Below, in pieces: positions 1-64,000 of a stretch of 64,000 nucleotides of DNA; positions within the stretch are counted from its first letter, which is position 1, and the number at the start of each line of letters is the position of its first letter. Source of the stretch: Kiritimatiellia bacterium (GTDB lineage Bacteria > Verrucomicrobiota > Kiritimatiellia > RFP12 > UBA3636); assembly GCA_017481725.1 (NCBI GenBank), contig JAFUOX010000061.1, positions 19,467-83,466 of the forward strand. Reading direction: 5' to 3'. The position numbers and the translations under genes were made by a program. The notes below the pieces were generated by a model. The model was not told the origin of the DNA and searched no databases. It saw only the letters and a list, made by a program, of their open reading frames with translations.

Positions 1-35
1 AACACAAAAATAACGAAAACGAAGGAACAGCAATT

Positions 36-551
36 ATGTGTGAAAAATGCATATGTTCGGCAGCAGCCGAAAAATTCGCTGAACTGGATGCGTTTATCGC
101 AGGCCTTAACCTTGATATGTCAAGCGAGCGTCGCCGCGGTAGCCTAATCCAAATTCTGCATAAGGCACAGCACATCTTTGGTTATCTACCAAGAGAAGTG
201 CAGAAGCATGTCGCACAGAAGCTAGCAATCCCTGAGGCAGCAGTCTCTGGTGTAGTAAGCTTCTATAACTACTTTACAACAAAGCCAAAAGGCAAGTATG
301 TTGTTGATGTTTGCTTAGGTACCGCTTGCTATGTTAAGGGTGCTGAGGGCGTACTACGCGAGATTGAGCGCGTTCTAGGTGTTCAGGCTGATACAGACCC
401 AACTCCAGATGGTCTATTCTCAGTTTCTGCTCTACGCTGCGTTGGTGCTTGCGGTCTTGCTCCAGTTATGATGGTTAATGGCAAGGTTTACGGTAAGGTA
501 ACTCCTGCTAAGGCAGTTGAAATTATTAAAGAATATCAGCAGAAGGGTTAA
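36..551 (+). CDS. NADH-dependent [FeFe] hydrogenase small subunit, NuoE-like 2Fe-2S (HydC/HndA-type)
   Basis: 171 aa; thioredoxin-like 2Fe-2S cysteine pattern (CLGTAC...C..AP); position immediately upstream of NuoF-like and HydA genes. Confidence 0.7.
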   Translation: MCEKCICSAAAEKFAELDAFIAGLNLDMSSERRRGSLIQILHKAQHIFGYLPREVQKHVAQKLAIPEAAVSGVVSFYNYFTTKPKGKYVVDVCLGTACYVKGAEGVLREIERVLGVQADTDPTPDGLFSVSALRCVGACGLAPVMMVNGKVYGKVTPAKAVEIIKEYQQKG

Positions 552-557
552 GCCACT

Positions 558-2486
558 ATGAGTAAGCTAACATCTAAAGAAGAATTTATGGCAAAGTTTG
601 ACTCTTGCAAGGGTCTTCTAGCTTTGCGCGTTGCAGGTGGTTCACTTGATTCTAAAAAGAAGGACATTCTATGCTGCGGTGGTACAGGCTGTCACGCATC
701 TTGTGCCCAGGAAATTATGGATAACCTACGTGCTGAAATTAAGGCAGCTGGTTTAGAGAATGATGTAAATGTTGTTCAGACTGGTTGCTTCGGTTTCTGT
801 GCTCAAGGTCCTATCGTAAAGGTAATGCCTGACAATATTTTCTATGTTCAGGTTAAGCCAGAGGATGCTGCAGAGATTGTTGCAAAGCACATCGTAAATC
901 ATGAGCCAGTTGAGCGCTTACTATTCGTTGAGCCAATGCTTAAGCAGGCAATTCATGATTATGCACAGATGAGCTTCTATGCAAAGCAGAGCCGTATTGC
1001 TCTACGTAACTGCGGTCTTATCGATCCAGAGAAGATTGAGGATTATATTGCTAACGATGGTTATCTAGGTCTTACAAAGTGCTTGTTTGAAATGACTCCA
1101 GATCAGGTTGTTCAAACAGTGCTAAACTCAGGTATCTGTGGTCGTGGTGGTGCAGGCTTCCCAACAGGTCTAAAATGGAAGATTGCTGCTGGCGTTAAGG
1201 CAGAGGAGAAGTACATTGTATGTAATGCTGACGAAGGTGACCCAGGTGCATTTATGGACCGCTCCATCATGGAAGGTGACCCAAATAGCGTTATTGAAGC
1301 AATGGCTATAGGTGCATATGCAATTGGTGCACAGCGTGGTCTTGTTTACATTCGTGCAGAGTATCCTCTAGCAGTTAACCGTTTGCAGAAGGCTATCGAC
1401 CAGGCACGTGAGGCAGGTCTTCTAGGTCAGAACATCCTAGGCACAGACTTCTCATTTGATATTGAGATTAAGCTTGGTGCTGGTGCATTCGTTTGCGGTG
1501 AGGAAACAGCACTTATCCACTCAATGGAAGGTCAGCGCGGTGAGCCAACAACAAAGCCACCATTCCCAGCAAATATCGGCGGTGGTTATTGGGGTTGCTC
1601 AACAAACGTTAACAACGTTGAGACATATGCTTCAATTCCTCAGATTATCGTTAAGGGTGCTGATTGGTATGCAGGTATCGGTAACTGGAAGCGTGAGCTA
1701 GATGAGAATGGTAACTTCGTAAAGACAATCTCTGGTAATGCAGGTACTAAGGTATTCGCACTTGCTGGTCAGATTAACAATGTTGGTCTAGTAGAAGTTC
1801 CAATGGGCACAACACTTCGCGAAATTATTTATGAAATTGGTGGCGGTATCTCAGATGGTCGTGAGTTCAAGGCTGTGCAGACTGGTGGTCCATCAGGTGG
1901 CTGTATCACAGCAGAGAACCTAGATACACCAATTGACTATATGAACCTTGGTAAGATTGGTTCTATGATGGGCTCTGGTGGTATGATTGTTCTTTCTGAC
2001 AAGGACTGCATGCCAGCTATGGCTAAATTCTATCTTGAGTTCACAAAGGATGAGTCCTGCGGTAAGTGCACACCATGCCGTATTGGTACACGCCGTATGC
2101 TTGAGATGCTAGAGAAGATTTGCGATGGCAATGGTACAGAGGAAATGCTTGTTGAGCTAGAAGAGCTTGCTAATACAATTAAGGATACAGCTCTTTGTGG
2201 TCTTGGCCAGACAGCTCCTAACCCAATCCTAAGCACACTTCGTTACTTCCGTGATGAGTATGTAGCTCATGTACGTGACAAGAAGTGCCCAGCTGGTACT
2301 TGCTCTAAGCTATATACACTTACTATTACAGATGCATGTAAGGGCTGCACAAAGTGTGCTCGTATGTGCCCAGTAGGTGCTATTACAGGTACAATCAAGG
2401 AGAAGCATGTAATTGATCCTGCAAAGTGCATTAAGTGCGGTGCATGTATCTCTAGCTGCCCATTCAAGGCAATTGTAAAGGAATAA
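558..2486 (+). CDS. NADH-dependent hydrogenase flavoprotein subunit, NuoF-like (HydB/HndC-type) with C-terminal ferredoxin clusters
   Basis: 642 aa; GRGGAGFPTG NADH/FMN motif, C-terminal CxxCxxCxxxCP motifs; RBS before ATG. Confidence 0.85.
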   Translation: MSKLTSKEEFMAKFDSCKGLLALRVAGGSLDSKKKDILCCGGTGCHASCAQEIMDNLRAEIKAAGLENDVNVVQTGCFGFCAQGPIVKVMPDNIFYVQVKPEDAAEIVAKHIVNHEPVERLLFVEPMLKQAIHDYAQMSFYAKQSRIALRNCGLIDPEKIEDYIANDGYLGLTKCLFEMTPDQVVQTVLNSGICGRGGAGFPTGLKWKIAAGVKAEEKYIVCNADEGDPGAFMDRSIMEGDPNSVIEAMAIGAYAIGAQRGLVYIRAEYPLAVNRLQKAIDQAREAGLLGQNILGTDFSFDIEIKLGAGAFVCGEETALIHSMEGQRGEPTTKPPFPANIGGGYWGCSTNVNNVETYASIPQIIVKGADWYAGIGNWKRELDENGNFVKTISGNAGTKVFALAGQINNVGLVEVPMGTTLREIIYEIGGGISDGREFKAVQTGGPSGGCITAENLDTPIDYMNLGKIGSMMGSGGMIVLSDKDCMPAMAKFYLEFTKDESCGKCTPCRIGTRRMLEMLEKICDGNGTEEMLVELEELANTIKDTALCGLGQTAPNPILSTLRYFRDEYVAHVRDKKCPAGTCSKLYTLTITDACKGCTKCARMCPVGAITGTIKEKHVIDPAKCIKCGACISSCPFKAIVKE

Positions 2487-2498
2487 GGAGTTTTTATC

Positions 2499-4265
2499 AT
2501 GGCTAATGTCACTGTAACAATCAACGGACTAAAGGTTTCCGTTCCAGCAGGCTCTACAATTCTTGAGGCTGCTAATAAAGTAAATATCCACATTCCAACC
2601 TTGTGCTATTGCCCAGATGTTGGTGGTGGTGTAGCAAATAAACCAGCTTCTTGCCGTCTATGCCTTGTTGAGGCAACAGGTATCCGTGGCCCACGTGCTA
2701 TCCTAGTACCTGCTTGTGCAACTCCAATTGAGCGTGATGGTATTGAGGTATTTACAAACTCTCTACGTGCTATGAAGTCTCGCCGCACAGTTCTAGAGCT
2801 ATTGCTTTCAGATCACTCTGGCAATTGCTTGACTTGTGCAAAGAATGGCGAGTGTGAGCTTCAGAAGCTTGCTCAGGAGTTCGGTATTCGTGAGGTTTCA
2901 TACCAGGGCGTTCAGAACGAATTTCCAATCGATACTTCTACAGCAATTATGCGCGATCTAAATAAGTGCGTAATGTGTCGTCGTTGCGAAACAGTATGTA
3001 ACAAGGTTCAGACAGTTGGTGCTCTAACTGGTAATGGCCGTGGCTTTGCTGCTAAGGTTGGTACTGCTAGCATGATTCCTCTAGCTGATACTTCTTGCAC
3101 ATTCTGTGGTCAGTGCGTAAATGTTTGCCCAGTTGGTGCTATTACAGGCGTATCCTATGTTAAGAAGGTATGGTCTGCAATCTGCGATCCTACAAAGACA
3201 GTTATTGTTCAGACAGCTCCTGCTGTTCGCGTAGCAGTTGGTCAGGAGTTTGGCTTCAAGGCTGGCGAGCCAGTAACAGGCAAGCTAGTAGCTGGTTTGA
3301 AGGCACTCGGCTTTGATAAGGTATTCGATACAGACTTCTCTGCTGACTTGACAATTATGGAAGAGGGTACAGAGCTAGTAAATCGTGTTAAGGAAGGTAA
3401 GAATCTACCAATCCTAACATCCTGCTGCCCAGGCTGGATTAACTTCCTAGAGCATCACTATCCAGATCTACTAGATATCCCATCTTCATGTAAGTCACCA
3501 CAGCAGATGTTTGGTGCAGTTGCTAAGACATACTATGCTGAGAAGATTGGTGTTGATCCAAAGAACTTGGTTGTTGTATCAATTATGCCTTGCCAGGCTA
3601 AGAAGTACGAGGCAGGTCGCGCTGAGTTCGAGCATGATGGTGTTAAGGATGTTGACTATGTTGTTACAACTCGCGAGCTAGTACGTATGTTCCGTGAGGG
3701 TGGTATCAACCTAGCAAACCTAGAGGATGCTGAGTATGACAATCCACTAGGTGAGTCAACTGGTGCCGCTGTTATCTTCGGTGTAACAGGTGGTGTGCTT
3801 GAAGCAGCACTTCGCTCTGTATACTGGATGCTAAATGGCAAGAACCTAGAGGGTGATGCAATCAACTTCCGCGCAGTACGTGGTCTTGATGGCGTTAAGG
3901 AAGCAAAGGTTGATGTTGCTCCTGGCGTATCAGTAAACGTAGCAGTATGCTCAGGTTTGGGTAACGCACGTAAGGTGCTTGATATGGTTCGCGCAGATCG
4001 CAATCGCTTCCAGGCAATTGAGATTATGGCTTGCCCAGGCGGCTGTATCAATGGTGGTGGTCAGCCATACATCAATGGTGACCGTAAGGCAGCTCTTGCA
4101 GCTCGCATGGAAGGCATTTATGCTGAGGATGCTGGCAAGGAGAAGCGCCTATCACATGAGAATAGTGATATTAAGAAGCTCTACGAGGAATTCCTTGGTG
4201 AGCCAGGCGGTGAGAAGGCTCATCACCTACTACACACTCACTACTGCTCAAACGCACGTGACTAA
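2499..4265 (+). CDS. hydA: [FeFe] hydrogenase catalytic subunit
   Basis: 588 aa; H-cluster motifs TSCCPGW, MPCQAKKYE, EIMACPGGCINGGGQP; N-terminal 2Fe-2S/4Fe-4S ferredoxin domains; AAGGAG RBS. Confidence 0.9.
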   Translation: MANVTVTINGLKVSVPAGSTILEAANKVNIHIPTLCYCPDVGGGVANKPASCRLCLVEATGIRGPRAILVPACATPIERDGIEVFTNSLRAMKSRRTVLELLLSDHSGNCLTCAKNGECELQKLAQEFGIREVSYQGVQNEFPIDTSTAIMRDLNKCVMCRRCETVCNKVQTVGALTGNGRGFAAKVGTASMIPLADTSCTFCGQCVNVCPVGAITGVSYVKKVWSAICDPTKTVIVQTAPAVRVAVGQEFGFKAGEPVTGKLVAGLKALGFDKVFDTDFSADLTIMEEGTELVNRVKEGKNLPILTSCCPGWINFLEHHYPDLLDIPSSCKSPQQMFGAVAKTYYAEKIGVDPKNLVVVSIMPCQAKKYEAGRAEFEHDGVKDVDYVVTTRELVRMFREGGINLANLEDAEYDNPLGESTGAAVIFGVTGGVLEAALRSVYWMLNGKNLEGDAINFRAVRGLDGVKEAKVDVAPGVSVNVAVCSGLGNARKVLDMVRADRNRFQAIEIMACPGGCINGGGQPYINGDRKAALAARMEGIYAEDAGKEKRLSHENSDIKKLYEEFLGEPGGEKAHHLLHTHYCSNARD

Positions 4266-4273
4266 TAAACAAA

Positions 4274-4320
4274 AAGGCTGTTGCAAAACCCTAAAGGCGA
4301 GCAACAGCCTTTTTTTATTT
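4274..4320 (+). terminator. Rho-independent terminator after hydA
   Basis: hairpin aaggctgttgc...gcaacagcctt followed by TTTTTTTATTT. Confidence 0.6.
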
Positions 4321-4516
4321 GGTTGCATGGTATAGTGTGATTGTCCTTGGTTGGGGAGTGTTGGAAGCATAGGAATGCTGGGGACAAATTTGATTAGAGA
4401 ATTGATGCAATAGCATTCATTTTTCTATCCGTATACACGAATTTACCTGAGCTAACCTATTTCCCATAATTGGAGTGCAATTCGGTTCGTGATTATTGAA
4501 TTTAGTATTAAGGTTT

Positions 4517-6517
4517 TTATTGATTGCTATCTTGGTCAATAAATATTATTTCAGGATTGTTATTAAAGAAAAATTTTTTAATATTACCTTCAAACCTTCT
4601 GGGGATTGATATTTTCTTTAAATTATTGCAGTTTAAAAAAGCCCAATCAGCAATTTCTGTTACACTGTTTGGAATTTCGATTTCCGTTAAATTATTACAG
4701 TAATCAAATGTGCAATATTCAATTTTAGTTACACTATCAGGAATCTTGATGCTTTTTAGGCTTTTGCAGCAATAAAAAGCGCTACTACCAATAGAAGTTA
4801 CGCTATTAGGAATTTCAATGGCAGTTAAATTATCACAGCCAGCAAATGCGCTACTACCAATAGAAATTACGCTATTAGGAATTTTAATGGCAGTTAAATT
4901 ATCACAGCCAGCAAATGCACTATACCCAATAGAAGTTATACTATTAGGAATTTCAATGCTTTTCAGGTTGGTACAATTTTCAAAAGTACTTTTATCGATA
5001 GAAGTTAATCCATTAGGAAGCTTAATGCTTTCTAGGCTTGTGCAGTACGAAAATGCACTATCTTTTATATTTTTTACCTCACCTGTAAATTCAATAAATT
5101 TAAGATTTTCACAATTGCTGAATGCATAGCGATCAATGTATGTTATGTTTTCAGGAATTTTTATACTAGTTAAGCCATTACATCCAGAAAAAACAGAATT
5201 TCGAATAAGGCTTAGTTTATTAGAAAATTTTATGTCTTTTAAACTTTCGCAATGGAAAAATGCATATTGTCCTATGCTTATTATACTATCTGGCATCCCG
5301 ATGCTAATAATGCTCTTGCATCCAGAAAAAGCATAATCCTCTATGTCGGTAACACTGTTCGGTATTGCAATATTGGTTAGGTTGGTACAACAACTAAAGG
5401 CGGCTTCACCTATAATTTTTACTTTGTCGGGAATAGTAAATGTTTTTTTATCTGGAGCACACCAAAATATTTTTGTTTGATCTTTATTATACAAGGCTCC
5501 GTCACTAATAAGGTACTCCGTGTTGCCATCCTGAAGATTTATTTCCGTTAGTTTGTGGCAATTTTTAAAAGCGCCAAGACCAATATATGTTATGCTATTA
5601 GGAATATTGATATATGTTAAATTAGAACAACTCTCAAATGCTCTAGGTCCAATATGTATGAGACTGTTAGGAATATCTATTTTAGTTAAACTGCTACAGT
5701 TGTTAAATGCTTTTATACCAATATGTGTTAAGCTGTCAGGAAGCTTAATATCTATTAGGTTTCTACAAAATGAGAATGTGCTAGTGTTAATATGTGTGAT
5801 ACTATTGGGAAGAGTTATGCTGGTCAGATTGTCGCAACTTGCAAATGCACGTTTTTCTATATTAGTTACGCCATTAGGTATTTCAAGCTTCATTATGCTA
5901 TAACATTGAAAAAATGCAGCTTCTCCAATGTTTGCTAGTGTTTTAGGAAGAAGTATTTTTGATACATTATTGCATCCCCAAAATGTTTCCTTCCCTATAT
6001 GGGTTATTCCCTCGGGGATAGTGACTCTTTTTAATTCATGGCAATTATAAAATGTTTTATCTCCAATACGAGTGATTCCATTAGGTAAGTCAACTCTGAT
6101 TAAAATTCTGCAGTCATAAAATACACTTTCCCCCATATAAGTTACGCTGTCAGGTATTTCGATTGTTCTCAAGAGATGGCAGTATGAAAAAGCTTCATCC
6201 CCAATGTGAATTACGCCCTCAGGAATTTGGATGTGTGTTAGTTCTTTTTGCCAAGAGAAAGCTCTATCTTGTATTTTTACAACTTGTTTTCCTCCCAAAG
6301 TATTTGGGATAACAACTTTTCCAGCAAATTGTTCACCTCTAACAATTACGGCATTGTTATTAGAGTCAACTATGTAACTCCAAATATTACCATCTACCTC
6401 CTCCTTGCAAATGATTTTTGATGCATCTGTCTGCTCATTATTTTCTATAGAAGTTTCAATATTGCCGTATACATTAAAAATACAGCTAAAAATAAAAATA
6501 GATAGGATTTTTTTCAT
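4517..6517 (-). CDS. BspA-type leucine-rich-repeat surface protein (signal peptide MKKILSIFIFSCIFNVYG)
   Basis: about 22-aa repeats of the form IxIPxSVTxIGxxAFxxCxxL throughout. The ORF track starts at 6541, but MKKIL at 6517 is the more likely start (signal peptide). Confidence 0.8.
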   Translation of the reverse strand: MKKILSIFIFSCIFNVYGNIETSIENNEQTDASKIICKEEVDGNIWSYIVDSNNNAVIVRGEQFAGKVVIPNTLGGKQVVKIQDRAFSWQKELTHIQIPEGVIHIGDEAFSYCHLLRTIEIPDSVTYMGESVFYDCRILIRVDLPNGITRIGDKTFYNCHELKRVTIPEGITHIGKETFWGCNNVSKILLPKTLANIGEAAFFQCYSIMKLEIPNGVTNIEKRAFASCDNLTSITLPNSITHINTSTFSFCRNLIDIKLPDSLTHIGIKAFNNCSSLTKIDIPNSLIHIGPRAFESCSNLTYINIPNSITYIGLGAFKNCHKLTEINLQDGNTEYLISDGALYNKDQTKIFWCAPDKKTFTIPDKVKIIGEAAFSCCTNLTNIAIPNSVTDIEDYAFSGCKSIISIGMPDSIISIGQYAFFHCESLKDIKFSNKLSLIRNSVFSGCNGLTSIKIPENITYIDRYAFSNCENLKFIEFTGEVKNIKDSAFSYCTSLESIKLPNGLTSIDKSTFENCTNLKSIEIPNSITSIGYSAFAGCDNLTAIKIPNSVISIGSSAFAGCDNLTAIEIPNSVTSIGSSAFYCCKSLKSIKIPDSVTKIEYCTFDYCNNLTEIEIPNSVTEIADWAFLNCNNLKKISIPRRFEGNIKKFFFNNNPEIIFIDQDSNQ

Positions 6518-6909
6518 ATACATATATGTCCTTTGTAACATTATTATGAAAGAATTATAACACTTCTATTCCACAATCGTCAATTAAGTGTTAAAAATGG
6601 CATTTATAAATAAAAAAATGTTGCAAATTTTGTAGTTAAAATAATATGAATTCTATTACTCTTGCCTAGGATTTGGTTATGATATATTTATTTAGAACAT
6701 CATGCTAAGTTTTAAATCGTTTAGTGGTTTTGCAAAAAATTTAGCAGATTTTGCAAAAAATGCATAGTTGGTTTTTTGAATAAGTCGCTTGAAACTAAAG
6801 AGTTCTATAAAAGAGTTTTTTTCTACAGAATGAGTTAAAATATAATTGTCCCCTTGTAGAATTCCTATATTTATGCTTTAATTGTTGTGTTTTAGGATCA
6901 CAATATATA

Positions 6910-6946
6910 ATCCCTAAAATATCCCTAAATATGACCTATCCCTAAA
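6910..6946. repeat. three direct copies of ATCCCTAAA (spacing 11 and 17 bp) in an AT-rich intergenic region
   Basis: seen at 6910, 6921 and 6938. Confidence 0.5.
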
Positions 6947-6962
6947 ACACTTCAATATGTGT

Positions 6963-7000
6963 GCCTCCTTTAGAGTCCTATCTAAAGGGGCTTTTTTTTG
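6963..7000 (+). terminator. orphan Rho-independent terminator-like hairpin plus T8
   Basis: gcctcctttaga/tctaaaggggc stem followed by TTTTTTTT; no + strand gene within 400 bp upstream. Confidence 0.45.
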
Positions 7001-7043
7001 TTGAATTGTTAACGCAAAAACACAACTTTTTGCGTTTCTTGCT

Positions 7044-7064
7044 GTTGATTGTTGATTGTTGATT
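7044..7064. repeat. tandem GTTGATT x3 upstream of the PRTase gene
   Basis: gttgattgttgattgttgatt. Confidence 0.5.
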
Positions 7065-7152
7065 GCTTTCATTTGGGGGTTATGATAGAATAGTCTTAAT
7101 TAAATAAGTTTACGCGAGGGCGTTGTGCTAATCCTTAACAATTTTTTTTACA

Positions 7153-7689
7153 ATGAGCAACAAAATCTATCTGCAGGCTAATCAACTATATAATGACAGC
7201 TTTGCGTTAGCAAGGCAAATTTATGACTCTGGCTTTGTGCCTGATGCTTTAATTGCATTGTGGCGTGGTGGATCTCCTGTTGGCATTGCTGTGCATGAAT
7301 TTTTCCTTTATAAAGGAATTAAATTCTATCATACAATTGTAAAGACAGTATCATATACTGGTATAAATGAAAGCAAAGAGCCGATTGTTGAAAATTTGGA
7401 CTATGTTCTAAACAACATTAGCAAAGGCTCAAAGGTTCTTGTGGTTGATGATATTTTTGATACTGGCTCAACAGCACGTGTGATGAAGGAAAAGCTTTCT
7501 CCAACAGGGTGTGAAGTGCGATTTGCAATGCCATATTATAAACCAGCAAGAAATAAAACAGATTTGGTGCCGGACTTTTTTGTTAAAAAGGTTGATGAGT
7601 GGTTGGTTTTTCCTCATGAGCTTTGTGGACTCACGGCAGAGGAAATTAAACAGAGAGATTTGTTTCTTGCAGAGCAGCTAGGTCTATAA
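7153..7689 (+). CDS. phosphoribosyltransferase family protein (purine PRTase-like)
   Basis: 178 aa; PRPP-binding motif VLVVDDIFDTGST. Confidence 0.65.
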   Translation: MSNKIYLQANQLYNDSFALARQIYDSGFVPDALIALWRGGSPVGIAVHEFFLYKGIKFYHTIVKTVSYTGINESKEPIVENLDYVLNNISKGSKVLVVDDIFDTGSTARVMKEKLSPTGCEVRFAMPYYKPARNKTDLVPDFFVKKVDEWLVFPHELCGLTAEEIKQRDLFLAEQLGL

Positions 7690-7698
7690 GGTAATCAC

Positions 7699-9018
7699 AT
7701 GGTAAAGAATATCTCTTCAAAATTTATAATCAACGGTGGTAATCCACTTCACGGTTCACACTTTTCTCCAGGTAATAAAAATGCAGCACTTCCTATGATT
7801 GCTGCAGCTTTGATGGCAGATGGAGTAGTGGAACTAACCAATTTGCCTATCATTCGTGATGTCCAAGTGATGCTTACACTTGCAGAAGAGCTAGGAGCAA
7901 AGGTAAACTTAGATTGTGTAGCACGCAAGGTTGTTATTGATCCGACAACTCTTAAAACAGATACTCTGCCACAAGAGTTGTGCAGTAAAATTCGTACATC
8001 AATTCTTTTTGCTGGTGCTCTTATTTCGCGAAGTGAGCGTGTGGTAATTTCTCCTCCTGGTGGTGATGTTATTGGTTTGCGCCGCCTCGATACGCATTTT
8101 GATGGCTTTAAGCGTTTGGGTATGGAAATACCGGAAAACATTCCGTTTGAGTTTCGCCGCAAGGGGCGCTTGCACGGAGCTAAGATTTTGCTTGATGAGG
8201 CTAGTGTTACAGCAACAGAAAATCTTGTAATGGCTGCGGTAAAGGCAGAGGGTCATACTGTTCTATTTAATACTGCCTGTGAGCCACACGTGGTAAATCT
8301 TTGCAATATGCTTAATGGTATGGGTGCTAGAATTACTGGCGTGGGAACAAATCGTCTTGAGATTGATGGTGTTGAAAGGTTGCATGGTGGAAGCTTTAGA
8401 ATTATGCCAGATTATATTGAGTCTGCAAGCTTCATCGCAGCTGCAGCAGCAACCCGTGGTAGCATTAAAATTGAAAACACAGAGGAGGAGGATTTCCTCG
8501 TGCTTCAACGTCCTTTTTCTCGACTTGGTGTCCAGTGGACTCGTGATGAAAATGGAGTTCTAACCTTTGACTCTTCTCAGTGTGAGCTACGCATTTCTAA
8601 CGATGTGTCTGGTGCAATAGCCAAGATTGATGATGGCATTTGGCCAGCAGTTCCTTCTGATTTGTTGAGTGTGCTAATTGTGCTTGCAACACAGGTGGAT
8701 GGCATTGTACTTTTCTTTGAAAAGATGTTTGAGAGTCGTCTATACTTTATTGATAATCTAATAGGAATGGGTGCTCACATTGTGCAATGTGATCCTCATC
8801 GTATTGTTGTACATGGCTCTGGAAAAAATAGCCTTAAGAGCACGCACATGCTTAGCCCAGATATTCGTGCTGGTATGGCACTTGTTCTAGCAGGCTTGTG
8901 TGCAAAAGGAACAACCTACATAGGAAATGCAGAGAGTATTGACCGTGGGTATGAATCGCTTGAAAAATCATTGAGCGATTTGGGTGCAGATATTAAGCGA
9001 GAGATAATTTCAGAATAA
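7699..9018 (+). CDS. murA: UDP-N-acetylglucosamine 1-carboxyvinyltransferase
   Basis: 439 aa; typical MurA N-terminus (FIINGGNPLHGS..) and overall length. Confidence 0.85.
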   Translation: MVKNISSKFIINGGNPLHGSHFSPGNKNAALPMIAAALMADGVVELTNLPIIRDVQVMLTLAEELGAKVNLDCVARKVVIDPTTLKTDTLPQELCSKIRTSILFAGALISRSERVVISPPGGDVIGLRRLDTHFDGFKRLGMEIPENIPFEFRRKGRLHGAKILLDEASVTATENLVMAAVKAEGHTVLFNTACEPHVVNLCNMLNGMGARITGVGTNRLEIDGVERLHGGSFRIMPDYIESASFIAAAAATRGSIKIENTEEEDFLVLQRPFSRLGVQWTRDENGVLTFDSSQCELRISNDVSGAIAKIDDGIWPAVPSDLLSVLIVLATQVDGIVLFFEKMFESRLYFIDNLIGMGAHIVQCDPHRIVVHGSGKNSLKSTHMLSPDIRAGMALVLAGLCAKGTTYIGNAESIDRGYESLEKSLSDLGADIKREIISE

Positions 9019-9064
9019 TTTAAATGTCGTAGAATGGTGCTTCAGCACCTATAGGGAGAATAAA

Positions 9065-9952
9065 ATGAACGTTCGTAAGGCAGTAATTCCAGCAGCAGGC
9101 TATGGCACACGCTTTTTGCCTGCAACAAAGTCACAACCAAAGGAAATGCTAACAGTAGTTGATATTCCTGTTATTCAATATGTAGTTGAGGAGGCAGTTG
9201 CTTCTGGCATAACAGATATTTTGATGATTGTTAGCCGAGGGAAGCGTGCTGTTGAGGATCATTTTGATCGTTGCTTAGAGCTTGAAGATGAGCTTGAAGA
9301 GAAGAATAAGCTTGCAGAGCTAGAGATTGTTCGCCGTGTATCAAATTTGGCAAACATTCATTTTATTCGTCAGAAGGAAATGCGTGGCTTAGGTGATGCA
9401 ATTTCTTTGGCACGTCATCATATCGGCAATGAGCCTTTTGCTGTGTTGCTCGGTGATACATTATTGCGTTCAGGTAATGATACTCCTGTAACAAAGCAGC
9501 TGCTTGATGTATACGACCGCTATCATGAGACAGTTGTTGCTCTTGAGGAGGTGCCAATGGAGCGTGTTAGCCGCTATGGTGTTATTAATGGCACACCAGT
9601 TACAGATGATGTAATGCTTATTCGTGATTTGGTTGAGAAACCAAAACCAGAGGAGGCTCCATCAAATCTTGTGATTGCTTCACGCTATATTTTAACTCCT
9701 GAGGTGTTCTCTCATCTTGATAATGTTAAGCCAGGAAAGAATGGTGAAATTCAAATTACAGATGCGCTACGTGCTCAAGCAGCACAACGTGCAATGTATG
9801 GCTTAAAGTTCTGCGGAAAACGTTTTGATGCAGGTAATAAAATTGATTTCTTAAAGACAAATATTACTTATGCTTTGGAGCGTGAGGATTTGCGTGAACC
9901 TCTAGCAAAGTTTATTATTGAAACAGCTGAGCAGCTAAAGAAAAAATTATAA
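9065..9952 (+). CDS. galU: UTP--glucose-1-phosphate uridylyltransferase
   Basis: 295 aa; KAVIPAAGYGTRFLPATK nucleotidyltransferase motif; AGGGAG RBS. Confidence 0.85.
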   Translation: MNVRKAVIPAAGYGTRFLPATKSQPKEMLTVVDIPVIQYVVEEAVASGITDILMIVSRGKRAVEDHFDRCLELEDELEEKNKLAELEIVRRVSNLANIHFIRQKEMRGLGDAISLARHHIGNEPFAVLLGDTLLRSGNDTPVTKQLLDVYDRYHETVVALEEVPMERVSRYGVINGTPVTDDVMLIRDLVEKPKPEEAPSNLVIASRYILTPEVFSHLDNVKPGKNGEIQITDALRAQAAQRAMYGLKFCGKRFDAGNKIDFLKTNITYALEREDLREPLAKFIIETAEQLKKKL

Positions 9953-10006
9953 AACAAAAATTGACGATAATAGTCAGTCACAAAAGTTTGTGATGAGGAG
10001 CTAGTA

Positions 10007-10606
10007 ATGAAGCTGGGGATATTTGGTGGAAGCTTTGATCCCGTTCACAATGGACACCTTGAGCTAGCCCGTATTGCAAAGGAGCAATTCGGGCTGTCAA
10101 AGGTGTTTTTTGTGCCGACCTGTGTTTCTCCGTTAAAGCCTAATGGTGCCGTTGCTTCTAATGAGGCACGGCTTACTATGCTCCAGCTTGCTATAGAGGC
10201 ATTCGCTGACTTTGGTATTTGCACCTATGATATGGATAGAGGGGGTCGCTCATACACCATTGAGCTAATGCGTCATCTTAAGCAGGAATATCCAGAGGCT
10301 GAGCTGTTCTTTATAATCGGAGGAGACTCTCTTTCAACCTTGCATCGGTGGTTTTGCTGTCATGAGCTAGTAAAAGAGATTTCTTTTATAATTTTTTCTA
10401 GGGCAGGAGAGACTCTTTTATTTAATGAAGCATTTTCTTCAGAAGAAAAAGAAAAACTTCAGCGTTTTGTGGTGTCTAATTTTAATATGCCAGTTTCTTC
10501 AACAGAATTAAGGCAAGCTTTAGCTCAGGGTATTATGCCTCAAGGTGACTTTATACCGCAGTCTGTGGCAGAGTATGCAATAGCAAATAAAATTTATAAA
10601 AATTAG
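10007..10606 (+). CDS. nadD: nicotinate-nucleotide adenylyltransferase
   Basis: 199 aa; GIFGGSFDPVHNGH motif. Confidence 0.85.
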   Translation: MKLGIFGGSFDPVHNGHLELARIAKEQFGLSKVFFVPTCVSPLKPNGAVASNEARLTMLQLAIEAFADFGICTYDMDRGGRSYTIELMRHLKQEYPEAELFFIIGGDSLSTLHRWFCCHELVKEISFIIFSRAGETLLFNEAFSSEEKEKLQRFVVSNFNMPVSSTELRQALAQGIMPQGDFIPQSVAEYAIANKIYKN

Positions 10607-10619
10607 TAGGGAGTAGGGT

Positions 10620-11966
10620 ATGAGTTGTGTAACAATAAATACAAATAAACTATTAGGCAAGATTAGGCTTATGAATTGTGTTAATAATGGGCCTGTTGGC
10701 TTGGCGGAAGACCCAGGACGAGGTAATTTTCAGACATATAAAAAGCTGAAAATACCATTTGCTCGCACACATGACTCAAACTTCTTTTCTGGCTATGGCG
10801 GACCTCATACTGTGGATGTAGGTGTAATCTTCCCTGATTTCGGAAAAGATGTGGATGACCCAGATGCTTATGATTTTCAGCTCACAGATGAGTATATTCA
10901 AAAAATAATAGCAGCAGGAACAGAGCCACTTTACAGACTTGGTGCGTCTATTGAGCATTGGTCTAAAAAATATCACACCCTGCCACCAAAGGATAATCAG
11001 AAGTGGGCAGAGGTTTGTGAGCATATCATTCGCCACTACACAGAGGGTTGGGCAAATGGATTTACCCATAAGATTAGATACTGGGAAATTTGGAATGAGC
11101 CAGATCTTGATGCAGAGGACTCAGATAATAAAAAATGCTGGGGTGGCACAAAGCTTCAATTTTTTGAGTTCTATAAGACGGTTGCTCTTCATTTAAAGAA
11201 ATGCTTTCCTCACTTGAAAATTGGAGGTCCCGCACTTGCATGGGATAAGGCTTGGCTTGATGATTTTCTAAAAATGATGTCTGGTGAGGGTTGTGAGGAA
11301 AAGCGTGTGCCGATAGATTTTATTTCTTGGCACAGGTATATGCGTAATCCATGGGATGTCCAAGAGGATGCAGATATTGTTGAAGCCATCATGAAGAAAT
11401 ATGGTTATGAAGCTGCGGAGAGCCATTTAAATGAATGGAATTATGTCCGTGGCTGGGCAACAGAGGCTTTTAATTATTCCATTGAAACAATAATTGGGAT
11501 GAAGGGAGCTGCCTTTACATTAGCAGCTATGATAGTTGGTCAGAATGTTAATAAGCTTGATATGATGATGTACTATGATGCACGTCCTACAGGAATGAAT
11601 GGGATTTGGGATCTCTATTTATATCGTCCGCTAAAGACATATTATAGCTTTGAAGCCTACAATAAGCTTGCGGAATATGGCACACAAATTGAAACTACAA
11701 CAGATGACAATGATGTGTATGTTTTGGGTGCACGTAGTGCAGACGGCAAGGTATGTACTGTATTTTCTCATTTTGTTGAAGAGGATACAAATGCACAACC
11801 AAAGACTGTTCGCATAAGCATTGATTCAGTAAATAGCAATCCTGTGAGCTATTTACTAGATGAAGCAAATAACCTTGCAGAGGTGCCTCTGTTAACTAAG
11901 TGTGGAGAAAATACATACGAGTTAACCCTGGCTCCAAATACAGTAGCAATGGTAGACTTTATCTAA
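10620..11966 (+). CDS. glycoside hydrolase (GH39/GH5-clan-like)
   Basis: 448 aa; RYWEIWNEPD motif typical of clan GH-A hydrolases; no signal peptide seen. Confidence 0.55.
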   Translation: MSCVTINTNKLLGKIRLMNCVNNGPVGLAEDPGRGNFQTYKKLKIPFARTHDSNFFSGYGGPHTVDVGVIFPDFGKDVDDPDAYDFQLTDEYIQKIIAAGTEPLYRLGASIEHWSKKYHTLPPKDNQKWAEVCEHIIRHYTEGWANGFTHKIRYWEIWNEPDLDAEDSDNKKCWGGTKLQFFEFYKTVALHLKKCFPHLKIGGPALAWDKAWLDDFLKMMSGEGCEEKRVPIDFISWHRYMRNPWDVQEDADIVEAIMKKYGYEAAESHLNEWNYVRGWATEAFNYSIETIIGMKGAAFTLAAMIVGQNVNKLDMMMYYDARPTGMNGIWDLYLYRPLKTYYSFEAYNKLAEYGTQIETTTDDNDVYVLGARSADGKVCTVFSHFVEEDTNAQPKTVRISIDSVNSNPVSYLLDEANNLAEVPLLTKCGENTYELTLAPNTVAMVDFI

Positions 11967-12700
11967 AACCCGCAGTAAGCAGCGCGAGCGTGATGGCTTG
12001 CGTGGTGGCTAAAAGTGCGAAGGGTAGGGACGCAGAGAGCGCAGAGGATGCTGGGGTGCGCTGAGCTCGTGTGGTGGCTTGTGTGGTGGTTCTGGGAGAT
12101 ACGCCAGCGCTTGTTGTTGGCTGTTGTTGCTCTCGTTGGAGCAGCACCAACTGCCAATCGCTGGTGTGTACGGCCCACAAGATCATTGAGTATGGGAGCG
12201 TACGTAAGCGTGATGCCTAAACGTCTAACGTCTCTCGTCATACGGGTCTCGTCTCTCGTCTCACGTCTCATGTCCCAGAGCGCGTGTCAACGCGTGGAGG
12301 GAGTTTAATGTCTATCTGTCTAATCGTCTGGCGGTGATTGTCTAAACGTCTTATCGTCTTTGGGTCGTACAACCGTCTAATTGTCTAATCGTCCCGGACG
12401 GAAGCGAAAGTGCGAAAATAAAATGTTTTAGCGCTTAGGGGACCTTGGGGACATAGGAGACCTTGGGGACAAATTTATTAAAGCGCTAGAAAATCTTGCT
12501 CTCTTGTCGCCAATGTTACCTATGTCCCCATTGTCTCCACCTAAAATAGAGAGCAAAGATGAAATTGTGCTACACATATTTCACATAAGTGTGATGCCTA
12601 AACGTGCGAAGGGAAGGGACGCACTTTTAGCCACAACGCAAGCCATCACGCTTGCCCCATTTGCCGTCAAAATGGGGCGCATTTGCTTTGCCTAATCACC
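11967..12700. repeat. GC-rich non-coding island carrying inverted and direct repeats (MITE-like element, copy 1)
   Basis: GC content far above flanks. 32-bp inverted repeat gcgtgatggcttgcgtKgtggctaaaagtgcg at ~11985 and ~12623. Core motif gtgcgaaggg(t/a)agggacgc at 12015 and 12604. CGTCT/TGTCTAA short-repeat clusters 12215-12395. gaccttggggaca x2 at 12441-12476. Confidence 0.55.
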
Positions 12701-12845
12701 GTACGAAAAAATAGAAGTTTAATTGAATAAAAGGTATTATTATTGTTGACATTGAGCAGTAAATTTAGTACTCTATACCAAGTTTTTTAACACGGAAAAG
12801 AATTTAGTTGTTCTATAGGAACTTATAGATAAGGGAATAATAAAC

Positions 12846-13004
12846 ATGAGCCAGCACAGCAGTCTAAAAGGATCAAGCAAAATTGTTATGCGTCGCAATG
12901 TTCTAAAGCGCCATGAGCGCGTTGAGCTAATGCGCAAGCGCGGTCAGTGGAAGGACGAGGAAGGCCGTGGCTACGGTCTCCCAAAGACTAAGCCTGAGGA
13001 ATAA
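12846..13004 (+). CDS. small basic hypothetical protein (52 aa)
   Basis: ATG at 12846, stop at 13002-13004; MSQHSSLKGSSKIVMRRNVLKRHERVELMRKRGQWKDEEGRGYGLPKTKPEE; not in the ORF track because shorter than 60 aa. Confidence 0.4.
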   Translation: MSQHSSLKGSSKIVMRRNVLKRHERVELMRKRGQWKDEEGRGYGLPKTKPEE

Positions 13005-13121
13005 TTTTACTTTTGAATATTCTGATCCAAGCACCACCGGATACGTTCTTGCGTTTTTCCGTTGGTGCTTGTTGTTTTTATAATATATCATTTTTCATGT
13101 CAAATTGAATTTGGGTCGTTT

Positions 13122-14138
13122 ATGAAGCTAAGATATATTTTGCCAATATTTTTTATAACAATCGTGTGCTCAGCAGCATATGTTGAGGTCACAGGAGATA
13201 AGGTTAATTTGCGTTCTGCAGCAGGTATGCCTAGCGATGTTGTGGGGCAAGTTAATAAAGGTGATTTGTTGGAGCTTCAGGGCAGTGTGGCAGATCCATG
13301 GGTTAAGGTAACACCTCCTAAGAGTGTGGATTTGTGGGTTTCTAGCCAATATGTGGAAAATGGTGTAGTTGTTGGGAATCGTGTTCGCGTGCGGGCTGGT
13401 GCTAGCGTCAATTATAAGGATGTAGGGATAATTGAAAAGGGCACAAAGGTTGAGGTTAGAGGCAAGGTTGGAGATTGGACTAAAATTGCACCCCCTAGTA
13501 CAACTAGTGTTTGGATAACCAATGCCTATGTTAAAGCCGCTAGACAAGCAGAGGAGCCAGTTAAGTCTCAACCAGCTGTTAAGAGTCAGCAACCTATAGA
13601 AAAGAAGCAACCTCAAGTAGAGACAAAGCCAGAGCCAGCTTCTAAATTGCAGCCAGTGGTGCAGGCTCCGGTTGTTGCTAAGCAACCACCTGCTGTTGCC
13701 AAGCAACCACCAGTTGCTAAACAACCATCTGCTGTTGCAAAACAACCACCAGTCGCTAAAAATAAGCCTTCCTCTAATGTAGATGAATCAAAGAAGGTGC
13801 GTAGAACATTTTTTGATACAAAAAAGGAGAAAAATGACTCTCTAATAGGTCCAGCAAAGGTGCCTCAGTCAAAGCTTAGAGATGATTGCAATCAAGCAGT
13901 GACAGCTTCTTATACTGGTCGCCTAGAAGTCGCTCCAAAAAATGCACCAGCTCGCTTTCGTCTAGTTCGTGATGTTCCTGGCTCTCGTTTGACAGAAACA
14001 GAGTGCTATATTATTGGTAACGCAACACAATTAAATTCAATAAAAGGACAAAGCTTTACCTTTGAGGGTCCTGTCTATTGGTTTAAAGGAACAAGTGTTC
14101 CTACAATATACACGCAAGCAATTATTAAGGTGCGCTAA
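13122..14138 (+). CDS. secreted protein with two bacterial SH3 (SH3b) domains and a KQPP-rich linker
   Basis: signal peptide MKLRYILPIFFITIVCSAAYV; VNLRSAAG...GDLLEL and VRVRAGAS...GTKVEV SH3b-like segments; likely start at 13122 rather than 13062. Confidence 0.6.
   Translation: MKLRYILPIFFITIVCSAAYVEVTGDKVNLRSAAGMPSDVVGQVNKGDLLELQGSVADPWVKVTPPKSVDLWVSSQYVENGVVVGNRVRVRAGASVNYKDVGIIEKGTKVEVRGKVGDWTKIAPPSTTSVWITNAYVKAARQAEEPVKSQPAVKSQQPIEKKQPQVETKPEPASKLQPVVQAPVVAKQPPAVAKQPPVAKQPSAVAKQPPVAKNKPSSNVDESKKVRRTFFDTKKEKNDSLIGPAKVPQSKLRDDCNQAVTASYTGRLEVAPKNAPARFRLVRDVPGSRLTETECYIIGNATQLNSIKGQSFTFEGPVYWFKGTSVPTIYTQAIIKVR
13678..13760 (+). repeat. in-frame tandem repeat encoding AKQPP(A/V)VAKQPP units
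   Basis: gctaagcaaccacc / gccaagcaaccacc / gctaaacaaccatc / gcaaaacaaccacc direct repeats. Confidence 0.6.
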
Positions 14139-14980
14139 TGAAAGTAGATGTGGCAAAATCGGCTGGCTTTTGCTGGGGAGTACGCCGTGCTGTAGAACTC
14201 GCCCACAAAACTGCAGAAAAATTTGGAACAAAGGTTTTTACAGACGGGCCATTGATTCATAATAGTGCAATGATGCAAAAACTCGAGGAGGGTGGCGTAA
14301 GTGTTTGCAAAGACCCTGCCACATTGCCTGAAAATTCTGTGTTAATTATACGTGCTCACGGTATTCCGCCAGAACGCCAAAAATTTTTAGAAAGCTTGCC
14401 AATTCAATTAGTTGATGCAACTTGTTTGGATGTGCGCCGCATTCATAATGTAATTTCTAAATATGCGGAGCAAGGATATTTTTGCATAATCTTAGGCGAT
14501 AAGGCACACGCAGAGGTAATTGGACTTATGGGGTATGCAATTTCTGGAGAAGCTGTGGTTAGCTCAGCTGCTGAGGTTGCTGCGATTGATAATAAAGGGA
14601 AGCCTGTGTGTCTTGTTGCTCAGTCTACACAAGCTCAAGCTCTGTTTGATGAGGTTGCAACAGCAGTTAAAGCACGGTTTGGTGAGGCAGCTGTGATTGA
14701 GAATACAATTTGTAGAGCAACACAATCTCGTCAAGGAGAGCTAAAGACATTGGCTGCGGCTGCAGATGCTTTTGTTATAGTTGGCTCCCCTGAAAGTGCA
14801 AATACGCAGCGCTTGGCTCTTCTTGCAAAGGAGCTTTTGCCGACATACGTGGTGGATTCTCCTGAGCAATTAAATGCTGCCGAGCTATCACAATATAAAC
14901 ATATTGCAATTAGTGCAGGTGCTTCAACTCCAGATTTTACAATTAAAGGCGTTGAAAAGATTATTCGTGACCTTGATTAA
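14138..14980 (+). CDS. ispH: 4-hydroxy-3-methylbut-2-enyl diphosphate reductase
   Basis: 280 aa; N-terminus MKVDVAKSAGFCWGVRRAV typical of IspH/LytB. Confidence 0.85.
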   Translation: MKVDVAKSAGFCWGVRRAVELAHKTAEKFGTKVFTDGPLIHNSAMMQKLEEGGVSVCKDPATLPENSVLIIRAHGIPPERQKFLESLPIQLVDATCLDVRRIHNVISKYAEQGYFCIILGDKAHAEVIGLMGYAISGEAVVSSAAEVAAIDNKGKPVCLVAQSTQAQALFDEVATAVKARFGEAAVIENTICRATQSRQGELKTLAAAADAFVIVGSPESANTQRLALLAKELLPTYVVDSPEQLNAAELSQYKHIAISAGASTPDFTIKGVEKIIRDLD

Positions 14981-15011
14981 ATTTAAAATATATAAAATTG
15001 GGCAATAAAAG

Positions 15012-15869
15012 ATGAAGATTTTAAGAACAAAGCAAGAGGTTTCTGCTTGGGCAGATGAACAGCATAAAAATGGTTTAACAGTTGGACTTGTTCCAACAAT
15101 GGGATATTTGCATGAAGGCCATCTTTCTTTGATGCGTATTGCAAAGAAAAATTCAGATGCCGTGATTGTCTCTATTTTTGTTAATCCAACACAATTTGGC
15201 CCTAACGAGGATTTTGAAAAATATCCACGCGATGAAAAGCGAGACTTTGCACTTTGTGAAGCAGAGGGCGTTACAGCTGTGTTTGCTCCAGAATCAACAG
15301 AGATGTATCAAGGGGATAGCTCAGTTGTTCTTCAGGAAAATAAGCTTTCTAAGGTGATGTGCGGTATTTCGCGTCCAATACATTTCTCTGGCGTATTAAC
15401 TGTTGTAAACAAGCTTTTCAACATAAGTAGGGCAGATGTGGCAGTGTTTGGACAAAAGGATGCACAGCAGCTAGCAATTATTCGTAGAATGGTTCGTGAT
15501 TTGGATATGCCAATAAAGCTAATAGGTGCTCCAATTGTGCGTGAGTCAGATAATTTGGCAATGAGCTCACGTAATACATATTTAACAGCAGAGGATCGAG
15601 CAGCTGCATTAAATATTTCCAAGACTCTATTAGCACTTCAAACAGAGTGGAAGCAAAATGAGAGTTGGACCACTCAGATTGTAAAGCAACGCATTACCGA
15701 TGGCATAGAAGGTGGTTCAAATGGTTATGTGAAGCTAGAGTATATTGCTATAGTTGATGCAGATAATCTTGAGGAGCGTCCAGCAGAAGCTCAGCTAATG
15801 AGCAACACGCTTGTGGCTATTGCGGCACAGGTTGGTAAAACCCGCTTAATAGATAATGTTGTTTTATAA
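15012..15869 (+). CDS. panC: pantoate--beta-alanine ligase
   Basis: 285 aa; PTMGYLHEGHLSL HIGH-type motif. Confidence 0.9.
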   Translation: MKILRTKQEVSAWADEQHKNGLTVGLVPTMGYLHEGHLSLMRIAKKNSDAVIVSIFVNPTQFGPNEDFEKYPRDEKRDFALCEAEGVTAVFAPESTEMYQGDSSVVLQENKLSKVMCGISRPIHFSGVLTVVNKLFNISRADVAVFGQKDAQQLAIIRRMVRDLDMPIKLIGAPIVRESDNLAMSSRNTYLTAEDRAAALNISKTLLALQTEWKQNESWTTQIVKQRITDGIEGGSNGYVKLEYIAIVDADNLEERPAEAQLMSNTLVAIAAQVGKTRLIDNVVL

Positions 15870-15884
15870 ACAAAAATAGATAAT

Positions 15885-15918
15885 AAAAAAAGGCGTCATT
15901 CGGAACGCCTTTTTTATT
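15885..15918. terminator. bidirectional Rho-independent terminator between convergent panC and panB
   Basis: aaaaaaggcgtcattcggaacgccttttttatt: GC stem flanked by an A-run and a T-run. Confidence 0.65.
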
Positions 15919-16020
15919 GAATTATGTGGAGTAGTTGATGGAGCAGTGTACATGCTTGTGATACGCTTGCACCACATTAATAATGAACCTTGCTACTCGG
16001 ATTAGTTCTGTCACCACAAT

Positions 16021-16815
16021 CTATTCATAGATGTTATCAGCAGAAGGGAAAACACCATTCTCCACTTCTTCCATATATTGCTTTACTGCAGAGATCGCTT
16101 CCTCGCGCATATTTGCATATAGCTTAACAAATTTTGGGAGCTTGCAACCATTCATTCCGAGCATATCAGAAATAACAATAATTTGTCCATCGGTGGCAGC
16201 ACCTGCACCAATCCCAATGACAGGAATATCTACGCTGGATGTAATCTTTTCTGCAAGCCCAGATGTGGCACACTCGATAACTACGCAAAATGCACCAGCT
16301 TCAGTTACTGCTTTTGCATCAGCCATTATAGAAGCAACCTCTTCCTCGGTCTTTCCTTTATAAGCATAACCAGATTGCTTTATGTTTTGTGGTAGCATCC
16401 CAATATGTGCCATAACAGGTATGCCATTTTCAACAAGCTTTGAAATTAATTTAGCTCTACAAACCCCACCTTCTAGCTTCACAGCATCGGCGCCAGCTTC
16501 TTGAATAAATCTGCCAGCATTGCGGATGGCTTCCGTTTCGTCAATCTGATATGAAAGGAAAGGCATGTCTGCAACAACTACTGCATTCTTGCAGCCCCTA
16601 CGCACCGCCTTAGTGTGGTGTACCATTATGTCCATTGTTACAGGGACAGTAGACTCAAACCCAAGTGCGGTTGGTCCAAGTGAATCGCCTACTAAAATAA
16701 GAGGGACTCCTGCTGTATCTGCAATACTTGCCGTAATTGCATCATAGGCGGTAATAGTAGCAAATTTTCCTTTACCCTTAAGAGCTTTTATTTTTTTTGG
16801 TGTCCATGCTGTCAT
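16021..16815 (-). CDS. panB: 3-methyl-2-oxobutanoate hydroxymethyltransferase
   Basis: 264 aa; TAYD...LVGDSLG motifs. Confidence 0.9.
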   Translation of the reverse strand: MTAWTPKKIKALKGKGKFATITAYDAITASIADTAGVPLILVGDSLGPTALGFESTVPVTMDIMVHHTKAVRRGCKNAVVVADMPFLSYQIDETEAIRNAGRFIQEAGADAVKLEGGVCRAKLISKLVENGIPVMAHIGMLPQNIKQSGYAYKGKTEEEVASIMADAKAVTEAGAFCVVIECATSGLAEKITSSVDIPVIGIGAGAATDGQIIVISDMLGMNGCKLPKFVKLYANMREEAISAVKQYMEEVENGVFPSADNIYE

Positions 16816-16826
16816 AATATGTCCCC

Positions 16827-17993
16827 TTAAATAGAAGAGAGAGGAATTCTCTTTCTTAAATATGTTGGCTCATCGAGATTTTCTCCTCTGTATACAATCC
16901 CTTGAGTTCCTCTAAATACTTCACAAAGCGGAGAATTTGTGTTGGTTTGTGGAGTAACAATTTTTTTGTAATCTCCAATTGAGCTCATTGCTTGTGTAGG
17001 CTTGCTAATGTGTTCTATTGTTGCCTCTGGAATTGAGGCATATTGCTCTACCCAGTTTTTAAATAGTAATGTGATGATTTCAATGGAACCATCTAAAGTT
17101 GGATCTATTGCGGTGCCAAGAGCAATTGAGGTGTCTTGAGGTAGCTGTGTTGTCAAGCAGGATACAATTTCACTGATTTCATTTAAACGTAAATCTGTGC
17201 CACCATAAACGCCGACAATGGCATGCTTGATATCATTTGAATGAACATTAACGCCTGTGTTACCACTTAATAATTGGGGTATTACCTCTTGCATTCGAGT
17301 TTCACCATAGGCAATTCCTTTTGATAGATAAAACTGTCCACGACCCTTTTTTGTGCAAGAGAGTAGGGTTGCTAAATCAAGATTAATGTAGCCTGGCTTT
17401 TTAAATAATCTCCAAAGCATTGTAATGCCAGAAATAATATGCTCTGAAGATTCCTCCATTGCATCATATAGTGATACTTCTGTTTGTGAAAGAAGAGAAC
17501 CACAAAGATCGTCATTTTTAAAAAAGCAATAAATATCAGCTAATTCGCAAATATTTTTTACGGCAGTATTTGCAATTTTGTTTTTTTCACTTCCTTCTAT
17601 TGAAAAAGGAAAAACAATAAAAACCATAGTAGGTATTGATAAACTGCGTGCTACTTGTAAAAGAGCTGGCGTAATTGTAGAGCCAGTGCCTCCTCCAATG
17701 CCTGTGACCACAATAGCTAAAGAGGTTTCTGCTTTTTTTAAATTCTTGCGTAGCTCTGATTGGATATCATTCGCAGTCATTCTCGCTGTTGCAATAACTC
17801 CTCCTGTGCCAAGTCCATCAAAACGATTTTGACCAACAAGTAGAGTTTTGCAATATGGCGACTGCTCTTTATTTTCAAGAGCAATTGAATCGGTATCAAT
17901 GCAAATTGCTTGCATTTGGTTTTGTATTGCTGCTTGATATGCAATATTTGATCCGCATCCACCGATACCAAAAATTGTAAATTTTTCTAGCAT
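16827..17993 (-). CDS. ftsZ: cell division GTPase FtsZ
   Basis: 388 aa; tubulin signature GIGGGTGSTITP; position downstream of ftsA. Confidence 0.8.
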   Translation of the reverse strand: MLEKFTIFGIGGCGSNIAYQAAIQNQMQAICIDTDSIALENKEQSPYCKTLLVGQNRFDGLGTGGVIATARMTANDIQSELRKNLKKAETSLAIVVTGIGGGTGSTITPALLQVARSLSIPTMVFIVFPFSIEGSEKNKIANTAVKNICELADIYCFFKNDDLCGSLLSQTEVSLYDAMEESSEHIISGITMLWRLFKKPGYINLDLATLLSCTKKGRGQFYLSKGIAYGETRMQEVIPQLLSGNTGVNVHSNDIKHAIVGVYGGTDLRLNEISEIVSCLTTQLPQDTSIALGTAIDPTLDGSIEIITLLFKNWVEQYASIPEATIEHISKPTQAMSSIGDYKKIVTPQTNTNSPLCEVFRGTQGIVYRGENLDEPTYLRKRIPLSSI

Positions 17994-18052
17994 AGCTTAT
18001 TTGAATTTATTTGTTGTTGGGGAAAATGATTACTTCGTTAGAATATTAAGAT

Positions 18053-19252
18053 TTAGCCAAATATCTTTTGGAAGATTTTTTTTATTTTATTATCTGACCT
18101 CTTCTTCCGTTCCTCTAAAATAGCCTCTTTAGTACAACATTCAGCAGCACCAATTAGAGGCACGTATGCTGTGGTGTTTGCACCTGGTTTGATTAGATTT
18201 GCAGGGAGTGGAGGGTTGGCAATCTTGCATGGGCGTTCAAAAATATTGCTTGTAAGAGTGGTTAGGTTATTTAATAATGCCCCTTTTCCACAGATGACAA
18301 TGTTTGTGATTGCTTCGATAAGATTATCCCTGCTAATATACTCATGGATGATGCGTAGGGTCTCGTCCATTCTGGCATTGATTACACGAGAGAGATCGCA
18401 CTGATCAATTACTTTGTTTGTGAAATCTTGTTGATATTCAAGCAATTGGTGCTTTGAAATTATTGTTGCAGAGCCATACTGGCGCTTTAATGTCTCAGAG
18501 ATTTTTGCAGTAGTTTTAAAGGCACAGTGAATATCGTTGGTTATATGATCTCCACCGATAGGAATGCCACCTACTGCACGAGGATTTTTGCCTACATATG
18601 CAGCCCAAGTTGTTGAGCCACCTCCAAAATTAATTACAAGCACACCTTCTTCGCGTTGCTGTGGTGTTGTTGCACCAAGTGCTGAGCACAAACCAGAAAT
18701 ATATACCTTTTCGTAGTCAAGAGAGCAATCCTCAAGAGTGTTTAATATGTTCTCGATTCTATTTTTATCTACATGTAGGCGGATTAGATTTGTGTGGATT
18801 GATTGTGCCGTCATGCCAATTGGGTTGTCCACTCTTTGTGTTCCATTTAGCATGTAATCCAGCAGAATGTCTTCCACAATGAAACGATCTTCTTGTAGGT
18901 GTGTGGTTTTTGCATTTTGCAATGCATTATGAATATCACCATGCTCTATGACGGCATTGTTGCTTTGAAGCGTTTGCATGCCAGAAATTTGCTCGCAATC
19001 AATATTACCACCAGAGTAAATTAAATTTACTGAGCGTATTTGTATATCACCACCACACATTAGGGAGAGGGATTTTAGTGCAGTTTTTATAGAAGTGATT
19101 GTGTTGTCTTTATTGACAATTTCACTTTTTTTTACACCGGTATTTACGGCTTCAGCCATAGCAATTATCTTATAAGATCCATTTTCATTTGGCTGAATTA
19201 CTATCCCTCGGGTATATGAGGTGCCGATTTCAAGAATGACGCTTAATTCCAT
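18053..19252 (-). CDS. ftsA: cell division protein FtsA (actin-like ATPase)
   Basis: 399 aa; actin-fold motifs (INFGGGSTT, DIGTS-like N-terminus); synteny ftsQ-ftsA-ftsZ. Confidence 0.8.
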   Translation of the reverse strand: MELSVILEIGTSYTRGIVIQPNENGSYKIIAMAEAVNTGVKKSEIVNKDNTITSIKTALKSLSLMCGGDIQIRSVNLIYSGGNIDCEQISGMQTLQSNNAVIEHGDIHNALQNAKTTHLQEDRFIVEDILLDYMLNGTQRVDNPIGMTAQSIHTNLIRLHVDKNRIENILNTLEDCSLDYEKVYISGLCSALGATTPQQREEGVLVINFGGGSTTWAAYVGKNPRAVGGIPIGGDHITNDIHCAFKTTAKISETLKRQYGSATIISKHQLLEYQQDFTNKVIDQCDLSRVINARMDETLRIIHEYISRDNLIEAITNIVICGKGALLNNLTTLTSNIFERPCKIANPPLPANLIKPGANTTAYVPLIGAAECCTKEAILEERKKRSDNKIKKIFQKIFG

Positions 19253-19300
19253 AAAATTTCAAAACCGATTGGGGTGTTTATCAAAAATGATGCTTGTTCA

Positions 19301-20086
19301 CTACATTTGTGCAAAATGAGCTCTACTTTCTTTTACAAGAACAATAATTTTAGAAAGAGGGCTATTGCCTCCTTTAATCATGGCATTTACTGCAATTTCT
19401 ATTCCTTTTGAGATTAGCTGTTCATCAGTAAGCTCTTCCCACGCAATAAAAATGTTTTTGTTTTTGTTTGTACGTAGAATTATGTAAATTTCATTGCTAG
19501 TATCAATTTGCGTAATGCTAAAGCTTGGGTCTATTATTGTATTAAATTTTGTAATAATATCTAATGCCAATTGTGCTTTTGAATTTAATGTATCGCCAGG
19601 ACGTAGAAGAACTGCTTCTTCATCAAGTAGTATTGGTATTGTTTCAAAAATATCGGAGGTGGTATTATGCTTTGTTGCCATAAATACCTTACCCGTATCG
19701 TCAGTTACATATAGCAAGTTCTCGGATAGGCGCATTATTGGCACTCTATGAGAGATGTCAACATAGACAGTTGATGGAAGCTTTTTTTTAATTTTAACGC
19801 TACGAATGTGATGAAGCTTTTCTTCGATTATAGAGCTTGTTTTCTTGGCGTTAAAGCTAAAAATATTTTTCCCATTTGCTATGTTGTAGGATTCTAATAG
19901 ACTTGAAAGGTATTGTTTGTCATTATCAAGATTTATTGTTTTTATCTCAAACTGTTCGCCATTGACGATTAAAAGCTGATAAAGAACAATTAAACCAATG
20001 AAAAAAGCAACAGTAATCACCCCGCCGATGATGTTTCTTGTTTTTTGTCTTAGTCGCATTTTGCCTCCTCTATAACCATAGAGCAA
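19301..20086 (-). CDS. ftsQ: cell division protein FtsQ/DivIB-like (single TM plus POTRA)
   Basis: 261 aa; N-terminal TM helix IIGGVITVAFFIGLIVLY; synteny. The start is possibly at the internal Met (20059), which would reduce the overlap with ddl. Confidence 0.55.
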   Translation of the reverse strand: MLYGYRGGKMRLRQKTRNIIGGVITVAFFIGLIVLYQLLIVNGEQFEIKTINLDNDKQYLSSLLESYNIANGKNIFSFNAKKTSSIIEEKLHHIRSVKIKKKLPSTVYVDISHRVPIMRLSENLLYVTDDTGKVFMATKHNTTSDIFETIPILLDEEAVLLRPGDTLNSKAQLALDIITKFNTIIDPSFSITQIDTSNEIYIILRTNKNKNIFIAWEELTDEQLISKGIEIAVNAMIKGGNSPLSKIIVLVKESRAHFAQM

Positions 20087-20967
20087 AGCTCCTTAAATGA
20101 AATTCCTGCACGTGCGGCAGCCTTTGGAAGTAAGCTTGTTTCTGTGCAGCCAGGAATAGTATTAATTTCAAGACAATAAGGCTTGCCCTCAGGAGATATT
20201 CTAAAGTCTACGCGTGAAAGAGTGCGTGCATTAATTGCGTTAAAAGCAAGTAGTGCTTGCTTGGATGCCTCTTCAAGAATTGGTAAATCCTCAGGTGCTT
20301 CAACAAATACATATTCTGTTGTGCCACCAGATTGATATTTCGCTTTCCAATCATACCATTCATCCTTTGGCTTAATCTCAACAGCAGGTAAGACCCTGCC
20401 ACAAACGATTGGAATGCTCCATTCTCTGTCAGGAATATATTCCTCAACAAGCACCTCTGGATTATATTGGCGAGCTAGCTCAACGGCTGGCTCAAATTCT
20501 TCTATTGTTTTTACGATTGATACGCCAACGCTTGATCCTTCTCGAGGTGGCTTTACAACAACTGGGAGTGGAATCTTTGGCTCAGAATAATTTGCTTCGG
20601 TTGCCTCAATTACATAACCATTTGGAATAGTTACGCCATTATTAGCAAAAGCCTTTCGGGAAAGTATTTTGTCAAACCCAATTTTAGATGCTGCCTCGTT
20701 GCAACCAGTGTATGGTATGCCCATCTCAGTTAGTTGTTTTTGTACAGCACCTCCTTCACCAAAAGCACCATGCAATGCAATATATACAGCATCTGTGCCT
20801 TGTGGCAGTGTAAAGGAATTGTCTTCCTTTGATAGCTCAACAGGGATTGCCTCGTAGCCAGCCTCGCTGAGCCCTTTAACAATAGCGGCACCTGTACGGA
20901 GTGAAATATCAGCTTCGCTTGATTTGCCGCCCATTAAGACAGCAATTTTTTTATAATTTTGTGGCAT
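20050..20967 (-). CDS. ddl: D-alanine--D-alanine ligase
   Basis: 305 aa; KIAVLMGGKSSE..., ATP-grasp motifs. Confidence 0.85.
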   Translation of the reverse strand: MPQNYKKIAVLMGGKSSEADISLRTGAAIVKGLSEAGYEAIPVELSKEDNSFTLPQGTDAVYIALHGAFGEGGAVQKQLTEMGIPYTGCNEAASKIGFDKILSRKAFANNGVTIPNGYVIEATEANYSEPKIPLPVVVKPPREGSSVGVSIVKTIEEFEPAVELARQYNPEVLVEEYIPDREWSIPIVCGRVLPAVEIKPKDEWYDWKAKYQSGGTTEYVFVEAPEDLPILEEASKQALLAFNAINARTLSRVDFRISPEGKPYCLEINTIPGCTETSLLPKAAARAGISFKELCSMVIEEAKCD

Positions 20968-20978
20968 TGTCTAAATCC

Positions 20979-22112
20979 TTATTTGTAGGCAGGAAGCAAG
21001 GCTCCATTTTCGGTCGAAAGCTTCTTGGAATAAGCTTCTGCTGCCTCTGCAGCACATTTGCCTATGAAGGTTGGTGATTTAAATAGAGAAAAGAAACTGT
21101 CTTCGGTTGCATATTGGTAAATGCAAACACTTGGGTTGTTGTCAGCGTAGTTCTTGCTAAACCAATTAACAACATCATCAAAGTAACCAATCTGATCAAC
21201 GAGTCCATGCTGCAATGCCTCATCTGCTAGCATAACTCTGCCATCAGCAATTGCACGAACCTTTGTTTCTTCCAAATTTCGTCCATCAACAATTAGTTGA
21301 ACAAATCGGTCATTGAGCTTATTAACCATTGCCTGTAGCATAGCTTCTTCCTCAGGTGCAAGAGGGCGGAGTGGGTTTAGAAAATCCTTTGTCTTGCCAG
21401 ATTTAATTGTTACAGGTGCAATGCCAAGCTTTTGTGCTAGCTCAGTGGCGTTGATGCTTGAAATAATTACACCGATAGAGCCTGTCATTGTGGTAGGGTG
21501 TGCAAAGATGTAATCTGCTGCAGTTGAAATATAGTATCCACCAGAAGCAACTGTATCACCCATTAGAATAACAACCTTTCTATTAGGCTTTGCTGCTCTG
21601 AAATCCTTTAGAGCCTTCCAGATTATGTCGCTATCAGTGACGCCACCACCAGGAGTTGATAAATCAAGAATAATTCCGTTGCAAATAGGATCATCGGTTG
21701 CCTTTTTAATTTGCTTTAAAGCATAATTGGCAGAAGAAAAATCTGTACTAAAGAAGGATTCTTCTCCACTGTTTAGCATGATTGGTCCACGAAGCTTGAT
21801 TTTTGCTATAAATATGTCAGAGTCGCAATTTCCAGTTAAGGCAATTCTATTATAATTTTCAGGAATGGCTGTTACCCTAGGATTGGAATAAGTAATGTTG
21901 CTTGTAACAGAATTACCAATGAATGTTGTGATTACAATAGCTACTATGAATGGGAATAGTAGTGCCAATAAGCAACCTGAACCACAGCCTATGGCCCAAT
22001 ATTTGATGCGGCTAGGTTTTTTTTCGCAAACTGTAGCCTTTGGCATAGCGTTAGCCTCTGGGCCAACAGGAGGTGGAGGAGTAATAGGAGATTCGTTTAA
22101 AGGATTGTTCAT
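20979..22112 (-). CDS. sppA: signal peptide peptidase SppA (S49 family)
   Basis: 377 aa; VVILMGDTVASGGYYISTAADYIFAHPTTMTGSIGV. Confidence 0.75.
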   Translation of the reverse strand: MNNPLNESPITPPPPVGPEANAMPKATVCEKKPSRIKYWAIGCGSGCLLALLFPFIVAIVITTFIGNSVTSNITYSNPRVTAIPENYNRIALTGNCDSDIFIAKIKLRGPIMLNSGEESFFSTDFSSANYALKQIKKATDDPICNGIILDLSTPGGGVTDSDIIWKALKDFRAAKPNRKVVILMGDTVASGGYYISTAADYIFAHPTTMTGSIGVIISSINATELAQKLGIAPVTIKSGKTKDFLNPLRPLAPEEEAMLQAMVNKLNDRFVQLIVDGRNLEETKVRAIADGRVMLADEALQHGLVDQIGYFDDVVNWFSKNYADNNPSVCIYQYATEDSFFSLFKSPTFIGKCAAEAAEAYSKKLSTENGALLPAYK

Positions 22113-22115
22113 AGA

Positions 22116-22880
22116 TTATTTTTTTGTTTGTGTTGGTGGTTTACGATTTAAAATAGCGAGAGCTAATTTTAGGTCTGCCCATGCAGCCTTTTTAGTAGCG
22201 ATAAAACGAAGCAAATTTTTGGGGTGATATGTTGGAATACAAGGTTTTTCAAAGAGTTGATATCTTAAACCATGGATATTAGCAACAGGAGATTTTGTTT
22301 TTAACAAAAGCTTTGCCACTTCATCGCCCATAAGTATAATGACTTTAGGTGAAACTTGAGTTAAAAATTCTTTTAGTCGATTAACTTGATTCTCAATAGC
22401 AGGACCAGTAAAATTTCTTGAAGGCTCTTCAAAGATATTGAGTATGATGTACTCTTGCTCATTAAGTCCCATAGCCGCAATCATTTTATCTAGTAAGACA
22501 CCTTGTTCTCCAGAAAAAGCTTTTTCTTCAATGCCAGCATCATAAGATGGTTCATAACCAATGAAAGCATACAATGGGTTAATTGCTGTGCCGCGATATT
22601 TTTTATAAAGAGTTTGCAAGGAAGCTATTGGGGTAGCATGTGGAATAGCTGTTTTTGTAGAGGAGCCTTGCTGAGAAGGTACTACTGCCTGCTGTGCAAC
22701 GTTTTGTATTGTGTTTTGTATGCTAGGAGTAGTAGAATTTTGTGGCACAGTGAGGGTAGCAGCAAGAAAATCGTTAGCTATGTCTTTATCTATTGCAACA
22801 TATCTACGACCTGCCTGCAGCTCATTTTTTACATGATTAATAACATCATCAATTGCAGAAATTATTGTATCCAAAATCAC
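22116..22880 (-). CDS. uracil-DNA glycosylase superfamily protein (family-4-like, divergent)
   Basis: 254 aa; C-terminal HPKNLLR (HPSxLLR-like) and GEQGVLLDKMIAAMGL; canonical GEAPG replaced by GYEPS; about 100-aa N-terminal extension. Confidence 0.55.
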   Translation of the reverse strand: MILDTIISAIDDVINHVKNELQAGRRYVAIDKDIANDFLAATLTVPQNSTTPSIQNTIQNVAQQAVVPSQQGSSTKTAIPHATPIASLQTLYKKYRGTAINPLYAFIGYEPSYDAGIEEKAFSGEQGVLLDKMIAAMGLNEQEYIILNIFEEPSRNFTGPAIENQVNRLKEFLTQVSPKVIILMGDEVAKLLLKTKSPVANIHGLRYQLFEKPCIPTYHPKNLLRFIATKKAAWADLKLALAILNRKPPTQTKK

Positions 22881-23099
22881 TCCTTATAATATATATGGTT
22901 ATGGTATCATAAAAAATAAAACTGGGCAAACAAAAATTCGTTTAGTATAAAGCCAAATTTGGGATGTTAGTTTGTAGAAAAGAAATTCAAAAAAACGCAA
23001 TTTTTTTTTGAATTTGTGCTTTAATTTGGTTTAAAAATATAGTATTATTAATGGATAATTTTTTAGCGATTTTAGCGTTTATCGAAAGAGTAAATAAAA

Positions 23100-24020
23100 A
23101 TGGATAAGAAAATAGCAGTATTTGCAGGTCAGGGTGCACAGGCACCTGGTATGGGTAAGGATTTAGCAGCAGAGCATCCAGAGTGTGCAGCATTGTTTGC
23201 TGAGGCAGATGATATTCTAGGCTTTAAGCTATCAGACATTTGCTTTGAAGGTCCTGCTGAGGAGCTAACAAAGACAAATATTTGTCAACCAGCAATTTTT
23301 GTTATGAGTGCTGCATGCTACACAGCATTGAAGAAAATCAAGCCAGAGGTTAGCTTTGATGCAATGGCTGGCTTGAGCCTTGGTGAGTGGACAGCTCTTT
23401 GGGCTGCAGGTGCAGTATCCTTTGCTGACACAGTAAAGCTTCTTGAGGCACGTGGTCGTTTTATGCAAGAGGCATGTGAAATGCAGCCATCTGGTATGGT
23501 TTCAATCCTACGCGTTCCTGCAGCAGTTGCAGAGGAGATTGCTGCAGAGACAGGTTGCCATGTTTCAAACTATAATACAGCAGAGCAGACTGTTATTTCT
23601 GGAACCAAGGAGCAGGTTGCTGCAGCTGAGGCATTAGCTGCAACAAAGGGTGCTCGTGCAATGGTTCTTCAGGTAGCAGGTGCTTATCACTCACAATTTA
23701 TGGCTCCAGCTGCAGAAAAGCTAGCAGAGGTGCTAGCAGCAGCAAATATTAATGCTCCAGCAGTGCCAGTTATGTCAAACTTCACAGGTAAGTATCATGG
23801 CACAACTGAAGAAATCAAGCAGGCAATGCTACAACAGATTTGTGGCAGTGTCCGTTGGCAGCAAAATGTTGAAGCATTGGCAGCTGATGGTGCAACAAAG
23901 TTTGTTGAGTTTGGCCCAGGCCGTGTTCTAACAGGCATGATTAAGCGCATTGCTCCAACAGCAGCTCTATACAATGTTGGTAATGTTGCTCAAGCAGCTG
24001 CAACAGCTGAAGCACTATAA
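23100..24020 (+). CDS. fabD: malonyl CoA-ACP transacylase
   Basis: 306 aa; GLSLGEW active-site motif. Confidence 0.9.
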   Translation: MDKKIAVFAGQGAQAPGMGKDLAAEHPECAALFAEADDILGFKLSDICFEGPAEELTKTNICQPAIFVMSAACYTALKKIKPEVSFDAMAGLSLGEWTALWAAGAVSFADTVKLLEARGRFMQEACEMQPSGMVSILRVPAAVAEEIAAETGCHVSNYNTAEQTVISGTKEQVAAAEALAATKGARAMVLQVAGAYHSQFMAPAAEKLAEVLAAANINAPAVPVMSNFTGKYHGTTEEIKQAMLQQICGSVRWQQNVEALAADGATKFVEFGPGRVLTGMIKRIAPTAALYNVGNVAQAAATAEAL

Positions 24021-24073
24021 TCAAAATGATAATTTAAATACATTATATTCACAATTCGAAAGGTAATTACACA

Positions 24074-24808
24074 ATGAGTACAGCAATTGTAACAGGCTCT
24101 GCACGTGGTATTGGTAGAGCAATTTGCGAAAAGCTAGCAAAGGATGGCGTTGAGAATATCGTTGTTTGCGATGTTAAGGCAGAGTGGTGCGAGGAAACTG
24201 TAGAAGCTGTTAAGGCTCTAGGTGCAAATGCAATCGCAATGGAAATCAATGTAGCTGATGGTGCAAGCATTGAGGCTGGCGTTGATGCTATCATTAAGCA
24301 ATTTGGTGCTATCGATATTTGCGTAAATAATGCAGGTATCACACGCGATGGTCTTCTAATGCGTATGACAGAAGAGGATTGGGATTCTGTGCTAGATATC
24401 AATCTAAAGGGTGCATTTCTAATGACAAAGGCTGTTTCTCGCAATATGCTTCGTGCACGCAAGGGTTCAATTATCAATATTGCATCTGTAGTTGGCCTAA
24501 TGGGTAATGCAGGTCAGTGCAACTACTCAGCATCTAAGGGTGGTCTTGTTGCTTTAACAAAGTCAGCTGCTCGTGAACTAGGTGCTCGCGGTGTTCGCGT
24601 AAATGCTGTTGCTCCTGGCTTTATTAAGTCCAAGATGACAGATGTTCTAACAGATGATGTAAAGAACCGTATGCTTTCTGTAATCCCTATGGGCAAATTT
24701 GGTGAGGTTGAGGATGTTGCTAATGCTGTAGCATTCCTAGCTAGCGATGCTGCTGCCTATATCACTGGTCAGGTAATCAGTGTAAATGGCGGTATGCTAA
24801 TGCCATAA
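24074..24808 (+). CDS. fabG: 3-oxoacyl-ACP reductase
   Basis: 244 aa; TGSARGIG Rossmann and YSASK catalytic motif. Confidence 0.9.
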   Translation: MSTAIVTGSARGIGRAICEKLAKDGVENIVVCDVKAEWCEETVEAVKALGANAIAMEINVADGASIEAGVDAIIKQFGAIDICVNNAGITRDGLLMRMTEEDWDSVLDINLKGAFLMTKAVSRNMLRARKGSIINIASVVGLMGNAGQCNYSASKGGLVALTKSAARELGARGVRVNAVAPGFIKSKMTDVLTDDVKNRMLSVIPMGKFGEVEDVANAVAFLASDAAAYITGQVISVNGGMLMP

Positions 24809-24901
24809 CCAAAATATTTAATCTTTTTTACGCTGAATTTGTGCGCTTATGCGTAAATTCGCAATTAAACAATAACAACTAACAAGTCAAGGACAAATAC
24901 C

Positions 24902-25162
24902 ATGACACTAGAAGAAAAAGTAAAGACAATCATCTGCGAAACTCTATCTCGTGGCGCAGAGGAAGTAACTCCAGCAGCAGACTTCATCAATGACCTAGGT
25001 GCAGACTCTCTAGACCTAGCTGAGCTAGTTATGAAGATTGAGGACGAGTTCAAAGATAATATGGCTGGCGAATCTATCCCAGAGGAAGATGTTGCAAGCC
25101 TAAAGAGCCTCGGTGCAATCGTTGAGTACCTAAAGTCAAAGGGCGTTCCAGCTGAGCTATAA
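24902..25162 (+). CDS. acpP: acyl carrier protein
   Basis: 86 aa; LGADSLDLAELVM phosphopantetheine site. Confidence 0.9.
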   Translation: MTLEEKVKTIICETLSRGAEEVTPAADFINDLGADSLDLAELVMKIEDEFKDNMAGESIPEEDVASLKSLGAIVEYLKSKGVPAEL

Positions 25163-25332
25163 TTTAGCTTTTAAGCTATCACCTTTTGTATAATGAGGTA
25201 ATACTTATTTGGAGCAGAGTGTTCTTACACTCTGCCTCCATTCGGATTTCCCGGTAAGACAGTGATGCTGGGCAAAAAAAGATCACTGAAAACAATAACA
25301 AAAATTAACTTAAAAGATTTAAGGAAAAAAAT

Positions 25333-26568
25333 ATGAAGCGTGTAGTAATCACCGGTATGGGCGTAGTTTCTCCTCTTGGCTGTGAGCTAAATACATTTTG
25401 GAATCGTCTTGTAGAGGGTACAAATGGAATTGGCACAATCACAAAGTTTGATGCAACAGAATTCCCAGTAAAGATTGCAGCTGAGGTTAAGGATTTTGAT
25501 GCTAATGCATTTATTGATCCAAAGCAGCAGCGTCGTATGGATCCTTATACTCACTACGCAATTGCTGCTTCTCGTATGGCTGTACAGGATAGCGGAATCA
25601 ATTTCTCAGAAGAGAATCCATGGCGTTGTGGTTGCATTGTTTCTTCTGGTGTTGGTGGTATTTCAACAACAGAAAAGGAAGTGCGAACCCTTTTAGAGCG
25701 TGGTCCTCGCCGTGTTTCTCCTTTCTGCATCCCTCAGATCATCGTTAATATCGCTTCTGGTATGGTTGCTATTGAGCATGGGCTAAAGGGCCCTAACTAT
25801 GCAGTTGTTTCTGCTTGTGCTACTGGCCTACATAGCATTGGTGATGCAATGAAGGCTATTAAGTATGGTGAGGCAGATGTAATGCTAGCTGGTGGTGCTG
25901 AGGCTGCTGTTTGCCCAATTTCTATTGCTGGATTTGCTGCAATGCATGCTCTTTCAACAACAAATGATGACCCAACACACGCTTGCCGCCCATTTGATAA
26001 GGAGCGTAACGGCTTTATTATGGGTGAGGGTGCTGCTGTGCTTGTTCTTGAGGAGTATGAGCATGCAGTTAAGCGTGGTGCAAAGATTTATGCAGAGGTT
26101 GGTGGCTTTGGTGCTACTTGCGATGCTTACCATATGACTGCTCCAGCTGAGGGAGGCGAAGGTGGCGCTCAGGCAATGATTATCTCTATGGAGTCTGCAG
26201 GAGTAAATCCTGACCAGATTGGCTATATAAATGCACATGGTACTTCTACTCCAATGAATGATCGCATTGAAACAGCTGCTATTAAGAAGGCTCTAGGTGA
26301 GGATAATGCTCGCAAGGTTTCTATTTCTTCTTCTAAGTCTATGACAGGTCATATGCTTGGTGCTGCTGGTGCTCTTGAGTCTGTAGTTTGTGCTCTTGCA
26401 TTGAAGAATGGTGTTATCCCTCCAACAATTAACTACCAGAATCCAGACCCAGATTGCGATTTGGATTATACTCCAAATGCAGCTCGCGAGAGAAAGATTG
26501 ATTTCTGCTTGAACAACTCTCTTGGCTTTGGTGGTCATAACGCTTGTGCTCTATTCAAGCGCGTATAA
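25333..26568 (+). CDS. fabF: 3-oxoacyl-ACP synthase II
   Basis: 411 aa; ACATG active-site Cys region, HGTSTP, NSLGFGGHN. Confidence 0.9.
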   Translation: MKRVVITGMGVVSPLGCELNTFWNRLVEGTNGIGTITKFDATEFPVKIAAEVKDFDANAFIDPKQQRRMDPYTHYAIAASRMAVQDSGINFSEENPWRCGCIVSSGVGGISTTEKEVRTLLERGPRRVSPFCIPQIIVNIASGMVAIEHGLKGPNYAVVSACATGLHSIGDAMKAIKYGEADVMLAGGAEAAVCPISIAGFAAMHALSTTNDDPTHACRPFDKERNGFIMGEGAAVLVLEEYEHAVKRGAKIYAEVGGFGATCDAYHMTAPAEGGEGGAQAMIISMESAGVNPDQIGYINAHGTSTPMNDRIETAAIKKALGEDNARKVSISSSKSMTGHMLGAAGALESVVCALALKNGVIPPTINYQNPDPDCDLDYTPNAARERKIDFCLNNSLGFGGHNACALFKRV

Positions 26569-26606
26569 TTAAGTTAATTCTTAATCAAAACCTAGGTCTT
26601 CCTACA

Positions 26607-27290
26607 ATGGGTAGAAAATCAAAACGCACCAAGTCCCAGGTAATTGGGAATGGAGCAACACAGCAAACGCCAGATTTTAGCAATCGCACAATTAAGCGAT
26701 TGCCTCAGTATCTGCGTTTATTGCGTCAGATGCAGGACAAAGGTGAGTCCTTTGCATCTGCCGCAGTAATAGCTCATGAGCTAATGATTGACCCTATTGT
26801 TGTCCGTAAGGATTTGGCAGGCACAGGTGTAAGTGGTAAGCCACGTATAGGCTTTCCTGTAAATGCATTAATTCTTGCTATTCAGCGTTTATTAGGCTGG
26901 AATCTTGAGATGAATGCAATTCTAGTTGGTGCAGGCCGTCTAGGTTCTGCACTACTAGGTTATCCTGGTTTTTTGAAGCATGGCTTCAAGATTGTTGCTG
27001 CTTTTGATAATCGCGAAGATTTACCAGAAAGCATTTCTGGTGTGCCAATTTATCCATTGGAACAAATGTCAGAGGTAGTAACCAAATTAAATGTAAGCAT
27101 TGGTATTATTACTGTGCCAGCTGGTGCCGCTCAAAGTGCAGCAGATGGTTTAATAGCTGCTGGTGTGAAGGGTATTTGGAATTTTACCCCTATTTGCTTA
27201 CACACACCTGAAAGAGTTAAGGTTCGTCATGAGGATTTGGCATCCTCTTTAGCTGTGCTTTCGCATAGCATTGTTACTGGAAACCTATAA
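26607..27290 (+). CDS. rex: redox-sensing transcriptional repressor Rex
   Basis: RLPQYLRLL winged-helix, Rossmann GAGRLG; start moved to MGRKSKR (26607), downstream of the ORF-track start. Confidence 0.8.
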   Translation: MGRKSKRTKSQVIGNGATQQTPDFSNRTIKRLPQYLRLLRQMQDKGESFASAAVIAHELMIDPIVVRKDLAGTGVSGKPRIGFPVNALILAIQRLLGWNLEMNAILVGAGRLGSALLGYPGFLKHGFKIVAAFDNREDLPESISGVPIYPLEQMSEVVTKLNVSIGIITVPAGAAQSAADGLIAAGVKGIWNFTPICLHTPERVKVRHEDLASSLAVLSHSIVTGNL

Positions 27291-27861
27291 CTAAAATCGG
27301 CTTTCTCTTTGCATTCCACTGGCGTCTCGTGTTTCGCGTGCAGGAAGGGTATGGAGAAGCGACTTCCAGTCGCTTTGCGTGCGGTAGCACGCTTCAAAAG
27401 TGCGAAAAAGGGACGCTGCGACGCGGAGGACGCAGCGTACGAGATTAGACGCGAGAATGTAGAAAAACCACTCAACTCTACCTAAATTCTTCATTCTTCA
27501 TTCTTCATTTATTATAATGGTGATGAAAAGCGAGAGGAAGCAAAGGGTTATCACCTTGCCACCTCTCGCCCCAGCAACACCGGGCGGCAGAGCCACCCTC
27601 TTCCCCACTGTCAAACTGTCAAACTCGCCCACTGTCAAACTGTCAAACTTTTCAATCCTTTTTTTAAAAATTCCTTGTGCATCACGCTCCGTATCTTAAT
27701 AAACTTCTGTGCGAGCACACTAGTGGATGAGTTTTGCCAAATTGCTTCGAAAGAATAGCAATAGCCAAGGCAAAGCTCATTCCGCTAGTGTTTTTTTTCT
27801 GCGTCCCTTCTTCGCACTTTTAGGCACCACGTGCACCACGCAGGCAGGAGCGCTAGCTTGA
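27291..27861. repeat. GC-rich non-coding island (MITE-like element, copy 2) with inverted core motifs and tandem heptamer/octamer repeats
   Basis: core gtgcgaaaaagggacgc at 27390-27406 and its inverse gcgtcccttcttcgcac at 27801-27817; ATTCTTC x3 at 27486-27508; CTGTCAAA x4 in two blocks at 27607-27648; palindrome gctgcgacgcggaggacgcagc at ~27404. Confidence 0.55.
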
Positions 27862-29916
27862 TTATGTGTTGGTGTTGCTGCCGCTCATTTGGGTGGCGTA
27901 TAGCTCTGCGTAGAATTTGCTTCTGTGGAGCAGCTGTTGGTGCGTGCCCTGTGCTGTTATAAAGCCGTCCTCTAGCACAATAATCTTGTGGCAACGCATA
28001 GCCATTGAGATGCGCTGTGAAACAATGACGGCAGTTTTGTTTTCCATCACGCGAGTGAGTGTTTCTTGAAGCTTGCGCTCTGTTTTTGCATCAAGAGCAG
28101 ATGTGCAATCGTCCAAAAGCAGGATGTCTGGGTTTGTAATGATTGCTCGTGCAATAGAGATGCGCTGGCGCTGTCCACCCGAAAGGGTTTGACCCTTCTC
28201 TCCAATAATTGTCTCATACTTTACTGGTAGGTTCATAATAAAGTCGTGGCAGTCTGCTGCCTTTGCTGCATCCATTATTTTTGATGGAAGTGAGTCTTGT
28301 GTGCCATAGATAATGTTGCTACGTACTGTGCCACTGATGATTTGAGCCTCCTGTGGTACGAGTGATATGTGTTTATGGAGGTCTTGCTGAGCAAATTCTG
28401 TTAGTGGTGTAGAATCAATTGTAATTGTTCCACTAGTTGGATCATATAAGCGGGCAAGAAGGTTGATTAGGGTGGATTTCCCCGAACCACTTGGGCCTAT
28501 GATACATACCCACTGTCCCATTGGGATACTTAGATTGATGTTGGAAAGAACCTGCTTTGAGCTTGAATCATAGCTGAAGGAAAGATTGTTTGCGTAAATG
28601 CCTGAATTTATCTTTTCTGGGAATGGCTTTGCATCCTCTGCCTCTGTTAGGTAATTAGGATTTTCAAGTGTTGCAGAAATACGCTGAATTAGCACAAAAG
28701 TGCTGGCTATGTTACCGGCTGTAATGGCAAGTGTATATAATGGTGGGAAAAGGTTATTGCAAGCATCGCAAATAAACATCATGTCTCCGAGAGATATTTC
28801 GCTATTTAATACACGGATTGTTGCAAAAATAAATATTGCCTGCTGTGTAATCTGAGAGATTAGTAGTGCACTTCTATTGATGCTTGAATTTAGGCGGACA
28901 TTTTGAATGCTATCGCGTGTGAGAATGGAGGAGAGCCTGAACATATTTATCATTTCAAGCTTTTCGCAGCCATAGGCGAAAATAGCCTTAATTGCATCTA
29001 GCTTTTGTGAAACAAGTCCCCATAAGCAAGCATTTGTGTGGCGAAGCTCACGGCTGATTTTTCTTAGGTATTTTCGTGATTTACTTCTTAATAGGAAGTA
29101 CGGAACTGAAACAGCAAGAACAATCAAAGCACAGCGCCAATCAAGTACAAGCACAATTACAAAGCCAACAATTATCATTATTACTTGGCTAAATACAATG
29201 TTGATAATGTTGAGTAGGTCGGCTTGGATATTGTCAACATCTGAAATAATTCTTGCAAGCAATCTTCCTGGTGTAGTTGATTGATGATATTGGCTAGAAA
29301 GAGAAAGTATTCTTTCATGCAGGTCTTTGCGAATGTCAACAGTCATTTTTCTAGCAATGCCGTGTCGGACATTTGTTGCCACGCGCGATATTTCATTAAG
29401 AGCAACGAAGGTTGCAACATATACAATAAAGATAATAAATAGCTTTGTCCCTGCGTTTGGTGGGCGGCGTGAGGCCTTGTCCGCACGGAATTTTTCTGCC
29501 TGCTTTGCTTCTGTATGACGAGCTCGCTCCGTCATTGATGGTGAATCAGCACGAGAAATGGTTGTGTCGGTCCTGCGTTCCTGTGGGATAGGCTCAGTCT
29601 CTATGCGAAATTCCTCGTAATGTCTTTCCTGAACAACTGTTGGCTCTGGAACATTGATTACAAGTATGTCATCAATCACGAGCTTTGTGAAAAAGCCCAT
29701 TATAAATACAGAGCATGAGGCTAGTGTGGAGAAAATCAGATAAAATGCTAGAGGTTTTTTGTAGGGATGAAGATACCGCATGTAGAATTTAAACATTAGC
29801 CGAAGAGGATTACTGTAGGAAAAATCCTCGCGTGCGGGACGGAATGGGGATATGCGAGACTCATAGCGTGGAGGACGCTTTTTTCTGCTGATTGCGGAGG
29901 TGTTTTCTTTTTTCAT
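27862..29916 (-). CDS. ABC transporter permease/ATP-binding protein (exporter half-transporter) with N-terminal extension and charged insertion
   Basis: 684 aa; Walker A GPSGSGKST, signature LSGGQRQR; about 70-aa basic/acidic insertion between the first TM helices. Confidence 0.8.
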   Translation of the reverse strand: MKKENTSAISRKKRPPRYESRISPFRPAREDFSYSNPLRLMFKFYMRYLHPYKKPLAFYLIFSTLASCSVFIMGFFTKLVIDDILVINVPEPTVVQERHYEEFRIETEPIPQERRTDTTISRADSPSMTERARHTEAKQAEKFRADKASRRPPNAGTKLFIIFIVYVATFVALNEISRVATNVRHGIARKMTVDIRKDLHERILSLSSQYHQSTTPGRLLARIISDVDNIQADLLNIINIVFSQVIMIIVGFVIVLVLDWRCALIVLAVSVPYFLLRSKSRKYLRKISRELRHTNACLWGLVSQKLDAIKAIFAYGCEKLEMINMFRLSSILTRDSIQNVRLNSSINRSALLISQITQQAIFIFATIRVLNSEISLGDMMFICDACNNLFPPLYTLAITAGNIASTFVLIQRISATLENPNYLTEAEDAKPFPEKINSGIYANNLSFSYDSSSKQVLSNINLSIPMGQWVCIIGPSGSGKSTLINLLARLYDPTSGTITIDSTPLTEFAQQDLHKHISLVPQEAQIISGTVRSNIIYGTQDSLPSKIMDAAKAADCHDFIMNLPVKYETIIGEKGQTLSGGQRQRISIARAIITNPDILLLDDCTSALDAKTERKLQETLTRVMENKTAVIVSQRISMAMRCHKIIVLEDGFITAQGTHQQLLHRSKFYAELYATQMSGSNTNT

Positions 29917-29917
29917 T

Positions 29918-31696
29918 TTATTCCTCCGCCTCTGAGTCGTCGAGTATTATACCTGCTCCAGAGTGCTTCTCGTAAAGCTCTCTATAGCGCCCGTTTTCTA
30001 TCTGCATTAGCTCTTCGTGACTGCCTTGCTCAATAATGGTGCCTTTGTCAAGAAGTATAATTTTATCGGCATTTTTAATTGTGCTTAGGCGGTGTGCCAC
30101 GATAAATGATGTCTTATTGGAAAGAAAGCGATCGAGAGCCTGTTTAATAGCTGATTCGGAGCGACTATCGAGAGAGCTTGTTGCCTCATCCATAATAAGG
30201 ATTGTTGGATTTGCTAGAACTGCGCGTGCGATAGAAATTCGCTGCTTTTGTCCAACGGAAAGCTGCACATCTTTGTCACCAATGACAGACTCATAGCCGC
30301 GAGGGAGTGTCATAATTTCATTATGAATTTCTGCAATCTTTGCTGCGTTAATTACCTCATCCATAGTCGCTGATGGGCGAGCATAGCGGATGTTGTCTGC
30401 TATTGAGGTTGTGAAGAGGAGTGACTCCTGAAGCACAATGCCGAAAAGTGATTTCAGTGAATATTTGCTAATTTCGCGAATATCAACTCCGTCTATTGTG
30501 ATGCTTCCTTCCTTTACGTCCCAAAAACGCATTAGAAGCGAAAGGATAGTGGTTTTTCCGCAGCCTGTTGGACCAACAAGGGCGATTGTTTCTCCTGGTT
30601 TAACGTGAAGATCAAAGCCACAGATGATTGGATGGCCTTCCTCGTATTCAAAATGGATATTATTGAAATCAACCTTACCAGAAACATTTTTGAGGGTAAT
30701 TGGGTTTTCGGCTTCCTTTACCTGTGGCTCTTCCTCGAGAATTTCAAAGAGGCGGTCTGCTGCGATTCGAACATTTTGTAGGCGTTCTGCGAACATGGTG
30801 AAGCGGATAATTGGCCAAAAGAGCATATTTGCATATGCCACGAATGCGGTTACATCACCATAGGTGGTTGAGTTATTAAGAATCATCCCGCATCCAATAA
30901 AAAAGATTGCTGCATGGCCAAATTTTTGGAGTAGCTGTGCATTGAAGCTATTGTCTGAGGAGGCTTTCCAACCGTTATGTGCATAAATGGAAGCCGTATT
31001 TGTTTCTTCAGAGAAAACAATGTTCTCGCGTTCTTCTGCGCTATAGGTTTTGACGGTTAGGTTCGCTGAAAGGCGGTTTTGTACTCCAGAGGCAAGCCTA
31101 TCTCCGGCTGTGCGGAAATTTTTCCAAGCCATGCGAATACGCTTCCTTAGGATGATAAAGTTTAGATAAAATAGCGATAAAACAATTATCAGTATTATGG
31201 AAAGGCGCCAGTTGATATAAAATGCTGCTGTGATTGCAAAGGTAGAGCAGAACAAATCTGCAATAATTTGAATTGAACCAGCATCAAGGATGAATAGCAG
31301 GGCAGTGGAGTCACCCATGATTCTATTGATAAGCTTACCGGTGCTATTTTTGCTGAAATAGCCCATGTGGAGATTGAGAAGATGCTTATATATGTCCATC
31401 TTTAGCTTCAAAATGAAGCGCTGACCAACAATGGAAACCCCCATCGACTGGATAAAACCGAGTAAAGCATTACATGTTGGTATTGCAATTGCAACGCAGG
31501 CAATGCCGAAAAGCTGCTCGCGTTTGTTTGCTCCAATAATATCGTTAATGATATATCGAGAAATAAGAGGAGGCAATGCTTGTATGATGGAAATTACTAG
31601 CATCAAAAGAATAAGCAAAAAGAGCTGCTTCTTAAATGGAAGCAGTAGCTTAAAGATTTTTGACATTGTGCCTTTTTTTGGGGCATTAGTGTCCAT
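29918..31696 (-). CDS. ABC transporter permease/ATP-binding protein (exporter half-transporter)
   Basis: 592 aa; GPTGCGKTT, LSVGQKQR; 1-bp gap to the downstream ABC gene (likely heterodimer). Confidence 0.85.
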   Translation of the reverse strand: MDTNAPKKGTMSKIFKLLLPFKKQLFLLILLMLVISIIQALPPLISRYIINDIIGANKREQLFGIACVAIAIPTCNALLGFIQSMGVSIVGQRFILKLKMDIYKHLLNLHMGYFSKNSTGKLINRIMGDSTALLFILDAGSIQIIADLFCSTFAITAAFYINWRLSIILIIVLSLFYLNFIILRKRIRMAWKNFRTAGDRLASGVQNRLSANLTVKTYSAEERENIVFSEETNTASIYAHNGWKASSDNSFNAQLLQKFGHAAIFFIGCGMILNNSTTYGDVTAFVAYANMLFWPIIRFTMFAERLQNVRIAADRLFEILEEEPQVKEAENPITLKNVSGKVDFNNIHFEYEEGHPIICGFDLHVKPGETIALVGPTGCGKTTILSLLMRFWDVKEGSITIDGVDIREISKYSLKSLFGIVLQESLLFTTSIADNIRYARPSATMDEVINAAKIAEIHNEIMTLPRGYESVIGDKDVQLSVGQKQRISIARAVLANPTILIMDEATSSLDSRSESAIKQALDRFLSNKTSFIVAHRLSTIKNADKIILLDKGTIIEQGSHEELMQIENGRYRELYEKHSGAGIILDDSEAEE

Positions 31697-31755
31697 AGCT
31701 TATTCTAAATCCGTTTGGTTGCTAAAATAGTTTATGTGTGGCCCAGCAAAAAAAA

Positions 31756-32793
31756 TTATGGCTCAAATATAAACTTCCAGAGTGATTGCTTACCGAGTAG
31801 TAGCTTTGCTCTTGCAGAGGTTCCTGGGCTTACTCCGTAGCTCTCTGGATCAAATTCGCAATATGCTACGCGATAATAGCTATCAGCAGTGCCTTCAACT
31901 ACTCCTCGCAAATATGTGACCTTTCCATCAAACTTGTGAGGGATAATTCCACCGTAGGTGCCGAGTGTGAGGCGTAGAGGAGTGCCAACCTCAACCTTTT
32001 CTGCATATTTTTCAGGGATGCGTAGCTTTATGCAGTTTGCTTCTCCTTGGAAAATCTCGTAAAGCACCATATCTGTACGGAGCATTTCTCCAACATAGAA
32101 GCTGTAGCGAGTGACAGTTCCATCAATAGGAGCACTTATTGTGCGCTTCTTTAGCTCTGCTTGAGCTCTAGTTAGAGCCTCGCGCTGTGATTCCAGCTCC
32201 TGCTCAAGTACAGCAATCTGCTTATCTTCTAGGGTTAGATCCTTTGCTTTTGTAACGCGTAGAAATTCCTCGCACTTTTCAACTGCAAAGGTGTCCTCTG
32301 AAAGGCGGCGTCCTGAAGCCAATCCCTTTTCATATAGGCTTTTTGTTAGGGCAAGCTGTTCGTTTGCGTATTTAAGCTCTAGCTCTGCAAGCTTGATTGC
32401 GTCTGCATGTGCACGCTTGTTTTCAGTGGCTGTTGCCTTGCGCAGGGTTAGCTCTGCCTCTGCCTTGCTAACAAGCTTGCTTGCTTCATCAACGGCTGCC
32501 TGCTCAGCATCGGATTCAAGGTTTACCATTGGATCGCCTTTTTTCACAGTGTCGCCTGAGGAAACAAGAATTTCCGCCACGCGTCCACTTGTAGAGGCTC
32601 GAACATCTGCATATTCGGCTGTTGTGATATATCCTGTTGCAACTGCCTTGTAAGGAACTCTAATTAAAAAGCCGAGCGAAATGATAACTATCAATGATAG
32701 CGAAGTATAAAGCATTATTTTGTTTCTTCTTCTCACGTGCTCGTGCCTTGTTTCTGGTAAAACTCCACCAGCTTCAGTTCTGACGTTTCCCAT
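31756..32793 (-). CDS. HlyD-family membrane fusion (periplasmic adaptor) protein
   Basis: 345 aa; N-terminal TM, long coiled-coil, C-terminal beta domain. Confidence 0.75.
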   Translation of the reverse strand: MGNVRTEAGGVLPETRHEHVRRRNKIMLYTSLSLIVIISLGFLIRVPYKAVATGYITTAEYADVRASTSGRVAEILVSSGDTVKKGDPMVNLESDAEQAAVDEASKLVSKAEAELTLRKATATENKRAHADAIKLAELELKYANEQLALTKSLYEKGLASGRRLSEDTFAVEKCEEFLRVTKAKDLTLEDKQIAVLEQELESQREALTRAQAELKKRTISAPIDGTVTRYSFYVGEMLRTDMVLYEIFQGEANCIKLRIPEKYAEKVEVGTPLRLTLGTYGGIIPHKFDGKVTYLRGVVEGTADSYYRVAYCEFDPESYGVSPGTSARAKLLLGKQSLWKFIFEP

Positions 32794-32828
32794 ACATTAC
32801 CTCATTAAAAATAGTAGTTAAAATAAAA

Positions 32829-33644
32829 TTACTTATTGCTCTTCATTTTGTTGATGGTGATAAGGTCCTTTGCCAATGTGCGAAGACCCTCTGCCTCGTC
32901 TGTATAACGCTTCATGCACTCATTACATTTGTCGCAAGAGGTTTCATAGCAATTTCTATGTACGCGAGAAGGGTACATCTGTTTAAAGGCTTCGTAGCAT
33001 TCATCTGAGCAGAAGCAAAAGCGCTCTTGGGTTGAACCAAATGCTGCGTGTACAAGGTGGAATCCTTCGTTCTCAGGGGAGGTTTCTTTTCCGCACCATC
33101 CACAAGGAAGTGATAGGCGTTCTCTGATTGCACTTCTGCGGGCGGTGATTTCATTTTCACCCCATAGGTATTCAACCCATTCAACTGCAGATGCCGGCAC
33201 GCGAGCAATTACAACCTCATTTTTTACAACTAGCACCTCTCCATTTTTGAGAACGTGGCAGCGTTCACCAAAAATTCCTTCGGTACGATTTTTTGTGTGA
33301 ACGCAAATGGAGCCTTGCCTTGGAACAGAGTAGGAGTGCCAGCCGCATTCTTCGCAGATAGAAACAAATACGTTTTGATTAAGGGAAGCACCGCATTTTG
33401 GGCAGCGACCCTGCTGGAGTACGTGTAAACGTGAGACTGACTGAACCGCCGCAGAACGGATTTTGCGCTCTGCCTCTTCCTTGATTTTTGTTGTTGTGGT
33501 TTCCTCGTTGACAAATTCAAGGTCATTACGAAGCTTGTCGGTATCCTCATCAAATAGCTCAGAATCCTGGAGCTGATTTACAATGTCAGGAGTGAGTGGA
33601 GTTGCAGATTTTTTAGAAAATAGGTGTGAAAATGGGGTTTTCAT
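32829..33644 (-). CDS. cysteine-rich hypothetical protein (multiple CxxC zinc-ribbon-like pairs)
   Basis: 271 aa; CPKCG..CEECG, CGWCG, CDKCNEC; embedded between the TolC-like and HlyD genes. Confidence 0.5.
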   Translation of the reverse strand: MKTPFSHLFSKKSATPLTPDIVNQLQDSELFDEDTDKLRNDLEFVNEETTTTKIKEEAERKIRSAAVQSVSRLHVLQQGRCPKCGASLNQNVFVSICEECGWHSYSVPRQGSICVHTKNRTEGIFGERCHVLKNGEVLVVKNEVVIARVPASAVEWVEYLWGENEITARRSAIRERLSLPCGWCGKETSPENEGFHLVHAAFGSTQERFCFCSDECYEAFKQMYPSRVHRNCYETSCDKCNECMKRYTDEAEGLRTLAKDLITINKMKSNK

Positions 33645-33687
33645 ATTGCTCCTTTTTTCTTGAAGCTAAAAAGTCCTCAGGCAGATT

Positions 33688-35235
33688 TTATTCTTCAGGT
33701 GGGTCTTTTATAATAATATTATTTAGAGGTGAATCACTAGAAAAGGTGTCGTATATGTATGGGGAAACACCAGAGGCTCTACAAAGCTCATTTGCAGAGA
33801 GAATTACCTCAAGTGCAATACTGTGCTTTCTACGAACTGCCATAGTTAAATCTTGCTGTGCATCAAGCACATTGCGTGAGGTTCCATCACCAATAGAAAA
33901 ACGCTCATTTTCGGAGGCTAGCACCTTTTGAGCTTGCTCCAATGCCTTTGTGGCGAGAGCAAGGCGATTGCATGCGCTTGAGAAAGCAAGCTCAGCACGT
34001 TGGATGCGTAGCTCGCAAGCAATGGCCGTTGCATTCGCATCTAGGGTTTGGGTTTGAATATCCTGCTTAGCCTTGCGAAGCTTGTATTTAGAGCCATCTG
34101 AGCCAAGAGGAGTGGAGAATACAAGGCTCACATTGTAGCCAAATTCGTTTTCAAGAGAGTTGTCGTCATCCCAGCCGGCACCTACTTTTAAATCAAGCTT
34201 TGAGCGTTCCTGCTGGACAACGCTTTCGTGGGCGTGTGTTGCTGCTGCGATATTTGCTTCAGCAATTAAAAGCTCAGGCAATGAAGCGGATAGTCGGATG
34301 CCTTTAAGAGTAACAGGCGATATTTTGCTAATCTCTTCAGCCCAATTTGAGAAAAAACTAGAAACCTCTGCTGCGGGGATATTTACCAAATCAAGCTGAT
34401 TAGTTATGCCGATTGCTTCAAGCAAAATGCGCTGCTGTAGCTGGATGTTTTGTTCTGCCTCATGCAGCTCTTCCTTTCGGATAGCTACCTCATATTCTGC
34501 AGGATAAACCTGATATTGAGCAATGTCCTTAAGAGCTGCACGGTGAGATGATTCTTCAACAAGCTTTTCTGCTCTAGTTACAGCATTTTTGATTTCCTCT
34601 GCGTCGATAATTGCAAAGCTGTATCTAGCGAAAGCATCAAATGTGCTTGCATAAGAATCAAGTAGCTTGAGCTTTTTTTCTGCTATTGTTTTTAGGTGAG
34701 CTGCATTAAGGGCATTTATTTTGCTCTTGTGAATAGCAAAGCCAGAATCCTGCATTAAAGGGATGCGTATGTAACCACCTGCTGTTGAGCTATCCTCCGC
34801 ATTATCCTCGTTTGTGAAAATTTGGCGAACACCCAAGCCTCCATATACGCCACCGGCGATTGGGGATTCTACGCCAACGTGGTATGCAGTTGCAGAGCCA
34901 TCATTGATAGAGGAAAAACCTGTTGCTGGTATGGAGTGTGGTGCTTCGCCATTTTCAACAGCAGCATTAAGGCTTGGTGTGTAGAATGCTGCTTTTTCGC
35001 CAGCTAGCTCAAGCCATGCTGAATGAGCTTTTGAAATAGAGCTTTTAAGAGATGGATTTGATGTAAGCATTTGCTTTAATATTAAATCAAGCTTACTTGC
35101 TTCTGGGACAAGACCAAGAAGCTTACTTGCGGACTGATCTGCCGGAGCACTTTGAGGAGTGGTGGCTTGTTCAGCAATAACGCATGTCGACAAGAAACAC
35201 AGAGCCACGAGTACGGGCGTTAGTTTCGTTTTCAT
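33688..35235 (-). CDS. TolC-like outer membrane efflux protein
   Basis: 515 aa; signal peptide, helix-rich repeats; first gene of the OMP-x-HlyD-ABC-ABC operon. Confidence 0.6.
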   Translation of the reverse strand: MKTKLTPVLVALCFLSTCVIAEQATTPQSAPADQSASKLLGLVPEASKLDLILKQMLTSNPSLKSSISKAHSAWLELAGEKAAFYTPSLNAAVENGEAPHSIPATGFSSINDGSATAYHVGVESPIAGGVYGGLGVRQIFTNEDNAEDSSTAGGYIRIPLMQDSGFAIHKSKINALNAAHLKTIAEKKLKLLDSYASTFDAFARYSFAIIDAEEIKNAVTRAEKLVEESSHRAALKDIAQYQVYPAEYEVAIRKEELHEAEQNIQLQQRILLEAIGITNQLDLVNIPAAEVSSFFSNWAEEISKISPVTLKGIRLSASLPELLIAEANIAAATHAHESVVQQERSKLDLKVGAGWDDDNSLENEFGYNVSLVFSTPLGSDGSKYKLRKAKQDIQTQTLDANATAIACELRIQRAELAFSSACNRLALATKALEQAQKVLASENERFSIGDGTSRNVLDAQQDLTMAVRRKHSIALEVILSANELCRASGVSPYIYDTFSSDSPLNNIIIKDPPEE

Positions 35236-35408
35236 TGTATTCTGCTTTTGTGTTTACGAACAAAATATGGTTAATTAAACAATAGCAATATTTTACCTTC
35301 TTAATGAAACACAATTCAAGCAAAAATGAATAAGTTTTGCGTTAAATTTTAAAAAGATGCAAAAATTTTGAATATAGATGCACTTGCATGGTGACTAGAG
35401 GTGTGAAA

Positions 35409-35447
35409 GTGTTCCATAACCACATATGCAAAGTGTCATGGAACACG
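35409..35447. promoter_or_regulatory. 9-bp inverted repeat GTGTTCCAT-N20-ATGGAACAC upstream of the array (possible operator)
   Basis: perfect inverted repeat seen in sequence. Confidence 0.3.
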
Positions 35448-35546
35448 CAAAGGTTGCTGGGTTGCAGGGCTTGTGCGGTGGGGTATTTGCGTAATGGTGC
35501 TTATAATCGAGATATGGGTGTATTATTTTTTATAAAGATAATTTGC

Positions 35547-35574
35547 TTGCATATTTTTTAATATATTGTATAAT
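35547..35574 (+). promoter_or_regulatory. sigma70-like promoter (TTGCAT-16-TGnTATAAT) for the RhuM-like array
   Basis: TTGCAT at 35547, extended -10 tgTATAAT at 35567-35574; about 30 bp upstream of the AAGGAG RBS. Confidence 0.4.
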
Positions 35575-35606
35575 TATGGTGCTTTTATAAATCACAAGGA
35601 GTTGCT

Positions 35607-36476
35607 ATGGAACATAAAGAGAAGAAAAACGAAATTGTAATATATCAGCCCAATGAAACTATCCGCTTGGAGGTATGCTTAGAGAATGACACCGTGTGGC
35701 TGACGCAAACACAACTATGTAACTTGTTTGGTGTTGTTAAGTCAAATATTTCATCTATTCTTAAGAATATATTTGAAACTAATGAGTTGGATTCTTCGGC
35801 AATTGTTCAAAAAAATCGAACAGTTCAACAAGAGTCTGGACGTTTTGTCTCTCGCAATATTGAACGTTTTTCATGTGGATTTATGTTTGTCCTGTCAAAA
35901 GAAGAGTTGTGTGAACTGGTCACAAATTGTGACCGGTTTAAAAATTTAAAGCATTCCACGGTCTATCCAAAAGCATTCACAGAGCAAGGAGTTGCTATTA
36001 ATCATGAAGAGAAGAAAAACAAAATTGTAATATACCAGCCAGATGAAACTATACGGATAGAGGTTGTTCTTCAAAATGAAATAGTGTGGCTAAATCAGAT
36101 AAAGTTGTCTGCCTTATTTGATGTAGATAGAAGTGTTATAAATAGGCATATACGTAATATTTACAATAGTGGTGAACTGCATGAATCAGCAACTTGTGTA
36201 AAAATTGCACAAGTTCAAAATGAGGGAGCAAGAATAGTTTCCCGTGTAATTCCATTTTTTAATCTTGATGTTATAATAGCGGTTGGATATAGGGTAAATT
36301 CTGCAAGGGCAACACAATTTCGTATTTGGGCAACATCAGTTTTGAGAGAGCATTTGTTATGTGGTTACTCTTATAATATTCATCTAAAACATTTGGAAAA
36401 TAAAATGGATGAGAAATTTGCGGCTCACGATAAGGATATATCTTATCTCAAAGAAAAAGTAGATTTCTTTATATAA
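35607..36476 (+). CDS. RhuM-family (virulence protein RhuM N-terminal region) paralog 1 with a tandemly duplicated N-domain
   Basis: 289 aa; EIVIYQPNETIRLEV...TVWLTQ motif occurs twice (residues 1-60 and ~133-190); YNLD..(A/I)VGYRVNS..FR(I/R)WAT core; ends KEKVDFFI. Confidence 0.7.
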   Translation: MEHKEKKNEIVIYQPNETIRLEVCLENDTVWLTQTQLCNLFGVVKSNISSILKNIFETNELDSSAIVQKNRTVQQESGRFVSRNIERFSCGFMFVLSKEELCELVTNCDRFKNLKHSTVYPKAFTEQGVAINHEEKKNKIVIYQPDETIRIEVVLQNEIVWLNQIKLSALFDVDRSVINRHIRNIYNSGELHESATCVKIAQVQNEGARIVSRVIPFFNLDVIIAVGYRVNSARATQFRIWATSVLREHLLCGYSYNIHLKHLENKMDEKFAAHDKDISYLKEKVDFFI

Positions 36477-36558
36477 ACACAAACTGCACATATAGATGAA
36501 TTATTCACAAGGAGTTGCTATGAATCACGAAGAGAAGAAAAACGAAATTGTAATATAT
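36455..36558 (+). repeat. conserved cassette junction (3' KEKVDFF codons + taaacacaaactgcacatatagatgaattattcacaAGGAGttgctATGaatca + first ~12 codons), copy 1
   Basis: recurs at 37385-37465 and 37893-37998; partial copies at 35585-35650, 35985-36050 (in-frame, ATG to ATT) and 37795-37830. Confidence 0.8.
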
Positions 36559-37401
36559 CAGCCCAATGAAACTATCCGCTTGGAGGTTTGTCTTCGAGAT
36601 GAAACTGTATGGTTGAATCAAGAGCAAATAGCATCTTTGTTTGGAACTAAAAGACCAGCAATAACCAAACATCTAAAAAATATATACGAAAGCAGGGAAA
36701 TAGATAAGGATAGCACATGTTCCATTTTGGAACACATGGGAAATGCTGGAAAACAAACCTATCGTACATTATATTATAATTTGGATGCTATTCTTTCTGT
36801 TGGCTATAGAGTTAATAGTACAAATGCTACTAAATTTAGAAGATGGGCAACAGAGACATTAAAGGCATATCTACTAAAGGGTTATGTGATTAATACTCAT
36901 CTAAGTCATTTGGAAAATAAAATGGATGAGAAATTTGCGGCTCACGATAAGGATATATCCTATCTCAAAGAAAAAGTAGATTTCTTTGTGCAAACGCAGA
37001 CACCGCCACTCCAGGGCGTATTCTTTGAGGGACAGCTATGGGATGCGTGCTCGTTAGTGGAAAAGCTTATTGCACGAGCAAAAAGCTCAATTTTATTGAT
37101 TGATAATTGGGTTAGCGTAGAAACGCTTGATATGCTCGCAAAAAAGAATAGCGGGGTAGCAGTATCCATAGTTACCTCAAAAAGAGGAAACAAGCTTGCT
37201 CCCTCTGATATTGCTAAATTTAACGCCCAATATCCAATCTTAACGATTAAGGAGAGTGACGCTTTTCATGACCGCTTTCTAATTCTTGATGACAAAGAAA
37301 TATATCTTATCGGAGCATCGCTAAAGGATTTAGGAAAGAAATGCTTTGCCTTTACCAAAATGGATGTCAGTACAATATCTGACATAAAACTGCACATATA
37401 G
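36520..37401 (+). CDS. RhuM-family N-domain fused to a ~150-aa C-terminal domain (paralog 2)
   Basis: ITKHLKNIY, YYNLDAILSVGYRVNSTNATKFRRWAT. The start is moved to the ATG following the AAGGAG RBS; the ORF-track start at 36496 is an upstream in-frame ATG inside the conserved junction. Confidence 0.7.
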   Translation: MNHEEKKNEIVIYQPNETIRLEVCLRDETVWLNQEQIASLFGTKRPAITKHLKNIYESREIDKDSTCSILEHMGNAGKQTYRTLYYNLDAILSVGYRVNSTNATKFRRWATETLKAYLLKGYVINTHLSHLENKMDEKFAAHDKDISYLKEKVDFFVQTQTPPLQGVFFEGQLWDACSLVEKLIARAKSSILLIDNWVSVETLDMLAKKNSGVAVSIVTSKRGNKLAPSDIAKFNAQYPILTIKESDAFHDRFLILDDKEIYLIGASLKDLGKKCFAFTKMDVSTISDIKLHI

Positions 37402-37465
37402 ATGAATTATTCACAAGGAGTTGCTATGAATCATGAAGAGAAGAAAAACGAAATTGTAATATATC
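37385..37465 (+). repeat. conserved cassette junction, copy 2
   Basis: aaactgcacatatagatgaattattcacaaggagttgctatgaatcatgaagagaagaaaaacgaaattgtaatatatcagcc. Confidence 0.8.
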
Positions 37466-37809
37466 AGCCAGATGAAACTATACGAATAGAGGTTAGAGTA
37501 GCTAATGATACGGTTTGGCTTACGCAAAGCCAAATGAGTCTTTTATTTGGTTGCACTGTAAGAAATATTAGATTGCATTTAGAAAAGATATATTCGTGTG
37601 GGGCGTTGGAAACAGATTCAACTAAGAAGGATTTCTTCCTAGTTCGGTTTGAAGGAATAAGGGCAGTTAAAAGAAATATTACTTGTTATAACTTAGATGC
37701 TATTATTTCTGTTGGTTATCGTGTTAATTCTATTTTGGGTGTAAAATTCAGACGCTGGGCTACAGAGGTGTTGCGTAATTATCTTTTAATGAGTTGCTAT
37801 GAAACATAA
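37426..37809 (+). CDS. truncated RhuM-family N-domain paralog 3 (likely recombination remnant)
   Basis: 127 aa from the RBS-proximal ATG; the frame terminates inside a degenerate copy of the junction sequence (gagttgctatgaaacataa). Confidence 0.55.
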   Translation: MNHEEKKNEIVIYQPDETIRIEVRVANDTVWLTQSQMSLLFGCTVRNIRLHLEKIYSCGALETDSTKKDFFLVRFEGIRAVKRNITCYNLDAIISVGYRVNSILGVKFRRWATEVLRNYLLMSCYET

Positions 37810-37892
37810 AGAGAAGAAAAAAGCAATGTGCATTTTTTACACATTCCTTCTTCTGACAAACCTATGATAATCGTATAGAAACCCTTGAGGGG

Positions 37893-37998
37893 AAAGTAGA
37901 TTTCTTTATATAAACACAAACTGCACATATAGATGAATTATTCACAAGGAGAGTTGCTATGAATCATGAAGAGAAGAAAAACGAAATTGTAATATATC
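37893..37998 (+). repeat. conserved cassette junction, copy 3 (with AG insertion in the RBS region)
   Basis: gaaagtagatttctttatataaacacaaactgcacatatagatgaattattcacaaggagagttgctatgaatcatgaagag... Confidence 0.8.
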
Positions 37999-38867
37999 AG
38001 CCCAATGAAACGATACGAATAGAGGTTGTGCTTCAAAATGAAACAGTATGGCTAAATCGGAAACAGATGGCTGAGCTTTTTGGACGTAATGTTAAAACTA
38101 TAGGAAAACATATAAAAAATGCACTGTCTGAAGAGTTGTCTGAGTCATACAATATAGGGGATAGTACAAGCAACAGAAATCCAGTTGTCGCAAATTTTGC
38201 GACAACTGCCACTGACGGTAAAGTTTATAGTGTTGAGTATTATTCTCTTGATGTTGTTTTGTCTGTCGGGTATAGAGTTAAATCAACACAAGGGATTGCC
38301 TTTCGTAGATGGTCAAATGAGGTTTTGAAGTCTTTTTTGATTAATGGGTATATTTATGATTATAAATTTAGCCACTTAGAAGAGCGGATCGATAAACATT
38401 TAGCGGCTCACGATAAGGATATATCCTATCTCAAAGAAAAAGTAGATTTCTTTGTGCAAACTCAGACGCCACCACTCCAGGGCGTATTTTTTGAGGGGCA
38501 GTTATGGGATGCGTGCTCGCTTGTGGAAAAGCTTATTGCACGAGCAAAAAGTTCAATTTTATTGATTGATAGCTGGGTTAGCGTAGAAACACTTGATATG
38601 CTCGCAAAAAAGAATAGCGGGGTAGCAGTATCCATAGTTACCTCAAAGCACGGCAACAAGCTTGCTCCCTCCGATATTGCTAAATTTAATGCTCAATACC
38701 CAACATTAACGATTAAAGAGAGTGCCGCATTTCATGACAGATTCCTAATTCTTGATGACAAAGAAATATACCTTATCGGAGCATCGCTCAAGGATCTCGG
38801 AAAGAAATGCTTTGCCTTTACCAAAATGGATGCCAGTACAATTCCATCCATAAAAGCCCAGATTTAA
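37959..38867 (+). CDS. RhuM-family N-domain fused to a ~150-aa C-terminal domain (paralog 4)
   Basis: 302 aa; C-terminal 150 aa about 93% identical at nucleotide level to paralog 2 (38405-38867 vs 36950-37401). Confidence 0.7.
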   Translation: MNHEEKKNEIVIYQPNETIRIEVVLQNETVWLNRKQMAELFGRNVKTIGKHIKNALSEELSESYNIGDSTSNRNPVVANFATTATDGKVYSVEYYSLDVVLSVGYRVKSTQGIAFRRWSNEVLKSFLINGYIYDYKFSHLEERIDKHLAAHDKDISYLKEKVDFFVQTQTPPLQGVFFEGQLWDACSLVEKLIARAKSSILLIDSWVSVETLDMLAKKNSGVAVSIVTSKHGNKLAPSDIAKFNAQYPTLTIKESAAFHDRFLILDDKEIYLIGASLKDLGKKCFAFTKMDASTIPSIKAQI

Positions 38868-38920
38868 TTTTGTGTAGTGCTGAAACCCGGTAAGTTTATA
38901 TAAATCGAATTTATCGTTTT

Positions 38921-38958
38921 TTGAAAATAAAAAACCCACAGACTCATTGAGCTGTGGG
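38921..38958 (-). terminator. Rho-independent terminator downstream of tRNA-Val (minus strand)
   Basis: cccacagactcattgagctgtggg hairpin; the A-run on the + strand is a T-run on the - strand. Confidence 0.55.
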
Positions 38959-38965
38959 AAAGGGA

Positions 38966-39042
38966 TGGTGGGCGAAGTCGGACTCGAACCAACGACAGGC
39001 TGGGTGTAAACCAGCTACTCTAACCAACTGAGTTACTCGCCC
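38966..39042 (-). tRNA. tRNA-Val (anticodon TAC), CCA encoded
   Basis: minus-strand sequence GGGCGAGTAACTCAGTTGGTTAGAGTAGCTGGTTTACACCCAGCCTGTCGTTGGTTCGAGTCCGACTTCGCCCACCA; cloverleaf with anticodon loop TTTACAC; GTTCGAGTC T-loop. Confidence 0.85.
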
Positions 39043-39434
39043 TTAAAAACGTGTATAAATTTAGCATATCCCGATTTTGAAATCAAGAGAAAAATTAAGA
39101 TTTTTTAAATATTTTTGGTTTTGGATTAATAAGTGTTTGGTAATAAAGTGCTTGTTTGGCGAATTTTTTTTTAAAAAAATAGGGTTTTTATGCTTTGTAC
39201 ATAAGATTAGCCTACATAATGAGTTTTTTGCGTCATATGCATTCTATGTGTGCATCACGCAGATATCCTGACTCCTAGTAAATTTGAGTGCTCATTTAAT
39301 TGTGCAATTTTACCTCTGATGTTCTTATTAAAATATGTTGTATTTTATTTTGGTAATTTGATATACTTAACATAGTAAATTTGGAAACTCAAATATCTAG
39401 AATTCAATAATTTCAGTTAGTTAATGAGGTAATT

Positions 39435-41018
39435 ATGAACAAGATTGCAATTATTCCACAGCCACAAAAGCTTGAGGAGTTGGGCGGTTGTTTTATTTTA
39501 AAAGAGGATGCAACAATTGCATGGAACGGTAATGTTGCAGCAAATCAAGAGGCTGAGTTTTTAGCAGAATATTTACGCCCTGCAACAGGCTTTGCTCTTC
39601 CAGTCGTTGAGGGAGAAGGGACAATCACTTTCTCTTTGCCTTCTCAGCCAGAAGCAAATGATATGGGCTTTTTTCCAGAGGGCTATAAGCTTGTAGCTAA
39701 GGATGGGAAAGTAGCAATTACAGGAGAGTCTGCAGCAGCACTTGGTCGTGCAATTCAGACAATCCGTCAGCTATTCCCTGCAGAGATATATGCAACAACC
39801 AAGCAAAATGTTGTTTGGGAATTTCCAGAGGTTGTAATAGAAGATAAGCCACAGGTTCAGTGGCGTGGTATGCACCTTGATGTTTCACGTCATTTTTCTC
39901 CAAAGGATGAGATTTTTCGCTTTATTGAATTACTTGCTCAGCACAAATTTTCAATTTTTCATTGGCATTTGACAGATGACCAGGGTTGGCGTATAGAAAT
40001 TAAAAAGTATCCTAAGCTAACTGAGGTTGGTGCTTGGCGAAAGGAGACACTAATAGGTCATGATCATAGTGATAGACCACATAGATTTGATGGTAAGCCA
40101 CATGGAGGCTTCTATACCCAAGAGGAGATAAAAGAGGTTGTTGCTTTTGCTGCACGTCGCCACATTATAATTATTCCTGAGATTAATACACCAGGCCATG
40201 CTCAAGCAATGATTGCTGCATATCCAGAGTTTGGTATGGCAACTCTAACAACTCCAGAGGTACGCACAAGATGGCATATTTCACATCATGTGCTAAATAT
40301 GGAGGATGCAACAGTTGAGGCTTGTAAGGATATTTGGCGCGAGGTATTTGCTCTTTTCCCAAGCAAATATTGTCATATTGGAGGTGATGAGTGTCCTTCA
40401 AATATGTGGGATGACTCTAAGCACACCTATGAACTCATGATAAAGCGTGGCATTACAGGAGATGCACGTAATCTTCAATGCTGGTATACTGGAGAACTAA
40501 ATAAACTCTTCAAAGAGCATGGTAGGAGAATGATTGGCTGGCATGAAATTACTCATGGTGATTTTAATGACACAACAGCAATCCCTGCATGGTGGTGGGG
40601 TGGCTATGATTATGTTAAATTGCTAGAGCGTGGCTTTAATATTATTCAGTGTAGCAATCAATATTTGTATTTTGATTATGCTCAATGTGAGCCAATCGCA
40701 GAGGAGCCATTAGCAATTAATAATGATCCTAATGGAAGGGCATATACAACAGAGCATGTATATTCATTTGATTTGTATCCAAGCTTTTTAAATGAAAAAC
40801 AAAAATCTCAGATTCTTGGCTGTCAGGCACAACTATGGCGTGAGTATATCCCAACCTTTAAGCATCTAGAGTATATGGCTTTCCCACGCGCAACAGCATT
40901 TTCTGAGGTGCTATGGACAGAGAAGCCTCGCCGCAATTATCGTTGCTTCTTAAAGCGCCTAAAGGCACAGCGTGCTCGCTTTGATGTTCAAGGAGTAAAT
41001 GCTTGCGATAGACCATAA
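39435..41018 (+). CDS. beta-N-acetylhexosaminidase (GH20)
   Basis: 527 aa; HWHLTDDQGWRIEIKKYP, IIPEINTPGHA, HIGGDEC catalytic-region motifs. Confidence 0.85.
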   Translation: MNKIAIIPQPQKLEELGGCFILKEDATIAWNGNVAANQEAEFLAEYLRPATGFALPVVEGEGTITFSLPSQPEANDMGFFPEGYKLVAKDGKVAITGESAAALGRAIQTIRQLFPAEIYATTKQNVVWEFPEVVIEDKPQVQWRGMHLDVSRHFSPKDEIFRFIELLAQHKFSIFHWHLTDDQGWRIEIKKYPKLTEVGAWRKETLIGHDHSDRPHRFDGKPHGGFYTQEEIKEVVAFAARRHIIIIPEINTPGHAQAMIAAYPEFGMATLTTPEVRTRWHISHHVLNMEDATVEACKDIWREVFALFPSKYCHIGGDECPSNMWDDSKHTYELMIKRGITGDARNLQCWYTGELNKLFKEHGRRMIGWHEITHGDFNDTTAIPAWWWGGYDYVKLLERGFNIIQCSNQYLYFDYAQCEPIAEEPLAINNDPNGRAYTTEHVYSFDLYPSFLNEKQKSQILGCQAQLWREYIPTFKHLEYMAFPRATAFSEVLWTEKPRRNYRCFLKRLKAQRARFDVQGVNACDRP

Positions 41019-41079
41019 TCGGGTTGAGACATAAATATTGTTCTTTACATTAGTAAAGTGTTCGTGATAAATTTAAAGC

Positions 41080-41256
41080 ATGAATGGATCGTTAACAAAA
41101 ATTGATAAAAGCAACAAATCAGGTCAAGCAATGCTTGAATATATTATTGTGTTTGTATCTTTTTTTGCAGTAATAGTAGTATTAGCGATTCTCTTATATG
41201 CACTCAGACAAAATGGAGTGCGAGTTTTAGATCTCGTGTCTTCAGAATATCCATAA
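41080..41256 (+). CDS. Flp-like prepilin (58 aa), not in ORF track
   Basis: KSGQAMLEYIIVFVSFFAVIVVLAILLY: G/xxxxEY Flp cleavage motif plus hydrophobic helix. Confidence 0.5.
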   Translation: MNGSLTKIDKSNKSGQAMLEYIIVFVSFFAVIVVLAILLYALRQNGVRVLDLVSSEYP

Positions 41257-41271
41257 GAAAGGAAGCTCTAA

Positions 41272-41505
41272 ATGAAAAACAATAAAAAACGCTCTGGTCA
41301 GGCAATGGTTGAGTATATCATCATCGTTGTTCTTATCGCTATTGCAGCAATTGCAGTATTCGGTTACTTTGGTGGTGCAATCACAAAGAAAACAGCTGGT
41401 GCAACCTCTGCTCTTGATGCAGATTTAGGCTCTGAGGCAGCTTCTGTTGCTGGAGAGAGCACAGCTGATACACTAAAGAATCTGGACGAAGACGGTAATT
41501 ACTAG
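41272..41505 (+). CDS. Flp family type IVb pilin
   Basis: 77 aa; KRSGQAMVEYIIIVVLIAIAAIAVFGYF; RBS aaggaag upstream. Confidence 0.65.
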   Translation: MKNNKKRSGQAMVEYIIIVVLIAIAAIAVFGYFGGAITKKTAGATSALDADLGSEAASVAGESTADTLKNLDEDGNY

Positions 41506-41555
41506 GATCTAGTTATTCTTTGTAAATTAGGATAAATAGACCCAGCAATTTTGCA

Positions 41556-42215
41556 ATGTCTAGGTGTTTAATCCTTAAAAACAAACAATCTCAATCAGGA
41601 CAAGCAATGTTAGAATCAATTATTGTGATTCTAACAGTTTGCCTTGTCCTTTTTGGGCTTTTGCAAGTGGCAATAGTTTATACAGGACAAGAGGTGTTGC
41701 ATCATGCGGCAGCTCGTGCAGCTCGTGCAAGATCTGTTGGGTTTAATGATTGGATGGTTGAAAAGGCAGTGCGTGTGGCTTCCATTCCTAATGCTGGAGA
41801 GCGTCTTGAGCCAATAGTGCTTAATCATGTTAATAGTGGAATACCTGCAAATGCAACACCTGGGGAGGCACTGGATATAGCCTTTTCGAGAAGACCAGTA
41901 ATGACATCTCCGGCAGCAGCAATAGAATCTGCCAGAGTGCCAGAATATCTTGCTTCAGAGAATTATGGGCGCTCAACATACATTTTAAATTATGAGGAAT
42001 GGGAGCGTGGCTCTATCACCTACGATATAGATGAATCCTTTTCTGAGCATGGAACAATCCATGCAGAGGTGCAGCAGATGTTTCCACTAAAAATGCCGTT
42101 TGCTGGATATTTTTATCCGTTTAGCAGTAGACGCGATGAAAATAATATTCCCCGTATAAGAATGAAAGGGGAAGCCGTTTCTGGGAATCATTCCGCTTTA
42201 TATCTTGAAAAATAG
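41556..42215 (+). CDS. TadE-like pseudopilin
   Basis: 219 aa; N-terminal SGQAMLESIIVILTVCLVLFGLLQVAIVYTG. Confidence 0.55.
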   Translation: MSRCLILKNKQSQSGQAMLESIIVILTVCLVLFGLLQVAIVYTGQEVLHHAAARAARARSVGFNDWMVEKAVRVASIPNAGERLEPIVLNHVNSGIPANATPGEALDIAFSRRPVMTSPAAAIESARVPEYLASENYGRSTYILNYEEWERGSITYDIDESFSEHGTIHAEVQQMFPLKMPFAGYFYPFSSRRDENNIPRIRMKGEAVSGNHSALYLEK

Positions 42216-42218
42216 TTT

Positions 42219-43640
42219 ATGATATTGAACATTAAGCAAAGTAAAAATATACAGAATCGATCAGGTCAAGCAGTATTGTTTATTGTTATGGCTATTTGTA
42301 TTCTTGCTTTTGCAATGCTTTGGATGGCAGATGTACATAGAATAATTTTTATTAAAGATCGTAGCCAAAATGCAGGAGATGCTGCGGCTCTTGCGGGTGC
42401 TCGCTGGCAAGCTACTGCAATGAATTTTGTTGGTGAATTAAATCTAATGCATGCACTTGCATCAAGTATGGGTGATGAGGTGTCTGTAGATGTAATAACA
42501 AATACACAAAAGCGAGTGTGCTTTGTGGGTCCAATGACAGGTGTTGCAGCAGCACAGCAGGCAGCAAAGCTTAATGGTATTCATGTTAATGATGATTTTA
42601 CTGCATTTATGAAAGAGCATGCTGATAAAATAGAAAATGAGTATGCTACAATTATGAATGGGAATAGTGCTCTTCCAGAGCCTTGGCCAGGTGCATGGTA
42701 TGAATATGCAGATATGGTTCGTGCAATTGCTGATGATGGTGTGGCTGCAGGCGTGGATAATGCTATTTTTTATACTGATCCTATGGGAGCCCATCCACTT
42801 CTGCAAATTGAGTTTTATGAGGCTATTCGAGGAAAAAATTGGTGTTGGTTTCATTTTTATGGGATGCATCTGCTCGAAGAATATGATGGTTACACATGGT
42901 GGCCAGCATTGCCTGAGCAGGAAGAGTTGCCATTGTCTTCTCCAGAATATTTAGCACTTCATTTGCGTCCAATAGAGTTGCGTTTGAGTTCGATTGTGAA
43001 AGAGGGACATCCTTCTATAGAGGCAGCAGAAGAGATAGGTATTGAAATTACTCCTCGAGAATTAGATGATACGCAAGATGAAGTACTAGAAAATTGGTTC
43101 TTTTACAACTCTGGCAGGTGGGGTAGTTGGGAAACAATGCTAGACTCTTCATTCCCAATAGAAGGTGATGTACGAGATGAATATAACTACCAAGGGGCAG
43201 ATTCTGTTATGCGTGTGGAGGCTTCCTCTCACCGACTTATGGAGGATACCAAAGCACATGATACCATTATATGGACAGGTGCAGCAAAGCCTTTTGGGTA
43301 TCTGGATGGAGAAGATAATAAGGCGACACCAAATTCTGTTGGTTTAGTTTTGCCTGCATTCCGTTCTGTAAACTTAATACCTATCGATGCGTCATCAGCA
43401 CCAGATGGAGGAAGCTTCAATATGAAGTGGCGCCGCCATCGGGAATATCATTTGCCAATATATATGGATGCAGGTCCATCTGCTTTATTCCCTAACTGTA
43501 TGTATTGTAGGCAATTAGCCACATGGGAAATTCCAGAATTTAGAATAAGTGGAGTAGAGTGGCTTGCTTCAAATGATTGGAAGTGTGTGATTTCTCCTCC
43601 TGGTGGTGGCCCTGGTGGTGGTACTCGCCATGCACATTAA
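42219..43640 (+). CDS. TadG/Tad-domain-like pilus-associated protein
   Basis: 473 aa; N-terminal RSGQAVLFIVMAICILAFAMLWMADV pseudopilin-like segment, then a large soluble domain. Confidence 0.5.
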   Translation: MILNIKQSKNIQNRSGQAVLFIVMAICILAFAMLWMADVHRIIFIKDRSQNAGDAAALAGARWQATAMNFVGELNLMHALASSMGDEVSVDVITNTQKRVCFVGPMTGVAAAQQAAKLNGIHVNDDFTAFMKEHADKIENEYATIMNGNSALPEPWPGAWYEYADMVRAIADDGVAAGVDNAIFYTDPMGAHPLLQIEFYEAIRGKNWCWFHFYGMHLLEEYDGYTWWPALPEQEELPLSSPEYLALHLRPIELRLSSIVKEGHPSIEAAEEIGIEITPRELDDTQDEVLENWFFYNSGRWGSWETMLDSSFPIEGDVRDEYNYQGADSVMRVEASSHRLMEDTKAHDTIIWTGAAKPFGYLDGEDNKATPNSVGLVLPAFRSVNLIPIDASSAPDGGSFNMKWRRHREYHLPIYMDAGPSALFPNCMYCRQLATWEIPEFRISGVEWLASNDWKCVISPPGGGPGGGTRHAH

Positions 43641-44088
43641 CATAAATTTGGTAGCTATTTATCTTGAGTTATATGCTGATTTACGGCATACGGATGCTTG
43701 AGAATTGTACGTGATGGTTCTGGTTCTATCGTAGGATTGGGACTTTGTTCCCAATTACAAATCATGATGCACTTTGATTTCGCAAGAATATTTGCCAAAT
43801 CAGTTGTTGTGTAAAATTTCAAATGCACCCCAATAAGGGGTGCAATTAAATAGTAGTTGCAATATTCATTGAAATAGGGTACTATTATTGGGAGTTTTTG
43901 TGATAGTCATTTCCTTGTGCTATTCAAGTCTATTAGTTTGGTGGCTAGAATAGGTAGAAAAATTATGTTGTTTTTCTTATGGGAAAACTTTTACATAAAC
44001 TATTTTACACTTTAATAATGGGCCTATGGGTAATTGTTTACTTTATTTTAATAAAATAAGCAGTTAATAATGTTAAGATAATTAAATT

Positions 44089-45060
44089 ATGAAAAGTTCA
44101 AATAATCCATCTAATAAACGAAATAGTAACTTTAAAGATTATATAAGAATTGCTCGTCTTGATCATTGGATTAAAAATCTATTTATCCTTCCTGGTGTCT
44201 TCTCTGCAATGGTTATTACGAAGTCAAAATGGGAGGATTTTAATTTAGGTTTGGTTATCTTAGCTCTGTTAGCAACTAGTTTTGTTGCTTCAGCGAACTA
44301 TGTTATTAATGAATGGCTTGATGCTAAATTTGATAAATTTCACCCTGTAAAAAAGAATCGTCCAGTTGTTGTTGCAGATCTTAAAGTGCAATATGTGTTA
44401 GTGGAGTATGCCGTATTTGCAATAGCAGGAATAGTTTTGTCATGTTTTATAAATAAGGTCTTTGCAATAATGGCTTTATGGCTGTTGATAATGGGGATTA
44501 TTTATAATGTAAAACCATTTCGTACTAAAGATGTTCCTTTTATAGATGTTCTTTCAGAATCTATAAACAATATGATTCGCTTGTTAATGGGATGGTTTGT
44601 CATTGCATCAACAACGATACCTCCATGCAGTATCATCATAGGATACTGGATGTGTGGCGCTTTTTTAATGGCAACAAAGAGATTTGCAGAGTATCGTATG
44701 ATTGGTGATCCTGAGCGAGCTGGGCTGTATAGAAAATCATTTAAACTTTATACAGAATCATCATTGTTAGTTTCAGCAATGTGTTATGCACTTATAGCAA
44801 CATTTTTGATTGGAGTTTTCTTAATTAAATACAAAATTGAACTATTGATTTCCATTCCATTTTTGATTGCTTTATTCGGTAAATATATTGCCATATCATA
44901 TAAAGAAGATTCTGCAGCCCAAAAGCCAGAAAAACTTTATAGAGAAAAAGGACTTATGTTGCTTACTTTAATATTTATTGTTGCTCTTATTGTTGCTAGC
45001 TTTATACAGCTTCCATGGCTTCAGGTATTTACAAGCACAGATTTTATCTCCTTAAGGTAA
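44089..45060 (+). CDS. UbiA-family prenyltransferase, decaprenyl-phosphate phosphoribosyltransferase (DPPR synthase)-like
   Basis: 323 aa; IARLDHWIKNLFILPGVF and NEWLDAKFDKFHPVKKNRPVV (NDxxDxxxD-type and HPVK..RP motifs recalled from Rv3806c-type enzymes); about 8 TM helices. Confidence 0.7.
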   Translation: MKSSNNPSNKRNSNFKDYIRIARLDHWIKNLFILPGVFSAMVITKSKWEDFNLGLVILALLATSFVASANYVINEWLDAKFDKFHPVKKNRPVVVADLKVQYVLVEYAVFAIAGIVLSCFINKVFAIMALWLLIMGIIYNVKPFRTKDVPFIDVLSESINNMIRLLMGWFVIASTTIPPCSIIIGYWMCGAFLMATKRFAEYRMIGDPERAGLYRKSFKLYTESSLLVSAMCYALIATFLIGVFLIKYKIELLISIPFLIALFGKYIAISYKEDSAAQKPEKLYREKGLMLLTLIFIVALIVASFIQLPWLQVFTSTDFISLR

Positions 45061-45099
45061 TATATTGGGTTGGGAGTTTGGGCTTAAAAGGATAGAAAA

Positions 45100-47370
45100 A
45101 TGACCCAAAAAAATATTTTTGCGATGTTGTTTAGTTTTGTTATGGCTGTTGTTTTGATTTTAGCCATAACATGTCCTTGGTTCTTGCATTTTCAGGGAGA
45201 ATTCCTTGATCATTGGGACCCTCCGTTTCATGCTTGGAAATTAGAATTTATAGCCAAACGGATATTGGCAGGTGATTGGTTTGTTCAAACAACTAATACT
45301 AATATGCTATATCCTTATTCTGGTACTTTTTACTATGAGGCATTACAATGGCCGCCTGCACTTTTTGCTGCGGCATTGTTTAAGTTTACAACAATGCCAT
45401 CGGAGCTTATTTATCACGTCACTTTAATTGTTTTTTGGGCATTATCAGCACCCTGTATGTATTATTTGCTTCGGCAATTGAACTGTAATATTATACCATC
45501 AATTATTGGAGCTCTGATTTTTTGTATTTTACCACATCGTATAAGTTATATGGTAGAATTTCAGATGGAAATGATCTTTGTGATGCCTCTATTTTTTGCT
45601 TTTGTTTTGCGTTTTTTATGCAAACCAACAATAGTTAGGGGATTATTAGTTTCGTTTAGTTTGTGGTTGTTTGCTGTAACTGAGCTTTATCAAGCAATTT
45701 TTGTTGTTATTGCGACTCCATTTTTAGCGCTTGCTTTTTTTACAAAAACGCCAAAAATTCTCAAAACAAAGCAATTCTGGATGTCAGCTGCTTTTGCGGG
45801 TGTTTTTGGGATCGCTTTGCTTTTTGTTATGCTTGCCCCATACCTTCAGCAACATTCAGAAGGTGCAGTAATGAGGCCTCTTGCTGAAATACGGCTGCAC
45901 TCTGCTCAGCCATTTTCATTCCTAGTTCCTTTTGGGCGTTTCTTTTTATGGCATTTCCCAGCAAAAGTAGATGAGTTTAGTATGTATCCAACGATTCCTA
46001 TACTAATCCTATTTACACTGGCGGGCATATATTGGATGGTGAATGTCTATAGGAATAAGTCACAATCACAATTTGTATTTATTTCTTCTATTGTTTTTTT
46101 GTTGTCTTTTTTATCTTTTTTAGTTCTTTGTTTGATAATCCAATTTACAAATATCCCATTTAAAAAATTCTGTTGGTATGCTGTTACAGCCTTTTCTTTT
46201 TTGTCAATTATTGGCTCTTTTATATTGTCTATTTTTCATTTAAAAAACGAATCTCATCGCGTTACGTTCATAAAAGGATTACTCTTTGCGTGTGTGCTTT
46301 TTTACTTTTTGTCACTCGGTCCTCTAATTTCTTTAGGTTTTGATAGAAGTGTTGAATTCTCATTTTCGAATTGGGTATATCTTATTTGTTATAGAAAAAT
46401 ATTGCCTTTCCTTTCTGGATTTAGAGTGGTTTCTCGTTTTGGTGTACTTGTTCTTTTCTGCATGATTATTGTCGCTACGGTTTTTTGTGATATAATTTAT
46501 CCACGCCTTTTTAAAAATAAACGCAGAGTTCTTTATATATGTCTTTTGTTTGTAATAATAGTTGGTGTTATACTAGAAGCAATACCTAACAAAAAAACAG
46601 TCACTAGGTATATAAAAGTTGATAATCCTCGTCAATCACCAGCTATTGCTAGATTTATTGAAGAGCATCCTATTTGCACTTTGGCAATATGCCCCTCCGG
46701 GCCTAGAAGAATAGAAGGACCTCGAATGTTTTCTCTATTAAAAGGGGATTGGCCATACATTTATGCATGGGGTGGATATTTCCCTACCTATTCTACTGAA
46801 TTAGCTTCTGAGATAAATTCCTATAATCCGCAAAAGATACATTTTGAATTGTCAAAATTCTTTCCTCCAGCTATTTTGATGTTGGATAAGGCAGAACTTA
46901 AACCAGTAAAAAGAGCATTTAGAGACAATGAAGAATTAAAAACATGGTTTATTCCGAATACTTGTGTTTTAGATTATGAACGCATTTACTCATCCATTGC
47001 TGATAAGATTGATTCTGATGATAGGTTTACAATTTTTAAGTTAAAGCCATATCCTCCACAAGCTGAGGTTACAAAGATATTTCGTAGTGATGTGGCCAAA
47101 ATGAATCCCTTCCTATCTTGTTCTGTAATATCTTCACCTGATACGCCAATAGAAATAAAATTTAATGATAAACATATAGAAACTATAAATACAAATGCAG
47201 AAGGTTTGGCTTTAATAAAAATGGAAGTTCCATTGAAACAATTGGAAAAAGCTTCCTTTAATACTTTTACAGTTAATTCATACGGTACAAATCTCGTTAG
47301 TGTTTTAAATTTTTCTCTTACTTCGGAAGATGGTTACTATATAGATGTTATGAAGCCTTATTCTAAATAA
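45100..47370 (+). CDS. large polytopic membrane protein, possible GT-C-type glycosyltransferase
   Basis: 756 aa; more than 12 predicted TM helices in the N-terminal two-thirds, about 250-aa C-terminal soluble domain; family not recognised by eye. Confidence 0.45.
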   Translation: MTQKNIFAMLFSFVMAVVLILAITCPWFLHFQGEFLDHWDPPFHAWKLEFIAKRILAGDWFVQTTNTNMLYPYSGTFYYEALQWPPALFAAALFKFTTMPSELIYHVTLIVFWALSAPCMYYLLRQLNCNIIPSIIGALIFCILPHRISYMVEFQMEMIFVMPLFFAFVLRFLCKPTIVRGLLVSFSLWLFAVTELYQAIFVVIATPFLALAFFTKTPKILKTKQFWMSAAFAGVFGIALLFVMLAPYLQQHSEGAVMRPLAEIRLHSAQPFSFLVPFGRFFLWHFPAKVDEFSMYPTIPILILFTLAGIYWMVNVYRNKSQSQFVFISSIVFLLSFLSFLVLCLIIQFTNIPFKKFCWYAVTAFSFLSIIGSFILSIFHLKNESHRVTFIKGLLFACVLFYFLSLGPLISLGFDRSVEFSFSNWVYLICYRKILPFLSGFRVVSRFGVLVLFCMIIVATVFCDIIYPRLFKNKRRVLYICLLFVIIVGVILEAIPNKKTVTRYIKVDNPRQSPAIARFIEEHPICTLAICPSGPRRIEGPRMFSLLKGDWPYIYAWGGYFPTYSTELASEINSYNPQKIHFELSKFFPPAILMLDKAELKPVKRAFRDNEELKTWFIPNTCVLDYERIYSSIADKIDSDDRFTIFKLKPYPPQAEVTKIFRSDVAKMNPFLSCSVISSPDTPIEIKFNDKHIETINTNAEGLALIKMEVPLKQLEKASFNTFTVNSYGTNLVSVLNFSLTSEDGYYIDVMKPYSK

Positions 47371-47394
47371 CAATATTAAAAAAAACGGTAAAAA

Positions 47395-47931
47395 ATGAAA
47401 AAAATAATATTGACGATTGCTTATGGTTTTGGTTTTGGGTTGTCTCCAAAGTTTTCTGGCACAACAGGTGCGTTTGTAGGTCTTCCTTTGGCCATTGCAA
47501 TTACGGCCTTGCATGGTTATTTGTGGATCCAAATTATCGTGGCTGCGTTGCTCACACTTTTAGCAATACCAATTTGCGATTATGCTGAAAAACATTCAAG
47601 TATTAAGGATGACGATAGAATAGTTGCAGATGAATATATGTTGTTACCAATATGTTTTGTTGGACAAGAACCGGTATTTTATCAACTTTTTGGAAGCGAA
47701 CCAGATATTATAAGAGCAATTTTGTTTATAGGAATGGCATTTGTGATAAGTCGCATTTTTGATATTCTTAAACTCTATCCAGCAAATAGACTTCAGAGAG
47801 CGCCTGGTGGTTATGGCATTGTGTTAGATGATTTGTTTGCAGATATTTATGCATTGCCTTGTATATGGCTATGTAATAAATTTATCTTAATCCCAATCGT
47901 ATTACCTTTTGTCAATAAATTATTTGCTTAA
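47395..47931 (+). CDS. pgpA: phosphatidylglycerophosphatase A family protein
   Basis: 178 aa; GFGFGLSPKFSGTTGAF, ADEYML, GGYGIVLDDLFADI align with E. coli PgpA motifs. Confidence 0.7.
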   Translation: MKKIILTIAYGFGFGLSPKFSGTTGAFVGLPLAIAITALHGYLWIQIIVAALLTLLAIPICDYAEKHSSIKDDDRIVADEYMLLPICFVGQEPVFYQLFGSEPDIIRAILFIGMAFVISRIFDILKLYPANRLQRAPGGYGIVLDDLFADIYALPCIWLCNKFILIPIVLPFVNKLFA

Positions 47932-48396
47932 CAAAGAGCTATTTGCTCGCTAGTACATCTAATCTAAATTAGGTAATAACTAAAAGTGAATAACGAATAA
48001 CACTGGTTAAGATGTGCTTTGAAGCGACAGCTTCTTATAATAGAGTGGTGTGCGTGCATTAGCAATACGCACACGCTTCTACATTTTTTATTCTCTGTTC
48101 GTTATTCTTTTTCACGAATAAAAGCTAGTTTTTGAATTAAGCCCATTATACAAGTCATCGTACCCAGCCATAATTTAGTAAATCTCTCGCATTATTTGTC
48201 ATAATATAAGTCTTTGCGAACTTTGTGATTTTTGCTGGAGAACAACAACATTTTTTTGAGAGTGTCGTTATTATCCACAAATAAAAATAAAATTTTATTA
48301 ATTGATTAAATCATAGATTTAAGGTAAAATTATTCCATTATTTTTTTAGGCATCCTTTTGCCTTTTTTATCAATCCATCAAAAATTGGACTTTCTT

Positions 48397-51300
48397 ATGG
48401 CAATATATACACTTCAGGGTGGAAATGCTTTCCCAGCATTCCGTAAAAAGCTTCTTGAATCAGCTATCTCTTCAGCAATCGATAAGACTATCGAAATTGA
48501 GGCTTCATTTGTTTATTTTCTAAAGCTTAATGCTCAATTAACAGAGGAGCAGGTTGCACGTGCACTTCAGCTTCTCGGTGCTGAGGCAAAGCCAACAACT
48601 CCTGGTGCTCTTTATATTTCTCCTCGTAAGGGTACAATCTCTCCTTGGTCATCAAAGGCAACAGATATTTTCCACAACTGCGGTTTGGGTGATGTTGTGC
48701 TTCGCGTTGAACGTGCAGTAAGCCTAATTGCTAAAGACGCTGCCACAGGTGCAGTGCTTGCTCCAGAGGCTCTTGCTCCTGCATATCCTGTGATGTATGA
48801 CCGCATGATTGAAGGCGTATACACAGAGATGGAAGATTTGTTTGATATGCAGGACCCTGCACCTGGCAAGGTGTTTGATGTTCTTGCAAAGGGTCGTGCT
48901 GCTCTTGAAGAAGCAAATACAGGCATGGGATTGGCTCTTTCTTCTGAGGAGATTGATTATCTAGTTAAGGCCTACACAACAGCTGGTAGAAATCCAACAG
49001 ATACAGAGCTTGTTATGTTCGGTCAGGTAAATTCAGAGCATTGCCGTCATAAGATTTTCAATGCAGAGTGGATAATTGATGGAGAAAAGAAGGATACCTC
49101 TCTCTTTGGAATGATTCGCAATACACATAAGCAGCACCCAGAGGGTACGCTAGTTGCTTATGCAGATAACTCAGGTGTTGTTGAAGGCTTTGCTAATACA
49201 GCCTTTGAGTGTGACCCTGCCACACATGCTTACAAGTTCTGTGAGGATCAGGTTGATATTTTGATGAAGGTTGAAACACACAATCACCCAACAGCTATCT
49301 CTCCATTCCCTGGTGCAGCAACAGGTGTTGGTGGTGAAATTCGTGACGAGGCAGCCACAGGTATTGGCTCAAAGACAAAGGCTGGTATTGCTGGCTTTAT
49401 GGTTTCTAACCTACGCATCCCTGCATATCCATTGCCTTGGGAGAAGGAAGAGTCTGCTCCTGCACGCCTAGCTTCTCCATTGGCGATTATGACAGAGGGT
49501 CCTATTGGTGGTGCTGCTTTTGGTAACGAGTTTGGCCGTCCTCAGCTATGTGGCTTCTTCCGTGCATACGAAGAAAATTGCAATGGTAAGTTCTATGGCT
49601 ACGATAAGCCAATTATGCTTGCTGGTGGTATGGGTAATATTCGTCGCCGCATGGTTCACAAGCAAGATATCCCTACAGGCTCATTGATTGTTCAGCTTGG
49701 TGGTCCAGCAATGCGCATTGGCTTAGGTGGTGGTGCTGCTTCTTCCTTGGCTTCTGGTAATAATGCAGAGAATCTAGACTTTGACTCTGTACAGCGTGGT
49801 AATGCAGAAATGCAGCGTCGCTGCCAGGAGGTAATTGATACCTGTGTTGCTTTAAAGGAAGAGAATCCAATTCTTTCAATTCATGATATTGGTGCTGGTG
49901 GTCTTTCAAATGGCTGTCCTGAGCTTGTTGAGAAGACAGGCGGTGTATTTAGCCTACGCAGCATTCACAATGAAGAGCCTTCTATGTCTCCAATGGAAAT
50001 TTGGTGCTGTGAGGCTCAGGAGCGTTACGTTCTTGCAATCAATGCAAAGGATAAGGCACGCTTTGAAGCAATTTGTGAGCGTGAGCGCTGCCCAGTTGCA
50101 TTTATTGGTGAAGCAACCTCAGATGGCAAGCTAGTGCTAAAGGATGAGCACTTTGACAATAAGCCAATCGATATGGATATGTCCGTTTTGCTTGGTAAGC
50201 CACCTCGCATGACTCGCGATGTAAAGCATGTTGCTACAGAGCTACCTCCAGTAAAATTTGAGCAGCTTCCAACAATGGAGGAAGCATTTAAGCGTGTAAT
50301 TCAACACCCAACAGTTGCTGATAAGACATTCCTTATCACAATTACTGACCGTACTATCACAGGTATGGTTCATCGTGATCAGATGTGCGGCCCTTATCAG
50401 CTACCAGTTGCAGATAATGCAATCACAACAACTGGCTATTTGGATTACACAGGTGCAGCAATGGCTTGCGGTGAGCGTACACCAGTTGCAGTTGCAAATG
50501 CTCCTGCATCAGGCCGCTTGGCAGTTGCTGAGGCTGTCTTGAACCTTTCTACAGCAGGTATTTCAAAGATTGGCGATATCAAGCTTTCCGCAAACTGGAT
50601 GTGTGCCTGCGGTGAAGAGGGTGAGGATGCAAAGCTATTTGACACAGTTAAGGCAGTTGGTATTGATTATTGCCCAGCTTTGGGTGTTTCTATTCCAGTT
50701 GGTAAGGACTCTCTATCAATGCGCACTCTATGGAAGGATGCAAAGACAGGCGAGGATCATCGCCAGCTTTCACCATTGTCTTTGATTGTTAGTGCATTCT
50801 CTCCAGTTTCAGATGTTCGTAAATCTGTTTCTCCAGAGCTAAAGCGTAAGGAGTCAGTTCTAGCAATGGTTGACTTCTCTGTTGAGGGTAATCCAATCGC
50901 AGGAAGCATCTTGGCTCAGACATGGAACCTTTCTGGTGGCGATGTTGCTGATACAGCTTGCCCAGAGAAGCTAAAGGTATTTGTTGAGAAGCTAAATAGC
51001 TTGCTAGAAGAGAAGCGCGTGCTTGCTGCACATGACCGTTCAGACGGTGGTCTAGCAGTGGCAGTTGCTGAAATGGCAATGGCTGGTGGTGTTGGTTGCA
51101 CAATTAAGCTTGATGCAGCAGCTCCAGAGGCAGCACTTGCTGAGCTATTCACAGAAGGCCCTGCAATGGTAATGCAGCTTGAGGCTGATAAGGCAGCAGC
51201 AGTTATTGATGAGTTAGTTGCTCTTGGTCTAAATGCAAAGGTAATTGGTGAAGTTGAGCTAGCTTCTAAGGAGTTAAAGGTTACAGCAGCTGGAGCTTTG

Positions 51301-52269
51301 GCAATGCAGCTTCCATTGGCAACAATCCGTGGCTTGTGGTCAGAAAATTCTGTAAATATGCGTATACACCGCGATAATCCAGCATGTGGTGAGCAGGAGC
51401 GCAAGAATGCTTATGCAGAGAATGACCCAGGTATGTCCTTTAAGCTAACCTATGACCCAACTGAGATTCCTACAATCACAGGCAATGCTCGCCCTAATAT
51501 GGCAATTCTTCGTGAGCAGGGTATCAATGGTCAGGTTGAAATGGGTGCAGCATTTACACTTGCTGGCTTCAATGCAATAGATGTTCACATGACAGACCTT
51601 CTAACCGGTAAGGTTGATTTGAAGGACTTTAGCGGTCTTGTTGCTTGCGGTGGCTTTAGCTATGGTGACGTTCTAGGCGCAGGCTCAGGCTGGGCAAAAT
51701 CAATTCTATTTAACGATAAGCTTCGTGAGATGTTTGCTACATTCTTTGCTCGCCCAGACTCCTTTACTCTTGGTGTTTGCAATGGCTGTCAGATGGTTTC
51801 TCAGCTAAAGGATATTATTCCTGGTGCCGAGGCATGGCCACGCTTTACTCACAATGTTTCAGAGCAGTTTGAAGCTCGCATGGCTGTTGTTGAGGTTCTA
51901 GATTCTCCATCAATTCTCTTCAAGGGAATGGCTGGCTCTATGATTCCTATCGCTGTAGCACATGGTGAGGGCTATGCAAACTTTGCTTCTGAGGCTGATG
52001 TTGCAGCAATGCGTGATACATCTAGAATTGCCCTACGCTATGTTGATAGCTTTGGTAAGCCAACAGAGGTTTACCCATACAATCCAAATGGATCTATCTG
52101 CGGCTACACAGGCTTCACTACAACAGATGGTCGTGCAACAATCATGATGCCACACCCAGAGCGTGCATTCCGTTCAGTACAGCTATCTTGGAAGCCAGAG
52201 GATATGTTCACAGCTGAGGAAGGCCCTTGGATGCGTATGTTCCGCAATGCTCGTGCATTCGTAAAATAA
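48397..52269 (+). CDS. purL: phosphoribosylformylglycinamidine synthase (single-chain large PurL)
   Basis: about 1291 aa; FGAM synthase N-terminal, AIRS-like duplicated domains and C-terminal glutaminase (GVCNGCQ, HGEG). Start at MAIYTLQGG (48397) preferred over the ORF-track start. Confidence 0.9.
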
Positions 52270-52290
52270 GCTGTATCAGGAGTGTAAACA

Positions 52291-52824
52291 ATGATATTCG
52301 CAGAAATCCCATTCCCGCAAACGCTAGCTGAATTTTGGGCACAATTTATTGGAGATGGAGCATCAGCTCATCCAATTATCCAATTTATCAAGTATGCTTT
52401 TGCAGGAGGGATTGCGACAGTTGTTCATATTCTAACCTTCTACACCTGCTGCTGGAAGCTCTTCCCATCGCTAACACAAAATGACATTGTCGTGCGTGTG
52501 CTCAAAGCAAAGGTAATAGAGCTTCCTGCAGAAGCACGAGCAAGAAATGCAGTTTATTCAAACATTGTCGCATTCTTTGCTTCAAACATAGTTTGCTATA
52601 TCATAAATCGCATATTTGTATTTAAACCAGGTGAGCATAACGTGGTAGTTGAATTTTTATTGTTTCTAGCAGTTTCAGCTATTGCGATTTTCCTAGGTAC
52701 AGCAATTATGCGTTGGCTTATTAAGCACTTTAATATGCAAACAACCTTTGCATTTGTTGCAAATTTAGTTACCTCGCTTATGCTTAATTATGTGCTTCGC
52801 AAATTCTTTATTTTTGCAGGCTAA
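52291..52824 (+). CDS. GtrA-family membrane protein
   Basis: 177 aa; 4 TM; FIKYAFAGGIATVVHILTFY GtrA-like N-terminus. Confidence 0.6.
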   Translation: MIFAEIPFPQTLAEFWAQFIGDGASAHPIIQFIKYAFAGGIATVVHILTFYTCCWKLFPSLTQNDIVVRVLKAKVIELPAEARARNAVYSNIVAFFASNIVCYIINRIFVFKPGEHNVVVEFLLFLAVSAIAIFLGTAIMRWLIKHFNMQTTFAFVANLVTSLMLNYVLRKFFIFAG

Positions 52825-52853
52825 TTCTAACCTAGACTATACCTCGTATTTCT

Positions 52854-53669
52854 ATGAGAGAGTGCATTAATAAAGAAAATCAAAAGCAATATTGGGATAG
52901 CATTTCCGATATGTATGCAGGGATAACAAGAATCTCCCTTGATGATTTTCACTACGGCCCACAAATCCCAGGTGAAAGCACATTGAAGCTATTGCCAAAA
53001 TTTACATCAGGGATGACATCGCTTGAGCTTGGCTCAGGGGCTGCGCAAAATAGTATCTTCCTTAATAAGAAATTTGGAATGAATTGTATTGCGATGGATA
53101 TTTCCGAAGAGCGTATAAAAAATGCCCATGAGCTCTGCCGCGAGCAGGGGGCTGAGGTTGAGCTTTGTGTTGCTGGCTTTGAAAATTTCTTGGAAGCTCT
53201 AAAGCAAGCCGGTCATGAGGGAGAGCAATTTGATTTTGTACATTCCTCTCATGCAATTGAATTTGTGCAGGACCCTGCCACAATTGTTAAGCAAATGACT
53301 TCTGTCCTAAAGCCAGGTGGCACTCTAATGCTTTCCACTGTTCACCCATTATTTAATGGAGAATGGCTGACGAATGTAGTGGAGGATGAAGAGGGTAATG
53401 AGCTAGAGGAGTCGGGCCAATTTATTACAAACTATTTTGAGCCCCCTGATGACGTACGCGATGAAAATGGACTGCATGTTGTCTCCCGTGCACATTCAAT
53501 CTCAAACTGGTTTGATTGGCTAACAGCAGCAGGTCTTACCATTACAGCACTTAAGGAGCCAGCAGCAATAATTGATGCACCATATTCCAGTGCAGATTGG
53601 GCAGATCATGATGGGCAGCTTGATGCTATCCCATCAACACTAATTCTTGTCGCCAAAAAATCATTCTAA
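52854..53669 (+). CDS. class I SAM-dependent methyltransferase
   Basis: 271 aa; LELGSGAAQNS (motif I), MDISEERI, LKPGGTLML. Confidence 0.7.
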   Translation: MRECINKENQKQYWDSISDMYAGITRISLDDFHYGPQIPGESTLKLLPKFTSGMTSLELGSGAAQNSIFLNKKFGMNCIAMDISEERIKNAHELCREQGAEVELCVAGFENFLEALKQAGHEGEQFDFVHSSHAIEFVQDPATIVKQMTSVLKPGGTLMLSTVHPLFNGEWLTNVVEDEEGNELEESGQFITNYFEPPDDVRDENGLHVVSRAHSISNWFDWLTAAGLTITALKEPAAIIDAPYSSADWADHDGQLDAIPSTLILVAKKSF

Positions 53670-53728
53670 TTTAGTCGTTGGAATATAGAACTTATATCAC
53701 AAGCAACCCATAAGTTGGCATTTAAAAT

Positions 53729-53830
53729 AATTTCCCCTAATCGCCAAAATCAAGATTAGGGGAAATTTTTTTAAGCCATAAAAAATTTCCCCTAAATTTA
53801 AAAAACGGCTTTAGGGGAAATTTTATTGTT
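53729..53830. repeat. two tandem hairpins with identical 12-13-bp stems (AATTTCCCCTAA/TTAGGGGAAATT)
   Basis: hairpin 1 at 53729-53767 followed by a T-run; hairpin 2 at 53784-53822; located between the MTase and ATPase genes. Confidence 0.6.
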
Positions 53831-53883
53831 GTATTACCATGCGTAATTTTGTTATATTAAATGCTATAAAAAGGAGTATGGTC

Positions 53884-55314
53884 ATGTTTATTGGTAGAGA
53901 AAATGCTTTGGATCAGTTAAATGCGCTGTTGCAAAAACAAACCGCATCTCTTGTTACTTGTAGAGGACGTCGACGAATCGGTAAGAGTACTCTTATTGAA
54001 GTTTTTGCAGAACGCTCTAAAAGCAGATTTATTAAATTAGAGGGGCGTCGTCCAGAAAAAGGACTAACTAACAATGACGAACTTGCTACTTTTGCTAAAC
54101 AACTTGCTAACCAAACATCGATAGAATCAACACCTCCATCCAACTGGTTGGATGCGTTTAGAAGAATTGATTCACAAATAAATGATTCTGAGCGTACTGT
54201 TGTCTTGCTCGATGAGGTATCGTGGATGGCATATTATGACAAAAGTTTTGCCTCTGACCTTAAAATGGCTTGGGATAATTTATTCAAAAAACATAAAAAA
54301 TTAATTTTTGTTGTTTGTGGTAGTGTCTCAACATGGATACGAGAAAATATTGTAGATAATGGTGCTTTCTTGGGAAGACGCTCATTGGATATCGTTCTTA
54401 AAGAATTACCAATTTCAGATTGTGTTAAGTTTTGGGGTAAAGCAGCTTCGCGTATAGATGAAAGAGAAATTATAGATGTTCTTTCTGTCACAGGCGGTGT
54501 TCCTAGATATCTAGAGGAGATAAATCCTTCGCTTTCAGCTTTTGAAAATATTAGACGTCTTTGTTTTATGCCTAATAGTATTCTAAGAACTGATTTTGAC
54601 GAAATGTTTAATGATGTAATAAGTAAAGAACAAGACTTTTCTGCCCAAGTCCTTAGATGTTTAGCGGATGGTTCTAAAACGGGTACGGAAATTTCTAAAA
54701 TGCTTCGAGTAGATAAGGGAGGTAGAGTTTTTGCTGCGTTAAGACGATTAGAAGAAGCCGGGCTTGTTTCTAGTGATGTATCTATCAATCCTGAGACAGG
54801 AAAACCATCAAGAGAAATTCGCTTTCGTTTAAGAGATAATTATTCTAGGTTTTATATAAAATATATAGAACCAATGAAAAGAATTATTGATGATGGTGCA
54901 TTTGATTGTGTTTCTTTAGAAGCATTAGAAGGAATAGAAACCGTACTAGGTTTAGCATTTGAAAATTTAGTAGTTAATAATTATAGAGAGCTAATCCCAC
55001 TAATCAATTTAAAAGGGACTTTGGTTACATCTGCTGCACCATATAGACGTGTTGGTGGAAACAAAAAAGGATGTCAAATAGATTTGCTTATACAAACAAG
55101 AAGAACCATTTGTGTTGTCGAGATAAAGCGTCGTCAAGAAATTGGCAGAGAAATAATAAATGAGGTAGACAATAAAATAAGAGCGATAGAACGCCCTTCT
55201 GGAGTTTCGGCAAGGGCTGCACTTGTTTATTTAGGACATCTTTCTCCAGTTGTTGAGGCCGATGGATATTTTGATTCTATTATTCATTTTAGAAAAGTAC
55301 TTGGATTATCCTGA
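53884..55314 (+). CDS. ATP-binding protein, ATPase_2 (archaeal-type ATPase)/DUF234 family with C-terminal PD-(D/E)xK-like motif
   Basis: FIGRENALDQL...CRGRRRIGKSTLI (Walker A), LLDEVSW (Walker B). IDLLIQ...VVEIKRRQE resembles a nuclease-fold D...ExK. Start chosen 7 nt after AAGGAG (53884); the ORF-track start is 53839. Confidence 0.7.
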   Translation: MFIGRENALDQLNALLQKQTASLVTCRGRRRIGKSTLIEVFAERSKSRFIKLEGRRPEKGLTNNDELATFAKQLANQTSIESTPPSNWLDAFRRIDSQINDSERTVVLLDEVSWMAYYDKSFASDLKMAWDNLFKKHKKLIFVVCGSVSTWIRENIVDNGAFLGRRSLDIVLKELPISDCVKFWGKAASRIDEREIIDVLSVTGGVPRYLEEINPSLSAFENIRRLCFMPNSILRTDFDEMFNDVISKEQDFSAQVLRCLADGSKTGTEISKMLRVDKGGRVFAALRRLEEAGLVSSDVSINPETGKPSREIRFRLRDNYSRFYIKYIEPMKRIIDDGAFDCVSLEALEGIETVLGLAFENLVVNNYRELIPLINLKGTLVTSAAPYRRVGGNKKGCQIDLLIQTRRTICVVEIKRRQEIGREIINEVDNKIRAIERPSGVSARAALVYLGHLSPVVEADGYFDSIIHFRKVLGLS

Positions 55315-55380
55315 TTTTTTATTGATTTTATTATAGATATTGGGAGTATAGATTATCATATTGCTTTAAAGGAGTAGCCT

Positions 55381-56379
55381 ATGTCATTTTCTTTTAATCC
55401 TATTTTCACAAATTCTGCAGTATTTCCGCATTCAAAGCCAATTCGCATATATGGCGAAAGCATCGCTCCAGTCACTGTGTCATTTAATGGGGTAAAGCTA
55501 GAGGCTCAACCAGTTGATGGTAAGTGGTTAGTCACCCTGCCACCGATGGAATGTGGTGGACCCTATGAGCTTGTGGCAGAGTCAGCAGGGGAGTGCATTT
55601 GCCTAAAAGATATTTATGTTGGTGAGGTAATTTTAATTACTGGCCAATCAAATGCAGAAATGAAGCTTGAAAATACAAATGAGCCAAAGGAAAACTATGC
55701 TTCAGAAAATTTGCTCCGCCTTTTCACTATAGATTTTGAGCTCCATACTTGTGAGCATTTTAAAACAAAGGATGGCTGGCAAATCTGCGAAAAAGAAACT
55801 GCTAAATATTGGACAGCAATAGGGTATTTTATTGGACAAAAGCTTTGTAAGGAACGTGGTGTTGCTGTTGGCATAATCGCATGCTATCAAGGAGCATCTA
55901 CAATTCAAAGCTGGATCGCATACGACCGTGCCACAAAGCCAGAGCTTTTTGTGCCAATGGGAGCACGACATCTTGATTCAATGCACGAAACCTATGGGGC
56001 GTGGAATGCAGATGGATATCTATATGAAAAGATGATGACAAGACTTATCCCATATTCTCTATCAAGAGTAGTTTTTTATCAGGGAGAGTCTAATACATCA
56101 ATGTCAGATGCACAAGTATATGATAAGCTACTGCTAGAATATTTTGATCAGCTTCGCACAGACTTTCAGGATGCAGAGCTTCCAATAACAATTGTACAGA
56201 TTGCTAACTACATCTGGCGCAAGGATGAAGAATGGAAGGCAATCCAACGCGTGCAGGCCCAAATCCCAGAGTTTGCAAAAGGTGTGAATACAGTCCCTTG
56301 TGCAGATATTTGTGAAGAAGATGATATTCACCCTCCGTCAAAGCGTGCACTTTCTGAACGCATTGTAGATAGCTTTTAA
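55381..56379 (+). CDS. carbohydrate esterase, SASA/DUF303 family (sialate O-acetylesterase-like)
   Basis: 332 aa; ILITGQSNAEM and VFYQGESNTS motif pair. Confidence 0.6.
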   Translation: MSFSFNPIFTNSAVFPHSKPIRIYGESIAPVTVSFNGVKLEAQPVDGKWLVTLPPMECGGPYELVAESAGECICLKDIYVGEVILITGQSNAEMKLENTNEPKENYASENLLRLFTIDFELHTCEHFKTKDGWQICEKETAKYWTAIGYFIGQKLCKERGVAVGIIACYQGASTIQSWIAYDRATKPELFVPMGARHLDSMHETYGAWNADGYLYEKMMTRLIPYSLSRVVFYQGESNTSMSDAQVYDKLLLEYFDQLRTDFQDAELPITIVQIANYIWRKDEEWKAIQRVQAQIPEFAKGVNTVPCADICEEDDIHPPSKRALSERIVDSF

Positions 56380-56396
56380 TCAATGATAAAAATAAA

Positions 56397-56954
56397 TTGG
56401 AGATTTTACCTATGACCATTTTTGAGAAAGTACCTAGGTTTTGTAGGCTGACAATTTCAAGCACAAGCAGTGTGACAGCAAAAACCTATTCAATAGTATC
56501 CTTCAATGTTTTTGCTTTTGTATTTGGACAGCTATTAGCATTTGCGGGAGTGTTTTTAATTTTTATTGCAGCATTTATTGGTAAGCCGATTTCTGATGTT
56601 ATATTTTATGTGATTGCACTCATGCTGATTTCAACATTGTTTGGGCTTTATTTTATGTATTGCTTGTTCTTTAGCCCATTTATATCTTTTGATATGTTGA
56701 GAGGGACATTTTCTGTAAAGGGTAAGGGCTTTTTATCAAAGAAGCTTGTAGAAGGAAAGCTTTCAGAGATCACTGCAGTTCAAGTTGTGCCTGTATATAT
56801 TGATAGCGTTGATTTAGCAACACCTTGGTATTCTATAACGCTTTCGGTATTGCATCAAGAGGATATTACAATTTGTAGCTTTAAAAATAAACATTCTGCA
56901 GAGAAGCTTGCAAGAAAGCTTGCAAGGAAGCTTGGCATACAATTATCTTGTTAA
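56397..56954 (+). CDS. hypothetical membrane protein
   Basis: 185 aa; two hydrophobic helices; no recognisable family. Confidence 0.35.
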   Translation: MEILPMTIFEKVPRFCRLTISSTSSVTAKTYSIVSFNVFAFVFGQLLAFAGVFLIFIAAFIGKPISDVIFYVIALMLISTLFGLYFMYCLFFSPFISFDMLRGTFSVKGKGFLSKKLVEGKLSEITAVQVVPVYIDSVDLATPWYSITLSVLHQEDITICSFKNKHSAEKLARKLARKLGIQLSC

Positions 56955-56958
56955 AAAT

Positions 56959-57849
56959 ATGAGTATTAGAGAAACAAAGATTTGTCATGTTACATTTATA
57001 GGTGCAATAGTGAATATTGTACTGTCATTGGCTAAACTATGTGCTGGAATATTTGGTAATAGTACAGCAATGATAGCAGACGCAATTCATTCTATCTCCG
57101 ATCTAGCTACAGATGTTGCAGTTGTGGTTTTTGTAAGAGTGGCATCAAAGCCATCTGATGAGGATCATGATTTTGGACATGGAAAATACGAAACACTATC
57201 ATCTATTTTGGTGGGACTTGCATTGTGTGGAGTTGGATTTGGTATTTTGAAGCATGGAGTAGTTGAAGCATCCAATATTATAAATGGAAGAGAGATTGCT
57301 GGTCCAAGTATTATTGCGTTTGTTGCTGCAATCGTTTCTATAGTTGCAAAGGAGTGGCTTTATAGATTTACCATTAAGCAAGGAAAAAAGCTTTCTAGCC
57401 CTGCAGTGATAGCAAATGCTTGGCATCATCGGTCAGACGCATTTTCTTCTATAGGTACAGCAATTGGTATCGGGGGAGCTATCGCATTGGGAGATAAGTG
57501 GAGTATCTTGGACCCAATAGCAGCGATAATAGTTAGTGTTGTTGTAATTAAAGCAGGAATTGAATTTGTGTTACCAGGAGTTAATGAGCTTATGGAGCAT
57601 TCTCTTCCTAAGGAAATAGAAGATGAAATGCTTGCTATTATCAAAAGCAGCAGCCCAATAATTTGTGACCCACATAATTTACGTACACGAAGCATTGGTG
57701 CAAATTATGCGGTTGAGGTGCATATACGACTACCTGAGGATATGCCAGTGGTAGAGGCTCATGAATTAACAAAGAAAATAGAGCTAATGCTAAAGGAACG
57801 CTTCGGTAAGCGAACTCACATAATTGTTCATGTTGAGCCAATAAAGTAG
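56959..57849 (+). CDS. cation diffusion facilitator (CDF) family transporter
   Basis: HSISDLATD, DHDFGHGKYE, AWHHRSDAFSS CDF motifs; start moved to the internal Met to avoid the overlap. Confidence 0.8.
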   Translation: MSIRETKICHVTFIGAIVNIVLSLAKLCAGIFGNSTAMIADAIHSISDLATDVAVVVFVRVASKPSDEDHDFGHGKYETLSSILVGLALCGVGFGILKHGVVEASNIINGREIAGPSIIAFVAAIVSIVAKEWLYRFTIKQGKKLSSPAVIANAWHHRSDAFSSIGTAIGIGGAIALGDKWSILDPIAAIIVSVVVIKAGIEFVLPGVNELMEHSLPKEIEDEMLAIIKSSSPIICDPHNLRTRSIGANYAVEVHIRLPEDMPVVEAHELTKKIELMLKERFGKRTHIIVHVEPIK

Positions 57850-58176
57850 TAAATAAACACGCAAATTGCGTTGCCTATTTAATTATCTAATTTAATGGAA
57901 TTACGAAAATACCGAGCAGCGATAGCGTAAATTTTATCGCTTGTGCTTAGCCTTCTGTGAAATGAAACACTTTTCCTAAGGATTTACGGGTGCAGATATA
58001 ATTGTCTTGATTTGTTTTAGATATTTTGAGATATTATTTAAGTAAATGGTTTCGTTATTGTGTTGATTTGTAAATAGTTAGATTTTTTATGCAATATAAA
58101 TGAAGCCGTTTTTATTCACCTAATGGGTGAAGTTAACAATTGAATTTATGATTAAGGAAATAACTAAGGGATAATT

Positions 58177-61100
58177 ATGAAAAAGATTATATCGATATTG
58201 TTTGCATTTGTTACCGTGTTGTCTATTGATGCTTTTGCGGCATGGACAGTTGTTTCTGAAGGAAATAATCCACAGGTAACAGATGGGAACTGGGTAATCC
58301 AATTAAATTCAAAGTATAAAGCCATGTTTGTTTCAAAGTCTAGCACAAGCACTGTTCTTGATATGTCAACCTTGAATAGCGACTTGGCTGCTGCTGGTCA
58401 TTCGTATAAATGTACTGAGTTTGATGCAAATGGCTTCCGAGGTAACGCTTATGCTATTCTAAAAACAGAGTTTACGGAAATTTATTTCCCAGATGAGGTT
58501 ACAAAAATCGGTCAGCAGTGTTTCCAAAATTGTAATGCCCTAGTAACAGTTGAGTTAGGAAGTAGCTTCACCTCTTTTGCTAATACTCACGGCTTTTCAC
58601 AGTGTCATTCATTAACGACATTATACACACGTGGAGAAGAAAAGGTTGTTGGTACAATTAAGCTTCCTGATGCGGTTACAACACTTCCAAACTACACATT
58701 TGAAGCCTGTAAATCATATACTAATATGATTGCTAGAGGTGTAAAAAAAATTGGACAGGCAACATTTTATCAAAATGAAGCAGTATGTAGCATTGAGCTA
58801 TCTCCAGAGTTATATTCTGTAACTAGTGGTACTGATCAAGGAACATTTTATTTCTGTAAATCGCTCTCTACTCTTTCTCCTTCAAAAATGAAGCTTACCG
58901 AGTCTGTTGGACAAAGTGCTTTCCGTGAAATTCCTTTGACTCATGGTCTTGATTTTTCTGAGTCAACATTTACCTATGTGGCTAATAATTCTTTTTATGG
59001 TATAGCATTGCCTAATGATAAAAAAATTATTTTGCCTTCAACATTAAATAATGTTGTGTCAGGTGCTTTTCGCCAGCAACAGAATGGCAAAACGCTATAT
59101 GTGAACCTCCGTTTTCTTGGTGAGGTTCCTGTAACTTTGGGAACAGACTGTTTTACTCCAAAAGAACAAAAAACACATAATGTATTATATGTTGATGCAA
59201 AGAAGTGCACATCTTGGACAGCACAAAATTTCACTCCTCTAACAGAGGATATGAAGAGCGAAGCCTCTTATCCTGGAGAGAAGACACTTGGTAAGTCAAC
59301 AATTGGTGTGAACCAAAGCGGCTGGTGGAACTGGCTAGTTCAAGAGGATCTTCCAAAGGGTCCAACAGAGTGGAATATTGTTTCAGAAAATGATGATGGC
59401 TCTATCACAATCTATAATACAACAGAAACATGGACCCTTAATCTAATCCCTGATGGCGATGGCTATCTAGTAAAATATGTTTCAGATGAAATCGCAGAAG
59501 GCACTCTAATGGATCTAGAGCTAGTAAAGATTTCTGATGACCTAGATATCAAGCTCAATGGTCTAGCAGATGAAGCATTTAAGGGCGTAACATCTATTGG
59601 TACACTTGTAATTCCAACAGGTGCCGATAAGCTAGGCGACTATGCACTACAAAACTGCACAAGCCTAACAGCAGTAACTCTTCCTTCCGGCTTTAATTAT
59701 AATGAAGCAGGTAAGGGTGCATTCAAGGGCTGCTCAAGTCTAAGTATTGTAGGTCTTTCAACTCAATCAATTACTGCAGGTGTTGTTGTGCTTCCAGATA
59801 GTGTTACATCAATATCTGAAGAACTATTTGCAGGTTGCACAAGCATCACACAAGTTACCGGTAAGGGAGTTGCTACAATTGGTGCAAATGCTTTTGCTAA
59901 TGCTTCTGCTCTTGCACGTGTTGCATTCTCTAAGGATCTTGGTGCGCTAACCTTTGGTGAGGGATCATTCATGGGTACAGCACTTACTCAGACAATTGAT
60001 TTAACACAAACACCAATGACAAAAATTCCAGCAAATGCATTTGCAAATTGCTCTGGAATTTCACTTGTTATTGTTCCTGCATCAATAACTGAAATCGGTG
60101 CTAATGCATTTGCTAATATGGCAGGTGGCGCAAATATTAGCTTTGCTGGTTCTGTTCCAACGCTTGGTGCAAATGCTCTAATGCCTTCAAGTGGTGCCGC
60201 AGGTTCTCGTTATGTTATCCGTGTAGAGGATGAGTATAAGGCATCATGGCAGGAAAATGGCTTTACAGCTATTACAGATTCTATGATGGAAGAGTCAGAT
60301 TATTATTCAAACTTCTATGTAGGACAAACTACTGTTGGTACAGACGGTACTGCAAACTGGATGTTCTGTAAAGATCCTTCAAAGACTTGGTGGATTAGTG
60401 GTGTTGGTACATATACACGCCCAGATAACAATCAGAAAATTTCTACTCAGACTGTAACTGATGGCACATACATAATGCATGTAGTTAAAGACGGAGGAAA
60501 GCTATATCTTGCTCCAAGTGTTTGTGTTGCTGGTGGTGTTCTTGATATGTCAACATTGGATGTTGATACTGGTCTTGAGCTAGTGGCTCTACATACAAAA
60601 GCTTTCAATAAATTTGAAAATACACCTGCTGTTGTAAGACTGCCTGATAGTATGACATCTGTCGGTTATCAAGCATTCCACGAAAATAAGAAAATTGTTG
60701 AGGTTGAACTAGGTGCTGGCATCACATCATTAGGTGATAGCCCATTTAGAGAGTGCGTGGCTTTCTCTACAATGTATCAACGCGGAACAGCAGAGCGCAT
60801 TGAGGGTCAGGTAAATATCCCTGCAACAGTAACATCTATTTCTACTGGTGCAGAATTCTTTAATTGCGATGGCATTAAAGAGGTTATCGCTCCTGGAGTA
60901 GTTGTTGTAGGTCATTCAACATTCTACGAGTGCAGCTATGTCACAAATATTGTTTTATCTCCTGATCTTTATGAATTTAAGGCAGGTGGGCAAGGTGCTT
61001 TCTATCAGTGTAAGTCGCTAAAAACAATTAGTCCAAATGAGATGAAGCTTGTAGCAACAGGCTCCGGAACCTTCCGTGAGTTACGTCTTTCCCATGGTTT

Positions 61101-61566
61101 GGATCTGTCTAAGAGTACATTCACATATGTTGGCGATAAGGCTTTCTATGCAACAAAGTGTACTGATGAAAATGGCTTTGCATGCCCAATGGTAATGCCA
61201 AAGACTGTTACAAAACTAGATGGACAGGCATTCTGGGGCCAGAATGGAAATGGTAATCAGATTATCGTCTTCAAGGGTGATAAGCCTACAAGCGTTCAAT
61301 CAAACTCGTTAGATACAAATAATAATGGTTTAAATACTCTTGTAGTAGATGCAGAGACATATCCAGATTGGTTAGATTCTAGTGAGTTTACACCTGCTTC
61401 AGAGCTTCCTGAGGCTGATGTTGCAAAGATTAATCTTCAGCTTAATTCAAATCCAAATTATCCAGGAATTAAGGTTCTTGGTAAACTATCAACAGGAACA
61501 GCTGGAAAATACTTAAACTGGATTGCTCAGCTTGAACAGCCTTTGACTATGATTATCGTTAGATAA
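58177..61566 (+). CDS. large BspA-type leucine-rich-repeat surface protein (1129 aa) composed of two tandem ~350-aa modules
   Basis: signal peptide MKKIISILFAFVTVLSIDAFA; module start VLDMSTLNSD.. (res ~60) repeated as VLDMSTLDVD.. (res ~780); LRR units xAFxxCxxLxxVxLP. Confidence 0.8.
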   Translation: MKKIISILFAFVTVLSIDAFAAWTVVSEGNNPQVTDGNWVIQLNSKYKAMFVSKSSTSTVLDMSTLNSDLAAAGHSYKCTEFDANGFRGNAYAILKTEFTEIYFPDEVTKIGQQCFQNCNALVTVELGSSFTSFANTHGFSQCHSLTTLYTRGEEKVVGTIKLPDAVTTLPNYTFEACKSYTNMIARGVKKIGQATFYQNEAVCSIELSPELYSVTSGTDQGTFYFCKSLSTLSPSKMKLTESVGQSAFREIPLTHGLDFSESTFTYVANNSFYGIALPNDKKIILPSTLNNVVSGAFRQQQNGKTLYVNLRFLGEVPVTLGTDCFTPKEQKTHNVLYVDAKKCTSWTAQNFTPLTEDMKSEASYPGEKTLGKSTIGVNQSGWWNWLVQEDLPKGPTEWNIVSENDDGSITIYNTTETWTLNLIPDGDGYLVKYVSDEIAEGTLMDLELVKISDDLDIKLNGLADEAFKGVTSIGTLVIPTGADKLGDYALQNCTSLTAVTLPSGFNYNEAGKGAFKGCSSLSIVGLSTQSITAGVVVLPDSVTSISEELFAGCTSITQVTGKGVATIGANAFANASALARVAFSKDLGALTFGEGSFMGTALTQTIDLTQTPMTKIPANAFANCSGISLVIVPASITEIGANAFANMAGGANISFAGSVPTLGANALMPSSGAAGSRYVIRVEDEYKASWQENGFTAITDSMMEESDYYSNFYVGQTTVGTDGTANWMFCKDPSKTWWISGVGTYTRPDNNQKISTQTVTDGTYIMHVVKDGGKLYLAPSVCVAGGVLDMSTLDVDTGLELVALHTKAFNKFENTPAVVRLPDSMTSVGYQAFHENKKIVEVELGAGITSLGDSPFRECVAFSTMYQRGTAERIEGQVNIPATVTSISTGAEFFNCDGIKEVIAPGVVVVGHSTFYECSYVTNIVLSPDLYEFKAGGQGAFYQCKSLKTISPNEMKLVATGSGTFRELRLSHGLDLSKSTFTYVGDKAFYATKCTDENGFACPMVMPKTVTKLDGQAFWGQNGNGNQIIVFKGDKPTSVQSNSLDTNNNGLNTLVVDAETYPDWLDSSEFTPASELPEADVAKINLQLNSNPNYPGIKVLGKLSTGTAGKYLNWIAQLEQPLTMIIVR

Positions 61567-61595
61567 AAATGGTACCATTTTAAGTAAAGAAGAAT

Positions 61596-61633
61596 GCTCC
61601 TGCTACATAGAATTGTGGTAGGGGCATTTTTTT
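61596..61633 (+). terminator. Rho-independent terminator after the large LRR gene
   Basis: gctcctgctaca-tagaat-tgtggtaggggc (12-bp stem with 3 G-U pairs) followed by TTTTTTT. Confidence 0.6.
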
Positions 61634-61780
61634 ACACTGTTTGTCTTGTGGAGAGATTTGACGCTAGAGCTTGCGTCCATTTGGATTCATGAACACCAAT
61701 GGGCATGCTATTGCACGCATGCCTATGGCGTGAACAAGTATGATGTGTGAGCTATCATGTGCACAACAAATCCATTCTTT

Positions 61781-61821
61781 CTATTTTAGAAAAATGTAAA
61801 AAAGTTAAAAATCTAAAATAG
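61781..61821. repeat. 41-bp palindromic repeat copy 1 (CTATTTTAG-N23-CTAAAATAG)
   Basis: ctattttagaaaaatgtaaaaaagttaaaaatctaaaatag. Confidence 0.75.
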
Positions 61822-61855
61822 GTTGTTGATTTTCTGCTTACAAAATGATACATTT

Positions 61856-61896
61856 CTATTTTAGAAAAACACAAAAAAGTTAAAAATCTAAAATAG
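61856..61896. repeat. 41-bp palindromic repeat copy 2, ending 8 bp before the ATPase start codon
   Basis: ctattttagaaaaacacaaaaaagttaaaaatctaaaatag. Confidence 0.75.
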
Positions 61897-61904
61897 AGAT
61901 ACCT

Positions 61905-63137
61905 ATGAAAATTAAAAGAGACTTTTATTTGACACAGCTAATTGATCGAAAGCATAATCGGATGATCAAAATAGTGAGTGGTATTAGGCGATGTGGCAAA
62001 TCATATTTACTGTCCGAATTATTTACTCAACATTTACTAGATGAAGGTGTTGATAGGCATCATATCATACATATTGATTTAGATACTAGAGACAATTTAG
62101 AATATAGGAATCCAGATGCATGTAATCAATATGTAAAATCATTAATTAAGGATGATAACATGTACTATCTTCTTTTGGACGAGGTCCAATTGATGGAGGA
62201 CTTTGTTAGTGTTTTAAATGGCTTTTTGCATATTAAAAATCTTGATGTTTATGTAACAGGAAGCAATTCAAAGTTTTTATCATCTGATATTGTCACAGAA
62301 TTTAGGGGACGCGGTGATGAAATAAGGGTATATCCATTAAGCTTTGCAGAAATTTATCCTATTTATGACAACAATTGGGAGAAGGCCTGGGGTGATTACA
62401 CTGTTTATGGTGGAATTCCTTTAGTTTTTACCTATAAAAAGGAAGAAGACAAGGTTAAGTATTTGAAAAATTTGTTTAAAGAAACCTATTTAAAGGATAT
62501 TATTGAGAGAAATAGAATTAAAAGCACAGAGGAGCTAGAGGAATTATTAAATATATTAGCATCTAACATAGGTTCTTTGGTTAATCCCCAAAAATTGACC
62601 GCAACCTTTAAAAGTGTAAAAAAAGTGGACTTGTCAGCTCCAACAATAAAGCAATATTTAGATTATTTACAGGATGCATTTTTTGTTAATAAAGTACTTA
62701 GGTATAATATTAAGGGGAAGAAATATATTAATACACCATTTAAGTGTTATTTTACAGATATTGGATTAAGGAATACTAGCCTTTATTTCCGCCAAATAGA
62801 AGAGACACATATTATGGAGAACATCATATATAATGAATTACAAATTCGTGGTTATAATGTAGATGTTGGGGAGGTGAATATAGGCGGCAACAGAATGACA
62901 GAGGTAGATTTTGTAGCAAATCTTGGCAACAAGAGGTATTATATTCAATCTGCATTAACTATGCCAACGGTAGAAAAAATTATGCAGGAAAAGAAATCCT
63001 TACTAGGGATAAGAGACGGCTTTAAGAAAATAATTATTACAAAAGAGAATATATTGCGAGCATATCAGGATGAGGATGGAATAACCATTATGAGTTTAAA
63101 AGAATTTCTTTTAAATAAGAACAGTTTAGATATATAG
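61905..63137 (+). CDS. AAA+ ATPase with C-terminal DUF4143-like domain
   Basis: 410 aa; Walker A GIRRCGKSYLL, Walker B LLLDEVQ; C-terminal EVDFV segment typical of DUF4143. Confidence 0.75.
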   Translation: MKIKRDFYLTQLIDRKHNRMIKIVSGIRRCGKSYLLSELFTQHLLDEGVDRHHIIHIDLDTRDNLEYRNPDACNQYVKSLIKDDNMYYLLLDEVQLMEDFVSVLNGFLHIKNLDVYVTGSNSKFLSSDIVTEFRGRGDEIRVYPLSFAEIYPIYDNNWEKAWGDYTVYGGIPLVFTYKKEEDKVKYLKNLFKETYLKDIIERNRIKSTEELEELLNILASNIGSLVNPQKLTATFKSVKKVDLSAPTIKQYLDYLQDAFFVNKVLRYNIKGKKYINTPFKCYFTDIGLRNTSLYFRQIEETHIMENIIYNELQIRGYNVDVGEVNIGGNRMTEVDFVANLGNKRYYIQSALTMPTVEKIMQEKKSLLGIRDGFKKIIITKENILRAYQDEDGITIMSLKEFLLNKNSLDI

Positions 63138-63140
63138 AAT

Positions 63141-63181
63141 CTATTTTAGAAAAATGTAAAAAAGTTAAAAATCTAAAATAG
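63141..63181. repeat. 41-bp palindromic repeat copy 3, starting 4 bp after the ATPase stop codon
   Basis: ctattttagaaaaatgtaaaaaagttaaaaatctaaaatag, identical to copy 1. Confidence 0.75.
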
Positions 63182-63318
63182 GGAACATTTCTCCCCGTAG
63201 AACTTAGTACCCCACATTCGAGTATCCCTTAGCTTTCCTTTGAATATATATTTTTTGTGAGTCTGCAAAAGAAAAATGCAAATAACACATTTTTTATTGT
63301 AGAAAGAATAGCACTAGT

Positions 63319-63350
63319 CTTGACAAATATGCAAGATAGATGATATATTT
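63319..63350 (+). promoter_or_regulatory. candidate sigma70-like promoter (TTGACA-N18-TATATT with TGn) for the downstream LRR gene
   Basis: cttgacaaatatgcaagatagatgatatatt. Confidence 0.3.
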
Positions 63351-63413
63351 ATTATTAAATATAAGTGGTTAAACCATTGATATATAGAATTTTGTAATCA
63401 AATAAGGACGTTT

Positions 63414-64000
63414 ATGAAAAAATCATTGTTCGTTTTGACAATCGGTGCTTTAACAGCACTATGCTTCGCGGATCCAGTTTGGGTAGAAACAGCGGATTCA
63501 ACATCAGGTACAAGAAAATTTACTGATGGTAATTTTGTTATTGCATGGCAAACTAATAATATGCGCATATTTTATGATTCTCATGATGCATCAAAGGGAA
63601 CTGTACTTGATATGACAACCCTTTGCGAGGATGTAGAAGCTGCAGGTTATAGTGCTCCAACAGGTGTTGCATCAAGTGCTTTTTATGGTGACGCAGGAAT
63701 TACAAGAATCATCTTTTCTGAGCGCATGTTGTCATTCTATCAAAATGCCTTTACATCATGCTCAGATTTGGAATCTGTTGTGCTTCCTTCTCAAATTGCA
63801 TGGACAGAGTCAAGTAACCCAAAGCAGGTATTTAGTTCATGTAAAAAGCTTTCAACAATTACTCCTAGAGGCGTAGAAGAAACAAATGGCGTTGTTTATT
63901 TGCCAGAAACTTGTACCGCTATTCCAAATAATATGTTTCAGGCTTGCCAAGCTAATGGCATAAAGAAAGTAATTGCACCATCCGCTGTATATGTTGGTGA
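63414..64000 (+). CDS. BspA-type LRR surface protein paralog (5' partial; runs off the window end)
   Basis: signal peptide MKKSLFVLTIGALTALCFA; N-terminal module TDGNFVI...VLDMTTL homologous to the N-terminus of the 58177 gene; not in ORF track (no stop). Confidence 0.6.
   Translation, partial: MKKSLFVLTIGALTALCFADPVWVETADSTSGTRKFTDGNFVIAWQTNNMRIFYDSHDASKGTVLDMTTLCEDVEAAGYSAPTGVASSAFYGDAGITRIIFSERMLSFYQNAFTSCSDLESVVLPSQIAWTESSNPKQVFSSCKKLSTITPRGVEETNGVVYLPETCTAIPNNMFQACQANGIKKVIAPSAVYVG

Follow-up and report, generated by a model that had tools for sequence, protein, structure and literature searches.

A GTAG tetranucleotide 5' of the stem is a hallmark of REP elements, and REPIN-RAYT systems have, to our knowledge, mostly been described in phyla other than those of the hosts considered here. 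BOX elements of Streptococcus pneumoniae follow the scheme boxA-boxB(n)-boxC, with three fixed module types in fixed order, and we know of no transposase that acts on them. The inverse-core and core sites of integron attC read RYYYAAC and GTTRRRY. Small hairpin repeats nested in tandem arrays of the 7-nt class were reportedly described in Nostoc by Elhai et al. in 2008; PMC3116915 cites them as SDR. The 7-nt-class repeats of Nostoc and Xanthomonas (STRR, G-rich GGGNATC-type) are over-represented in non-coding DNA and vary in unit number; their G-rich heptamers prefer about four units, occur on the sense strand no further than about 50 bp from stop codons and are for the most part transcribed (PMC4692102). 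In REPIN clusters, new units insert into or beside existing units (PMC3116915), and the BrickBuilt elements of Porphyromonas gingivalis are MITEs carrying an internal minisatellite (PMC5771137).

Here, we focus on a stretch of 64,000 nucleotides from a Kiritimatiellia bacterium (the window), in which the spacer between a GH39 gene and a gene for a small basic protein (sbp) holds an island of repeats at 11984-12655 (island 1; Table 1). The 730 bp flagged by the original prediction are non-coding and pieced together from small repeat modules that form hairpins and from short tandem arrays. This is probably a compound island of DNA repeats, a mosaic like the BIMEs of E. coli or the pneumococcal BOX elements. 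Every sequence feature that had been named was found in its place. The GC content is elevated (0.51, compared with 0.40 for the whole window), although "markedly GC-rich" is somewhat generous, and no convincing ORF is present, since the ORFs of island 1 overlap on both strands and match no Pfam family. Islands of this kind give rise to spurious ORFs of 60-100 aa. A comparison with Rfam, which had been proposed as a check, shows that no known RNA family accounts for island 1: at gathering score the sole match in the whole window is a tRNA at 38969 and the islands of 18 related loci give zero matches, while a search of 11800-12900 with E up to 10 returned nothing relevant on island 1 and no match better than E = 3. 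Neither Rfam nor the searchable literature contains the family; work on repeats in Kiritimatiellia or Verrucomicrobia and queries with the sequence strings yielded nothing about it. It is apparently an undescribed, many-copy repeat family of gut Kiritimatiellia.

Table 1. Features of island 1 and of the sister island (island 2) in the window; L numbers denote compared loci.
Feature	Position	Strand	Basis or occurrence
Left arm X of outer palindrome	11984..12019	+	inverted repeat; in orthologues L043, L093, L091
Two 12-nt units GCGTGRTGGCTT in arm X, then CTAAAAGTGCG	11988-12010	+	TRF period 12
Module A, ~225 nt: core, hairpins, X-like end	12000..12224	+	dispersed copies
Core copy 1, GTGCGAAGGGTAGGGACGC	12015..12033	+	family-wide break point just after GGGACGC(A)
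Small hairpin AGCGCA...TGCGCT, module A	12038..12062	+	local fold; conserved in module A alignment
Internal pair of 12-nt X-like units (GCTCGTGTGGTG period), module A	12065..12091	+	TRF, pattern matches
Long hairpin, module A, ACGCCAGCGCTTG...CAATCGCTGGTGT, variable apex	12099..12169	+	fold -39.7 kcal/mol
Hairpin GTACG...CGTAC, 3' part of module A	12168..12203	+	local fold; conserved in module A alignment
X-like unit GCGTGATGCCTAAAC at A/B junction	12208..12222	+	unit also precedes module B in L018, L071
7-nt tandem array CGTCTCN, 7.7 copies, start of module B	12221..12274	+	TRF
Small hairpin CGCGTG-TCAA-CGCGTG between the two arrays of module B	12280..12295	+	local fold
8-nt tandem array GTCTAANN x ~9, interrupted, second half of module B	12310..12395	+	TRF
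Module C left hairpin: AGCGCT stem, four 9-nt units GGRGACNTW (12436-12471) inside	12426..12490	+	repeats, fold
Module C right hairpin: TTGCTCTCT...AGAGAGCAA stem, four 9-nt units TGTYNCCNN (12504-12538) inside	12494..12559	+	repeats, fold
Hairpin unit D: GTGATGCCTAAAC-GTGCG-AAGGGAAGGGA-CGCAC-TTTTAGCCAC	12589..12637	+	fold; includes core copy 2 (12604-12622)
Right arm X' of outer palindrome	12620..12655	+	conserved in L093, L090, L094, L091
Hairpin CCCCATTT-GCCGTCA-AAATGGGG, T-rich tail, terminator-like	12653..12690	+	terminator scan, fold
Sister island, between convergent Rex-like and ABC-transporter genes	27376..27860		
Core variant GTGCGAAAAAGGGACGC, shorter, sister island	27400-27416	+	
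Core variant GTGCGAAGAAGGGACGC, shorter, sister island	27801-27817	-	
Tandem array TTCATTC, sister island	27486-27509		
Tandem array CTGTCAAA, sister island	27604-27649		
Long hairpin module, sister island	27678-27796		

The seed of the island is a palindrome that follows the GH39 stop codon at a distance of about 20 nt. Its X and X' arms, made of 12-nt GTGRTGGCT units, enclose the hairpin GTGCG-AAGGGWAGGGA-CGCAC, and in island 1 the arms (36 nt, 94% complementary) are the inverted repeat noted near both ends, with 600 nt between them. The 19-nt core, GTGCGAAGGG[T/A]AGGGACGC, occurs in two direct copies on the plus strand (12015-12033 and 12604-12622), 589 nt apart; a 22-nt version gives 2 matches, compared with 0.00 expected in shuffles. 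GTAG stands at the 5' foot of the hairpin in core copy 1 (GGGTAGGGA) and not in copy 2. Most Kiritimatiellia cores likewise lack it and read GAAGGGA or AAAGGGA, GTAG being found in a minority. Among 80+ copies of the family, the sequence to the left of the core hardly varies, while that to its right can be sorted into at least 8 classes beginning directly after GGGACGC(A).

The space between the arms is occupied by several modules, A, B, C and D, that are dispersed separately and each consist of hairpins and degenerate tandem arrays of 7-12 nt. The coverage of island 1 by matches from other loci changes in steps at the module borders. Module A stands beside a core at about 16-20 genomic sites (71-93% identity), and its 12-nt X-like units vary in number, with 1-3 extra in L028, L084 and L059. 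Module B, also present in L018, L071 and L094, accounts for the short-repeat clusters reported at 12215-12395, which are indeed a 7-nt and an 8-nt tandem array; the latter is bounded by TRF at 12374-12393 and reaches further only by eye. In module C, the array of the right hairpin is the inverse of that of the left (12438-12470 according to TRF), which also contains the doubled motif, GACCTTGGGGACA, at 12441 and 12459. The left hairpin recurs in L006/L093, L090, L094 and L071, the right one in L043, L093, L090 and L094, and in L093 the module C units form four GGGG tracts with 5-nt loops. A 40-nt piece of unit D is cleanly missing from L094, which is otherwise near-identical. The terminator-like hairpin at the right end is outside the repeat family, yet it is found in all orthologues that have X'. 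Longer runs of modules recur as well: a 474-nt stretch comprising A, B and half of C is present with 90% identity at an unrelated locus of the genome RGIG990 (L071), upstream of a gene that we take, from reading its sequence, to be mannonate-dehydratase-like, and the GH39-sbp site of RGIG990 itself has the bare palindrome only.

Orthologous GH39-sbp spacers show the same site in several states. The spacer of L092 is empty, has the same sbp promoter as the window and is not alignable with the filled sites; L091 has a contiguous palindrome of ~55 nt alone; and L043, L093, L090 and L094 contain different mosaics of the same modules. A precise filled/empty pair for the whole of island 1 was not found among the compared spacers, and the only full-length match is that of L088, at the same locus, with single modules or partial runs elsewhere. 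These observations bear on the proposal that the 730 bp are one classical MITE, that is, a single DDE-transposase insertion with 36-nt terminal inverted repeats whose interior diverged later. The inverted repeat at the ends, the length of about 670 bp, the lack of an ORF, the multi-copy family and the inverted cores at both ends of island 2 would all suit such an element. However, the flanks, GTAAGCAGC on the left and CCCATTTGC on the right, have no target-site duplication in common, no second full-length copy exists elsewhere, the interior being a mosaic of dispersed modules, which alone recur, and the interiors differ completely between orthologues with a flanking gene that is 94-97% identical. 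The supposed terminal inverted repeats are really the two arms of a palindrome that stands alone and contiguous in L091, and the core loop at the right end is direct instead of inverted, so that the loop of unit D is flipped compared with that of a true terminal inverted repeat. Moreover, no IS with X-core ends was found in the window and about 100 loci; the only IS nearby belongs to the ISKra4 family (L087, L090) and its ends are unrelated to island 1. The interpretation as one MITE is largely refuted and we consider it very unlikely.

Module A is inverted and located at the opposite (right) arm in L090 and L093. Together with 36-nt inverted repeats that enclose 600 bp immediately before the sbp promoter region, this might suggest an invertible, phase-variable switch operated by a site-specific recombinase. 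Module C, in contrast, keeps its orientation in L090 and L093, and thus the differences are not a simple flip; the orthologues differ by module shuffling. A promoter consensus scan gave nothing inside island 1 and two matches at 12736-12866, no recombinase gene adjoins the island, and island 2 is located between two convergent 3' ends with nothing there to drive. A switch is therefore hardly credible. Separately, in L094 a different upstream gene seems to be joined to the island, with the junction inside module A, and at least one island appears to have been used as a crossover point.

The core motif reappears, as the original prediction had it, in a second island, where it takes the form of shorter variants that are inverted and about 400 nt apart. 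Within the window the family is restricted to islands 1 and 2, which also contain four of the five tandem arrays with a period of 7-9 nt and at least three copies. The right end of island 2 has a 22-nt match to the left end of island 1, its modules are found within the island-1 orthologue L043, and no target-site duplication was seen at island 2. Strain variants of island 2 (L099-L102) within one species differ almost exclusively in array copy number: between strains with an identical Rex-like protein, the island differs only by a few point substitutions and four length changes, of +2, +1 and about +4-5 units in three arrays and one 9-bp indel. The arrays had been called iteron-like. They are tandem repeats of short period, found in other islands too and varying between strains at the sister island, without a tie to replication. 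Clustered sites for a DNA-binding protein, either replicon iterons or sites for a regulator or nucleoid protein, would suit the ~20-fold, strongly strand-asymmetric enrichment of GRGAC/GTCYC in island 1 (GTCT n=15 and AGAC n=1 on the plus strand) and the identical unit number in the window, L071 and L018. Against this, the 7-9 nt periods do not keep phase with the DNA helix, unit sequences vary among islands and genomes (TTCATTC, CTGTCAAA, GACGC and others), copy number differs between strains, and the setting is chromosomal and housekeeping with no replication genes nearby. We regard such a function of the arrays as highly improbable.

Beyond the window, a scan of a genome collection matched at least 86 stretches. 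At least 45 copies of the core occur in three related Kiritimatiellia gut MAGs of ~40% GC, and a GTAG-plus-hairpin form occurs in at least 31 copies in two very distant MAGs of ~50% GC. In the latter, every core copy has GTAG immediately 5' of the stem, in the form GTAG-GGACGCAC-CGA-GTGCGTCC. All cores listed are intergenic. Unrelated genomes gave singleton chance matches only, and in JGI metagenome contigs the Kiritimatiellia-specific pattern had 0 matches and the general pattern 44 singletons, none with family features; one match in a viral contig (n=1) was a chance match within coding sequence of 60% GC. Confinement of the motif to two places, which the original prediction had named as speaking against a repeat family, does not hold, and island 1 belongs to a dispersed family with dozens of copies in related genomes.

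Among the matches listed, the core is downstream of a co-oriented gene in 45 of 70. It follows a co-oriented stop codon in 25 of the 41 listed for Kiritimatiellia and in 20 of the 29 listed for the ~50% GC MAGs, 18 of these 20 at 36-115 nt. In the window, the three outer cores of four face away from the stop codon of the adjacent gene, at 49, 110 and 45 nt, and the fourth (12604) is inside island 1. Island 1 also folds far better than its shuffles, with z = -8.3 and -7.5 on the two strands, the minus strand folding almost as well. For the long hairpin of module A, which was read from the alignment by eye and is not the RNAalifold consensus (the latter is poor, with a covariation term of -0.34), 89% of cells are paired over 16 copies, compared with 22-40% in slid controls. 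Seven pairs have changes on both sides, and the 23 cells with changes on both sides exceed the 8.8 in shuffles, the observed value being reached in 0/500 shuffles. This hairpin is kept by compensatory changes. Its wobble and mismatch positions are few and favour no strand. Compensatory change in palindromes can, however, come from intrastrand templated repair without selection.

The downstream bias and the compensatory changes would fit a function in RNA too. X-core and the modules might act as 3' untranslated region elements of the upstream gene, as stabilising or terminating hairpins, as pyrimidine-rich arrays that load Rho or as a platform for an RNA-binding protein, with dispersal being secondary. 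The strong folding, the change from G-rich to C-rich, G-poor stretches along the sense strand and the orientation of the outer window cores are consistent with this, as are the transcribed G-rich heptamers near stop codons in Xanthomonas and Nostoc (PMC4692102). On the other hand, module A occurs in both orientations at one site (the window versus L090 and L093), a third of the listed cores are not downstream of a co-oriented gene, the L092 site is empty despite the same sbp promoter, neither strand is favoured by folding or by wobbles and mismatches, and the regularity in distance could stem from an element that fills a short spacer. Judged from sequence, such a primary role in RNA is rather unlikely, and it could hold alongside the DNA-repeat reading, as for REP.

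Three further candidates were considered and rejected. A hammerhead ribozyme in the module ACTGATGGTCGC...GGCGAAACACGG that follows some cores was dismissed: an intact CUGAUGA core is lacking, and L015 has no Rfam match. A sigma-54 promoter (TGGC-N-GC in GGCTAAAAGTGCG) has a spacing 2 nt too short. A CsrA-type sponge RNA with GGA in hairpin loops is contradicted by the much too high copy number, by the occurrence of both orientations and by the lack of such loops in the ~50% GC form.

The islands, understood as mosaics of DNA repeats, may have grown as new modules joined the conserved core, in every case immediately 3' of GGGACGC, through site-directed insertion or else through recombination or gene conversion among the many dispersed cores. 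Modules would subsequently be inverted, lost or swapped between islands, and arrays would grow and shrink by slippage. Most likely, the elements are selfish or neutral DNA whose presence downstream of genes is tolerated. An enzyme with an affinity for single-stranded hairpins may mobilise them in trans, as the analogy with REP and the ends of IS200/IS605 suggests. No enzyme of this kind, and neither an autonomous partner nor a Y1 transposase linked to the core, was found in the about 0.7 Mb sampled (the window and about 100 loci). In the same partial sample of the genomes, tblastn of low sensitivity with E. coli RayT and an approximate IS608 TnpA sequence as queries gave nothing below E = 0.2, and clustering of 424 ORFs from the loci revealed no multi-copy protein family near cores.

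A bolder possibility, which we regard as unlikely, is that the ~20-nt core, AAAGTGCGAA-N2-4-AGGGACGC, with purine-rich and pyrimidine-rich arrays on opposite sides, is a functional, sense-oriented module of gene 3' ends that, acting in RNA or single-stranded DNA, docks a conserved protein. Gut Kiritimatiellia would have it in common, probably through horizontal spread, with the very distant ~50% GC lineage, whose proteins that we presume from their sequence to be FtsA- and FtsZ-like are only 22% identical to those of the window. If true, this would be a cross-phylum system of cis elements without a described counterpart, beyond selfish DNA. Irrespective of function, several per cent of the intergenic DNA of these uncultured gut Kiritimatiellia may belong to the family. 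Assemblies are likely to break at the islands and binning to be confused by them. Since strains of one species differ in the tandem arrays, these could be used as natural strain markers. Furthermore, the core shared with a very distant lineage as a GTAG hairpin points to a possible REP-like system outside the phyla known for such systems.

Among described systems, integrons resemble the islands in having imperfect palindromes at module borders, where GCCTAAAC and GTTTAGGC resemble RYYYAAC/GTTRRRY with one extra base. The spacing of these core-site look-alikes is, however, off by one base, no integrase is nearby, and the "cassettes" are without ORFs; their dispersal over dozens of intergenic sites instead of one array, in both orientations, argues against an attC/cassette array. 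Like MITEs, the islands are non-coding and below 1 kb in length, end in inverted repeats, have dispersed copies and contain tandem repeats whose number varies, but they lack a target-site duplication and full-length copies elsewhere, no cognate IS was found in the window and about 100 loci, and their ends are the arms of a pre-existing palindrome. The four GGGGAC-type units of module C recall the heptamers of Nostoc and Xanthomonas, whereas the islands combine units of 7, 8, 9 and 12 nt, a 19-nt core and long hairpins in larger dispersed modules. BOX elements are likewise modular, non-coding, intergenic and multi-copy, with strong predicted structure and variable unit number; the islands differ in having many module types in free order and orientation, nucleation by a palindrome and short-period arrays inside modules. 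REP, BIME and REPIN elements are short imperfect palindromes with many intergenic copies, mostly downstream of genes, whose clusters mix further conserved motifs with palindromic units of either orientation, as the islands do. Unit D, whose core has at least 45 copies in three related MAGs, is a short, highly repeated, extragenic imperfect palindrome in the sense of REP. The ~50% GC form has the GTAG of REP immediately 5' of the stem, and only a minority of the Kiritimatiellia cores have it. The window cores do not form the closely spaced inverted doublets of REPINs, and the island modules, of 40-225 nt, are much larger than REP and made of degenerate 7-12-nt tandem arrays. On the best reading, the islands behave in the manner of REP/BIME, the intergenic repeat mosaics of E. 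coli, and not like one simple miniature transposon.

Island 1 (window 11984-12655) occupies the spacer that separates a GH39-family glycoside hydrolase gene from the small basic protein gene sbp, and its flanking genes share 90-97% identity with three gut Kiritimatiellia MAGs. One metagenome contig (L088) is identical to the window across the entire locus. The original prediction had described a MITE-like element of about 730 bp, and every sequence feature it named is present. The arms of the inverted repeat are 36 nt long and 94% complementary, the core GTGCGAAGGG[T/A]AGGGACGC occurs in two direct copies where chance predicts none, and the short repeat clusters are tandem arrays of period 7, 8 and 9. 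There is no convincing ORF (the sole ORFs overlap on both strands, without Pfam match), and an Rfam search gave no match at E values up to 10. The GC content is 0.51 versus 0.40 for the window, and each strand folds much more strongly than its shuffled versions (z = -8.3 and -7.5). The core recurs in the sister island 2 as shorter variants, one per end and mutually inverted, together with separate 7- and 8-nt arrays.

Features of the islands and other repeats in the window
Feature	Position	Strand	Remark
69-nt tandem repeat	4775-4958		2.7 copies, 91% match
674-aa ORF	4517-6541	-
GH39-family gene	10620-11966	+	Pfam PF01229
Outer arms of island 1	11984-12019; 12620-12655
Module A	12000-12224
Core copies of island 1	12015-12033; 12604-12622
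Module A long hairpin	12099-12169
Period-7 tandem array	12221-12274
Period-8 tandem array	12310-12395
Period-9 tandem array	12436-12471
Inverse 9-nt array	12504-12538
sbp, 52 aa	12846-13004	+	TIGR04137
Island 2	27376-27860
Four tandem paralogous genes	35568-38537		289, 301, 135, 302 aa
tRNA	38969-39042	-
Two adjacent hairpins	53722-53827
43-nt palindrome	61780-61822; 61855-61897; 63140-63182		91-100% identical

We scanned the pattern AAMGTGCGAA-N2-4-AGGGACGC over one genome per species and obtained at least 86 stretches. Among the matches listed, five MAGs contain many cores each, unrelated genomes contain single chance matches, and the cores are intergenic without exception, in every gene configuration. 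Three ~40% GC Kiritimatiellia MAGs hold at least 20 (JAZNPC01), 17 (JAFPBK01) and 5 (CALDQE01) cores, with at least three further cores in two loci placed in this group by similarity. Two ~50% GC MAGs hold at least 16 (CAVKTI01) and 12 (CAVBBP01), plus at least three further. From these five MAGs 13, 17, 4, 14 and 12 loci were sampled, respectively. The JGI metagenome collection yielded unrelated singletons only and the viral collection one match, by chance. Given the cores in five MAGs, the motif is not confined to the two islands, and island 1 belongs to a large repeat family, as had been proposed. At L001 (5551-5574) and L021 (2313-2336), 3 nt separate the end of the upstream ORF from the core, so that the ORF's TAA stop is the TAA of the element's TAAAAGTGCG and seems to be provided by the repeat. 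Two TPP riboswitch aptamers in tandem (L038 from JAZNPC01, 5273-5379 and 5428-5532, minus strand) directly adjoin a repeat island with cores at 5611 and 5947.

Matches from other loci cover island 1 stepwise. Module A is found at ~16-20 different sites, and modules B (the 7- and 8-nt arrays) and C (two hairpins with 9-nt arrays as loops) are also found in L018, L071, L006 and others. L071 (JAFPBK01) matches island 1 colinearly over 474 nt (A and B plus half of C; 90% identity) upstream of an unrelated gene, while the island 1 orthologue L043 (JAZNPC01) contains island 2 modules. Across more than 80 family copies, nearly all cores have GTGRTGGCTAAAA on their left; the right flanks form at least eight classes starting immediately 3' of GGGACGC(A). 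That island 1 is a mosaic repeat island and not one element is solid. Specific tests contradicted a single classical MITE, with no target-site duplication and no full copies found, as well as the iteron-like reading that had been offered for the arrays and an invertible switch. The counterparts of the period-9 array in L093 (2479-2546) and L006 (2935-3000) have four perfect GGGG tracts with 5-nt loops between them, a textbook quadruplex motif; in the window copy one tract has decayed to GGAG.

Ten loci obtained by exact look-up of the small basic protein allow the orthologous site to be compared. L087, L090, L092, L094, L095 and L096 belong to the same species as the window because they are 98.8-99.0% identical to it over the 3 kb downstream of sbp; same-site loci diverge upstream of the sbp promoter. 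L092 keeps a GH39 gene (90% identity), and its AT-rich 243-bp spacer has no trace of the repeat family. The spacer of L091 (JAFPBK01) contains GCGAGTGTGATGGCTCGCGTGATGGCTA-GCGCAC-TTTTAGCCATCACGCTTGC only, a small palindrome equal to the window's two 'terminal repeat' arms joined. L093/L006 and L043 share the outer arms but differ in modules. Module A is inverted against the right arm in L090 and L093, with module C unchanged in orientation. In L094, which has a different upstream gene (cellulase), module A is present as a variant with 81% identity and is followed by B and C nearly identical to the window, and 40 nt are cleanly absent from hairpin unit D; its sequence may be read as a crossover between two islands within module A. 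Thus, the arms are retained while the sequence between them is replaced, and the islands seem to serve as substrates for recombination.

Some strains carry an ISKra4-family IS (L087 1126-2878; L090 from 1115) that separates the island from the sbp promoter, inserted at about window 12719-12726, with a transposase split into ORFs of 213 and 208 aa, ends GGGTGCAAAGAGTTTTTTATGCA and flanking duplicated TTAATTGA. Upstream of window ~12715-12735 (TTAATTGAATAAAAGG) the genes vary among the six same-species contigs (GH39, cellulase, peptidase M50, others), which therefore marks a within-species synteny breakpoint.

In an alignment of 16 module A copies from different sites, the long hairpin read from the sequences is 89% paired (slid controls 22-40%), and seven pairs are changed on both sides. 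Cells with both-side changes number 23, versus 8.8 in shuffles, and none of 500 shuffles reaches 23. The apex is swapped for different small hairpins among copies. Judged from these copies, hairpin structure is maintained in module A. Four contigs with an identical Rex-like protein gene adjoining island 2 represent two types, which show a few point substitutions and otherwise only length differences: TTCATTC (+2 units), CTGTCAAA (+1 unit), the GACGC array beside the core (+39 bp, 4-5 units) and one 9-bp indel. The arrays behave as variable-number repeats. Module B has equal unit numbers between species, and hence array change is episodic and not hypermutable.

The comparisons establish module dispersal, empty-to-full site polymorphism, module inversion and exchange, array slippage and hairpin conservation. 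Island 1 may have originated as an X-core-X' palindrome (the two outer arms around a core) downstream of a gene, with modules then joined on at the 3' edge of the core, either by an enzyme recognising the hairpin in single-stranded DNA or by gene conversion among the many cores. Y1 transposases recognise such single-stranded hairpins at IS200/IS605 ends and REPs. An enzyme step is a guess that we consider rather unlikely; neither a Y1 transposase in ~0.7 Mb of sampled loci nor a multi-copy protein near cores was found. The main rival, possibly valid alongside a DNA repeat, is an RNA role of cores or modules in 3' untranslated regions. Among the matches listed, 45 of 70 cores lie 3' of a co-oriented stop codon, and 18 of the 20 co-oriented cores in the ~50% GC MAGs are 36-115 nt from the stop; three of the window's four cores fit this rule. 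However, both orientations of module A are found at a single site, this site can also lack the island entirely, and the regular distance could simply result from an element filling a short spacer.

In the ~50% GC MAGs, the core takes the form GTGCGAA[A/T]GTAGGGACGCAC-CGA-GTGCGTCC, a stem-loop preceded by GTAG, with C-poor 7-8-nt arrays on its 5' side (GTAGCAA, AATTAGG, AGTNTGAA) and G-poor arrays on its 3' side (CAACGCTT, AATCAACC, GAAATCT). One entire spacer folds into one long, imperfect hairpin whose tip is formed by the core (z = -2.7). CAVKTI01 and CAVBBP01, labelled Acutalibacteraceae and Segatella copri, have in common syntenic orthologues (47-70% identity) and near-identical repeat elements (e.g. 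L017/L019, L057/L076), so that at least one label is doubtful and looks wrong. Their proteins that we take, by sequence reading, to be FtsA-like and FtsZ-like share only 22% identity with the window's, and the core would therefore be common to both sides of a very deep split. A Flavobacteriales MAG (L063) has a single similar core copy. A functional role of the cross-phylum core, if demonstrated, would make the family more interesting.

The window holds further repeats. The 43-nt AT-rich palindrome TCTATTTTAGAAAAATGTAAAAAAGTTAAAAATCTAAAATAGG, present in three copies, is a small intergenic hairpin repeat distinct from the island family. The four tandem paralogues, in a 33% GC stretch adjoining the tRNA, repeat segments of 164-300 nt and conserve the start region; the 69-nt tandem repeat lies in a 30% GC region within the 674-aa ORF. 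Two similar hairpins side by side between ORFs (TTTCCCCTAATC...GATTAGGGGAAA, then a T run) are probably intrinsic terminators.

No description of the repeat family was found in Rfam or the searchable literature. Island 1 differs from MITEs in the missing duplication and full copies. BrickBuilt MITEs of Porphyromonas gingivalis reportedly contain an internal minisatellite. Island 1 also recalls these composite elements (annotated in PMC5771137), and its arrays are reminiscent of G-rich heptamer repeats in Xanthomonas and Nostoc, which prefer four units and are located, on the sense strand, close to stop codons (PMC4692102). Membership in REP/REPIN is unproven: GTAG is only partly conserved in the family, core doublets are absent and RAYT was not found in the ~0.7 Mb sampled. 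In its working, island 1 comes closest to REP/BIME clusters, in which insertion of new units takes place within or alongside older ones (PMC3116915), and to BOX elements.

Follow-up and report, generated by a model that had tools for sequence, protein, structure and literature searches.

The closest described systems are the BIME/REP repeats of Enterobacteria, the BOX elements of Streptococcus pneumoniae and bacterial MITEs such as Correia/NEMIS of Neisseria. REP sequences of the GTAG/CGTC type are palindromes of 20–40 nt with an unpaired GTAG or CGTC tag, a stem of 5–13 bp and a short loop (PMC3733652). BIMEs and REPs are extragenic, high in copy number and hairpin-forming, occur in mosaics with short motifs, lie mostly after coding regions, and have been proposed to act in termination and mRNA stability; the CGTC-type REPs have no associated transposase. 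BOX elements are modular, non-coding intergenic repeats of stable secondary structure, in which the number of sub-units varies within a fixed order, A-B(n)-C, and whose mobilising enzyme is not known. MITEs are small, non-coding, high-copy intergenic elements that can carry promoters or terminators. Yeast mitochondrial GC clusters, from a different domain of life, are GC-rich, hairpin-prone units of 30–50 bp that are dispersed in AT-richer intergenic DNA and polymorphic between strains, with no modular hub.

To our knowledge, Kiritimatiellia are abundant but almost uncultured in ruminant and human gut, and their non-coding DNA is wholly uncharted. The window, by which we mean the whole stretch of 64,000 nt analysed here, is part of a 99.6-kb ruminant-gut metagenome scaffold (ENA ERZ28653980), and the named homologues of its Rex protein come from Kiritimatiellia. 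The spacer of ~570 nt at 27291–27861, termed island 2, lies between the convergent genes for rex (26607–27290, + strand; Pfam domains Put_DNA-bind_N and CoA_binding) and an ABC exporter (27862–29916, − strand; ABC_membrane and ABC_tran). With a probability of roughly 0.6, we read island 2 as one member of a family of modular interspersed repeats that is non-coding, present in many copies in uncultured gut Kiritimatiellia, and BIME/BOX-like in its organisation. The spacer is assembled from discrete modules, namely hairpins, tandem blocks with units of 7–12 nt, and a long hairpin with exchangeable tips.

With BIMEs and REPs this family shares its extragenic position, high copy number, hairpins, mosaic structure with other short motifs and preference for sites after coding regions. 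Unlike REPs, it lacks the tagged palindrome of 20–40 nt with a stem of 8–9 bp and a loop of 4–5 nt, and its modules are much longer (60–480 nt) and rich in tandem repeats of 7–12 nt. A GTAG/CGTC-tagged REP was rejected on these grounds: the core described below is not palindromic, and the nearby hairpins are untagged and either have loops of 10–13 nt or are 75 nt long. No RAYT/Y1_Tnp family was among the recurrent families of the 128 open reading frames near cores, as covered by loci of 8 kb. BOX elements are likewise modular, intergenic and non-coding, with variable sub-unit number and stable secondary structure, but they are unrelated in sequence and host, and the Kiritimatiellia modules join one hub in both orientations rather than following a fixed order. 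The resemblance to MITEs extends to the occasional inverted ends; in contrast to MITEs, no target-site duplication, constant terminal inverted repeats or related full-length IS was found, and the interiors are unrelated between copies. The family falls outside the REP, MITE, inverton and Rfam-RNA families tested. A literature search on repeats of Kiritimatiellia, Verrucomicrobia or Bacteroidales and on the motif string retrieved no account of it, and a paper on HU of P. gingivalis matched merely through an unrelated oligonucleotide; the family appears to be undescribed so far.

The pattern GTGCGAAN{2,8}GGGACGC (GTGCGAA-N(2-8)-GGGACGC) has four matches in the window (12015+, 12604+, 27400+ and 27801−), all within the two islands, and 0 matches in 100 dinucleotide-preserving shuffles of the window. 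The first-pass annotation had described a GC-rich island with an inverted pair of cores, and all the features that it listed are present. The island is indeed enriched in GC, but only modestly (0.48 against 0.40 for the window). The right core was correctly placed at 27801–27817, whereas the left one, given as 27390–27406, was wrong by 10 nt and lies at 27400–27416. The inverted pair itself is genuine and spans 21 nt on each side (27396–27416 and 27801–27821, 95% complementary, 384 nt between the arms). The palindrome GCTGCGACGCGGAGGACGCAGC is found at 27415–27436, the heptamer array ATTCTTC x3.4 at 27486–27509, and the tandem array ACTGTCAA x5.4 at 27604–27649, which may alternatively be read as a 24-nt unit repeated 1.9 times. 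The features of the two islands are as follows.

11984–12655, no strand assigned: island 1, between a GH39 gene and an SH3 gene; member of the core repeat family
27334–27395, + strand: M1, two adjoining hairpins just 3' of rex; common to L060, L056, L073, L049, L010 and L050
27356–27376: first hairpin of M1, arms GAAGCGACT/AGTCGCTTT
27377–27392: second hairpin of M1, GCGTGC-GGTA-GCACGC
27396–27416, + strand: forward core AAAAGTGCGAAAAAGGGACGC, left arm of the inverted pair
27413–27438, − strand: 8-bp GC hairpin ACGCTGCG/CGCAGCGT with a 10-nt loop; fold −18.4 kcal/mol, z = −1.9
27439–27519, + strand: M3, with the TTAGACG motif, AACCACTCAACTCTACC, the heptamer array and a palindromic −10-like box ATTATAAT (27511–27518)
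27520–27677, + strand: M4, with a hairpin (27530–27569) and CTGTCAAA x4 (27604–27649); C-rich on the + strand, GC skew about −0.3
27687–27800, + strand: M5, a 75-nt imperfect hairpin (27717–27791) followed by T8 (27791–27798); terminator-like, directed toward the ABC gene
27798–27848, − strand: right cap, consisting of the reverse core (27801–27821) and its GTGRTGS short-repeat flank; ends 14 nt before the ABC stop

For the family at large, one genome per GTDB species was scanned for AAAAGTGCGAA-N(2-5)-GGGACGC, and at least 74 loci matched. Of the 74 matches listed, contigs from four gut MAGs of Kiritimatiellia or 'Verrucomicrobia' make up 42 (JAFPBK01, sampled from cattle rectum; JAZNPC01; CALDQE01; and, added later, JAZNQC01), 12 belong to a second organism, a member of the Bacteroidales described below, and ~20 are lone hits in unrelated taxa, not far from the ~70 expected by chance for the whole collection. 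The claim of a repeat family with further copies thus held well beyond the window. All comparison sequences are short-read assemblies of MAGs or metagenomes. A metagenome scan retrieved no rex-syntenic loci, a scan of viral sequences gave a single, chance-like hit, and BLAST against plasmids and phages showed no similarity.

When 27200–27950 was compared with the matched loci by BLAST, each base of 27334–27848 was common to 1–45 other loci and no base outside was shared. The repeat therefore leaves 43 nt free after the rex stop and 14 nt ahead of the ABC stop. Within these limits island 2 is a mosaic pieced together from six or more modules, all of which recur in gut Kiritimatiellia MAGs at unrelated intergenic sites, with edges that are sharp both in coverage steps and in alignments. 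Repeat coverage rises from 7 to 20 loci at 27396, where the forward core starts; the right cap is matched by 36–45 other loci, where the match sets in abruptly at the inner edge, 27798, and coverage decays to zero by 27848. In L010 and L085, the first hairpin of M1 is swapped at the equal position for a different sequence, AAGGGGC..GCCCCTT. M3 has 11–12 other copies at 85–95% identity, in which the number of heptamers ranges from 2 to 6. A 'basic unit' of ~290 nt, in which M3 abuts M5 directly and M4 is absent, occurs at L052, L036, L073, L017 and L032, so that M4 is an extra piece in island 2; M4 is found on its own at L066, L062, L004, L032, L003 and L021. Ten copies of M5 are >90% identical, and a T-run follows every one of them.

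Modules of 60–480 nt are thus common to several genomes, and the similarity exceeds the 19-bp core to which it might have been confined. The proposed homology between the two islands stood for the 36–41 nt around each core; in pairwise comparison within the window, the interiors are unrelated. Island 1 is constructed like island 2 from partly different modules. It has inverted arms of 36 nt, its left part (12000–12475) is a type-A unit of ~205–476 nt with at least 16 known copies, and it also holds a CGTCT short-repeat block and a GGGGACC hairpin. Type-A units occur elsewhere in tandem with a period of 191–210 nt, and the long hairpin of these units is homologous to M5. At 12604–12633, a forward core is joined head-to-head to a truncated reverse core. 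Hairpin arms at 12436–12545 of the window, and at 2948–3087 of L009, are made of tandem GGGGACCTT and GGGGACATA units; the L009 arm contains four G4 runs with 5-nt loops, which is a canonical G-quadruplex motif. Downstream of island 1, a gene with an SH3_3 domain carries an in-frame tandem repeat of 21/39 nt, GTTGCTAAACAACCACCTGCT, at 13653–13772.

The modules are joined by the core, a conserved stretch of ~25 nt, YTARAAGTGCGAA-N3-5-GGGACGC. In 55 cores, the left flank is of three kinds and the right flank of five, and these pair in many combinations; the core serves as a hub to which alternative modules attach on either side, and not as the end of an element. Because conservation continues into the flank beyond it, the core is not an element tip. 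Its length is 17, 18 or 19 nt, with an inner spacer of 3, 4 or 5 nt, and across loci cores are single, in direct tandem or inverted. For fifteen cores, a stop codon of the same strand lies ≤100 nt upstream, as opposed to about two in the mirror arrangement. Near a gene, the core caps the island at the 3' end of that gene and points inward. Island 2 lies between convergent genes and is capped at both ends, hence its inverted pair. The four bases ahead of AAGTGCGAA are mostly CTAA, CTAG or TTAA.

Several other identities of the core were considered and rejected. A coding sequence (a possible MAKSAKGRD.. peptide) does not agree with core lengths of 17/18/19 nt and with tandem repeats that vary by non-multiples of 3. 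Uptake sequences were considered because AAGTGCG resembles the Haemophilus USS; the 64 kb of the window hold 6 copies of AAGTGCGAA, of which 4 are in the islands, with no DUS/USS-like enrichment outside. A CRISPR array is incompatible with core spacings of 589 and 401 nt in the window and ~200 nt at other loci, and with 'spacers' that are repeats themselves. In a sigma-54 promoter reading, the GG-to-GC spacing is 2 nt too short as read from the sequence. The resemblances to KOPS (GGGNAGGG) and to the Chi-like GTGGTGG were judged coincidence because they are found in some copies only.

The hairpins are preserved together with compensating changes. The long hairpin is present in 16/16 type-A units, with two compensating versions of the basal stem (ATACGC/GCGTGT and ACACTA/TAGTGT) and three alternative, unrelated versions of the tip. 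The M4 hairpin GCGAGAGG/CCTCTCGC becomes GCTCAAGG/CCTTGAGC in L032, again a compensatory change. Judged by sequence comparison, hairpin structure is under constraint. M5 folds with −40.3 kcal/mol (z = −5.0); folding energies of the M5 copies and type-A units favour neither strand consistently, so that the constraint may act on RNA or on DNA. Many cores have no adjacent hairpin.

Two terminator-like units face outward from island 2: M5 with its T8 on the + strand toward the ABC gene, and on the − strand the hairpin at 27413–27438, followed by CCCUUUUUCGCACUUUU (the core in reverse), toward rex. The latter hairpin is kept in the B-type copies L032, L050, L056 and L060. A consensus scan reported neither terminator nor promoter within island 2; the hairpins exceed its limits for loop and stem, and that at 27413–27438 was missed because its loop exceeds 8 nt. 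In the uninterrupted unit of L036, the same type of scan detected TTAAGA-16-TATAAT (10/12), aimed at the heptamer/core side, with equal spacing in 5/5 uninterrupted units. In the window, M4 sits exactly between the −35 and −10 boxes, which splits the candidate promoter. No conserved small open reading frame lies downstream of it, and a type I toxin-antitoxin locus was rejected. Rfam covariance models gave no match at gathering score in the islands of the window and 30 other loci. From the sequence we infer terminator and promoter roles for the island modules.

Related genomes differ in their islands. In JAZNPC (L077), with a Rex 85% identical and equal gene order, the rex–ABC spacer measures 156 nt and contains an ordinary bidirectional terminator and no core. 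This is the syntenic genome without island that the first-pass annotation had called for. In JAZNQC (L085), which is of the same species (Rex 100% identical), the island has 609 nt. A segment running from the middle of the island across the ABC genes (27443–30252) is 97.1% identical to the window, and both GC-rich ends differ: a TTAGACG array takes the place of the left core, the first hairpin is different and the right cap is rebuilt. L089 (Rex 91% identical) has a core in opposite orientation beside rex, and another lineage has different genes downstream of rex. JAZNPC lacks synteny with the window along the right flank of island 1. Many short-read contigs stop 74–156 nt after rex, and Logan contigs break at the island edges.

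Related genomes gain, lose and remodel their islands, which coincide with breakpoints of synteny and divergence. Going by short-read assemblies, the remodelling, the divergence step and the synteny breaks place the islands at boundaries of recombination or rearrangement. The divergence step was seen in comparison with JAZNPC, where DNA identity is 87.1% on the rex side (22978–27284) and 97.5% on the ABC side (27886–31707). This suggests a tract of recent recombination or transfer that ends in island 2.

The idea of one inserted element bounded by the inverted pair did not survive these comparisons, as cores are also single, in tandem (~200 nt apart) or inverted elsewhere, the same-species strain L085 has no left core, and a target-site duplication is not visible. 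Nor does the repeat extend into the ABC gene: its homology stops at 27848, outside the stop codon at 27862–27864. An altered C-terminus had been suspected, and the last 7 residues do differ (SGSNTNT in the window, DGNEQA in the island-less genome), but the repeat lies outside the reading frame and the protein is within ±1 residue of its island-less relative (684 vs 683 aa, 98% identity overall). A breakpoint of the variable region may conceivably lie in the final ~25 nt of the ABC gene.

A classical MITE that had the inverted cores as its terminal inverted repeats, landed in the rex–ABC spacer and depended on a DDE transposase encoded at another site would account for the inverted pairs of 21 nt (island 2) and 36 nt (island 1), for an element size of 300–670 nt at high copy number, for the orthologous site without island in JAZNPC and for the preferred bases before AAGTGCGAA. 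These bases recall what we take to be the IS5 target YTAR, and the core presumably recalls a GTGCGAA-containing IS5 end, or else an IS256 end. We nevertheless consider a MITE unlikely: no direct repeat was seen at the candidate boundaries in the window, L052 or L074, the frequent solitary or directly repeated cores leave no constant terminal inverted repeats, the two islands of the window have only their ends in common, L085 keeps the interior without the left core, and the flank is conserved beyond the core. No transposase was found between inverted cores, and no recurrent family of transposases, integrases or reverse transcriptases among the 128 open reading frames within 2.5 kb of cores. 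As neither a mobilising enzyme nor a target-site duplication nor an exact empty site was found, we infer mobility only from presence/absence and dispersal. Inversion of the TATAAT-bearing interior by a recombinase acting on the inverted repeats is very improbable. The 384-nt segment with its −10 box is suitably flanked, the right end of island 1 resembles a palindromic site, GCCTAAACGTGCG-N11-CGCACTTTTAGCC, and L089 has its inverted core beside rex; yet island 2 lies between convergent 3' ends and therefore has no gene to switch, the interior has an identical orientation in the window, L085, L009 and L036, most cores are unpaired, and no recombinase gene was found nearby.

Multi-copy genes for small RNAs, each consisting of promoter, structured RNA and terminator, with the repeats being secondary, are another reading, which we regard as rather improbable. 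The GGA/GGAG-rich strand could then serve as a protein sponge (GGA is enriched ~1.5–2-fold by eye). The evenly spaced TTAAGA-16-TATAAT, the terminator-like ends of both strands, the UUCG-type loops and the compensatory stems agree with it; the missing Rfam match, the interruption of the candidate promoter by M4 in the window, copies without terminators (e.g., L017 and L036 variants) and the lack of consistent strand asymmetry in folding do not. Neither a CsrA nor an Hfq gene turned up in the limited portion of each genome covered, which is uninformative. Selfish or structural DNA better fits the variation in repeat number and the likely copies per genome, as extrapolated from two islands per 64 kb. 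All comparators being MAGs and Logan contigs breaking at island edges, the mosaic might also be largely an artefact of short-read assembly at a repeat. This has little to commend it, as the arrangement at 27443–27800 and the position between rex and the ABC gene recur in the independent MAG JAZNQC and module boundaries are consistent across four MAGs from different studies. High-copy repeats are, however, prone to chimeric joins in such assemblies, so that part of the apparent reshuffling of modules from strain to strain could be artefactual.

Under the preferred reading of a modular repeat family, modules would spread and shuffle as the common core and short repeats recombine or undergo gene conversion, or alternatively would be mobilised in trans by an enzyme encoded elsewhere. 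The outward modules of hairpin and U-run may act as terminators or insulators between the convergent rex and ABC genes, or alternatively as 3' stabilisers of mRNA, and the palindromic −10 box may yield short divergent transcripts from some copies. The repeat probably supplies terminators between convergent genes. As a high-copy modular repeat, the family explains why short-read assemblies fragment at gene ends. It offers a strain-typing marker that is ready to use, and its islands mark synteny breaks and the identity step of 87% vs 97.5% across one spacer.

The core also occurs in a second family, at twelve loci whose bins bear the titles Acutalibacteraceae and Segatella copri (L011, L014, L018, L025, L033, L034, L037, L046, L053 and L064 of CAVKTI01; L059 and L071 of CAVBBP01), where TAAAAGTGCGAAAGTAGGGACGCA is followed by a GGACGCAC/GTGCGTCC hairpin. 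Glucose-6-phosphate isomerase from one of these contigs clusters at ≥90% with a Paludibacteraceae protein, which indicates a Bacteroidales host despite the bin titles. The Paludibacteraceae-like intergenic regions consist almost wholly of ordered tandem blocks of 7–8 nt around core and hairpin (units TAGCAAG, CATAGAG, GTGTGAAA, CAATTCAA, ATTTGAA and GAATAAT), and short-repeat arrays number 114 per 100 kb in the Bacteroidales loci vs 24 per 100 kb in control loci.

The Kiritimatiellia and Bacteroidales families have 23–24 of 24–25 nt of the core and a (TGAATAA)n block in common and nothing else, and since the search pattern fixed 18 core bases, independent support for this cross-phylum match is thin. 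That two high-copy families so alike in style should match by chance nevertheless seems improbable. It is a long shot, but conceivable, that the ~24-nt core, TAAAAGTGCGAA-N3-5-GGGACGCA, is the recognition or junction site of a DNA-exchange system that moves non-coding cassettes from one intergenic region to another, possibly across phyla; such a system could be a recombinase or single-strand transposition in trans. If so, the islands would be non-coding counterparts to integron cassettes or pdif modules rather than decayed selfish DNA, and if the cross-phylum core reflects a common mechanism, it would provide a handle on a mobilisation system without known enzyme.

Further elements were observed beside the islands and elsewhere in the window. 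L024 carries at its contig start (59–125) the 3' terminus of a group II intron (Rfam RF00029, 48 bits), which lies ~75 nt upstream of a core and abuts the island. Two tandem TPP riboswitch aptamers in L032 (5273–5379 and 5428–5532) precede one gene and adjoin a repeat island with its core at 5597. The largest direct-repeat families of the window stem from four to five tandem paralogous genes at 35568–38867 (289–302 aa and one fragment of 135 aa), which have near-identical N-termini (MNHEEKKNEIVIYQPNETIR..) and C-terminal halves in common; we take them to resemble RhuM-type proteins. Unrelated to the core family are AT-rich palindromic repeats at 61780–61897, 63140–63182 and 53725–53827, comprising a 43-nt element, TCTATTTTAG..CTAAAATAGG, in 3 copies and paired hairpins, AAATTTCCCCTAA..TTAGGGGAAATTT.

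Follow-up and report, generated by a model that had tools for sequence, protein, structure and literature searches.

A hypervariable tandem array of candidate PDC-S05 anti-phage genes with probable recombinational swapping of N-terminal cassettes in gut Kiritimatiellia

The locus described here is quite probably a hypervariable, operon-like tandem array of single-gene candidate anti-phage paralogues (PDC-S05), in which N-terminal cassettes are swapped by homologous recombination. The array belongs to the core chromosome of a Kiritimatiellia species from the gut and occupies 35.6–38.9 kb of the window, that is, the whole 64,000-nucleotide stretch of DNA that was analysed. The proposed unit is divided into four parts: a junction plus leader of approximately 110 bp, a variable N core of approximately 320 bp, a helical linker of 80–100 bp and a C-domain of approximately 440 bp with a phospholipase D (PLD) fold. 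The N core is of the Bro-N/ORF6N/RhuM-N class, a DNA-binding type. As the conserved parts are all direct repeats, ordinary homologous recombination at these segments could remodel the N cores, that is, delete, duplicate, fuse or replace them. The recombining copies would lie on a single chromosome or on sister chromosomes, or one of them would come from another strain as imported DNA.

A sequence-only reading had proposed that paralogous genes are lined up head to tail next to tRNA-Val and have a reiterated junction, and this arrangement is a real feature of the window. Here, a 55-nt probe (RBS, start codon and first 14 codons) matched the + strand of the 64-kb window five times with at most 3 mismatches, at 35596, 35986, 36509, 37415 and 37948, where shuffled sequence predicts 0 matches. 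A degenerate sixth copy lies at 37788, and no further copy was found elsewhere in the window. The full junction, aaactgcacatatagatgaattattcacaaggag(ag)ttgctATG, is present upstream of g3, g4 and g5 in exact repeats of 47–59 bp, the length of the longest exact repeats in the window and far above chance level. In contrast, g1 and g2 are preceded by only the last 14–17 nt of the junction.

The four and a half genes counted earlier are in fact seven cassette-derived segments: an e remnant, an ORF6N' remnant, b without its C-domain, c in full, a truncated, an f remnant and d in full. Only g3 and g5 are intact, and the other five segments are truncated, fused or remnants. All are on the + strand. 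The upstream region (35544..35606), where the variable segment has its left boundary, contains the shared junction core cacAAGGAGttgct with its RBS and a TATAAT at 35571–35576, a putative promoter that was unflagged by a consensus scan. Homology to the other haplotypes described below (98%) extends from the left flank into gene 1 for approximately 39 nt. The first part of the g1 ORF (35607..35843) is the first ~79 codons of the truncated RhuM-N-type cassette e, which is known as a complete e+C gene from P0047 (N core 93% identical); a similar N type occurs in L022 r1. The second part (35844..35996; aa 80–130, ending in AFTEQGVA) is the ORF6N-type remnant and matches Pfam ORF6N (PF10543) with 45.9 bits (cut-off 27.8) over profile positions 31–81 of 86. 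Its codons caaggagttgctat have 14 nt in common with the inter-gene junction, and this match is likely to be a microhomology deletion joint. Fused to g1 in frame, with ATT in place of ATG, is g2 (35997..36476), which consists of the N-domain and linker of cassette b without a C-domain and ends in KEKVDFFI and a stop. Its N core is 100% identical in nucleotides to that of L043 G3, and in haplotypes H1 and H3 cassette b is followed by a complete C-domain.

Near the end of g2 is a linker repeat (36390..36442; 53 bp exact, second copy at 36907–36959), which is equivalent to the 97-bp repeat described below and could serve as the substrate for joining cassette b to the g3 C-domain. This is followed by junction J1 (36456..36519), which comprises the linker end, the stop codon and then aaactgcacatatagatgaattattcacaaggagttgct; 59 bp are exactly repeated at 37893–37951 and 47 bp at 37387–37433. 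The intact g3 (36520..37401; 293 aa) contains N cassette c, the linker and an "internal"-type PLD-fold C-domain. Its N core is 99% identical to that of L043 G4; the C-domain instead clusters with internal-position C-domains. The C-domain repeat (36973..37401) has its partner at 38439–38867, with 89% nucleotide identity and at most 56 consecutive identical bp. Junction J2 (37387..37425) separates g3 from g4 (37426..37809; 127 aa), which is cassette a truncated past LRNYLL, without linker or C-domain; its N core is 99% identical in nucleotides to that of the intact, 295-aa L043 G2. The heavily deleted f remnant (37788..37925) retains pieces of leader, core and linker in three frames (VAMKHKEKKK, SNVHFLHIPSSDKPMI, and IETLEGKVDFFI with a stop; compare L003 gene d, ESNVQIMHIPSSDKPIKLY). 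Its terminus, GKVDFFI and a stop, is similar to that of g2. Three genes had been said to end with the same segment, but KDISYLKEKVDFF terminates g2 alone and is internal linker in g3 and g5. Junction J3 (37893..37958), with a 2-nt insertion in the RBS region (aaggagAGttgct), lies upstream of the intact g5 (37959..38867; 302 aa), which carries N cassette d, the linker and a "terminal" PLD-fold C-domain. The mostly decayed array of the window is also compatible with birth-and-death, without a selected "reservoir" role.

The proteins g3 and g5 each consist of a RhuM-N/ORF6N-type DNA-binding N-domain, a long helix and, after the linker, a conserved Nuc-like PLD-fold C-domain of ~145 aa, which was overlooked when the genes were described as N-domain only. 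The RhuM assignment of the N region holds: PF13310 matches all four ORFs above the gathering score. Coverage is restricted to profile positions 1–67 of 252, so the remainder of the canonical RhuM domain is absent, as had been stated, and the PLD-fold domain stands in its place. The missing half had been called Fic-like; on this point, the literature read states only a frequent fusion of RhuM-like domains to DOC (PMC3710099). By its profile matches, the family is PADLOC candidate PDC-S05, RhuM-N/ORF6N-PLD subtype: model PDLC04879 matches g3 (E 7e-109) and g5 (E 3e-101) end to end, and the ORF6N-type paralogue matches PDLC04869 in the same manner. With full-length models for both architectures, the family is not the undescribed system that it had been taken for. 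PDC-S05 is catalogued as a single-gene candidate, whereas here it forms a tandem array, and no description of a recombining tandem PDC-S05 array with orphan cassettes was found in the literature searched.

The C-domain matched Nuc (1byr) in a PDB profile search, with HDR aligned to HDK, and the AlphaFold model of g5 has a pLDDT of 83. Its motif, HxR...GASxK (HDRF..D...GAS.K), shows no variation among 53 homologues and is kept across phyla, although it is a non-canonical HKD motif in which R replaces K and K replaces N: HxR(x)4D(x)7GASxK in the array versus HxK(x)4D(x)6GSxN in the PLD nucleases and restriction enzymes Nuc, NucT, BfiI, NgoAVII and SauUSI. The putative array enzyme also differs from these in having an N-terminal DNA-binding domain of the Bro-N/ORF6N class and no adjoining methyltransferase gene. 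The C-domain may be an active phosphodiesterase that acts as a dimer, with DNA or target specificity presumably determined by the N cores. Nuclease activity and a function in defence are unproven, because the HKD motif is non-canonical and the best full-length Foldseek matches, TrmBL2 (E 5e-7, ~285 aligned columns) and TrmB, are both non-catalytic.

These matches raise the alternative that the array encodes TrmB/TrmBL2-like DNA-binding regulators or chromatin proteins, in which the PLD-like domain binds a ligand or dimerises and has no nuclease activity. The archaeal regulators likewise have an HTH domain, a long helix and a PLD-like domain, and weak PHROGs matches of the N-domain to anti-repressors point in the same direction as the altered motif. 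However, sequence identity is only 13–16%, the DNA-binding domain is of another type, and the PLD active-site positions are occupied by a His/Arg/Asp/Ser/Lys constellation that does not vary across phyla. In addition to the full-length PDC-S05 matches, the relatives examined have restriction or defence neighbourhoods, with neighbours that include a Type III restriction enzyme, a NERD protein, an Eco57I-like methyltransferase, a Tsp45I-like enzyme, a canonical RhuM protein and PD-Lambda-5. Quick cassette turnover and low GC (33–36% in the array versus 41–45% in the flanks) are typical of defence genes. Finally, one PDC-S05 representative, described as a RhuM-domain carrier only and not of the PLD subtype, reduced T7 and T5 plating ~1000-fold in E. 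coli (bioRxiv 10.1101/2024.09.26.614923). Regulators are an unlikely reading on this evidence, and g3/g5-type genes are best regarded as candidate anti-phage genes.

That the ends are conserved and the middles variable, as first noticed by eye, is borne out quantitatively. Between paralogues, nucleotide identity is 84–97% in the leader, 48–58% in the N core, 67–100% in the linker and 89–94% in the C-domain. Identical residues use the same codon in 81–100% of cases in the conserved parts versus 39–63% in the core; synonymous-site conservation is high in leader, linker and C-domain, and near saturation in the core. The ORF6N-type gene also has the leader MNHEEKKNEIVI and junction DNA in common with the others, and a mosaic of the same type is found in arrays of other Kiritimatiellia MAGs.

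Comparison of strains was based on metagenome assemblies only and yielded four assembled haplotypes at one chromosomal site in conspecific gut Kiritimatiellia. The site is laid out as a TolC-like gene, the array, tRNA-Val and GH20, and the flanks are 98–100% identical among haplotypes. H1 contains ORF6N-C, a-C and b-C; H2 contains ORF6N-C, a-C, truncated b and c-C; H3 contains ORF6N-C, g-C and b-C; and H4, that of the window, contains the e/ORF6N'/b fusion, c-C, truncated a, the f remnant and d-C. Cassette number, identity, order and intactness vary, and the breakpoints lie in conserved segments. A position-orthologous terminal C-domain is joined to N core b, c or d depending on the haplotype: that of g5 (cassette d) is 93–94% identical in nucleotides to those of the last genes of H2 (c) and H3 (b). 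Between H3 and H1, identity in 60-nt windows is 85–100% except for a block of ~400 nt at 36–61%, which is precisely the N core and linker of gene 2; the N core was cleanly replaced.

Between H1 and H2, identity is 100.000% over 6501 bp and 99.95% over 7511 bp, and the sole difference is a 519-bp indel between copies of a 97-bp perfect repeat. This could be collapse of the repeat by the assembler, but b-C is present also in the independently diverged H3. In Rhs/CdiA "orphan" toxin arrays, a full-length gene is followed by tandem truncated cassettes sharing a short conserved junction, at which an orphan module becomes attached to the conserved gene body through homologous recombination. The change from H2 to H1 is of this orphan-fusion type. 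In contrast to those systems, the module that varies here is an N-terminal DNA-binding domain, with the conserved body on its C-terminal side; Rhs/CdiA homology and immunity genes are both absent, and the proteins presumably reside in the cytoplasm.

A history of plain tandem duplication with later divergence and decay, in which the ends were conserved through purifying selection on the protein and nothing was exchanged, is still less probable than the regulator reading. It would account for the decay of five of the seven window segments, for leader residues (N-x-I-V-x-Y-Q-P) kept at the protein level across species and for haplotypes that are each stable over many contigs. It does not account for conservation at synonymous sites next to a nearly saturated core, three different N cores on one orthologous C-domain, the clean swap of a single core between H1 and H3 or a leader and junction common to the ORF6N-type gene.

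An integrase-mediated genomic island at the tRNA-Val 3' end has largely been refuted already and is very improbable. The tRNA-Val(TAC) gene (38966–39042, - strand; ARAGORN) is found at this place in every haplotype checked. A gap of 98 bp separates its 3' end from the g5 stop codon, so the adjacency reported earlier stands and, like the low GC of the array, would fit insertion. However, no direct repeat of the tRNA region of at least 11 nt was found within 14 kb leftward or 13 kb rightward, and the window contains no second copy of the 25-nt 3' end even when up to 3 mismatches are allowed. The absence of an integrase noted earlier was confirmed in gene tables up to 10 kb on each side and among the integrase-sized ORFs of the window. 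Moreover, 22 related array loci have no tRNA nearby, and the variable segment starts within gene 1 and stops within the linker of the last gene, not at the tRNA. Directly past the tRNA 3' end is a stem-loop with a T-run (38930..38965, - strand; cccacag...ctgtggg between A/T runs), likely a terminator separating the tRNA from the array, though unflagged by the scan. The tRNA is a neighbour of the array and not demonstrably part of the mechanism.

Equally remote is a programmed, recombinase-driven shufflon or phase variation of the kind seen at invertible hsdS loci. As in hsdS of Type I RM systems, including phase-variable ones, variable DNA-recognition modules lie between conserved recombining segments, truncated spare copies accompany expressed genes and repertoires differ by strain, and RhuM genes are statistically enriched beside inverting hsdS loci (PMC9881135). 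Unlike hsdS, the array has no HsdS homology, its repeats are direct (the sole inverted repeat is a 12-bp hairpin within g5), and its changes are deletions, fusions and replacements, not reversible inversions. No invertase or other recombinase was found near the array, and the arrangement is constant within haplotypes (6 contigs for H4, 23 for H2), with no sign of high-frequency switching. The earlier proposal of cassette shuffling or gene conversion is supported by the mosaic and the haplotype breakpoints, but not as a programmed mechanism. Least probable of all is an assembly artefact from mis-joined repeats: the locus is repeat-rich, and contig L047 stops 411 bp into the TolC-like gene and L048 starts 161 bp before GH20, but the longest exact repeats are shorter than reads and than the k of 141 that the name of contig k141_1057728 suggests, the window arrangement was independently assembled in contigs of different studies at 99.93% identity, and mis-joining could not create the unique cassettes of H3 and H4.

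Under homologous recombination between conserved segments, the outcome would be strain-specific repertoires of presumed target-recognition domains on a common effector scaffold, together with truncated "orphan" cassettes, and this cassette turnover may be adaptive. Within one species, strains vary in the front ends that they carry and in whether these are intact or broken.

The array beside tRNA-Val comprises seven cassette-derived segments, of which g3 and g5 are the only intact genes, rather than the four and a half genes counted in the sequence-only reading. Segments are named by their N-terminal cassette type (a to g), and the suffix "-C" denotes a cassette joined to a C-domain. The first two, g1 and g2, form one open reading frame (35607–36476, plus strand; 289 aa). 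Here, g1 is chimeric, with ~79 initial codons from the RhuM-N-type cassette e and an ORF6N-like part at residues 80–130. The ORF6N remnant ends in AFTEQGVA, whose codons (caaggagttgctat) have 14 nt in common with the inter-gene junction, and at these codons it passes in frame into g2, which has ATT as its start codon, consists of cassette b plus linker and terminates at KEKVDFFI*. These are followed by g3 (36520–37401, plus strand; 293 aa from the conserved ATG; cassette c) and g4 (37426–37809, plus strand; 127 aa; cassette a, ending after LRNYLL). Next come a remnant of cassette f (37788–37925, plus strand), with leader, core and linker pieces in three different frames, and g5 (37959–38867, plus strand; 302 aa; cassette d). 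The tRNA-Val(TAC) gene (38966–39042, minus strand) lies 98 bp past the last array stop codon. The GC content of the array is 33–36% versus 41–45% in the flanks, which fits an accessory or defence origin.

The tandem organization with a reiterated junction next to tRNA-Val, first recognized by eye, was borne out, as were the repeats and coordinates. A 55-nt probe spanning the RBS, the ATG and 14 codons has five matches at ≤3 mismatches, with 0 expected in shuffled sequence and no further match outside the array in the 64 kb; a sixth, degenerate copy is found at 37788. The full junction, aaactgcacatatagatgaattattcacaaggag(ag)ttgctATG, is present upstream of g3, g4 and g5, and g1 and g2 are preceded by only its last 14–17 nt. 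The exact direct repeats measure 47–59 bp in the junctions, and those of the linker and the C-domain are 53 and 56 bp long, respectively. A scan for sigma-70 promoters returned fewer sites than shuffled sequence and assigned no promoter.

Two further elements were observed within these arrays. At 36456–36519, 37893–37958 and ~6487–6552 of the comparison locus L043, there is a linker-stop-junction module, that is, VDFFI* followed by acacaaactgcacatatag... It looks to be derived from the linker-to-C-domain sequence VDFFVQTQTPP through loss of the whole C-domain, with 76–79% identity to the VDFFVQTQTPP-coding sequence over 34 nt. As the module follows two different cassettes (b and f), cassettes without a C-domain appear to spread as a type of module and not to arise as independent accidents. 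Separately, cassette d of g5 contains a perfect palindrome with a 12-bp stem (38182–38208; CAGTTGTCGCAA-att-TTGCGACAACTG) in the stretch encoding PVVANFATT. In another species (L003, ~5152), the orthologous cassette keeps the 12-bp stem unchanged around a different loop, and in locus L002 the stem has one mismatch. It could be either the product of chance and amino-acid constraint or a functional DNA or RNA element.

Each complete unit consists of the junction and leader, a variable N core, a linker and a C-domain. The segment KDISYLKEKVDFF, which had been taken for the gene end, is in g3 and g5 an internal linker that leads into a conserved C-domain of ~145 aa. The predicted match to Pfam PF13310 (Virulence_RhuM) was obtained for all four ORFs, with scores of 65–73 bits against a gathering threshold of 33.7 bits. 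In every copy, the alignment is limited to profile positions 1–67 of 252 and the whole RhuM domain is absent, in agreement with the initial view that the rest of the canonical domain is missing throughout; a canonical RhuM protein in the related locus L004 aligns over positions 1–249. Residues 80–130 of g1 match PF10543 (ORF6N; gathering threshold 27.8 bits) with 45.9 bits at positions 31–81 of 86, a partial match covering the second half of the profile, and for the intact ORF6N-type paralogue of L043 the score is 107 bits (positions 2–86). Both architectures are represented in PDC-S05, a PADLOC candidate phage-defence family: g3 (E 7e-109) and g5 (E 3e-101) match positions 3–277 of the 285-position profile PDLC04879, and the ORF6N-type first gene of L043 matches PDLC04869 end to end (E 6e-106). 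Searches of NCBIfam produced only a weak, partial match to VPA1262_N_dom, under the cut-off, and searches of PHROGs only weak anti-repressor matches.

An AlphaFold model of g5, built with 53 homologues (mean pLDDT 83), has a beta-rich N-domain with a helix-turn-helix (residues 9–106), a long helix (110–161) and an alpha/beta C-domain (176–301) with a phospholipase D (PLD) fold. All 53 homologues carry the motif HDRFLxxD(x)7GASxK without variation, and it is kept in 21 distant loci, which represent Fusobacteria, Spirochaetes, Firmicutes and other phyla. Relative to the canonical HxK(x)4D(x)6GSxN, the motif keeps the His and Asp, has Arg for Lys and Lys for Asn, and is longer by one residue; judged by its sequence, it is a non-canonical HKD site. 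The best full-length Foldseek matches to the model, TrmBL2 and TrmB, share with the array proteins the order of HTH domain, helix and PLD-like domain, but they are not enzymes. For this reason, nuclease activity of the C-domain is plausible but putative.

The paralogues, compared within and between two haplotypes, form a mosaic. Nucleotide identity is 84–97% in the leader (23 codons), 48–58% in the N core (36–47% at the amino acid level), 67–100% in the linker and 89–94% in the C-domain. Where residues are identical, the codons also agree in 81–100% of cases in the C-domain and in most leader and most linker comparisons (~75% in a few), compared to 39–63% in the N core. Since codon identity is high in the C-domain, leader and linker and low in the core, conservation acts at the DNA level, beyond that of the protein.

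The chromosomal site, with the order TolC-like gene, array, tRNA-Val and GH20, was found through its flanking proteins in many metagenome assemblies. Comparison of strains, as the sequence-only reading had proposed, revealed that cassette content and arrangement differ at this one site, with four haplotypes whose flanks are 98–100% identical and whose breakpoints lie in the repeats. H1 (L049, L050) carries ORF6N-C, a-C and b-C; H2 (L043, 23 contigs) carries ORF6N-C, a-C, truncated b and c-C; H3 (L051, GCA_045589975.1) carries ORF6N-C, g-C and b-C; and H4 (the window, 6 contigs) carries the e/ORF6N remnant/b fusion, c-C, truncated a, the f remnant and d-C. Within each haplotype, the arrangement is constant across independent assemblies. 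An apparent frameshift in gene 2 of another contig (L045) is a run of N in the scaffold and no mutation. A search via GH20 homologues recovered neither an empty site nor a sister-species locus: the closest homologue (85% identity) sits on a 5-kb contig whose end lies 161 bp upstream of GH20, and the next ones are only 52% identical.

The haplotypes differ in discrete blocks. In 60-nt windows, H3 and H1 are 85–100% identical throughout except for a ~400-nt block at 36–61%, which is exactly the N core and linker of gene 2 (a versus g). The C-domains group by position, with 93–94% identity among terminal copies, 91–95% among internal copies and 86–90% between the groups, and the terminal C-domain bears N core b, c or d depending on the haplotype. 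Core c is joined to the terminal C-domain in H2 and to an internal-type C-domain in the window. Orthologous N cores are 99–100% identical across haplotypes, with flanks at ~98%, and full-length counterparts of cassettes truncated in the window exist elsewhere (b in protein P0026, e in P0047). Between H1 and H2, identity is 100.000% across 6501 bp and 99.95% across 7511 bp, and the sole difference is a 519-bp indel that converts truncated b plus c-C into b-C. It is flanked by a 97-bp perfect repeat, the linkers of b and c, and assembly collapse of this repeat could in principle produce the same difference. Mis-assembly of H4 is unlikely because the exact repeats of the window (≤59 bp) are shorter than both the reads and the assembly k-mer (k=141, read from the contig name k141_1057728).

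The units are modular and bounded by direct repeats, and it is in those repeats that the recombinant haplotypes break. The most likely mechanism is general homologous recombination at the leader/junction, linker and C-domain, with unequal exchange, deletion and gene conversion by imported DNA as possible routes. Such recombination would swap or lose the N-terminal DNA-binding cores of a PLD-domain candidate defence protein, and core swaps would diversify recognition. A stronger proposal, to which we assign a rather low likelihood, is that the array is a selected, RecA-driven cassette-switching immune locus. Here, the truncated N cassettes and those without a C-domain (b, f, a and e) would be kept as a permanent reserve, from which recombination at the junction repeats and the ~100-bp linker would supply the PLD effector with a new recognition domain, and a clonal lineage could in this way alter or widen its anti-phage specificity on an epidemiological timescale. 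Such switching is hinted at by H1 and H2, which are otherwise 100% identical, and it would be the defence-gene counterpart of pilE/pilS variation or of Rhs orphan-toxin activation.

Recombination by a dedicated enzyme fares less well. The tRNA had been suggested as an island insertion point, and this found no support: its 25-nt 3' end has no second copy in the window at ≤3 mismatches, no exact repeat of the tRNA region of ≥11 nt occurs in 25000–38900 or 39100–52000, and related loci are not tRNA-adjacent. No recombinase and, as the same reading had noted, no integrase was found, either in gene tables with Pfam annotation that cover 10 kb on each side or among ten ORFs of integrase size from the rest of the window. 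The variable segment begins inside gene 1 and ends in the linker of the last gene, and the window is core chromosome (FtsZ, FtsA, FabF, FabD, EPSP synthase). An integrase-type tRNA island is largely ruled out by the lack of a tRNA-end repeat and of an integrase in these searches and by edges that lie inside genes. An invertible shufflon or phase-variable locus is made very unlikely by the lack of a recombinase in the same searches and by the cassette repeats, which are all direct, with no relevant inverted repeats in the array and a 27-nt hairpin inside g5 as the sole inverted match.

Elsewhere in the window, the region directly downstream of GH20 (41080–43640) encodes two small Flp-type pilin-like ORFs (58 and 77 aa; motif GQAM(L/V)EYIII) followed by Tad-related genes, including a 473-aa product with a weak Pfam Tad match. 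A second low-GC stretch (43500–45000; 31–34%) between the Tad-like and UbiA-family genes may be a small accessory or regulatory region. A 410-aa ORF with AAA_14 and DUF4143 domains (61905–63137) is at the right end of the otherwise housekeeping window.

Other Kiritimatiellia MAGs (L003, L004 and L022) also have paralogues in tandem or in clusters that show this mosaic, and none of these loci is next to a tRNA. L003 has four genes including one of ORF6N type, which is 93% identical to its RhuM-N-type neighbour over the 45-nt junction/leader and 96.5% in the C-domain (nt). L004 has four paralogues with a PLD-type C-domain plus the canonical RhuM gene. In L022, the C-domains of a RhuM-N gene and an ORF6N gene are 94% identical (nt), with other copies at only 66–77%. 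The 27-nt junction had 0 matches in a scan of JGI metagenomes. In L004, NERD and Zn-ribbon genes are both interleaved and duplicated with the RhuM-N-PLD paralogues (7055–7834 and 8928–9332), which suggests a two-gene repeating module. L022 also contains a 184-aa deletion derivative (10551–11105), in which a RhuM-N-type core is joined straight into the middle of a PLD-like C-domain, a further decay or recombination product of such arrays.

The relatives' neighbours include a Type III restriction enzyme, a NERD protein, an Eco57I-like methyltransferase, a Tsp45I-like enzyme, canonical RhuM and PD-Lambda-5, which is a defence-island context. Protection of E. coli from T7, T5 and T4 has been reported for a PDC-S05 member described only as a carrier of a RhuM domain, with plating of T7 and T5 reduced about 1000-fold (10.1101/2024.09.26.614923). 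RhuM-like proteins had earlier been proposed to be toxins in R-M loci (PMC3710099). A defence function for the array proteins is putative, drawing on PDC-S05 membership, the neighbourhoods, this one preprint and the R-M toxin proposal.

PADLOC already lists the gene family, in both architectures, as a candidate under PDC-S05. An incomplete literature search, a weak negative, found no description of this organization, in which a recombining tandem array has a reiterated junction, orphan N cassettes without C-domains and strain-specific repertoires. The organization is similar to hsdS domain swapping and to Rhs/CdiA orphan cassettes, yet is a member of neither. The RhuM family is widespread and was first noted in restriction-modification loci, and its function has been a standing question since. 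The natural chimeras, in which one effector domain is paired with different sensor domains, offer material for probing recognition by RhuM-N and ORF6N, and the HxR...GASxK variant of the PLD site is a biochemical lead. If the N cores are target-recognition modules, then single-gene immune proteins would have a simple means of diversifying their specificity without a dedicated recombinase, working like hsdS genes and polymorphic toxins.

What the first reader, a model, noticed from the sequence alone, without database searches (positions are those of the whole stretch)
61781..63181. AAA+/DUF4143 ATPase gene precisely bracketed by a 41-bp palindromic repeat (3 copies)
The repeat ctattttagaaaaatgtaaaaaagttaaaaatctaaaatag has 9-bp inverted ends (CTATTTTAG/CTAAAATAG). 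It occurs 75 bp and 8 bp upstream of the ATPase ATG and again 4 bp after its stop codon. Copies 1 and 3 are identical. The gene is thus delimited like a cassette. The repeats might be recombination sites (attC- or dif-like), MITE-type insertion footprints, or transcription terminators/attenuators reused on both sides. Stand-alone AAA+DUF4143 ATPases are widespread and poorly understood, and a defined mobile cassette context would be informative.
Basis: seen in the sequence. Interest (0 to 1): 0.55.

Follow-up and report, generated by a model that had tools for sequence, protein, structure and literature searches.

The report
Self-contained ATPase-nuclease gene cassette with operator-like repeats
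The three 41-base palindromic repeats are real and belong to a portable one-gene unit: two copies sandwich the gene's own promoter, the outer pair marks exactly the 1360 bases missing from a related genome, and relatives of this very common but uncharacterised candidate anti-phage gene carry the same layout.

Summary
The repeats lie at 61781-61821, 61856-61896 (3 mismatches) and 63141-63181, around a 410-aa AAA_14+DUF4143 gene (PADLOC candidate PDC-S01).

The repeat is not scattered. A scan of 185,579 species genomes found this repeat sequence at two loci only: this locus and a related MAG.

That MAG (L015) holds the syntenic empty site. It has the same flanks, one copy of the repeat and no ATPase. 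The missing segment is exactly 1360 bp, the copy 1 to copy 3 distance.

Homologues in unrelated contexts keep the layout: copy 1, a sigma-70-type promoter, copy 2, the gene, and sometimes copy 3 a few bases after the stop. One example (81% identical) sits between the portal and protease genes of a lambda-like prophage.

- 64 of 98 loci have a significant upstream pair, mostly 70-79 nt apart.
- The repeat sequence differs between lineages but keeps a nested dyad symmetry.

The predicted protein is Orc1/Cdc6-like: AAA+, lid and an apparent winged helix, followed by a PD-(D/E)XK nuclease.

My best reading is that the repeats are binding sites for the cassette's own protein, giving autoregulation. 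Recombination between the bracketing pair removes, or possibly re-inserts, the cassette. Binding is inferred, not shown. MITE, terminator, attC, dif and CRISPR readings fail.

The parts
61780..61822 (+). Repeat copy 1 (T + 41 nt + G). It ends 3 nt upstream of the -35 hexamer and is the left boundary of the cassette and of the 1360-bp indel.
   Evidence: Searches give the coordinates. One search shows that homology with cassettes in other genomes begins here. One search shows that L015 aligns up to window 61822.
61826..61854 (+). Inferred sigma-70-type promoter TTGATT-17 nt-TACATT, with TG at 61846-61847 (extended -10). It fills the spacer between copies 1 and 2.
   Evidence: Read from the sequence. 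It scores only 8 of 12 consensus positions, so the scan did not list it. It is placed by homology: L043 has TTGATT-17-TATAAT and L101 has TTGATT-17-TATATT at the same offset (-79 to -50), and 42 of 64 loci have TTGnnn-16..18-TAnnnT between their two copies.
61855..61897 (+). Repeat copy 2 (centre CAC instead of TGT). It starts 1 nt after the -10 hexamer and ends 8 nt before the ATG, so it probably covers the transcription start and the 5' UTR.
   Evidence: Across homologues copy 2 ends at a median of -10.
61905..63137 (+). The only gene of the cassette: 410 aa with AAA_14 and DUF4143 domains, matching PADLOC PDC-S01. The predicted domains are AAA+ (1-155), lid (158-203), a three-helix plus beta-hairpin element that looks like a winged helix (208-283), and a PD-(D/E)XK nuclease (about 300-380).
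   Evidence: PDLC04787, E 8e-114. AlphaFold2 model, pLDDT 82, pTM 0.86. Foldseek hits to 2fna and to Orc1/Cdc6-DNA complexes 2qby and 2v1u. Walker A GxxxxGKS, Walker B DE, and E305, D320, E333, D335, Q348 and K358 are invariant.
63140..63182 (+). Repeat copy 3, identical to copy 1. It starts at the 4th base after the stop codon and is the right boundary of the cassette.
   Evidence: One search shows that homology with L101 and L043 ends here. One search shows that L015 aligns from window 63140 onward.
61823..63182 (+). The 1360-bp segment (promoter, copy 2, ATPase gene, one repeat) that is absent from the syntenic empty site. It can equally be written 61780-63139.
   Evidence: The single repeat at L015 4947-4989 aligns with both copy 1 and copy 3, and tblastn finds no ATPase in L015.

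Best explanation
The three repeats are cis elements of a self-contained, horizontally transferable one-gene cassette. The gene is a PDC-S01-type AAA+/winged-helix/PD-(D/E)XK protein.

Shown:
- Copies 1 and 2 sit directly upstream of the -35 hexamer and directly downstream of the -10 hexamer of the cassette's own promoter. They are about 75 bp apart, roughly seven helical turns.
- This layout is kept across the protein family, while the repeat sequence changes with the protein lineage and keeps a nested dyad symmetry.
- The repeat occurs nowhere else in the genome.
- A related genome has the same site with a single repeat and no gene.

Inferred:
- The sites are operators bound by the cassette's own product, through its apparent winged-helix domain. 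Binding would repress a potentially toxic nuclease gene and insulate it from whatever operon the cassette lands in.
- Copy 3 is a duplicate of copy 1 placed right after the stop codon. It makes the outer pair direct repeats, so recombination between them deletes the cassette precisely and leaves a solo site. The excised circle could in principle re-enter at a solo site.

Whether that recombination is simple homologous exchange or slippage between 43-bp identities, or is catalysed, is not known.
For: The repeat is unique to this locus. There is no other copy in the window. Of 36 hits to CTATTTTAG-N23-CTAAAATAG in 185,579 species genomes, only the source species (L034) and L015 carry this repeat's centre sequence.

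The same three-copy layout occurs around an 81%-identical gene inside a prophage head module, with spacings of 73 and 1284 nt against 75 and 1285 nt here. It also occurs in L101 and L182.

Across 98 loci, 64 have a significant upstream pair. In 44 of those 64 the spacing is 70-79 nt. Copy 2 ends at a median of -10. In 42 of 64 a sigma-70-like promoter lies between the copies, with the -35 hexamer about 5 nt after copy 1 and the -10 hexamer about 2 nt before copy 2.

The sites are lineage-specific but symmetric. In 21 non-redundant sites, complementarity within a site is 0.76-0.86 at 3-8 nt from the centre and 0.67-0.90 at 12-20 nt. The control, pairing arms from different sites, gives 0.25-0.56.

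Paralogues in one cell have different sites. L053 carries two DUF4143 genes, each with its own repeats. The window's PDC-S27 ATPase has its own pair, TTTCCCCTAA-N-TTAGGGGAAA. This argues against a shared host factor.

The protein model shows an Orc1/Cdc6-like arrangement with a wing-like hairpin carrying conserved basic residues. Residues 203-258 are the least conserved stretch of the protein.

The empty site with a solo repeat and an exact 1360-bp difference is shown. A second solo case comes from prophages L080, L081 and L084, which keep the copy-3 repeat of the 410-aa ATPase behind a different DUF4143 gene.

Copy 1 lies upstream of the promoter, and in L072, L075 and L077 copy 3 lies after an intrinsic terminator. 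The sites therefore act as DNA rather than RNA.
Against: There are no binding or expression data, so the claim that the ATPase binds its own sites is an inference from co-variation and fold.

The window's own promoter is weak by consensus (8 of 12) and was not called by the scan.

Half-sites 9 bp long separated by 23 bp are unusual for a simple dimeric repressor.

Only 4 of 62 loci with a strong upstream pair have a strong third copy. The bracket is therefore not essential to the family, and repression alone does not explain its fixed position 1-4 nt after the stop codon.

The solo site in L015 comes from one MAG assembly. A collapse across the 43-bp repeat cannot be fully excluded without the reads.

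The direction of the event, deletion or insertion, is not resolved.
Confidence: 0.55

Rival explanations
1. The repeats are dedicated recombination (att-like) sites. The cassette would be a small mobile element that excises as a 1360-bp circle and integrates at a cognate site, catalysed by its own AAA+/PD-(D/E)XK protein or by a host enzyme. The promoter-flanking position would be secondary.
For: The presence/absence difference is bounded exactly by the repeats, and a solo site remains. A solo repeat is also left in the prophage hotspot, joined 3 nt after the stop codon of a different gene. Copy 3 starts 1-4 nt after the stop codon in eight lineages, including window, L043, L064, L080, L101, L115, L157 and L182, and where it was scored it resembles copy 1 more than copy 2. 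Homology between cassettes in unrelated genomes stops at the repeat edges. Several loci have 28-214-nt direct duplications of host DNA around the cassette. The nested arms with an unpaired spacer recall the geometry of a folded attC site.
Against: More than 90% of family members lack copy 3. Each exact protein variant that I looked up sits in a single genomic context: P0011, P0012 and P0095. That is unlike an active mobile element. No recombinase is nearby. A 43-bp perfect direct repeat can be deleted by ordinary homologous recombination or slippage. Copies 1 and 3 drift independently between strains. Regulation explains the fixed placement of copies 1 and 2 around the promoter better.
Confidence: 0.2
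2. The repeats act as RNA hairpins. Copy 2 would be a 5'-UTR stabiliser or translational attenuator, and copy 3 a 3' stabiliser or terminator.
For: Each copy folds better than shuffled sequence (-6 to -6.9 kcal/mol, z -4 to -6). Copy 2 is probably transcribed and in L043 overlaps the Shine-Dalgarno sequence.
Against: Copy 1 lies upstream of the promoter. The stem contains only A-T pairs apart from its closing pairs, the loop is 21-23 nt, and no U-run follows, so no terminator was called on the + strand. In L072, L075 and L077 copy 3 lies beyond a real terminator. All three positions share one design.
Confidence: 0.05
3. The sites are iteron- or ORB-like elements of a replication origin, and the Orc1/Cdc6-like ATPase is an initiator. 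The cassette would be a mini-replicon.
For: The best Foldseek matches include Orc1/Cdc6 bound to origin DNA. The repeats bracket an AT-rich spacer next to the gene. From general knowledge, archaeal ORB elements lie beside cdc6, and P1 iterons lie on both sides of repA.
Against: The cassette sits in chromosomes and inside a prophage structural operon. The spacer is a conserved promoter. There is no helicase or loader gene. The protein carries a nuclease domain rather than an initiator-specific module.
Confidence: 0.05
4. The repeat is a MITE- or REP-like dispersed element, or the similarity is due to chance or assembly.
For: It is short, palindromic and AT-rich.
Against: Apart from the empty-site copy, the repeat occurs only at this locus among all species genomes scanned. 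None of 100 shuffles reproduces it. It is present in at least 7 independent assemblies. The position is conserved in homologues.
Confidence: 0.02

Closest known systems
PADLOC phage-defence candidate PDC-S01 (AAA_14 + DUF4143, COG1373)
   Same: The protein matches model PDLC04787 over its full length (E 8e-114) and has both Pfam domains. The literature describes an ATPase fused to a PD-(D/E)XK nuclease and ranks PDC-S01 as the fourth most common 'defence system' in prokaryotes, with frequent horizontal transfer (PMC12988326, PMC3424549, PMC10782964).
   Different: The papers I could search say nothing about cis elements. The promoter-sandwiching repeats, the optional third copy and the solo-site polymorphism appear to be undescribed. 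Anti-phage activity of PDC-S01 has not been validated (PMC12988326).
Integron gene cassettes with attC sites
   Same: A single ORF is followed within a few bases by an imperfect palindrome with nested arms. The cassette is gained or lost precisely at that site. Different cargo genes occur in front of the same site (L080 against L043).
   Different: There are no RYYYAAC/GTTRRRY core sites, no IntI integrase and no array. The cassette has its own promoter with two more copies of the site around it. The site is 41 nt, against 57-141 nt for attC (attC properties are from general knowledge).
Autoregulated genes whose operators lie on both sides of the promoter or of the gene (gal OE/OI and lac O1-O3 looping, C-protein boxes of restriction-modification systems, P1 repA between incC and incA iterons)
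   Same: Repeated sites for one protein are placed in helical phase upstream and downstream of the promoter. In P1, further sites lie beyond the 3' end of the gene.
   Different: Here the presumed binder is an AAA+/nuclease protein, not a small repressor. The sites are 41-bp nested palindromes. Binding has not been demonstrated. The comparison rests on general knowledge.
Archaeal Orc1/Cdc6 and its ORB elements; archaeal AAA+ protein SSO1545 (PDB 2fna)
   Same: They share the AAA+, lid and winged-helix arrangement. The repeated dyad elements lie next to the gene that encodes the protein.
   Different: This protein has an added C-terminal PD-(D/E)XK domain. There is no evidence of origin function. 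Sequence similarity is undetectable.
Solo LTRs: deletion between the flanking direct repeats of an element
   Same: The occupied allele has a repeat on both sides and the empty allele keeps exactly one repeat.
   Different: The repeats are 43 bp rather than hundreds of bp, and there is no reverse transcription or integrase.

Membership tests
PDC-S01 / AAA_14+DUF4143 (COG1373) | Full-length match to the family HMMs | tested here: met
   PADLOC PDLC04787, E 8e-114, residues 3-405. Pfam AAA_14, E 3e-31, and DUF4143, E 1.5e-19.
PDC-S01 / AAA_14+DUF4143 (COG1373) | Intact P-loop ATPase motifs and a PD-(D/E)XK-type C-terminal domain | tested here: met
   G26/G31/K32/S33 and D92/E93 are invariant. 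E305, D320, E333, D335, Q348 and K358 are invariant. The model has an alpha-beta-beta-beta-alpha-beta core at 300-380, and Card1/Can2 nucleases appear among the fold hits. Which residues are catalytic is inferred.
PDC-S01 / AAA_14+DUF4143 (COG1373) | Protects against phage | not testable with these tools
   It is only a candidate in the literature (PMC12988326). Circumstantial support: it shares a prophage cargo hotspot with a SoFic-like Fic gene.
Integron cassette / attC | R''/R' core sites RYYYAAC ... GTTRRRY | tested here: not met
   The arms are CTATTTTAG / CTAAAATAG, with no GTT core.
Integron cassette / attC | IntI tyrosine recombinase and attI nearby, with cassettes in an array | tested here: not met
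   Gene tables covering 10 kb on each side show no recombinase family. The locus holds a single cassette.
Integron cassette / attC | Promoterless ORF | tested here: not met
   A conserved sigma-70-type promoter lies between copies 1 and 2.
MITE / REP dispersed repeats | Many copies at unrelated loci in the genome | tested here: not met
   Only this locus in the representative genome of the species, plus one solo copy at the same locus in a relative.
Intrinsic terminator | GC-rich stem, short loop, U-run | tested here: not met
   AT-rich stem, loop of 21-23 nt, no T-run. The scan did not call it on the + strand.
CRISPR array | Regularly spaced repeats with variable spacers, and cas genes | tested here: not met
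   Only two adjacent repeats. The 34-nt 'spacer' is a promoter conserved in homologues. No cas genes are present.
dif / pdif Xer modules | 28-bp site with 11-6-11 XerC/XerD arms | tested here: not met
   The geometry is 9-23-9 and the sequence changes with the ATPase lineage. The dif definition is from general knowledge.
Autoregulatory operator sites | Sites overlap or abut the core promoter of the regulated gene | tested here: met
   Copy 1 ends 3-5 nt before the -35 hexamer and copy 2 starts 1-2 nt after the -10 hexamer, here and in 42 of 64 homologous loci.
Autoregulatory operator sites | The gene product binds the sites and changes transcription | not testable with these tools
   Indirect evidence only: lineage-specific sites, paralogue-specific sites, and a winged-helix-like domain.

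The most novel reading that the evidence does not exclude
PDC-S01 genes may not be, or not only be, defence genes. They may be a new kind of minimal selfish element: a single AAA+/winged-helix/PD-(D/E)XK protein that recognises the nested palindromes at the ends of its own cassette and promotes its excision and insertion. That would explain why these genes are found 'embedded' inside other operons, which is the very property used to nominate them as defence candidates. It would also explain the solo sites, the fixed junction a few bases after the stop codon, and the variable 28-214-nt host duplications around some cassettes.
Probability: 0.15. Interest if true: 0.85.

Novelty: new variant of a known kind. 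Interest (0 to 1): 0.62.

Why it matters
PDC-S01 is reported as one of the most abundant 'defence' loci in prokaryotes (about 39,000 hits in one survey, PMC12988326). Nothing is known about how it works or how it is controlled.

A conserved, lineage-specific pair of nested palindromes around its promoter gives a concrete DNA ligand to test against the protein. It also explains how a nuclease gene can be dropped safely into any operon.

The occupied and solo alleles give a natural assay for gain and loss of the cassette. The second ATPase-nuclease of the window (PDC-S27) has an analogous pair of palindromes, so the principle may extend to related ATPase-nuclease genes.

Tried and rejected
Searches that added nothing:
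- Rfam found only a tRNA in the window.
- NCBIfam gave no match and the PDB sequence search gave none.
- BLAST of the prophage region against the INPHARED phage collection gave only fragmentary hits.
- Viral-contig scans for the exact window-type repeat (0 hits) and the prophage-type repeat (5 hits, four on contigs already held) showed no new configuration.

Attempts to find an empty site through proteins:
- The exact look-up of the upstream LRR protein found nothing.
- The look-up of the cation-efflux neighbour found only occupied strains.
- The empty site eventually came from re-reading the hits.

Test for IS-like multi-context copies: P0012 and P0095 each occur in a single context, so high mobility is rejected.

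Logan contigs of 1377 and 1390 bp: I considered them as evidence of a circular form and rejected this. A k=31 de Bruijn graph breaks at a 43-bp repeat and gives those lengths without any circle.

Strict concerted evolution of copies 1 and 3: rejected, because strains L004 and L187 carry private changes in one copy.

Mutual-information analysis between winged-helix residues and operator arms: not attempted, because about 20 independent lineages are too few to control for phylogeny.
Full report
**1. The observation**

The 41-nt sequence CTATTTTAGAAAAATGTAAAAAAGTTAAAAATCTAAAATAG occurs at 61781-61821 and 63141-63181. These two copies are identical, and the identity extends to 43 nt with the flanking T and G. 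A third copy with three central mismatches (TGT to CAC) lies at 61856-61896. No shuffle of the window produced a match, and there is no other copy in the 64 kb.

The ORF at 61905-63137 encodes 410 aa with AAA_14 and DUF4143 domains. Copy 2 ends 8 nt before the ATG, and copy 3 starts at the fourth base after the stop.

**2. The repeat is not scattered**

I scanned one genome for each of 185,579 species for CTATTTTAG-N23-CTAAAATAG and got 36 loci. Thirty-four are single hits in unrelated taxa with unrelated centre sequences, which is chance level.

One hit, L034, is a Kiritimatiellia MAG that carries the same three-copy locus and is the source species. One other, L015, carries a single copy with exactly the window's centre sequence.

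**3. The empty site**

L015 is an uncultured Verrucomicrobia MAG (contig CALDQE010000051.1). It has the same upstream LRR gene, the same terminator and intergenic segment, one copy of the repeat (4947-4989), the same right flank and the same 434-aa LRR gene. tblastn finds no ATPase.

blastn aligns the window up to 61822 with L015 up to 4989, and the window from 63140 with L015 from 4947. The right flank is 97.4% identical. The difference is therefore exactly 1360 bp, the copy 1 to copy 3 period, and one repeat is left behind.

The caveat is that this is one MAG assembly and I could not inspect the reads. All strains that share the exact cation-efflux neighbour are occupied.

**4. The repeats travel with the gene**

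The protein has thousands of relatives. One of them, P0011, is 81% identical and sits in a completely different place: between the portal gene and the S49 protease gene of a lambda-like prophage.

It has the same layout: two related repeats 73 nt apart upstream, and a third 1284 nt further on, directly after the stop. L101 (73-75% identical) and L182 (53%) also have three copies, again with copy 1 identical to copy 3.

Alignment of five cassettes from unrelated contexts shows that similarity begins at the left edge of copy 1. Where copy 3 exists, similarity ends at its right edge. L053 and L100 have the upstream pair but no third copy.

**5. A family-wide promoter sandwich**

I collected 19 viral and 80 metagenomic loci with relatives 43-81% identical. 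I compared their flanks with a script.

- 64 of 98 loci have an upstream repeat pair scoring above the 99th percentile of shuffled controls.
- The start-to-start spacing is 70-79 nt in 44 of those 64.
- Copy 2 ends at a median of -10, and copy 1 at a median of -86.
- In 42 of 64 loci a TTGnnn-16..18-TAnnnT promoter lies between the copies. Its -35 hexamer starts about 5 nt after copy 1, and its -10 hexamer ends about 2 nt before copy 2.

In the window the corresponding hexamers are TTGATT (61826-61831) and TACATT (61849-61854), preceded by TG. This is weak by consensus and was not listed by the promoter scan. I placed it by homology with TTGATT-17-TATAAT in L043 and TTGATT-17-TATATT in L101.

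**6. What the site looks like**

The repeat sequence differs from lineage to lineage. Examples are:

- CGAAGAAAAAGTGGCAATATTGCCAAAAATTCTTCG in L168
- CTATTGAACAAAAATGCGGATTCCGCAATTTTGTTCAATAG in L116
- CTATTCGGAAACTGTGTGACAAATGCACACTATTTTCGAATAG in L182

The design is constant: outer arms of 7-12 bp, an inner short palindrome, and A-rich linkers between them.

I measured this in 21 non-redundant sites. Complementarity within a site is 0.76-0.86 at 3-8 nt from the centre and 0.67-0.90 at 12-20 nt. Pairing the arms of different sites gives 0.25-0.56. At 9-11 nt, the linkers, complementarity drops to control level.

In the window's clade the arms CTATTTTA/TAAAATAG are kept down to 66% protein identity (L200), and the inner palindrome has decayed. 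Between strains of the source species, the few changes fall mainly in the centre of the repeat.

**7. Why the sites act as DNA and are probably read by the cassette's own protein**

Copy 1 lies upstream of the promoter. In L072, L075 and L077 the third copy lies beyond an intrinsic terminator. The same design is therefore used where it cannot be in the transcript.

As an RNA hairpin it is weak (-6 to -7 kcal/mol, loop of 21-23 nt, no U-run), and it is not called as a terminator.

The cassette works in hosts of different phyla and encodes one protein, and its sites change with that protein. Two paralogues side by side in L053 have different repeats. The window's other ATPase-nuclease (53839-55314, PDC-S27) has its own pair, TTTCCCCTAAT-N13-ATTAGGGGAAA and TTTCCCCTAAA-N13-TTTAGGGGAAA, at 53731-53765 and 53786-53820.

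The AlphaFold2 model (pLDDT 82, pTM 0.86) shows these domains:

- an AAA+ core
- a helical lid
- three helices plus a beta-hairpin at 208-283, with a conserved basic hairpin (R266, K270, K272, K280)
- an alpha/beta nuclease-like domain

The best structural matches are the archaeal AAA+ protein 2fna and Orc1/Cdc6 bound to origin DNA, followed by STAND NTPases and Card1/Can2 nucleases. DUF4143 is classed in the PD-(D/E)XK superfamily (PMC3424549).

From all this I infer that the protein binds its own sites and represses its promoter. This step is not shown.

**8. The third copy and cassette turnover**

Only 4 of 62 loci with a strong upstream pair have a strong third copy. In each it matches copy 1 best and starts 2-4 nt after the stop. 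Weaker third copies occur in L064, L115 and L157 at +1 to +3.

The prophage portal/protease junction is a cargo hotspot:

- Some phages have the two genes abutting, which is the empty state (L083, L086, L090).
- Some carry the 410-aa ATPase cassette.
- Some carry a SoFic-like Fic gene.
- One (L091) carries a gene for a 167-aa repeat protein that looks secreted.
- Some (L080, L081, L084) carry a different 442-aa DUF4143 gene with its own upstream repeats (TTCCATCCGAAAAGTGT, three copies). Three nucleotides after its stop, this gene is followed by the copy-3 repeat and terminator of the 410-aa cassette.

That is a second case of a repeat left behind when its gene is gone.

Recombination between copies 1 and 3 explains both cases. 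It would release a circle carrying the promoter, copy 2, the gene and one repeat. Whether the exchange is passive (43-bp identity) or catalysed is open.

Two results argue against frequent transposition. Exact protein variants occupy one context each. Copies 1 and 3 accumulate private changes in some strains.

**9. Comparison with known systems**

The protein is a member of PADLOC PDC-S01. This candidate was nominated because such genes are found embedded in other defence operons (bioRxiv 10.1101/2024.01.29.577857). It is now counted among the most common 'defence systems' but remains untested (PMC12988326, PMC13356809). COG1373 is also listed among genes shared between gut genera (PMC10782964).

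None of the papers I could search mentions flanking repeats.

The cassette resembles an integron cassette in being an ORF followed at once by a nested palindrome, and in being gained or lost at that site. It fails every defining feature of attC and integrons: core sites, integrase, promoterless ORF and array. It also fails the definitions of MITE, CRISPR, dif and intrinsic terminator.

Functionally it is closest to autoregulated genes with operators on both sides of the promoter. In having sites on both sides of the gene, it is closest to iteron-controlled replicon genes. Those comparisons rest on general knowledge.

**10. Verdict**

The family-wide architecture and the solo-site polymorphism appear to be new, and they make an abundant, uncharacterised gene family directly testable.

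Noticed in passing
window 53731-53765 and 53786-53820 (gene 53839/53884-55314): The window's second ATPase (Pfam ATPase_2, PADLOC PDC-S27) has its own pair of palindromic repeats just upstream of its start: TTTCCCCTAAT-N13-ATTAGGGGAAA and TTTCCCCTAAA-N13-TTTAGGGGAAA, 55 nt apart. The design principle matches the PDC-S01 cassette.
   Followed up: partly
L078-L099 (prophage portal/protease junction), e.g. L083 3496-3501, L079 2073-3500, L080 1817-3500, L091 1919-3006: The junction between the portal and S49 protease genes of a lambda-like prophage family is a cargo hotspot. It is empty in some phages. In others it holds the 410-aa PDC-S01 cassette, a 442-aa DUF4143 gene, a SoFic-like Fic gene, or a gene for a 167-aa YGYNAHGDYVP-repeat protein that looks secreted. 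All occupied versions share a roughly 60-nt portal C-terminal extension and AGAAAGTAAAGGTT repeats before the protease ATG.
   Followed up: partly
L114 1106-1319 / 2757-2970; L112 1238-1326 / 2848-2936; L141 1343-1370 / 2760-2787; L158 1302-1344 / 2781-2823; L100 2503-2550 / 3951-3998; L168; L126: Several cassettes are flanked, outside copy 1 and beyond the stop codon, by direct duplications of host DNA 28-214 nt long and 81-100% identical. In L114 and L112 the duplicated piece is the 3' end of the neighbouring gene. Control pairs gave 0 of 96 such hits. These could be long variable target duplications or Campbell-type integration; this remains unexplained.
   Followed up: partly
L053 2186-3484 (- strand) and 3525-3618: A second, divergent DUF4143 gene lies head-to-head with the 411-aa homologue. 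It has three 30-nt palindromic repeats (AATCACATTTTTGCAAGGAAAAAATGTAAA) spaced 32 nt apart in its upstream region.
   Followed up: no
window 61640-61780: A 140-nt segment with higher GC content and two strong hairpins (GACGCTAGAGCTTGCGTC and GGCATGCTATTGCACGCATGCC) lies between the terminator of the LRR gene and copy 1. It is conserved in the empty-site genome L015 (4810-4946), so it belongs to the host rather than the cassette. It may be a small RNA or a regulatory element.
   Followed up: no
L044, L047, L050, L051 about 7130-7411: Some prophages of the same family carry an extra segment of about 270 nt between the head-decoration (HDPD) gene and the major capsid gene that is absent in others (L043, L045). 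Other family members have an AAA_15/AAA_21 ATPase gene within or beside the head-gene region (L048, L051).
   Followed up: no
window 58177-61566 and 63416 onward; L001 16262 onward: The cassette sits among several large BspA-type LRR_5 surface-protein paralogues that diverge quickly between strains. The upstream LRR gene is only 78-83% identical between the window and L015, against 97% for the neighbouring DNA.
   Followed up: no
L004-L006, L103 (Logan contigs of 1377-1504 bp): Many close homologues are found on contigs barely longer than the gene. For this cassette the lengths 1377 and 1390 bp are what a k=31 graph gives when it breaks at the 43-bp repeat, so they are not evidence of a circular form.
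   Followed up: yes
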